DNA of 20,000 bases from positions 734,967 to 754,966 of the forward strand of contig OZ237768.1 of the NCBI GenBank assembly GCA_965178125.1. Reading direction: 5' to 3'. This DNA is from Bilabrum cf. latius. Its lineage: Eukaryota. Under the pieces are notes generated by a model. That model had not been told where the DNA came from and did no database searches. It saw only the letters and a program-made list of their open reading frames with translations. The position numbers were made by a program, and so were the translations under genes. Within the stretch, counting starts at the first letter, position 1. The number at the start of each line of letters is the position of its first letter. Shown piece after piece: positions 1 to 20,000 of the stretch.

Positions 1-2068
1 GCGATTCTGGCCTAGGGCGTTGGCTGCCACGCGGGTGCACTTTCGCGCTTTTCGCACGTGCATCTACGGGGATTCCCAATCGAGCGTCCACCACCCCCCT
101 CCAGTCCTGCAATTCTTGCCCTGCAGCCCCAGCCAACTGTGATGGTGGTGATGCTGCAGTGGCGGCTGACCGAGACTGCGATGCATCACCCCCGTCCTAC
201 TTCCGAGAGGCACTTCCCGGTGCCCCAGAGCGGTAGTGGTTCCGTGTTAGCTCACGTACCACCCCCACAGCTCCCGGTGCCCCAGCACCCACCATCAGCC
301 GCCGCACCTCTCTTGACCCCCCTCCCCCTGTCTGTCCCTTGCCAAGCGCCTCCAGCACAGCCCGCACCCCCACCTCACCGCGGAGCGTAATCCGTCCTGC
401 TGTGCCCGCAGAGCCCCGCACCGCCCCAGCAGGCCCAGCCCCGAGAGCATCGGCCCAGCAGCCCAGGGACCACTCCCGCGCGATGTGCTCGCCTCCCCCC
501 TCCGCACCTATGTGCGCCCCGTCCGACCCCAGCCCATCTGCATGCCCCGCGACGGCCTCATAGTCACCCTCTGCCCCCAGCAGGCTCTCCATGGCCATCT
601 GCACGCCTGCCAGCGCGTCCCCCCACAGATCTTCGTAGTGGTGCAGGTGCGCCCGAACTCGCAGCAACTGCCCAGCCTGTCTTGCCAGCGCCCCCAAACA
701 AGGACCCATCCCGGCGTTGTTCCACAGAGCCACCGTCGATGGGCCCCCACTAGCCCCTGGCACAGAGCACAGCGCAGTCTTGACGGCCTTGCCCCCGCTG
801 CAGTACCACGGCATGCGCACGTGGCCGGCCGCGCGCCAGTCCTGCACGCATCTTTGCAGATCCCCAGAGGATACGCTGAACGATGGCACGGGTACGGACC
901 GCCGTGACCTGCTGCCAGCAGCCAGCCCCCGGCCTCCCGCCGCTGCCGCTGCCTCTGGCGCGCTCCTGGCCAGCAGGGCGAGGGCGAGGGTCCCACGGGC
1001 TCGGGGGTCCGTCTCAATCCCGTGCTGGGAGGGGTGCGCCGCCGCCCGCAACATCTCAGCGGCCGCACGAGGCATCGACCTGTCCCTGACCCGGGGCCGG
1101 GCGCCGGCCCCGGCCCCGGCCCCGGCCCCAGCTGCCTACACCTACTTGCCCCGCTGCCCGACGTCCCCCACGAACGGACTGACCGAGCAGGACGCGAAGG
1201 GGAGAGAGGGTAGTGGGACCAGGTTGGTCGGTAACTCGCCCAGGTCCAGGTGCAGGGGGCCTCCAAACCGTGAGCCAGCCGCGATGTCCACCAGGGCCTG
1301 GGCTGCCACCCGGTTGGCGGTCTCGAAGGCAGTCAGAGCTTTTGACTTGCCGGCAGGGCGGGGCTCCTCCGCTGCAGAGAGGTCCGTGCCGCCCGCAATC
1401 GTGTTCATGGCAGCATTTGTGAACGGAATCACGAGTGACGCGTGCTGCTGCAGCTGCTCCAAGGCCAGCACGGCATTGTATGGGGCGGTGACCACATCGC
1501 TGTCATGTGCGCAGCTCGCCCGACTCGGTGGAGCAAAACTGTCCGGGGCTACAACAGCAGCTATCCTGTCTATATCGGAAAATGCGTCGGCGCACTGCGC
1601 CAGCAAGCGAGTTCCCAGTCCAGAACCAGTCCCGCCGCTCAGCGAATGCAAGAAAAGCAGGTTGCCCGGACTGTCACACGACTCCAGGGATCGCCTGACT
1701 TGGCCTTCTAAACTTGAGCCATGAACAGACCAGTGCTCGAAGTGGCCATGAGCCCAGTTGTTCCCGGATCCGGGCGAGTCCTTAACCAAAGAGCAATGCT
1801 AAAACAAAGGAGCGTGCTTGCCTTTCAAAAGTTGGGCAAGCACTCCTTCCTCCATGTCTACCAAAACAGCCCTTGCGCGTAAGTGCCGGAGAGATAGTCC
1901 GCCTGCATTTGTATCAGGTGCGTGCGACTCGATCTCGAAGAAGGGAGAGAGGTGCTACAAGCTTGCTGATGTTGCGGCGCTTCGCTCAGCCAAGAGCTCG
2001 TTCCAAAACTGCCAGCCAATTTGATTGCCGCACTGCCCTACCTGCACGACAACTGTTTCTCTAGGCAT
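1..2068 (-). CDS. TUBE1: Epsilon-tubulin, divergent, with low-complexity insertions and a long C-terminal extension; 3' end runs off the window; 5 in-frame TAG
   Basis: ATG at 2068 gives [22 protein letters not shown]...[15 protein letters not shown]...[10 protein letters not shown]...[13 protein letters not shown]...[13 protein letters not shown]...LPTNLVP...RAHLHHY. ARAVLxDMEEGV, GSGNNWAxGH and AHLHHY are epsilon-type. ORF-track pieces 1142..1789 and 197..1075 share this frame, joined across TAG at 1955-57, 1799-1801, 1142-44, 1136-38 and 197-99. No TAA/TGA occurs in frame down to base 2. Confidence 0.9.
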
Positions 2069-2384
2069 TACATCAATATTCCGTTAACAGCGCTGACATG
2101 GTTTTGACCCGCACGTAGCTGCTAACGAATGATGATGCCGGCCCGGCGAGACTGTGCAGAAGTAGGTTCCGCCGCGGCTGTGTGTTGGCGTGAACACGTG
2201 GGAAACTGGCGGGCAGCAGTAAAGGTAACTGCAGGGCATTTTGGAGCAATACTTGCGACACGTGGGCGTTGCACCGGTGGGTTCTGCCTTCGGACGGTGC
2301 GAACTGCTCCAAATTCCCGAGTCCGTCCACAAAGGCTGTAAGCCTTCCCGCTGCACAACGCAGACCCACAGCCCCTTCAGCCCC

Positions 2385-5090
2385 TCAGCCGCACCCGGAA
2401 CATAGGCCTGGCACGCACCCGGCGCAAGTCAGCGGGTGCAGCCCGCTGGCCTTCGCCACGGCCACTCCGATGGCTGTGGTGCCCTCTCCCAGCACAAACC
2501 CGGTTGCAACCAGCAGGCCCTGGATGCCCTCCAGCCCGCCGGTCGGGCTGTGTCCTGCAGACTCAGGACAGCCACAGGGGGCAGCACAAGGGGCCAGCCA
2601 TCCCCTCCTCCACGCCTCCATGGCCAGTGCGCCCAGCACGCGCGGCAGCACAAACGAGGGCGATATGTACATGCCCACGGCCACTGCCATGAGGGACGGA
2701 CGCACAGACACCAGCCACAGGGGACATCGGCACCGTCCAGGGGCACCCAACGAGCTAGTCGCGCCTGCTGCTCCTCCCAGCTCCACCTCGGCCGGCATCA
2801 GGGGGCTGGAGGCATCCTCGGCTGTGCCTCGCCTGCCTCGCCTACCTCGCCCCTCCACACCAGCAGCTGCTAGGCCATGTGCCCCTGACTCCTCCCCCGA
2901 GTCATCCAATTCGTCTCCTGGGGTCACCTGCGCCCTATGCTCAGCACTTGCCCTGCCAATCCCGCTGTCGCCCGAATCAGCAGCCTCGGTGTCGCATGCC
3001 AGCATCTGCACGAGCGCGATCACCATGGACAGCCCAGCGCCGATGCCCGCAAACAGAGGCGCATTGGCGGGCAGCGGCTCTCCTCCTGCCAGTCGAGCCA
3101 TGTCCAACCACACCTAGGCAGTTGGGACCTGCAGGGTGGGGCCCCCCAGCGTATAGGCCGCCGTAAACAGCTGGTAAGCCCCCACAGTGGCGACGACTCC
3201 CACTAGAGAGCCCACTAGCTGGGCCCACAGCTGGGAAATGGGGAATGCGCCCAGCAGGTAGCCTGTCTTGAGGTCCTGCATGAGGTCCCCGGCCTGCTGT
3301 GCGCCTGCCTCGGCCACAGCCCCCGCCAGCAGATTGGACACGATCCGGCCCGGGGCCATGCACGCGAATGCAGCCTGCGCGATCTTACCCACCCCCGAGA
3401 CCGGGTTGAGGTCAGTTTCTCCCAGGGCTCGCACTGCGATGACTGCCACCACGACGCACAGCAGCAGGGCCACAAGCGGCTCCCAGACAGGCACCTTGAA
3501 GACGAGAGGGACCACCAGGGCGCACAGGGCAGAGGACAGGAGCAGCCCAGGGACCCACAGGCACATGGGGATGTCGCCTCGAGATGATGATGACGTGCTG
3601 CCCAGCGTGCCACCCGCTGCGCTGGCAGTTTCTTGTTTGGCCCTGCAGCACACTATGCCATACCGCAGCACGGTGCTTCCCAGCGTCACCACGCTCTCGC
3701 CCAGCATAATGCCCAGAGAAACCCACACCACCCATCCCTTGGCCCCATCCGTCCAGCTTGATACAGGTCCCGGCGCCCACCCCATCCGCATGGCCAATGG
3801 AGCCAGGATGCCCCATGCTAGGAGGGCGCCCACACCCATGCTGAGGGCAGGCCGCAGACCCATTATCATGCCCTGCCCCACGTAGGAGAGCGAAGGGGAC
3901 ACGTACCAGCCCAGCTGAGTGGCCTAAAGCGGAGCCCCCAGCCAGTGCAGCACGGGCATTGCCCCTGCCACTGGGACAAGTGCGCCCAGCACAGTCACCC
4001 CGGACGCAGCGGCGCAGGCCTTGCACATGGGGCCCAGTGGGGGAACTGCTGATTCGCCTGATTCGCGAGAGTGCGAGCCCTGCGGATCTTGCCGAGGGCC
4101 TGCATCTATCTCCATCTGGGCCTGATGATGGGGGTCATTGGGTGCTCTAGCAGCAGCAATAGTCTTTCCCGGGGCTGCTGCAGGAAGCACGTGCGCATCC
4201 GGTGCACCGGAGGGCCGAGCGTCCGCTCCCGAGTCCGGTATGGCAGGAACTAGGCAGGAATGCGTCCCCTCCGCCCGTGCTAGTGCCCCTGTCTCCCCGT
4301 GTAGTGCCCCGATTACAACAGCCGTGGCTGTGCCGGACGGAAATTTCAGTTTCTGCACCTCAATGGCATCCCTGCGAAGAGGGACTGCCAAGAATACCCC
4401 AAAGAAGGCCAGGGCAGCGCACCATCCAAGCTGCTGGGCCCATGATAGAGTCACGCCCTCCTCCGATGAACTATCCTATTCATAATGCACATGCGCGGCC
4501 ATTGCCACAGTCGCATTCAATCGGCCTGGCCCATCCACGGCACAAGTTGACTGCAATGCTACTACCCCCGCACGAGTGTCTTCAATTTCTAGTTCATTGT
4601 GCCCCAGCAGAGTCAGAGCTGGAATAATCCCTACAAACCCTCCGGCAAGCGGCATTGTGCCGGCTGCGACCGCAGTTGTTTGCAGGGCAACGTTCTCCAA
4701 AGGCGTGAACCCACTCGCCCAAGACATAGCAGCGACGCAGCAACACTTTGCAAACACGCTCTACTTTGGTGATTTCGCGTGGGGCCTTGATTTGTCTCTT
4801 GAGCTCGCCAATAACGACGAGTCCTCTTCATCGACCTACTACTCTGTTTTATTACTTTCTGGTCGTGCCGAAATGGTGTGTGACTCGTTTGAACTTGGAG
4901 AGACTTTGCAAATTGCATCAACAGAACGAAGCACTCCGAAACCGAGAACAGCTGCTTGAACAGAGGCCATGGTGATCCAACCAGTCTGCAGCCCAAAATA
5001 CATGTTGCTACAACACAAAATTACCCCAATTATCGATCCAACAAATAATGCCCGACATGATGCCTGTGGTTCGCTATCTGCAGACATCAT
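2385..5090 (-). CDS. OPT superfamily (YSL/YGL114W-like) oligopeptide/metal-chelate transporter, about 901 aa; 6 in-frame TAG
   Basis: Five ORF-track fragments (4839..5174, 4476..4757, 3924..4454, 3114..3902, 2385..3113) share one frame, separated only by TAG at 4839, 4836, 4761, 4476, 3924 and 3114. Motifs: NMYFGLQTGW, FTPLENVALQT, LKFPSGTATA, SYVGQGMIMG, RALGETDLNPVSGVGK, QAGDLMQDLKTGYLLGA, ATGFVLGEG. Ends at TGA 2385-87. Start is ATG 5090 or 5087. Confidence 0.9.
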
Positions 5091-5239
5091 GCTGCACAGT
5101 AAAACTGGAAAATCGTTGCTCTTGGCAGGCTCCGAGTTCGTTCTCTCTCTCGCAGAAAATTGAATGTGCTCCACATTCTAAACATCCAAACACACAGCTT
5201 GGTTCGCAACATTTGCTTACCTGATGCAACGATAAAGTG
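5091..5239. promoter_or_regulatory. Probable bidirectional promoter region (149 bp) between divergent OPT and GPN2 genes
   Basis: Inferred only from the head-to-head gene geometry and lower GC. No specific motif identified. Confidence 0.4.
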
Positions 5240-6448
5240 ATGAGTATTCACGGATAGGTCGTCGTTGGACCCCCGGGGTCGGGCAAGACAACGCACTGTA
5301 GAGCAATGAAATCCATCTTGGCTGCTTTCGGACGAAGGCCAATTCTTGTCAATCTTGACCCTGCAAACGATGCTAGCATCCGAGCTCACGTAGTGGCAAG
5401 TGCGACGTAGGGGGGTGATTATCCTGCATCAGAGTCAGACAAGCAGCTGTTTGATATCGACGTGCGGGAACTCGTTGCATTGGAGGATGTAATGGAGGCA
5501 ACAGGGCTTGGGCCGAATGGGGGCCTTGTTTATTGTCTCGATCTAGTGCTCAAAAACGTTGGGTGGCTATCTAAGCAGCTTGCGGCTGCCATCGAAGACC
5601 GAGAAACAGAGCTGGGTGAGCTGCAGCCTTACCTGGTGTTTGATTGCCCGGGGCAGGTTGAGGTGTACACGCACGGGACTCAGATTAAGAATGTATTAGA
5701 TCATTTGCAGCGAGAGAGTGATCTGCGCCTGTGTGGCGTGCACTTGGTGGATGCGTCGCATTGCTCTGATGCCTCCAAATTCCTGTCTTGCACCATGCTG
5801 TCGCTGAGCGCCATGACGCGCATGGAGATGCCATGGGTGAACGTCCTCTCCAAAATCGACACATTTTCGGCGTTTGGAGCGCCCCCGCTGGGCCTGGACG
5901 CGTACACAGATGGCTTAGACCTTGAGAGCGTGCTGGACTCGGCCGCTGGCCCAGGGATAGGCGGTGCGCCGGGACTTTCTCTTGCTGGTGATGGCGGTGA
6001 CGGTGACGATGATCGTGATGGTGCAGACAAAGTGCAGTGTGGCGAAGCAGGTAGCTTGATCTCCCACGATGCGCCGGCTGATGGTGGTTCTAGCTCTACA
6101 GGCGAAGCGCCCCCGGCACACTCAGGAACCAGTGGTGCTAGCTCTCCAGTAGCGCCACGCAGCCGGGCCTTCTTCAAGCGATGGCGCAGCCTGCACAGGG
6201 CCATGGTAGGCGTCATGGACAGTTATTCATTGGTAGGCTTCCTGCCCAGCACGGTCAAGGATGCCAGAGCCACCACCCGGCTGCTGCGGCGGTGCGACAA
6301 AGCCACCGGGTATGCCTTCGGAGCGCTGCACGCCACCACCGAGGCATCCGTGGCGGGCATGATCGACCGTGCTGACGTTGACAGCGACACTACTGCAAGA
6401 AGAGAGGCCGAGGAGGCCGCCATGGAGGCTCTCCTTGGTGTCATGTGA
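5240..6448 (+). CDS. GPN2: GPN-loop GTPase 2, 402 aa; 2 in-frame TAG
   Basis: ATG 5240 gives MSIHG(TAG)[14 protein letters not shown]...VNLDPAND, in frame with ORF 5462..6448 ([38 protein letters not shown]). GPPGSGKT and GPNGGL with DCPGQVE..TH fit GPN2. TAG at 5255-57 and 5408-10; ends TGA 6446-48. Confidence 0.93.
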
Positions 6449-6647
6449 CCCTTGGCCTCGATCGAATCCGGCTGAGTTGTTGCGTAGGTCTAGAACAGTC
6501 TCTACGACTCGGAGTCTGCCCCGGAACCAATCCATCCGTGGGCGATTGCATATCCAATTCAAATGGCCATGATTCGAATAATTGCACTGCAATGGTGAAC
6601 TTATATTTCCTGGCCTTATTAGTTTGTGCTCCCGGATCGAAAATATC

Positions 6648-9086
6648 ATGATTGCAGCTGCAGTCGTGAGTGAGAGCGGAAATATCCTCGGAGCATCCGA
6701 GCTGCAACTGAAACCGCACGCCCTCGCGTCGGTTCGCAGTACTAACCCTTGGTGGGGGCATGGAGTCAAGTTTGCGTGCGCAATGCTTAAGTTTAGCGGT
6801 GATCTGTCGCGACAACTCTCCTCGGGTACTCACGATGAGCAACAAGCCGGCAGCAAGCCGTTGTGTCGCAAGGCAAGAGCAGGCATTGAGTTCGACTCGT
6901 CTGCTTCAGCCATAGCTGAGGCTGTCACACTAATACATGATAGTACTGGTAGTGCTGTCGACGGAATCCATGAGGTCTTTGTGTGCACATTCGCGTGGCA
7001 TCGAGATGATCCAGAACTTGCGTGTTGGGTGCACGGTGCAGCTGAGGCCCTGTGCCGAGCCTTGTGCACTCTACTGCAGAGGAAGGTGCCTATCAACGAT
7101 ATTGTGGCAGTAATTGCATCGTCTGCCTCCAATGCAGAGGCTAGGGCGGCAAACGATGCCGGTTCGTACACTGCTCCAAAAACTGGCGGTCCAAAGGAAG
7201 ATACTGCCAGTGTGCTGCAGAATCAAGCCATCGGAGTATGGTTGACGCAGGTTGTTGGTTGCAGCATGGTCACTCCTTCTCGGATTCGCGTCATCCGCAC
7301 GTGCCGCGATCGCCACGGCAAGCCCATGCCAGTCAATGGTAGGGCAGGCCTTCCTCCTCGATCCCCCTTGCACGCGGGCGCCGCTGGCACCATGCCGAAG
7401 GGGACCTTGCTCGCTGCATCACAGACGAGGAAACGGAGTCAGGTGTATCGGCAGCTAGTGCAGGGCGCAGGCTGGGCCATAGACGCCGCCTCTCCAGGTG
7501 ATGCTCCACCGAGTGAGGCCTCCTTGTGGGTGCGGCGACTGGTGGAGGAGCTGCCTCCTGTGGCAGTGCCTGCCACCAGCAGGCAGGGAGGCGGGCATGA
7601 TAGGGCGGGTCACCATCAGAGTAAGGTCTTTCTGCTTGAGTAGACTCCGAGAGGTGCATCTCCTGCTGGTGCACGCCACGGACGAAGGAAGCCGCAAGTT
7701 TCGACACATGCAGTTCTGCATGCCGCCCAAAGGCAAGGCACAGGCCTGCACCCTGTCGTGGCCGGCTGGATGTTCCCATTTGTGCAGTAGCAGTACGTCC
7801 TCTGCATGCCATCGGGAGAAAAGCCTGCATCTGCTGGATTAAGGGCTGGATCGGTCCTCGTCGGGATTCGGCTGCTTGCAGACGGCACCGACATGGACCC
7901 GAAAGGCAGGAGGGCTTGCCTGCTGGCGGCCGTGGTACTGCAGGCAGGCCCACCAAGGGTCCAAGCAGGCACGTCTTTCACTGGTGCTGAACCTCTTGTG
8001 TCCTCAACCAATCATCGAGCGATGCCAGTAGGGTACCTGGGAGTTTCCCAGTGCGAGGTGACTGTGCGGGTGTCTGGTACTCGGCGCGAGTCAGTCCGAG
8101 GAGCCAGCGCCAGTACCAGCTGGCAGTGGGGAGATCCCACTTCATTCCAGCTGCCTTTTGGCCCTGAGACTGGCAGTGACAGCAAGACAGGCAGTGGCCG
8201 GGCAACCGGGCTGAAGGCAGAGAGGAGTCGACAGCGGGCGTGGGTGTCGGCTGTTGGGCGCCTAGTAGCCGCAGTAGGCTCACAGGATCCAGTGCTGAGC
8301 ATGCACGATAAGATCGTGGCTGCGTTGGGCAGGCCACTGCTGGTTACTGCACAGTCCGCACTAGCCATCGCTCGAGCAGCGGGGGACAGAGATTCCCCCG
8401 GGCTAGCCCAGTCGGCTGGTGGACGAGATTCGGATGCACCATCCGCGGCATCGACGGGCCAATTGCCACGATCAGCTGCAACCGCAGGCACCCCGATCCG
8501 CAAGATGCCCCGGGTGTCCCCGTTGCAGAGACGGATCAAAGGGGCAAATAGAGATGGCAGGTCGAGCACCGGAGGTGCCCCCGGCACTGACGAGAGAAGC
8601 CTGACTGAAGGGGGCTCCCGCATGTCGCATGGCAGCCAGCTAGACCACAGTTTTGTGGAGAGTGCAGTCGCAGCGATCGCCGAGCCCAGGGGGGATGTGT
8701 CCACTCCAGGCGTGGATTCTGCCCGCAAGGGTTCCTCACCGTCCGGACTGGTCCTCGCCGGGCTGGACAGCGCCCGCATGGACATGTCACTACTGGCTTC
8801 AGGGAGGCAGGGGGGGGGGCACGCAAGTGGGGCTGGTAACGAGGAGGAGGGGTCTACTGTGGAGGCGACCAGTGGCAGTGGCCCTGTGCAAGGCAGGGCT
8901 CTGGAAGATGAATTCGAGGCTGTTGCTGACAGTGCTGGGACACTTCCTGCAGCGGCAACCGGCAGTGCCACAGGGCCGCCATTGCCCGCAAATGAGGGCC
9001 CTAGACGGCCCCACAGAGGGGGGCGAAGGTACAGAGCAGTAAGGGGGGCTTGCACTGCCAGAGGAGGCGATCCAGTCTAGGGCTGA
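6648..9086 (+). CDS. Hypothetical protein, about 812 aa; 3 in-frame TAG
   Basis: ORFs 6582..7643 and 7806..9080 share a frame, joined over TAG 7641-43 and 7788-90. TAG 9078-80 is followed by GGC TGA (9084-86). First ATG is 6648. It fills the gap between GPN2 and the convergent PITH gene. No family recognised with confidence. Confidence 0.7.
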
Positions 9087-9151
9087 GAGCAGCCGAACAC
9101 GGTTGTCGCGAAAACACGATCATTTCCGGTATTTCATGAACAAAACTCAAC

Positions 9152-9877
9152 TCAACTTATGCCGTACTTTCCACCGAGGTCCTCTTTCGTCGCATCTGTA
9201 CATTTCTTGGAGCCGAGGACCTCATACACTGCTCCTCTCACAGGTCCGCGCTTGAGCTTCGTGTCAGTCCCGTAAATGCCAATGTACTGCACGTGGCAGC
9301 TCTCATCCTCCCCAAACGCTTTCCTAAAAAACAGCGTTAGATGGTACACGCTGTGGAATTTGCCAGGGCGGGTACTGTACCGCATGTCGCCCTTGCAGTC
9401 CTTAGCTAGGTCCAGGTCCTAATCTGCTTTGATGTCTTCAGCCAGCCCGAAATCCATGTCCTCCCTATTCACGAATACCCCGAGGTCACTTGGATGATTC
9501 TCACTGTCTGGTCCCCCGATGCTGATCGCATGAATTCTCACAGCAGTACGAAACGGTATGTGCACGATCATTTCTGGATCACAGTCGTCGCTTTCAAGCA
9601 CAGGTTCTGGGTTCATTCGCATGTCATACGGTTTAAACGGTGCCTTCGGGTCGCTGCCTGCTGCCTCATTCATACATCGAACATTATCAAGGTCAATGCT
9701 AGAGAGCAGAGATGAGTACGATGTGTCTGCGGTCTCCATTTCATCTTCTTCGCTTGAGCCCACTTCATCTGCTCGCCTCGGGGCGCCCCGAAGCCCGGTT
9801 CGCATGGTAAACCCCAACAATGTGCTACCACCTGGTCTCGAACCACCACCACTACTGTCTCCTCCGGCGGATGCCAT
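9152..9877 (-). CDS. PITHD1: PITH domain-containing protein (PITHD1-like), about 241 aa; 1 in-frame TAG
   Basis: SLLSSIDLDNVRCMNE...LESDDCDPEMIVHIPFRTAVRIHAISI...FVNREDMDF...KAD(TAG)DLDLAKDCKGDMRYSTRPGKFHSVYHLTLFF...FGEDESCHVQYIGIYG. ORFs 9419..9907 and 9152..9385 are in frame across TAG 9419-21; ends TGA 9152-54. First in-frame ATG is 9877. Confidence 0.88.
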
Positions 9878-10252
9878 GTTGCAGTCAAGACCGCCTGATG
9901 TGGCCACACTGCAACTGTTCGTGTTGGCAGCGGAACTGGAACCGGAGCCGTGCGCGGCGCCAGTCTCGCCCCACCGACTGCTTTCCTAGCAGTGCCAGGA
10001 TTCATGTAGTCCCACTTTGCTCTCGTATCTTTATAGCTTGCATTTTCATTGGCCGATACTTTGCCGTGAGGCCTATCATGCCCTTTTTCCGGTCTGACTC
10101 GATCGTTTTCTTGGTTATTTGCTTGTGTATCGTCGTTTGCCCCTGGGTTTGTTTGTTTTTGCAGTGATTCCATACCATTTCCGACCAAAGAATAGAACTA
10201 TGATTCTTGGTTTGATGAGCAAACGAGCCAAGCTGACGCCGACTTGAAGCAG

Positions 10253-12862
10253 ATGGCGTACAATTCCCGCTTTCCGGGATCTGCCTATGACCTGGTGCCG
10301 GCTGCTTCGAACGTCATAACTCAAGCACACATCAGTGTGTTTGACCGGAGAGTATATATCGGACCAAGCGCAAACGACCACACTTCGAGATGCGACTAGC
10401 CTGCGAAGAATTGGTTCAGTTCACAAAACGTCCTGGCTAGCACTGGGAGTAGCGTAGAATCCGTAGTGTTATGGGGGGCAGGTCCGCGGCTGGGTCTTGA
10501 TGCTCGGACGCAATGGGGTTGGGTCATGCGAGGCCCGGGAGGCAATGCATCGGTCGTGCAGCTGATCGCGGACCTGCATGAAAACCAGCCTGGCGTGCAG
10601 GTCCTGCTGGGCTACGTGGTGAGCTGGGCCCACTGTCCGCTCGTATCTTCCCAACCGCCTTTCGATGGCATGGCTTCATCGCTTTATCGTGCTCTTACCC
10701 CTTATCGACCGCAGCCCTGGGACAATGCCACGTTCGGCACGCAGACGCCGGCAACGCCAGATGAAGGTAGGACCAGCAGTAGCAAGGGGCTGGCAGCCTC
10801 TCTGTGCGGGGCCCTGCTTGACCTATTGGCCGAGTGGGGGGCGGATGGGGTGTATGGCCTGGGCGTGGGGACCTTCGACTCGTCCTGCCGAGAGCGGAAC
10901 GAGACGTTGTCCGGTATTCGTATCGGAGTGGACGCTTACGTGCTGCAAGGCGATGCACCCATGCAGGTGGACGGAGAGGGCTTGGCCCCTCTCTCGTATC
11001 AGTCCACATCTGCACTAGCCTGGGTAGACGGGGAGGTGCCCGATGCGGCGCAGGGTACAATGCACAGCTCATATCTGCTCGCTGAACGTTCAACTGCCAC
11101 ACCAGATCTGGATTCATCGTTTGCAGCCACGCAGCAAGTGCAGTATCCATGGCTGCGGTTCATGGAGCGAAGGCACCAGCCCTTGGTGGGCAGCGCTTTC
11201 TTCTCGCGCAGGACGTGGCAAGTGACCGCAGCTTTCCTGGCAGGTGGAGGCATGCAGGTGCGAGAAGAGGCGTGGGGCGCGATGCCCAATCCACTGCGAC
11301 CCAGGGACCGAGAAAGGGTGAGGAGGGCAGGTGTGATGCTGGCGCAGGTAAGGGATATCGCCCACGGGGCTTCACTCCGTATTTCGTAGGTACCGAGGCA
11401 TCCACAGGAACAGGCTGGGAGAGGAGTAGCCGCGCCCCCGGTGAATGGTACGCTACTGCCCTACTGGCCCGTGTTAGCCGGCGGCAACTCCACCGATGCA
11501 CTGGCCACTGCCGTCACTGGCCCGTGCCCCACTTCTCTTGGCTTCGACAGCGCCACTGAGGGGTTGTGTGCGCTGTGGCTCGTGGCAGGACCACCGAGTG
11601 AATCGCACGACGATGCTCCGGTGAGGGTCAGGCTTAATGCGTCCATCTGCTCTAGCGTGCAGGGCGGGGATTCTGGCGGAGCTGGCTGCGGCCTCGCCGT
11701 GAACCTCTACTCGGGGGCAAACGAAACGGTCAATCAGACTGGGGCGGCCCCCACGGACTGGACCATTGATGTCCACGTGCTACCGGGCGCATTTGCAGCG
11801 GTAGTTGGTGCACCAAGCAGCGGGGGGCTCGTGAAAGCAGCAGGCAAGAATGCCTAGAGCTTCATCAAGCCGCTGTCATCATTTGCAGACGTGTGGAATC
11901 AACCCATCGGCAGGCACGAACCAGTTTCTCCGTCGTAGCCTAGGTCCTCATCGCCGGCTGGAACTGTGCTGGTGCCAGGCAGCTTCTCTTTCCCGTTCCA
12001 GTCAAGGCTGCTGCTCCCACTTGAGTTTGCAGACGCACCAGACGCGATCGCTTCCGGGAACACGGGCTCTGAGGGCTTCAGCGGAGTGCAGTACCCATGG
12101 TCCTCCCGAAGGCGACCTGTCGCGAGCAAGACGCTGGCTGTCTCCCCGTTCTACGCAGACTAGCAGCTGGTGACCAACCGGTAGTTCTCCGCTTACCTTA
12201 GCCAATCACGGTTCTTGCCCAACTGCACTCGCAATTGGCTCGCGCACTGGGACAGATCTGATGTAACACCGGCGCAGTTGCGGGGGGGCAGCCATGCGCA
12301 AGGAAGCACGGCACCTGCTCCTTCCAAAGAAATCCTGGATCGGCCGGTGGTGTGGGTGAGCCGCGGCGATGCAGATGCGTTCTGCCGGTTCCAAGGGAAA
12401 AGGCTGCCGCGTGAGTGGGAGTGGGCGGCAATGGCTACGATGGATGGCAAAGGCAGGGTGGACTACAATGAGTTTCCCTGGGGGAACGACACGTGCTCAC
12501 CGGGAGACTCCAGGTGTGCGTCCAATGTGACAGATCCGGCACTCGGGCTGGCTGGTCCCTCTGAGGACGTCGGGAAGCACTTGACCGGGAATAGCCCTCT
12601 TGGAATCCAAGACCTCGTTGGGCTAGTGTGGCAGCATACAGATGCGATCTGTGATGCCTTCACGTGCAGCAGTGTTCTAAAAGGCGGATCCTAGTACCGG
12701 CCTGAAGTAATCGCAGGAAAGTACGCCAAATACGTGCGATCAGGCCCTCAATCGGTCTGGGCTGCCATGCTGCTGCCTCTGCTGGATGATGCGTCAGGGA
12801 GGTCGGCTTTCGTTGGATTCAGGTGTGTGGCCGATACACCGGCTTTCCAGTCGGAGGATTGA
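10253..12862 (+). CDS. Large protein with C-terminal FGE-sulfatase (SUMF1/C-type lectin-like fold) domain, at least 869 aa; 7 in-frame TAG; start uncertain
   Basis: ORFs 10466..11389, 11441..11857, 11966..12163 and 12215..12694 share one frame, joined over TAG at 10397, 11387, 11855, 11936, 12161, 12182 and 12692. FGE motifs: FYAD..LVTNR.F, PVVWVSRGDADAFC...KRLPREWEW, FPWGN, NSPLGIQDLVGLVWQ, VLKGGS, and VGFRCVAD after the last TAG. Ends TGA 12860-62. The frame is open back to 10070 (one more TAG at 10193). Confidence 0.85.
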
Positions 12863-13554
12863 TGGTGCCGAGGCCTCATTACTGCTTGGAAAAGTGCGCC
12901 CAAGGGTGCTTGCTTGTTGTCATTTGTCCGACCACGTGACTGACATTTTATCCTTTACGCTGAATTCGAATCCTGAGCGCGGGATGGCCAGTACCTAGGT
13001 ACGTATTCTTGGTAGCTGTGCTTGGACGTCAGGATCGAAGCGACAGGGAGCATAGATGAGCCAGCAGTCGAGGTGTGCGCAGACGGACAGGAGTTGGAAA
13101 GGAACAAGAGGGGGCACCGGCACAGGCGACGACAGTGCGGTGTCAATAGGGAGAACACAGCGGGAGGAAGGTGACCCTAGGTGCCAGGCACAAGGGAGGC
13201 GTGAGTGCCAGCGGGCTGCATGGCCAACAGCGCGCAGAGGGCCAACAGGCGGGAAGATGGATGGGTATCATGGCAGGTCGGCAAGGACCAGTGCATGCAA
13301 GCTGACAGGACAGAGCCAAGGTGGTGATGCGGGAGCAGCGCACACGAACCCTAATATTGGGAAATGACTGCAGATATAGTTAAATTAGTTATGTATCTTA
13401 GTCTAGACTCTAGAATCAAAGGATATGCTATAGCTGATCCGTAACCGTACGCTTGTCGTCCAAATATCATGCCTTCATTCCATTGGATGCCGCTATCGAC
13501 CCCCCTAATATCCGTATACGTCAGTGCCCCTACGGGTAGCCTAACCTAACCCGA

Positions 13555-13668
13555 ACATGCCACCACCCAATCACTCCCATCCAGGGCACGGACATGCCAC
13601 CCCCCAATCACTCCCATCCAGGGCACGGACATACCACCCCCCAATCACTCCCATCCAGGACACGGACA
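13555..13668 (+). repeat. Subtelomeric 37-bp tandem repeat, 3 copies plus 3 nt, next to the first telomeric tract
   Basis: ACATGCCACCMCCCAATCACTCCCATCCAGGGCACGG starts at 13555, 13592 and 13629, with only a few mismatches between copies. Confidence 0.93.
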
Positions 13669-13670
13669 GG

Positions 13671-14388
13671 TTAGGGGGGTTTAGGGTTAGGGTTAGGGTT
13701 AGGGTTAGGGTTAGGGTTAGGGTTAGGGTTAGGGTTAGGGTTAGGGTTAGGGTTAGGGTTAGGGTTAGGGTTAGGGTTAGGGTTAGGGTTAGGGTTAGGG
13801 TTAGGGTTAGGGTTAGGGTTAGGGTTAGGGTTAGGGTTAGGGTTAGGGTTAGGGTTAGGGTTAGGGTTAGGGTTAGGGTTAGGGTTAGGGTTAGGGTTAG
13901 GGTTAGGGTTAGGGTTAGGGTTAGGGTTAGGGTTAGGGTTAGGGTTAGGGTTAGGGTTAGGGTTAGGGTTAGGGTTAGGGTTAGGGTTAGGGTTAGGGTT
14001 AGGGTTAGGGTTAGGGTTAGGGTTAGGGTTAGGGTTAGGGTTAGGGTTAGGGTTAGGGTTAGGGTTAGGGTTAGGGTTAGGGTTAGGGTTAGGGTTAGGG
14101 TTAGGGTTAGGGTTAGGGTTAGGGTTAGGGTTAGGGTTAGGGTTAGGGTTAGGGTTAGGGTTAGGGTTAGGGTTAGGGTTAGGGTTAGGGTTAGGGTTAG
14201 GGTTAGGGTTAGGGTTAGGGTTAGGGTTAGGGTTAGGGTTAGGGTTAGGGTTAGGGTTAGGGTTAGGGTTAGGGTTAGGGTTAGGGTTAGGGTTAGGGTT
14301 AGGGTTAGGGTTAGGGTTAGGGTTAGGGTTAGGGTTAGGGTTAGGGTTAGGGTTAGGGTTAGGGTTAGGGTTAGGGTTAGGGTTAGGG
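13671..14388 (+). repeat. Telomeric repeat tract 1: irregular TTAGGGGGGT start, then 118 x TTAGGG
   Basis: Perfect TTAGGG from 13681 to 14388 (708 bp). Confidence 0.98.
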
Positions 14389-14445
14389 TATCTAATATAA
14401 AGTCAGGGACAGGGTCGGGGAAAAAATATTTTCATCTTCAAAATA

Positions 14446-15201
14446 TGTCGAATTTTCGCGGATTGAGATCTCGGCAACTACTGGTGATATGAAGATGATT
14501 CGAACGGCAATAGGACGGCCGTAGGGCACAACATGGGGCAAAATTTTGTCAGGTTCCGTTTAAGTCGCGCGGCGCCGATATTGGGGTTTGAAGGTTTTGG
14601 TGTCGAATTTTCGCGGATTGAGATCTCGGCAACTACTGGTGATATGAAGATGATTCGAACGGCAATAGGATGGCCGTAGGGCACAACATGGGGCAAAATT
14701 TTGTCAGGTTCCGTTTAAGTCGCGCGGCGCCGATATTGGGGTCTGAAGGTTTTGGTGTCGAATTTTCGCGGATTGAGATCTCGGCAACTACTGGTGATAT
14801 GAAGATGATTCGAACGGCAATAGGATGGCCGTAGGGCACAACATGGGGCAAAAGTTTGTCAGGTTCCGTTTAAGTCGCGCGGCGCCGATATTGGGGTTTG
14901 AAGGTTTTGGTGTCGAATTTTCGCGGATTGAGATCTCGGCAACTACTGGTGATATGAAGATGATTCGAACGGCAATAGGATGGCCGTAGGGCACAACATG
15001 GGGCAAAATTTTGTCAGGTTCCGTTTAAGTCGCGCGGCGCCGATATTGGGGTTTGAAGGTTTTGGTGTCGAATTTTCGCGGATTGAGATCTCGGCAACCA
15101 CGGCAGATATGAAGATGATTTAAACTGCATGTGGACGGGGCAGGGGCATAGCATGATTTATTTGTACCTCAGGTTCCGTTCCGGTCGTGCGGCATCGATA
15201 T
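14446..15201. repeat. 155-bp tandem array: 4 near-perfect units plus 1 degenerate partial unit
   Basis: TGTCGAATTTTCGCGGATTGAGATCTCGG recurs at 14446, 14601, 14756, 14911 and 15066; the last unit diverges after about 33 nt. Confidence 0.96.
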
Positions 15202-15455
15202 CTTTAAGTGATTGGGACATATCTGTATGATATGCATTTTTAAATGTAAGTAGTAGTATGGATGTGGTGGATACAATTATGTTGTTTGATTGCGTTGATA
15301 GCAGATATTCGTTGGCCTATAGTCAAGACTAAACAGAATGCCTCTTGGCTCCTACTATTATGTCCTAACGGGTCACTGGCTGGCACTTTGGCAAGCTCCT
15401 CTCACAAGCTGGCCCAGCTGCCACTGACCTCAATTGCCATCCGATTGGCTGCTTT

Positions 15456-16043
15456 TCACTCGTCATCGGAGGAGGGTTCCGCACCGACAGCTGCCAGGAG
15501 CGCCTCCACAGCGTCCACGGCCTCCGCATTGAGATCTCCTTCAGCCGTCTTCTCGAGGGCCGTCATCAGGTCTGCGAGCGTGCCAATTCCGTGGTCCCTC
15601 TCTTCAATTGTTTCCTCCACGTCCTCGACCATATCGTCGAGAGTCCGGCTGACGCCCAGCGCGGTGTCATCGCAGGCAGCGAGGATGCGGTCCAGCAGGT
15701 CCCGCTGCTAGTCGGTGAAGCCGTTGTCCTCCACTCCACCGTCGTTCTCAGCGTCGTCTTGCTGGTTCTGGGCCTCGTTCTCTTCTTCCTCATCCAGCTC
15801 GTCCCCATCCTCCTCGTCCTGCTGCACGAGCCCTATCGGAGCCTCATCCTCGTCCTCCTCTCCGGCTGCGTCTGCGTGGTACCGACCACCGATCTCCTCT
15901 TCATCTTCCTCAGAGTCCTGTCGAGGCAGTGATGCTGCTGCTCCACTCCTTGCGCCACTTGCTCCCCGCTTCTCCTGTTCAACGGCGTGGCGAGCTCCTC
16001 CGCCATAGCCCGGTTGGAGAACGGGCGATCGCTTGGGTTGCAT
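15456..16043 (-). CDS. Element-encoded acidic protein, 195 aa from ATG 16043; the frame is open upstream to the telomere junction, so probably the 3' part of a truncated gene
   Basis: ORF 15708..16043 reads through TAG 15708-10 into QRDLLDRILAACDDTALGVSRTLDDMVEDVEETIEERDHGIGTLADLMTALEKTAEGDLNAEAVDAVEALLAAVGAEPSSDDE and stops at TGA 15456-58. Upstream of the ATG the frame reads (TAG)ARTKAAGKSKSKSKGKAKSKGARSAEP(TAG)GRHAEAAPPAK. Confidence 0.65.
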
Positions 16044-16167
16044 CTTAGCCGGAGGCGCGGCTTCAGCGTGCCTGCCCTACGGCTCTGCCGATCGGGCACC
16101 CTTGCTCTTCGCCTTGCCCTTCGACTTGCTCTTCGACTTGCCCGCGGCCTTGGTCCTGGCCTAGGGG

Positions 16168-16170
<3 letters not shown>

Positions 16171-16199
<29 letters not shown>
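16171..16199 (+). repeat. G29 homopolymer at the element/telomere junction
   Basis: CTAGGGGTTA-G29-TTAGGG read directly. Confidence 0.9.
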
Positions 16200-16202
<3 letters not shown>

Positions 16203-17135
16203 GGGTTAGGGTTAGGGTTAGGGTTAGGGTTAGGGTTAGGGTTAGGGTTAGGGTTAGGGTTAGGGTTAGGGTTAGGGTTAGGGTTAGGGTTAGGGTTAGG
16301 GTTAGGGTTAGGGTTAGGGTTAGGGTTAGGGTTAGGGTTAGGGTTAGGGTTAGGGTTAGGGTTAGGGTTAGGGTTAGGGTTAGGGTTAGGGTTAGGGTTA
16401 GGGTTAGGGTTAGGGTTAGGGTTAGGGTTAGGGTTAGGGTTAGGGTTAGGGTTAGGGTTAGGGTTAGGGTTAGGGTTAGGGTTAGGGTTAGGGTTAGGGT
16501 TAGGGTTAGGGTTAGGGTTAGGGTTAGGGTTAGGGTTAGGGTTAGGGTTAGGGTTAGGGTTAGGGTTAGGGTTAGGGTTAGGGTTAGGGTTAGGGTTAGG
16601 GTTAGGGTTAGGGTTAGGGTTAGGGTTAGGGTTAGGGTTAGGGTTAGGGTTAGGGTTAGGGTTAGGGTTAGGGTTAGGGTTAGGGTTAGGGTTAGGGTTA
16701 GGGTTAGGGTTAGGGTTAGGGTTAGGGTTAGGGTTAGGGTTAGGGTTAGGGTTAGGGTTAGGGTTAGGGTTAGGGTTAGGGTTAGGGTTAGGGTTAGGGT
16801 TAGGGTTAGGGTTAGGGTTAGGGTTAGGGTTAGGGTTAGGGTTAGGGTTAGGGTTAGGGTTAGGGTTAGGGTTAGGGTTAGGGTTAGGGTTAGGGTTAGG
16901 GTTAGGGTTAGGGTTAGGGTTAGGGTTAGGGTTAGGGTTAGGGTTAGGGTTAGGGTTAGGGTTAGGGTTAGGGTTAGGGTTAGGGTTAGGGTTAGGGTTA
17001 GGGTTAGGGTTAGGGTTAGGGTTAGGGTTAGGGTTAGGGTTAGGGTTAGGGTTAGGGTTAGGGTTAGGGTTAGGGTTAGGGTTAGGGTTAGGGTTAGGGT
17101 TAGGGTTAGGGTTAGGGTTAGGGTTAGGGTTAGGG
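16200..17135 (+). repeat. Telomeric repeat tract 2: 156 x TTAGGG
   Basis: Perfect TTAGGG over 936 bp. Confidence 0.98.
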
Positions 17136-17192
17136 TATCTAATATAAAGTCAGGGACAGGGTCGGGGAAAAAATATTTTCATCTTCAAAATA

Positions 17193-18103
17193 TGTCGAAT
17201 TTTCGCGGATTGAGATCTCGGCAACTACTGGTGATATGAAGATGATTCGAACGGCAATAGGACGGCCGTAGGGCACAACATGGGGCAAAATTTTGTCAGG
17301 TTCCGTTTAAGTCGCGCGGCGCCGATATTGGGGTTTGAAGGTTTTGGTGTCGAATTTTCGCGGATTGAGATCTCGGCAACTACTGGTGATATGAAGATGA
17401 TTCGAACGGCAATAGGATGGCCGTAGGGCACAACATGGGGCAAAAGTTTGTCAGGGTCCGTTTAAGTCGCGCGGCGCCGATATTGGGGTTTGAAGGTTTT
17501 GGTGTCGAATTTTCGCGGATTGAGATCTCGGCAACTACTGGTGATATGAAGATGATGCGAACGGCAATAGGATGGCCGTAGGGCACAACATGGGGCAAAA
17601 GTTTGTCAGGGTCCGTTTAAGTCGCGCGGCGCCGATATTGGGGTTTGAAGGTTTTGGTGTCGAATTTTCGCGGATTGAGATCTCGGCAACTACTGGTGAT
17701 ATGAAGATGATGCGAACGGCAATAGGATGGCCGTAGGGCACAACATGGGGCAAAAGTTTGTCAGGTTCCGTTTAAGTCGCGCGGCGCCGATATTGGGGTT
17801 TGAAGGTTTTGGTGTCGAATTTTCGCGGATTGAGATCTCGGCAACTACTGGTGATATGAAGATGATTCGAACGGCAATAGGATGGCCGTAGGGCACAACA
17901 TGGGGCAAAATTTTGTCAGGTTCCGTTTAAGTCGCGCGGCGCCGATATTGGGGTTTGAAGGTTTTGGTGTCGAATTTTCGCGGATTGAGATCTCGGCAAC
18001 CACGGCAGATATGAAGATGATTTAAACTGCATGTGGACGGGGCAGGGGCATAGCATGATTTATTTGTACCTCAGGTTCCGTTCCGGTCGTGCGGCATCGA
18101 TAT
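17193..18103. repeat. 155-bp tandem array: 5 near-perfect units plus 1 degenerate partial unit
   Basis: Unit starts at 17193, 17348, 17503, 17658, 17813 and 17968 (degenerate). Confidence 0.96.
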
Positions 18104-18357
18104 CTTTAAGTGATTGGGACATATCTGTATGATATGCATTTTTAAATGTAAGTAGTAGTATGGATGTGGTGGATACAATTATGTTGTTTGATTGCGTTGA
18201 TAGCAGATATTCGTTGGCCTATAGTCAAGACTAAACAGAATGCCTCTTGGCTCCTACTATTATGTCCTAACGGGTCACTGGCTGGCACTTTGGCAAGCTC
18301 CTCTCACAAGCTGGCCCAGCTGCCACTGACCTCAATTGCCATCCGATTGGCTGCTTT

Positions 18358-18945
18358 TCACTCGTCATCGGAGGAGGGTTCCGCACCGACAGCTGCCAGG
18401 AGCGCCTCCACAGCGTCCACGGCCTCCGCATTGAGATCTCCTTCAGCCGTCTTCTCGAGGGCCGTCATCAGGTCTGCGAGCGTGCCAATTCCGTGGTCCC
18501 TCTCTTCAATTGTTTCCTCCACGTCCTCGACCATATCGTCGAGAGTCCGGCTGACGCCCAGCGCGGTGTCATCGCAGGCAGCGAGGATGCGGTCCAGCAG
18601 GTCCCGCTGCTAGTCGGTGAAGCCGTTGTCCTCCACTCCACCGTCGTTCTCAGCGTCGTCTTGCTGGTTCTGGGCCTCGTTCTCTTCTTCCTCATCCAGC
18701 TCGTCCCCATCCTCCTCGTCCTGCTGCACGAGCCCTATCGGAGCCTCATCCTCGTCCTCCTCTCCGGCTGCGTCTGCGTGGTACCGACCACCGATCTCCT
18801 CTTCATCTTCCTCAGAGTCCTGTCGAGGCAGTGATGCTGCTGCTCCACTCCTTGCGCCACTTGCTCCCCGCTTCTCCTGTTCAACGGCGTGGCGAGCTCC
18901 TCCGCCATAGCCCGGTTGGAGAACGGGCGATCGCTTGGGTTGCAT
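18358..18945 (-). CDS. Element-encoded acidic protein, second copy
   Basis: Matches 15456..16043 at offset 2902; internal TAG 18610-12, TGA 18358-60. Confidence 0.65.
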
Positions 18946-19069
18946 CTTAGCCGGAGGCGCGGCTTCAGCGTGCCTGCCCTACGGCTCTGCCGATCGGGCA
19001 CCCTTGCTCTTCGCCTTGCCCTTCGACTTGCTCTTCGACTTGCCCGCGGCCTTGGTCCTGGCCTAGGGG

Positions 19070-19072
<3 letters not shown>

Positions 19073-20000: not shown

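What the first reader, a model, noticed from the sequence alone, without database searches (positions are those of the whole stretch)
1..12862. Variant nuclear genetic code: UAG read as a sense codon, most likely glutamine
Seen: all six genes are single long frames interrupted only by TAG (5+6+2+3+1+7 = 24). This includes tandem TAG-TAG (4836-41), TAG as codon 6 of GPN2, and TAG upstream of the conserved terminal GFRC motif. Known: GPN2 starts with F-[GA]-Q-x-V-I-GPPGSGK, and here it is HG(TAG)[15 protein letters not shown]1 has PD-Q-TFSL, and here it is AD(TAG)DLDL. FGE domains have VTNx[QE]F, and here it is VTNR(TAG)F. Inference: genome-wide UAG=Gln. Caveat: two TAGs fall at positions that usually hold Asp (tubulin 1799) or an aromatic residue (FGE 12692).
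Basis: partly seen in the sequence, partly recalled or inferred. Interest (0 to 1): 0.92.

Follow-up and report, generated by a model that had tools for sequence, protein, structure and literature searches.

The report
Stop codon UAG read as glutamine
A GC-rich single-celled eukaryote writes ordinary, expressed nuclear genes with the stop codon UAG inside them, most likely read as glutamine, while UAA and UGA stay out of reading frames. This rare kind of genetic code is already known from a few other protists.

Summary
Six genes in 1-12862 carry 24 in-frame TAG, no in-frame TAA or TGA, and all five complete genes end in TGA. Pfam domains run across the TAGs.

A DNA contig matches the window without a difference. 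Spliced, transcript-shaped contigs from three other runs (two studies) keep every TAG they cover, so the TAGs are neither edited nor spliced out.

The region is nuclear: it has GT..AG introns and TTAGGG arrays.

Glutamine is the best reading.
- GPN2 codon 6 sits in a column that is Q in 116 of 119 homologues.
- Two sister strains have Q where the window has TAG 1799, and their ORFs stop where the window has CAG.
- A more distant metagenomic relative also uses in-frame TAG, once opposite a window CAG.

TAA is not a sense codon: 0 seen against about 8.8 expected.

Distant-homologue columns alone favour Q only weakly. The tRNA, eRF1 and the genome-wide pattern could not be tested because no genome is held.

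This is a new member of a known kind (UAG=Gln with UAA kept, as in Iotanema and some ciliates). I could not name the lineage, and five literature searches found no description of it.

The parts
2..2068 (-). Tubulin-family gene. ATG at 2068; the frame is open at the window start. In-frame TAG at 1955, 1799, 1142, 1136, 197.
   Evidence: Pfam Tubulin E 2.2e-32, residues 5-225, spanning two TAGs. TAG positions. RNA-like contigs cover it with 0 differences at the TAGs. The orthologue in L001 has pN 0.27 against pS 0.80.
2385..5090 (-). OPT oligopeptide transporter gene; ends in TGA. TAG at 4839+4836 (tandem), 4761, 4476, 3924, 3114.
   Evidence: Pfam OPT E 7.2e-90. The contig of run X5 covers 480-5092 with 0 other letters.
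5240..6448 (+). GPN-loop GTPase 2 gene; ends in TGA. TAG at 5255 (codon 6) and 5408.
   Evidence: Pfam ATP_bind_1 E 6.6e-52. Best named homologues are GPN2. The column at codon 6 is Q in 116 of 119. Three RNA-like contigs cover it unchanged.
6648..9086 (+). Gene of unknown family; ends in TGA. TAG at 7641, 7788, 9078 (the last is two codons before the TGA).
   Evidence: No Pfam family. X5 contig 6568-9136 has 0 other letters. Positions.
9152..9877 (-). PITH-domain gene; ends in TGA. TAG at 9419.
   Evidence: Pfam PITH E 2.1e-43, residues 97-262, spanning the TAG. The TAG aligns with Q of TXNL1 and D of At3g04780. RNA-like contigs of 3 runs cover it.
10253..12862 (+). Gene with a C-terminal FGE-sulfatase domain; ends in TGA. 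TAG at 10397, 11387, 11855, 11936, 12161, 12182, 12692.
   Evidence: Pfam FGE-sulfatase E 1e-16, residues 618-862. PDB alignments. Spliced contig 10165-10617 + 10714-13139.
10066..10164 (+). 99-nt GT..AG intron upstream of the FGE gene's start.
   Evidence: The joint 10065>10165 is seen in X5, X6 and X7 and not in the DNA run X1. Sequence.
10618..10713 (+). 96-nt in-frame GT..AG intron inside the FGE gene.
   Evidence: The joint 10617>10714 is seen in X5 and X7 and not in X1. Sequence.
13681..20000 (+). Chromosome-end structure showing that the locus is nuclear. TTAGGG arrays at 13681-14389, 16197-17136 and 19099-20000; a 155-bp satellite; G29 runs.
   Evidence: Tandem Repeats Finder; repeat families.

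Best explanation
In this eukaryote's nucleus, UAG is an ordinary sense codon read as glutamine. UGA ends genes. UAA is not used as a sense codon and is probably still a stop.

Shown:
- UAG stands in frame in the DNA and, unchanged, in spliced RNA-like contigs of six neighbouring genes.
- It lies within conserved domains.
- At the one strongly constrained site it occupies a Gln column.
- Between close relatives it alternates with Gln or CAG.

Inferred, not seen: a tRNA with anticodon CUA charged with glutamine (one base away from tRNA-Gln CUG), and an eRF1 that has lost UAG recognition but keeps UAA and UGA, as proposed for Iotanema spirale. If TAG is Gln, it makes up 24 of 151 Gln codons here.
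For: Sense codon.
- 24 in-frame TAG against 0 TAA and 0 TGA in 3915 codons; 5 of 5 complete genes end in TGA.
- Pfam domains run across the TAGs.
- DNA contig X1 covers 1-13139 with 0 differences.
- In the listed pieces, X5 covers 24 of 24 TAG sites, X6 18 of 24 and X7 11 of 24. The only difference listed in 1-13100 is at 495.
- X5-X7 carry GT..AG joints that X1 lacks, so they derive from RNA.
- A relative (L001/L002) has 3 in-frame TAG in its tubulin orthologue and 4 in the gene upstream, at other positions than the window's. That orthologue is under purifying selection: pN 0.27 against pS 0.80 over 412 codons.

Glutamine.
- GPN2 codon 6 column: Q 116, H 2, gap 1 of 119. Human GPN3 also has Q there.
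- OPT 3114 column: K 47, Q 34, H 10 of 120.
- PITH 9419 aligns with Q in TXNL1.
- FGE 12182 aligns with Q in an actinobacterial FGE.
- Two sister-strain proteins (95-96% identical) have Q at TAG 1799. Both of their ORFs stop at the codon where the window has CAG.
- Relative TAG codon 20 lies opposite window CAG.
- Summed profile log-odds over 5 alignable sites rank Q first.

UAA.
- 0 in-frame TAA against 8.8 expected from the CAA/CAG ratio, P about 0.0002.
- In L001 the upstream frame's first non-TAG stop is TAA, followed by a drop in GC.
Against: - Distant-homologue columns alone barely separate Q from D or E: 0.2 against -1.5 nats over 5 sites.
- Tubulin TAG 1955 lies in a D/E column (D 50, E 44, Q 3 of 150), and TAG 1799 in a D column (D 98, Q 3 of 150).
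- FGE 12692 aligns with W of SUMF2, and 12161 with R or I.
- OPT 3924 lies in a hydrophobic column, beside an indel.
- Opposite TAGs, the relative or the window also show D, K, S and H.
- The stop codon that ends the sister-strain ORFs was not seen as DNA.
- Only six genes were examined. No tRNA(CUA), no eRF1 and no peptide evidence is available.
- The RNA nature of X5-X7 is inferred from splicing and contig shape, not from their records. The tool itself guesses X5 is 'probably DNA'.
Confidence: 0.85

Rival explanations
1. UAG is a sense codon but encodes glutamate (as UAG does in the ciliate PL0344 and UAR does in Blastocrithidia), not glutamine.
For: Tubulin TAG 1955 lies in a column with D 50 and E 44 of 150. 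TAG 1799 lies in a column with D 98 and E 10 of 150. The relative has D opposite window TAG 1955. SUMF2 and At3g04780 have D at two aligned TAG sites. In the profile sum, E is only 1.7 nats behind Q.
Against: E occurs 0 times in the 119-sequence GPN2 column, which is Q 116. At 95-96% identity the sister strains have Q, not E, at TAG 1799. TAG lies opposite CAG in the relative. In the OPT column E is 5 against Q 34 of 120.
Confidence: 0.05
2. UAG encodes some other residue: Lys, Ser, Leu, Tyr or Trp. Leu is used in the rhizarian exLh and Ser in Scotinosphaera.
For: In the OPT 3114 column K is the commonest residue (47 of 120). The relative has K opposite TAG 1799, and the window has S opposite one relative TAG. 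W aligns with FGE 12692. OPT 3924 lies in a hydrophobic column.
Against: K, S, L, Y and W each occur 0 times in the 119-sequence GPN2 column. The profile sum puts K at -4.1, S at -6.7, L at -9.4, Y at -8.1 and W at -12.2 nats, against Q at 0.2. The two sites with aromatic or hydrophobic partners lie next to indels or a following Y, so their alignment is uncertain.
Confidence: 0.04
3. UAG has two meanings: sense inside genes and stop near the 3' end of some mRNAs, as in Condylostoma or karyorelict ciliates. This can hold together with UAG=Gln.
For: TAG 9078 lies two codons before the TGA of the unknown gene and could be its real end. The tubulin frame shows no TGA or TAA before the window ends.
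Against: All 5 complete genes have a TGA at a sensible end, and none needs TAG to terminate. Five genes are too few to decide.
Confidence: 0.1
4. The TAGs are not translated. They would then be subtelomeric pseudogenes, assembly errors, RNA-edited sites or unrecognised introns.
For: The genes lie within 13 kb of telomere-type repeats, where decaying genes are common.
Against: - Only TAG interrupts the frames: 24 TAG, 0 TAA, 0 TGA, no frameshift.
- DNA and RNA-like contigs agree at all covered TAG sites, and no joint removes a TAG.
- The domains are intact.
- The relative's orthologue is under purifying selection and has its own TAGs.
Confidence: 0.01

Closest known systems
Iotanema spirale (fornicate) nuclear code: UAG=Gln, UAA and UGA stops
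   Same: Only UAG is reassigned, to Gln, in a non-ciliate eukaryote, and UAA is kept apart (passages of PMC9161772 read; PMC11687900).
   Different: Here the DNA is GC-rich (0.53-0.69), lies beside TTAGGG arrays, and includes a gene with an FGE-sulfatase domain. No protein closer than about 48% identity to GPN2 was found apart from sister strains. The eRF1 GTS-to-GGS change reported for Iotanema could not be checked. Whether the two lineages are related is unknown.
NCBI table 15-type ciliates (Protocruzia tuzeti, two phyllopharyngean lineages): UAG=Gln
   Same: The same codon meaning, with UAA not sharing it (PMC11687900, passages read).
   Different: TTAGGG arrays and 60% GC do not look like a ciliate macronuclear genome. 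That contrast rests on my own knowledge and was not tested.
UAR=Gln codes (table 6: many ciliates, Hexamita, Streblomastix, ulvophytes, Amoeboaphelidium)
   Same: A stop codon is read as Gln, presumably by a mutated tRNA-Gln.
   Different: TAA is not a sense codon here: 0 seen against about 8.8 expected.
UAG-only reassignments to other residues: rhizarian exLh (Leu), Scotinosphaera (Ser), ciliate PL0344 (UAG=Glu, UAA=Lys)
   Same: UAG and UAA have different meanings (PMC11687900).
   Different: The GPN2 column holds no L, S or E, and the sister strains have Q.
Blastocrithidia nonstop (UAR=Glu, UGA=Trp)
   Same: An intron-poor, gene-dense protist with in-frame stop codons.
   Different: There is no in-frame TGA or TAA here, and TGA ends 5 of 5 genes.

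Membership tests
UAG=Gln nuclear code with UAA and UGA as stops (NCBI table 15 type) | In-frame UAG in conserved, expressed genes, present in mRNA | tested here: met
   24 TAG in six genes, and domains span them. Spliced RNA-like contigs keep them.
UAG=Gln nuclear code with UAA and UGA as stops (NCBI table 15 type) | UAG aligns with Gln in conserved columns | tested here: met
   GPN2 column Q 116 of 119. Sister strains have Q at 1799. A relative TAG lies opposite window CAG. However, the other alignable columns are variable or D/E-rich.
UAG=Gln nuclear code with UAA and UGA as stops (NCBI table 15 type) | UAA is not a sense codon | tested here: met
   0 in-frame TAA against 8.8 expected. That UAA actually terminates genes is only hinted at by L001.
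UAG=Gln nuclear code with UAA and UGA as stops (NCBI table 15 type) | UGA terminates genes and is absent from frames | tested here: met
   5 of 5 complete genes end in TGA, and there are 0 internal TGA.
UAG=Gln nuclear code with UAA and UGA as stops (NCBI table 15 type) | UAG never ends genes | tested here: inconclusive
   None of the 5 genes needs TAG as its stop, but TAG 9078 is two codons from a TGA. The sample is too small.
UAG=Gln nuclear code with UAA and UGA as stops (NCBI table 15 type) | A tRNA with anticodon CUA and glutamine identity | not testable with these tools
   No genome is held. There is none in the window or in L001/L002.
UAG=Gln nuclear code with UAA and UGA as stops (NCBI table 15 type) | eRF1 altered so that UAG is not recognised | not testable with these tools
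UAR=Gln code (table 6) | UAA is also used as a Gln codon | tested here: not met
   0 TAA in 3915 codons.
Blastocrithidia-type code (table 31) | In-frame UGA read as Trp | tested here: not met
   0 in-frame TGA.
UAG=Leu (rhizarian exLh) or UAG=Ser (Scotinosphaera) | UAG aligns with Leu or Ser in conserved columns | tested here: not met
   L 0 and S 0 of 119 in the GPN2 column. Profile sums: L -9.4, S -6.7 nats.

The most novel reading that the evidence does not exclude
This is an independent, so far undescribed origin of the 'UAG=Gln, UAA kept' code in a eukaryotic clade that is neither ciliate nor fornicate. The clade comprises at least the window's organism, two sister strains and a relative with saturated synonymous divergence. 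DNA and RNA data already exist for it, so it could become a tractable model for how eRF1 tells UAG from UAA. Organisms of this kind could also be the missing hosts of the TAG=Gln giant viruses noted elsewhere in this scan. That last point is a lead only and was not tested.
Probability: 0.45. Interest if true: 0.75.

Novelty: new member of a known kind. Interest (0 to 1): 0.62.

Why it matters
- UAG and UAA almost always change meaning together. Each lineage that separates them tests how eRF1 and the tRNA pool can tell two codons apart that differ only in the third base.
- A GC-rich, gene-dense organism with existing DNA and RNA data would be a convenient system for that work.
- Gene callers using the standard code cut these genes into pieces. 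The sister-strain proteins in public collections are such fragments: 129, 133 and 319 aa. Annotation of this clade therefore needs table 15.

Tried and rejected
- Whole genome: none is held. Genome-wide inference, a tRNA(CUA) search and an eRF1 check were therefore impossible.
- tRNAs: ARAGORN gave one tRNA-Ser(GCT) call at 4014-4104, antisense inside OPT. Rfam found nothing in the window. L001 and L002 have no tRNA.
- Sequencing runs: no RNA holder is listed on record. The kinds of X5-X7 are guesses. I treat them as RNA-derived only because of the spliced joints.
- Parts of the unknown gene and of OPT have no listed cover in X6 or X7. I draw nothing from that.
- FGE whole-protein homologue search: no hit. 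The genome-contig scan with the FGE domain gave one gammaproteobacterial locus, L003, which I did not use further.
- Uninformative TAG sites: GPN2 5408 and OPT 4839, 4836, 4761 and 4476 fall in lineage-specific insertions. Tubulin 1142, 1136 and 197 lie in low-complexity or unaligned parts.
- OPT 3924 and FGE 12692 lie beside an indel or a following Y, so I treat their hydrophobic or aromatic partners as ambiguous.
- The profile log-odds are weak on their own, and the weighting gave one odd column: G 0.26 at OPT 3114.
- GPN2 tree: the query sits on a long branch (1.79) with no supported placement, and the careful search did not finish.
- Pfam on subtelomeric ORFs, on the ORF 12786-13367 and on the L001 upstream gene: no family.
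- Earlier findings of this scan: nothing for this genome or sequence.
- Literature searches found no paper on a GC-rich non-ciliate with this code. Supplements were not seen, and subscription papers are not in the library.
- Pyrrolysine-type or programmed readthrough was considered and dropped: the 24 sites are mostly at unconserved positions in six unrelated genes.


Full report
WHAT IS IN THE WINDOW

The first 13 kb hold six genes on both strands. Their GC content is 0.53-0.69. Under the standard code the frames break into pieces of at most 424 aa. With TAG read through they become six long frames of 689 (open at the window start), 936, 403, 834, 287 and 872 residues.

Pfam assigns five of the six:
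- Tubulin, E 2.2e-32, residues 5-225.
- OPT transporter, E 7.2e-90.
- GPN-loop GTPase (ATP_bind_1), E 6.6e-52. The best named homologues are GPN2.
- PITH, E 2.1e-43, residues 97-262.
- A C-terminal FGE-sulfatase domain, E 1e-16, residues 618-862.
- The sixth gene matches no family.

The domain matches run across the TAG codons.

THE OBSERVATION

After trimming each frame to the first ATG that fits the RNA-like contigs, there are 24 in-frame TAG. There are 0 in-frame TAA and 0 in-frame TGA in 3915 codons, and all five complete genes end in TGA.

- the tandem TAG-TAG at 4836-4841;
- TAG as codon 6 of GPN2, at 5255;
- TAG 12692 upstream of the terminal GFRC motif.

Summed over all six frames of 1-12862, the region holds 196 TAG, 88 TAA and 309 TGA. 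Random stops would therefore be TAG only about a third of the time. All 24 being TAG has probability of about 3e-12 (my arithmetic). In-frame TAG density (24 per 3915 codons) is close to the density across all frames. TAG is thus not avoided in reading frames at all, while TAA and TGA are fully excluded.

DNA AND RNA

One DNA contig of run X1 (26,997 nt) covers 1-13139 with no difference.

Runs X5, X6 and X7 come from two studies. Their records do not say RNA and the tool only guesses. They nevertheless give gene-sized contigs: 5185-6466, 6568-9136, 9120-9920, and 10165-10617 joined to 10714-13139. They also carry two GT..AG joints that X1 lacks. One is 10065>10165, seen in X5, X6 and X7. The other is 10617>10714, seen in X5 and X7 (sequences). 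I therefore take these runs to be RNA-derived.

In the listed pieces, X5 covers 24 of 24 TAG sites, X6 18 of 24 and X7 11 of 24. A further 120 pieces were not shown. The only base difference listed within 1-13100 is at 495. The TAGs are thus neither edited nor spliced out.

- The FGE gene has a 96-nt intron that happens to be in frame and open, plus a 99-nt intron upstream of its start.
- Contig ends are only a weak hint of transcript ends, so start codons remain inferences. TAG 10397 counts as coding only if ATG 10253 is used.

NUCLEAR LOCATION

From 13.7 kb onward the window holds three perfect TTAGGG arrays (118, 157 and more than 150 units). They are separated by a 155-bp satellite, about 1 kb of unique sequence and a G29 run, and the window ends inside the last array. 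The stretch near 13100-13500 has 19 to 38 times the single-copy depth in X1, as a shared chromosome-end element would. Together with the spliceosomal-type introns, this places the genes on a nuclear chromosome end.

WHICH AMINO ACID: DISTANT HOMOLOGUES

I aligned the best homologues returned by each search.
- GPN2 codon 6: Q 116, H 2, gap 1 of 119. Human GPN3 also has Q there.
- OPT 3114: K 47, Q 34, H 10, A 5, E 5 of 120.
- OPT 3924: F 44, V 36, A 9 of 120, but the site is next to an indel.
- Tubulin 1955: D 50, E 44, A 13, Q 3 of 150.
- Tubulin 1799: D 98, E 10, Q 3 of 150.
- PITH 9419: aligns with Q of TXNL1 and D of At3g04780.
- FGE 12182: aligns with Q of an actinobacterial FGE and D of SUMF2.
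- FGE 12161: aligns with R or I.
- FGE 12692: aligns with W of SUMF2, but a Y follows the TAG, so the register is uncertain.
- The remaining TAGs lie in insertions or low-complexity stretches and say nothing.

A simple profile sum over the five columns with deep alignments ranks Q first. The margin is small: Q 0.2, D -1.5, E -1.5, K -4.1, L -9.4 nats. On distant homologues alone the case for Gln rests mainly on the GPN2 column.

WHICH AMINO ACID: CLOSE RELATIVES

The protein libraries hold fragments from two sister strains, P0247 and P0397. They are 95-96% identical to the window's tubulin and sit on contigs of 4511 and 7718 nt. The 7718-nt contig also bears a 98%-identical GPN2 fragment, P0007.
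- Both sister proteins have Q exactly where the window has TAG 1799.
- Both of their ORFs stop at the codon where the window has CAG, residue 205. The natural reading is TAG in the sisters, but I could not see that DNA.

At 4-5% protein divergence, a TAG/Gln pair is much more likely to be a silent change than a replacement. I estimate this favours Gln by roughly an order of magnitude per site. That figure is my own inference, not a computed result.

A more distant relative was fetched from two metagenomes: L001 and L002, GC 0.54.
- Its tubulin orthologue has three in-frame TAG and no TAA or TGA over 431 codons.
- The gene upstream has four in-frame TAG.
- In the codon alignment, relative TAG 20 lies opposite window CAG. 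The other relative TAGs lie opposite TCC (S) and CAC (H).
- Window TAGs 1955 and 1799 lie opposite GAC (D) and AAG (K).
- The orthologues show pS 0.80 (saturated) against pN 0.27 over 412 codons, with 62% amino-acid identity.

Both genes are therefore under purifying selection, and each lineage has gained TAGs independently. That rules out decay. It also shows that the code is shared by a clade.

UAA

If TAA had the same meaning as TAG, the CAA/CAG ratio (34/93) predicts about 8.8 in-frame TAA. None is seen, P about 0.0002. In L001 the upstream frame's first stop other than TAG is TAA, after which GC drops from about 0.55 to about 0.46. Only UAG is reassigned. That UAA still terminates genes is likely but not shown.

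MECHANISM

- Shown: UAG is present in mature RNA and lies in translated, conserved parts of genes.
- Inferred from known cases: a tRNA-Gln with anticodon CUA, and an eRF1 that ignores UAG. Passages of PMC9161772 report for Iotanema spirale UAG=Gln, UAA as a stop, and an eRF1 GTS-to-GGS change.
- Neither gene is in the window, no genome is held, and no tRNA was found in the loci I had.

RIVALS

- Glutamate fits the two tubulin columns. It fails the GPN2 column (0 of 119) and the sister-strain Q.
- Lys, Ser, Leu, Tyr and Trp fail the same tests.
- A dual sense/stop meaning cannot be excluded with five gene ends. TAG 9078 sits two codons before a TGA.
- Pseudogenes, assembly errors, editing and hidden introns are excluded.

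COMPARISON WITH WHAT IS KNOWN

Passages of PMC11687900 list the nuclear codes in which UAG and UAA differ:
- an uncultured rhizarian (Leu);
- Iotanema spirale (Gln);
- Scotinosphaera (Ser);
- Protocruzia tuzeti and two phyllopharyngean ciliate lineages (Gln);
- another ciliate lineage (Leu);
- ciliate PL0344 (UAG=Glu, UAA=Lys).

The present case works like the UAG=Gln group (NCBI table 15). Of the defining features, four were tested and met: in-frame UAG in mRNA, Gln columns, UAA not sense, and UGA as stop. One was inconclusive (UAG never ends genes). Two could not be tested (tRNA, eRF1).

I could not name the lineage.
- Apart from the sister strains, the best GPN2 hit is about 48% identical.
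- The GPN2 tree leaves the query on an unplaced long branch.
- TTAGGG arrays and 60% GC argue against a ciliate. This rests on my own knowledge.
- Nothing tested here excludes a relative of Iotanema.

Five full-text searches found no description of such an organism. The library lacks most subscription journals, and supplements were closed.

VERDICT

UAG is a sense codon in this organism and its relatives. Glutamine is the best-supported meaning (about 0.85), and UAA is not reassigned. This is a sound new member of a rare but known kind of code. Its value depends on whether the lineage is new, which the whole genome and an 18S placement would settle.

Noticed in passing
window 13681-20000: Chromosome-end architecture. 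There are three perfect TTAGGG arrays (118, 157 and more than 150 units). Between them lies a repeated unit of about 2.9 kb: a 155-bp satellite (4.4 and 5.4 copies), about 1 kb of unique sequence, a 12/24-nt mini-repeat and a G29 run. Internal telomere arrays of this size are unusual. They could be real or an assembly effect.
   Followed up: partly
window 13100-13500: This stretch has 19-38 times the single-copy depth in the DNA run, with many loose ends at 13107-13117. It is probably an element shared by most chromosome ends.
   Followed up: no
window 10618-10713 and 10066-10164: Two short GT..AG introns (96 and 99 nt) in the FGE gene. The 96-nt one is in frame and free of stops, so it is invisible from sequence alone. 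No joints were seen in the other five genes.
   Followed up: yes
window 10253-12100: The roughly 600-residue N-terminal part of the FGE-domain protein has no Pfam family and no homologue of similar length in the word-based search.
   Followed up: partly
window 6648-9086: An 813-residue expressed protein with no Pfam family.
   Followed up: partly
window 2-760 (- strand): The tubulin-like frame continues for more than 190 residues past the tubulin C-terminal region without a TGA or TAA and runs off the window. Base composition by codon position still looks coding.
   Followed up: partly
window 4014-4104 (+): ARAGORN calls a 91-nt tRNA-Ser(GCT) antisense inside the OPT coding region. Rfam finds no tRNA there, so it is probably a false call.
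   Followed up: yes
window 6007 and 10940: One contig each in X1 and X5 joins 6007 to 10940 with only 22 matching letters on the shorter side. This is probably a contig from another locus sharing a short stretch.
   Followed up: no
L001 1-1689: In the metagenomic relative, the gene upstream of tubulin differs from the window's neighbour (OPT), so the loci are not syntenic. It has no Pfam family and appears to end in TAA.
   Followed up: partly
window 10201-10246: A short upstream ORF (ATG 10201 to TGA 10244) lies in the FGE mRNA just before the presumed start at 10253.
   Followed up: no

What the first reader, a model, noticed from the sequence alone, without database searches (positions are those of the whole stretch)
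2385..18360. UAG is uncoupled from UAA, and every visible gene ends in TGA
Seen: no in-frame TAA in about 3,900 codons, although CAA Gln codons are used. Termini at 2385, 6448, 9086, 9152, 12862 and 15456/18358 are all TGA. At 9078 the pattern is TAG-GGC-TGA. Known: most nuclear reassignments (ciliates, hexamitin diplomonads, some ulvophytes, oxymonads) change UAA and UAG together. Split meaning is rare, e.g. UAG=Gln in the fornicate Iotanema spirale and in some phyllopharyngean ciliates. Inference: this GC-rich, TTAGGG-telomere, compact genome does not look like a ciliate, so it may be an independent origin. Whether UAA is a rare stop or unused cannot be told from this window.
Basis: partly seen in the sequence, partly recalled or inferred. 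Interest (0 to 1): 0.8.

Follow-up and report, generated by a model that had tools for sequence, protein, structure and literature searches.

The report
UAG means glutamine, UAA does not
This GC-rich, gene-dense chromosome end belongs to a non-ciliate eukaryote that reads the stop codon UAG as glutamine, never uses UAA inside genes and ends every visible gene with UGA, a rare split of the two UAR codons.

Summary
In 3,918 in-frame codons of seven window genes there are 24 TAG, 0 TAA and 0 internal TGA.

TAG is in the mature message. Transcript-like contigs of runs X5-X7 cover the TAG sites of the six genes laid with no base differences, yet splice out two real introns.

TAG means Gln:
- It sits in Gln-majority columns in 4 of 15 well-aligned sites, against 15 of 2,117 for other codons.
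- GPN codon 6 aligns with Q in 117 of 118 homologues.

TAA is not Gln. CAA is 26% of CAR codons, but TAA is 0 of 24 TAR codons (P=6.5e-4).

A syntenic relative, metagenome contig L001 (GC3 0.48), shows the same pattern more sharply. It has 29 TAG, 0 TAA, 39 CAA and 45 CAG (P=1.4e-8), and both complete genes end in TGA.

The code is therefore UAG=Gln with UAA excluded from sense positions. This kind is known from Iotanema, Protocruzia and some phyllopharyngean ciliates. Here it occurs in a fast-evolving lineage I could not place, and UGA rather than UAA is the stop.

Whether UAA terminates or is unassigned stays open. The tRNA and eRF1 could not be checked because no genome is held.

The parts
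2..2068 (-). Epsilon-tubulin gene, open at its 3' end (stop lies beyond the window start). In-frame TAG at codons 38, 90, 309, 311 and 624 (bases 1957-1955, 1801-1799, 1144-1142, 1138-1136, 199-197).
   Evidence: Pfam Tubulin E=6e-33. Best named hits are called tubulin epsilon. Relative P0241 aligns through the C-terminal extension with in-frame indels only.
2385..5090 (-). OPT oligopeptide transporter gene, 901 aa, ends in TGA (2385-2387). In-frame TAG at codons 84, 85, 110, 205, 389 and 659.
   Evidence: Pfam OPT E=9e-91. Counts. The orthologue in L001 is conserved to the same C-terminus. X5 contig 480-5092 covers it with 0 differences.
5240..6448 (+). GPN-loop GTPase 2 gene, 402 aa, ends in TGA (6446-6448). 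TAG at codon 6 (5255-5257) and codon 57 (5408-5410).
   Evidence: Pfam ATP_bind_1 E=6.5e-52. Codon 6 aligns with Q in 117 of 118 homologues. Contigs 5185-6466, 5187-6591 and 5191-6502 cover it.
6648..9086 (+). Gene of unknown family, 812 aa. TAG at codons 332 (7641), 381 (7788) and 811 (9078). It ends TAG-GGC-TGA.
   Evidence: No Pfam hit. Orthologue in L001 at 31% identity in the same gene order. X5 contig 6568-9136. Sequence at 9070-9090 read.
9152..9877 (-). PITH-domain gene, 241 aa from ATG 9877, ends in TGA (9152-9154). TAG at residue 153 (9421-9419).
   Evidence: Pfam PITH E=1.9e-44. The TAG aligns with Q of human TXNL1 and with D of At3g04780. Contigs end at 9889-9920.
10165..12862 (+). 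FGE-sulfatase-domain gene: exon 10165-10618, intron 10619-10714, exon 10715-12862. There is an upstream exon ending at 10065 and an intron 10066-10164. ATG at 10253 (or possibly 10004). Ends in TGA. Seven TAG lie downstream of ATG 10253.
   Evidence: Pfam FGE-sulfatase E=2.9e-18. Joints 10065>10165 (X5, X6, X7) and 10617>10714 (cut +1; X5, X7) have GT..AG ends and are absent from X1. Intron ends read. Close relatives have Q at two of our TAG sites.
15456..16043 (-). Putative acidic 195-aa ORF in the subtelomeric unit, ends in TGA, one TAG. An identical second copy lies at 18358-18945.
   Evidence: ORF list. No Pfam hit. The 1,076-bp units are 100% identical. No contigs were laid here, so the gene is unverified.
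13681..20000 (+). Chromosome end with three TTAGGG arrays (13681-14389, 16197-17136, 19099-20000). They are separated by 155-bp satellites (14446-15120, 17193-18022), the acidic ORF and a G29 run.
   Evidence: Tandem Repeats Finder.

Best explanation
The window is the end of a nuclear chromosome of a fast-evolving, GC-rich, intron-poor eukaryote. Its cytoplasmic translation reads UAG as glutamine.

UAG stays unedited in the mature mRNA and is decoded like CAG or CAA. UAA is not a glutamine codon and is kept out of reading frames. UGA terminates every gene whose end can be seen.

The likely mechanism is inferred, not shown. A tRNA-Gln with anticodon CUA, one base away from the normal CUG, pairs with UAG but not with UAA. 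Alongside it, an eRF1 has lost efficient recognition of UAG but keeps UGA and probably UAA.

The trait is shared by at least one distinct relative, metagenome contig L001. It therefore belongs to a lineage and not to one strain.
For: Shown:

1. TAG interrupts six genes with homologues, and a seventh putative ORF. They are only full length if TAG is read through.

2. Contigs of X5, X6 and X7 join across two GT..AG introns that the DNA-like run X1 keeps. They break at gene borders. X5 contigs cover all 25 TAG sites of the six genes laid, with 0 other letters. So TAG is not intronic and not edited.

3. Meaning of TAG:
- GPN codon 6 aligns with Q in 117 of 118 homologues.
- L001 GPN codon 131 aligns with Q in 118 of 118.
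- L001 OPT codons 683 and 705 align with Q in 107 and 120 of 120.
- Over all 15 well-occupied TAG columns, 4 are Q-majority, against 25 of 64 for CAA/CAG (p=0.55) and 15 of 2,117 for other codons (p=5.8e-6).
- Between the window and L001, 6 of 30 aligned TAG sites face CAG or CAA, the commonest partner.
- In relatives 92-93% identical, our TAG faces Q twice and E once. One fragment of a relative stops exactly where we have Q.

4. TAA is not sense:
- Window: 0 of 24 TAR codons are TAA, with CAA 34 and CAG 95 (P=6.5e-4). The off-frames hold 16 and 15 TAA.
- L001, at GC3 0.48: 0 of 29, with CAA 39 and CAG 45 (P=1.4e-8). The off-frames hold 20 and 18 TAA.

5. TGA is a stop. There are 0 internal TGA in 6,398 codons, against 41-101 in each off-frame. 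It ends 5 supported window genes, 1 putative ORF and 2 L001 genes.

From the literature (passages read): a CUA anticodon reads UAG but not UAA, and Iotanema eRF1 carries a GTS-to-GGS change (PMC5304391; PMC9161772).
Against: - No tRNA-Gln(CUA) gene and no eRF1 gene lie in the window or in L001, and no genome is held. The mechanism is therefore pure inference.
- Most TAG codons (13 of 28 in the aligned genes) lie in lineage-specific inserts, where their meaning cannot be read.
- Some well-aligned TAG sites face non-Gln majorities:
  - K in 108 of 120 at L001 OPT codon 303;
  - D in 100 of 119 at tubulin codon 90;
  - Y/F at tubulin codon 38;
  - F/V at OPT codon 389;
  - L in 67 of 89 at FGE residue 381.
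- The tool labels X5 'probably DNA', and RNA is only a guess for X6 and X7.
- No gene is seen to end in TAA, so 'UAA is still a stop' is not shown.
- The sample is small: 8 termini, and two orthologous pairs among them are not fully independent.
Confidence: 0.85

Rival explanations
1. This is an ordinary UAR=Gln code, as in many ciliates, hexamitin diplomonads, some ulvophytes and Amoeboaphelidium as reported. TAA is also Gln but too rare to appear here because the genome is GC-rich.
For: The window is GC-rich (GC3 0.57-0.68), which lowers A-ending codons. All termini are TGA, as in UAR=Gln organisms, where UGA is the only stop.
Against: CAA is still 26% of CAR codons in the window and 46% in L001, yet TAA is 0 of 53 TAR codons (P=6.5e-4 and 1.4e-8). 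Other A-ending codons run at 15-59% of their A/G pairs. TAA is common in the off-frames and between genes.
Confidence: 0.03
2. The code is ambiguous. UAG is Gln inside genes but also terminates near mRNA 3' ends, as in Condylostoma-type or karyorelict codes. Some genes, for example the 812-aa gene, would then really end at TAG.
For: - 3' parts of the contigs beyond the stop are very short. They end 18-143 bases after TGA in GPN, 50 in the 812-aa gene and about 32-35 in PITH.
- The 812-aa gene has TAG two codons before TGA, and its true C-terminus cannot be checked because L001 is cut there.
Against: - In the five supported complete genes of the window, four have their last TAG far upstream of a C-terminus that homologues or the L001 orthologue confirm: OPT, GPN, PITH, FGE.
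- None of the 7 supported termini is TAG.
- Contig ends are not precise mRNA ends.
Confidence: 0.07
3. UAG is sense but encodes another residue (Glu, Lys, Tyr, Leu or Ser), as in other split codes: UAG=Leu in rhizarian exLh, UAG=Ser in Scotinosphaera, UAG=Glu in one ciliate.
For: Single TAG sites face K (108 of 120), D (100 of 119), Y/F or L majorities. OPT codon 659 faces K in 46 and Q in 38 of 120.
Against: - Of the TAG columns where one residue holds at least 90% of homologues, 3 are Q and 1 is K.
- Q-majority enrichment equals that of CAA/CAG codons.
- The commonest orthologous partner codons are CAG and CAA, one transition away from TAG.
Confidence: 0.03
4. The in-frame TAGs are artefacts: unspliced introns, pseudogenes, assembly errors, or sites edited to CAG in the RNA.
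For: None beyond the prior rarity of code changes.
Against: - Contigs from three further runs (two studies) and the DNA-like run agree with the window at every TAG (0 other letters), while removing two real introns.
- The frames stay open for 240-900 codons and match homologues end to end.
- A 62%-identical relative has its own, different TAG sites.
Confidence: 0.01

Closest known systems
Iotanema spirale (Fornicata) nuclear code: UAG=Gln, UAA and UGA stops (PMC5304391; PMC9161772, passages read)
   Same: UAG alone is reassigned to Gln, UAA is not sense, and the organism is not a ciliate. The predicted mechanism is the same: tRNA-Gln(CUA) plus an altered eRF1.
   Different: - In Iotanema UAA is the dominant stop. 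Here 0 of 8 termini are TAA and all are TGA.
- The relative L001 encodes a mitochondrial-carrier-like protein, while the title and abstract of PMC9161772 point to a mitosome-type organelle in that lineage.
- Iotanema's eRF1 change (GTS to GGS) could not be looked for here.
Phyllopharyngean ciliates Hartmannula sinica and Trochilia petrani, and Protocruzia tuzeti: UAG=Gln (PMC11687900, passages read)
   Same: Same codon assignment, with UAA kept out of sense positions.
   Different: - Those are ciliates with UAA as the preferred stop and UGA the least used.
- This organism has TTAGGG telomeres, GC-rich genes and UGA termini.
NCBI translation table 15 (TAG=Gln; TAA and TGA stops). The table's content is recalled, not taken from a call.
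   Same: Reading the window with TAG=Q and TAA/TGA as stops gives full-length genes.
   Different: Use of TAA as a stop is not demonstrated here.
UAR=Gln codes (Tetrahymena-type ciliates, hexamitins, some ulvophytes, oxymonad Streblomastix; Amoeboaphelidium protococcarum as reported)
   Same: A stop codon has become Gln, and UGA is the working stop.
   Different: TAA is absent from 6,398 in-frame codons although CAA is common. Amoeboaphelidium genomes have about 40% GC (PMC10608142 Table 1), and no Amoeboaphelidium protein appears among the named best hits.

Membership tests
UAG-only stop-to-Gln nuclear code (Iotanema / table 15 type) | In-frame UAG present in mature mRNA of conserved genes | tested here: met
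   24 TAG in 7 genes. Contigs that lack the introns keep every TAG of the six genes laid.
UAG-only stop-to-Gln nuclear code (Iotanema / table 15 type) | UAG aligns with conserved Gln | tested here: met
   Q in 117 of 118, 118 of 118, 107 of 120 and 120 of 120 at four sites. 4 of 15 columns are Q-majority against 15 of 2,117 for other codons, p=5.8e-6.
UAG-only stop-to-Gln nuclear code (Iotanema / table 15 type) | UAA absent from sense positions | tested here: met
   0 TAA in 3,918 + 2,480 codons, with 73 CAA and 140 CAG.
UAG-only stop-to-Gln nuclear code (Iotanema / table 15 type) | UAA used as a termination codon | tested here: inconclusive
   0 of 8 visible termini are TAA; all are TGA. The sample is too small to say that UAA never terminates.
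UAG-only stop-to-Gln nuclear code (Iotanema / table 15 type) | UGA is a stop and not sense | tested here: met
   0 internal TGA, against 41-101 in each off-frame. TGA stands at every terminus.
UAG-only stop-to-Gln nuclear code (Iotanema / table 15 type) | tRNA-Gln with anticodon CUA and no tRNA(UUA) | not testable with these tools
   No genome is held. There are no true tRNA genes in the window or L001.
UAG-only stop-to-Gln nuclear code (Iotanema / table 15 type) | eRF1 N-domain substitution (GTS, NIKS, YxCxxxF motifs) | not testable with these tools
   eRF1 is not encoded in the 20 kb window or in L001.
UAR=Gln code (table 6 type) | Both UAA and UAG occur in frame at Gln positions | tested here: not met
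   53 TAG and 0 TAA.
Ambiguous stop/sense codes (Condylostoma, karyorelict type) | The same codon is sense internally and terminates at mRNA ends | tested here: inconclusive
   No supported terminus is TAG. One gene has TAG two codons before TGA.
Ciliophora | G4T2/G4T4-type telomeres and ciliate-like protein affinities (telomere types recalled) | tested here: not met
   TTAGGG arrays. No ciliate appears among the named best hits.

The most novel reading that the evidence does not exclude
In this lineage UGA is the only termination codon and UAA is an unassigned, avoided codon. That would be a state between a UAR=Gln code and a UAG-only code, either on the way in or on the way out. It would exist in a deep, fast-evolving eukaryotic lineage for which no code change has been described. 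It would differ from every published UAG-only code, where UAA is the main stop.
Probability: 0.2. Interest if true: 0.85.

Novelty: new member of a known kind. Interest (0 to 1): 0.65.

Why it matters
UAA and UAG almost always change meaning together. In the passages I read, only a handful of nuclear exceptions are named: rhizarian exLh, Iotanema, Scotinosphaera, Protocruzia, a few phyllopharyngeans and one oligohymenophorean.

A further case matters for three reasons:
- It is non-ciliate, has a chromosome-scale assembly and has relatives of differing GC content. That would allow direct tests of how eRF1 and a CUA-anticodon tRNA separate the two codons.
- It is the first such case where UGA rather than UAA carries termination. 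This bears on the argument in PMC11687900 that UAG-only codes are stabilised by UAA being the fixed preferred stop.
- Practically, standard-code annotation of this genome and of related metagenome contigs breaks nearly every gene. The database fragments P0001, P0241, P0361 and P0362 show this.

Tried and rejected
Resources that were not available:
- Whole genome: none is held. Genome-wide stop tabulation, eRF1 and tRNA searches were therefore impossible.
Source names of the nearest proteins could not be seen.

Sequencing runs:
- No RNA holder is listed. The kind of X5-X7 is the tool's guess.
They say nothing about habitat.
- The stretch 6750-9000 has thin or no cover in X6 and X7; this is no finding.
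- A joint 6007>10940 with 22-base sides was taken as spurious.

Search for more DNA of the lineage:
- Genome contigs, twice, and viral contigs, twice, with GPN and OPT alignments: nothing.
- The single metagenome scan gave one locus, L001.

Placement of the organism:
- GPN2 and epsilon-tubulin trees put it on stems of 1.4 and 3.4 changes per site without a supported sister. Rows were hand-picked (37 and 31) from 120 hits each.
- The aphelid idea was rejected on GC content and on the lack of named hits.

Other checks:
- Tubulin stop: I suspected a stop made at the poly(A) site near 464-480. I dropped this because relative P0241 keeps the frame open through the extension.
- The ARAGORN tRNA-Ser at 4014-4104 is not confirmed by Rfam.

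Literature:
- Eight full-text searches found no paper describing a GC-rich non-ciliate UAG=Gln organism other than Iotanema.
- Mikhailov et al. 2022 (Curr Biol) is not held.
- No supplements were opened.

Full report
WHAT THE WINDOW IS

The window has 58% G+C overall and falls into two parts.

Bases 1-13,100 are densely packed with genes. From 13,681 onward there are three perfect TTAGGG arrays of 118, 157 and 150 units. They are separated by a 155-bp satellite, a short ORF and a G29 run, and the last array runs to the window end. This is a chromosome end of a eukaryote. No whole genome is held for it.

GENES

Read by the standard code, the left part gives only fragments. With TAG read through, six long frames appear, five of them with clear families:
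- epsilon-tubulin, 2..2068 minus strand (Pfam Tubulin 6e-33; nearest named hits are called tubulin epsilon);
- an OPT oligopeptide transporter, 2385..5090 minus strand (9e-91);
- GPN-loop GTPase 2, 5240..6448 plus strand (6.5e-52);
- an 812-aa protein without a family, 6648..9086 plus strand;
- a PITH-domain protein, 9152..9877 minus strand (1.9e-44);
- a protein with a C-terminal FGE-sulfatase domain, 10253..12862 plus strand (2.9e-18).

A 195-aa acidic ORF lies in each of two 1,076-bp subtelomeric units that are 100% identical. It has no homologue and was not checked further.

TRANSCRIPT-LIKE EVIDENCE

Thirteen public runs were listed for a 7.6-kb stretch, and none is on record as RNA. I laid the contigs of four of them on window:1-13500.

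X1 behaves as DNA: one 27-kb contig covers 1-13139. X5, X6 and X7 come from two other studies, and their kind is only guessed by the tool (X5 'probably DNA'). Their contigs break at gene borders:
- 5185-6466, 5187-6591 and 5191-6502 for GPN;
- 6568-9136 for the 812-aa gene;
- 9120-9920, 9117-9889 and 9171-9889 for PITH.

They also join across two GT..AG introns that X1 keeps. The joint 10065>10165 is seen in X5, X6 and X7, and 10617>10714 (cut +1) in X5 and X7. The intron ends are GTGAGG…TTGCAG and GTGAGC…CCGCAG.

These contigs therefore carry spliced message. The X5 contigs cover all 25 TAG sites of the six genes laid with 0 other letters and 0 gaps (tables 3 and 8). The in-frame TAGs are thus neither intronic nor edited away.

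The contigs also corrected two gene models. PITH probably starts at ATG 9877. The FGE gene has an upstream exon.

COUNTS

With the refined models the window has 3,918 in-frame sense codons: 24 TAG, 0 TAA, 0 TGA, 34 CAA and 95 CAG.

| Triplet | In frame | Off-frame 1 | Off-frame 2 |
|---|---|---|---|
| TAA | 0 | 16 | 15 |
| TGA | 0 | 52 | 101 |
| TAG | 24 | 47 | 35 |

The 1,792 bases between genes hold 29 TAA on both strands.

If TAA:TAG followed CAA:CAG, the chance that all 24 TAR codons are TAG is 6.5e-4.

Because I delimited frames with TAA as a stop, in-frame TAA = 0 is partly by construction. What is not circular is that the frames so delimited match the full length of homologues and of the contigs. 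The nearest upstream in-frame TAA codons lie in leaders, 6 to 53 codons before the ATG.

The epsilon-tubulin frame runs off the window. A 301-aa fragment from a close relative (P0241) aligns to its residues 394-689, with 83% identity over that span. The gaps of 4, 1 and 13 residues are in frame, and the fragment continues beyond. So the tubulin has a long C-terminal extension and its stop is not visible. My earlier suspicion of a missing stop near 464-480 was wrong.

A RELATIVE WITH LOWER GC

One scan of JGI metagenome contigs with the GPN protein gave locus L001: 8,725 bp, 52% GC, GPN 62% identical.

It is syntenic, with OPT (minus strand), GPN (plus strand) and the 812-aa homologue (plus strand). 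A mitochondrial-carrier-like gene stands in place of the tubulin.

Its GC3 is 0.48. In 2,480 codons it has 29 TAG, 0 TAA, 39 CAA and 45 CAG. The chance that all 29 TAR codons are TAG is 1.4e-8. The off-frames hold 20 and 18 TAA. Both complete genes end in TGA.

This removes GC bias as the reason why TAA is missing, and it shows that the trait belongs to a lineage.

No TAG site is shared between the two organisms. Of 30 aligned TAG sites, the partner codon is CAG in 4 and CAA in 2, the commonest residue. The other 24 are spread over 17 codons.

WHAT TAG MEANS

I aligned the genes blind, with TAG as X, to 118-120 homologues each.

Sites supporting Gln:
- Window GPN codon 6 faces Q in 117 of 118.
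- L001 GPN codon 131 faces Q in 118 of 118.
- L001 OPT codons 683 and 705 face Q in 107 and 120 of 120.
- OPT codon 659 faces K in 46 and Q in 38 of 120.
- The PITH TAG faces Q of human TXNL1 and D of At3g04780.

Of 28 TAG codons in these alignments, 15 lie in columns occupied by at least 80% of homologues. Four of those are Q-majority, against 25 of 64 for CAA/CAG codons (Fisher p=0.55) and 15 of 2,117 for all other codons (p=5.8e-6). Where one residue holds at least 90% of a TAG column, it is Q three times and K once.

In fragments from a relative 92-93% identical (P0361, P0362), our TAG faces Q twice and E once. One fragment ends exactly before one of our TAGs. Another ends where we have Gln-560 of the exon-3 numbering.

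Sites against:
- tubulin codons 38 and 90 (Y/F; D in 100 of 119);
- OPT codon 389 (F/V);
- L001 OPT codon 303 (K in 108 of 120);
- FGE residue 381 (L in 67 of 89).

This is the scatter that ordinary Gln codons also show. TAG behaves as a third glutamine codon.

MECHANISM

- Shown: UAG is retained in mature message, decoded as Gln, and freely exchanged with CAG/CAA in evolution. UAA is excluded from frames. UGA is excluded from frames and ends genes.
- Inferred from passages in PMC5304391 and PMC11687900: a tRNA-Gln with anticodon CUA reads UAG but not UAA, whereas a UUA anticodon would read both. That is why UAG can be captured alone. eRF1 must also have lost UAG recognition; in Iotanema the GTS motif is GGS (also PMC9161772).
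- Not testable here: the window and L001 hold no tRNA gene. The ARAGORN tRNA-Ser inside OPT is not confirmed by Rfam. Neither holds eRF1.

UAA: STOP OR UNUSED?

None of the 8 visible termini is TAA. The eight are five supported window genes, one putative ORF and two L001 genes. The two OPT genes stop at the same aligned place, so they are not independent.

In every published UAG-only code that I read passages of, UAA is the dominant stop: 56 of 71 in exLh, 'dominant' in Iotanema, and 'preferred' in phyllopharyngeans, where UGA is the least used.

Here UGA carries termination. Eight termini cannot show that UAA never terminates. I put 0.2 on UAA being unassigned.

WHO IS IT?

It is not a ciliate. 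It has TTAGGG telomeres, and no ciliate appears among the named hits.

It is not Amoeboaphelidium, which was my first guess, because the best named GPN2 and OPT hits are early fungi, animals and amoebozoans. Those genomes have about 40% GC and annotated NCBI proteins (PMC10608142 Table 1), and none appears among the hits. Their code is reported as UAR=Gln (passages).

Epsilon-tubulin hits are equally weak to fish, streptophyte algae and stramenopiles, at 30-43% identity.

Trees of hand-picked rows put the lineage on stems of 1.39 changes per site (GPN2, 37 rows) and 3.45 (epsilon-tubulin, 31 rows), with no supported sister.

It is a fast-evolving lineage that I could not place. At least three further forms exist in public data:
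- P0001, P0241 and P0361 at 91-93% identity;
- P0002 at 69%;
- L001 at 62%.

COMPARISON AND NOVELTY

The code type is known: Iotanema, Protocruzia tuzeti, Hartmannula and Trochilia, and NCBI table 15 as I recall it.

This case would be a new member. It is non-ciliate and GC-rich, and UGA rather than UAA is the working stop.

Eight full-text searches found no paper describing such an organism. The library lacks most subscription journals, and one relevant paper is not held. The depositors of a 2025 assembly may well know of the code. I opened no supplements.

VERDICT

Confidence is 0.85 that UAG=Gln with UAA not sense. Interest is 0.65.

Noticed in passing
window 13540-20000: The chromosome end is a tandem of roughly 2.9-kb units. 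Each holds a 0.7-0.9 kb TTAGGG array, 4-5 copies of a 155-bp satellite, a 195-aa acidic ORF on the minus strand, 12/24-bp repeats and a G29 run. Two 1,076-bp unit cores are 100% identical. Interstitial telomere arrays between repeated subtelomeric elements recall yeast Y' elements (recalled). It could also be an assembly effect of long reads.
   Followed up: partly
window 13540-13680: Just before the first TTAGGG array lie a short inverted telomere motif (CCTAACCTAACCC) and three copies of a 37-bp repeat. Bases 13100-13250 have 10- to 20-fold higher contig depth in all four runs, so this is a multi-copy subtelomeric element.
   Followed up: no
window 2-493: The epsilon-tubulin carries a Gly/Ala-rich C-terminal extension of more than 160 residues. 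A close relative (P0241) keeps it in frame, with indels of 4, 1 and 13 residues.
   Followed up: partly
window 9117-9136: Contigs of the convergent 812-aa and PITH genes overlap by about 20 bases at their 3' ends. The gaps between contigs of divergent gene pairs are only about 90 bases (5093-5184). The genome is extremely compact, with very short leaders and trailers.
   Followed up: no
window 10004-10253: After splicing of intron 10066-10164, the FGE-domain frame is open upstream to an ATG at 10004. That start would give a hydrophobic, signal-peptide-like N-terminus containing two more TAG codons, plus one at 10193. This fits the many N-x-S/T sites of the protein, but the contig starts right at that ATG, so the start is unsure.
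   Followed up: partly
window 4014-4104: ARAGORN calls a 91-base tRNA-Ser(GCU) on the plus strand inside the OPT coding region. Rfam finds no tRNA there, so it is probably a false call.
   Followed up: yes
window 1-13500 (run X1): In the DNA-like run, 52 of 58 laid contigs are only 90-99% alike to the window. The database also holds proteins 91-93% identical to three window genes. This suggests a second diverged haplotype, subgenome or sister strain in the same material.
   Followed up: no
L001 2-802: The relative keeps the order OPT, GPN, 812-aa gene but has a mitochondrial-carrier-like gene (5 TAG) where the window has epsilon-tubulin.
   Followed up: no
window 10619-10714: The second FGE intron is 96 bases long, in frame and free of stop codons in that frame. 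The unspliced form would also be translatable.
   Followed up: no
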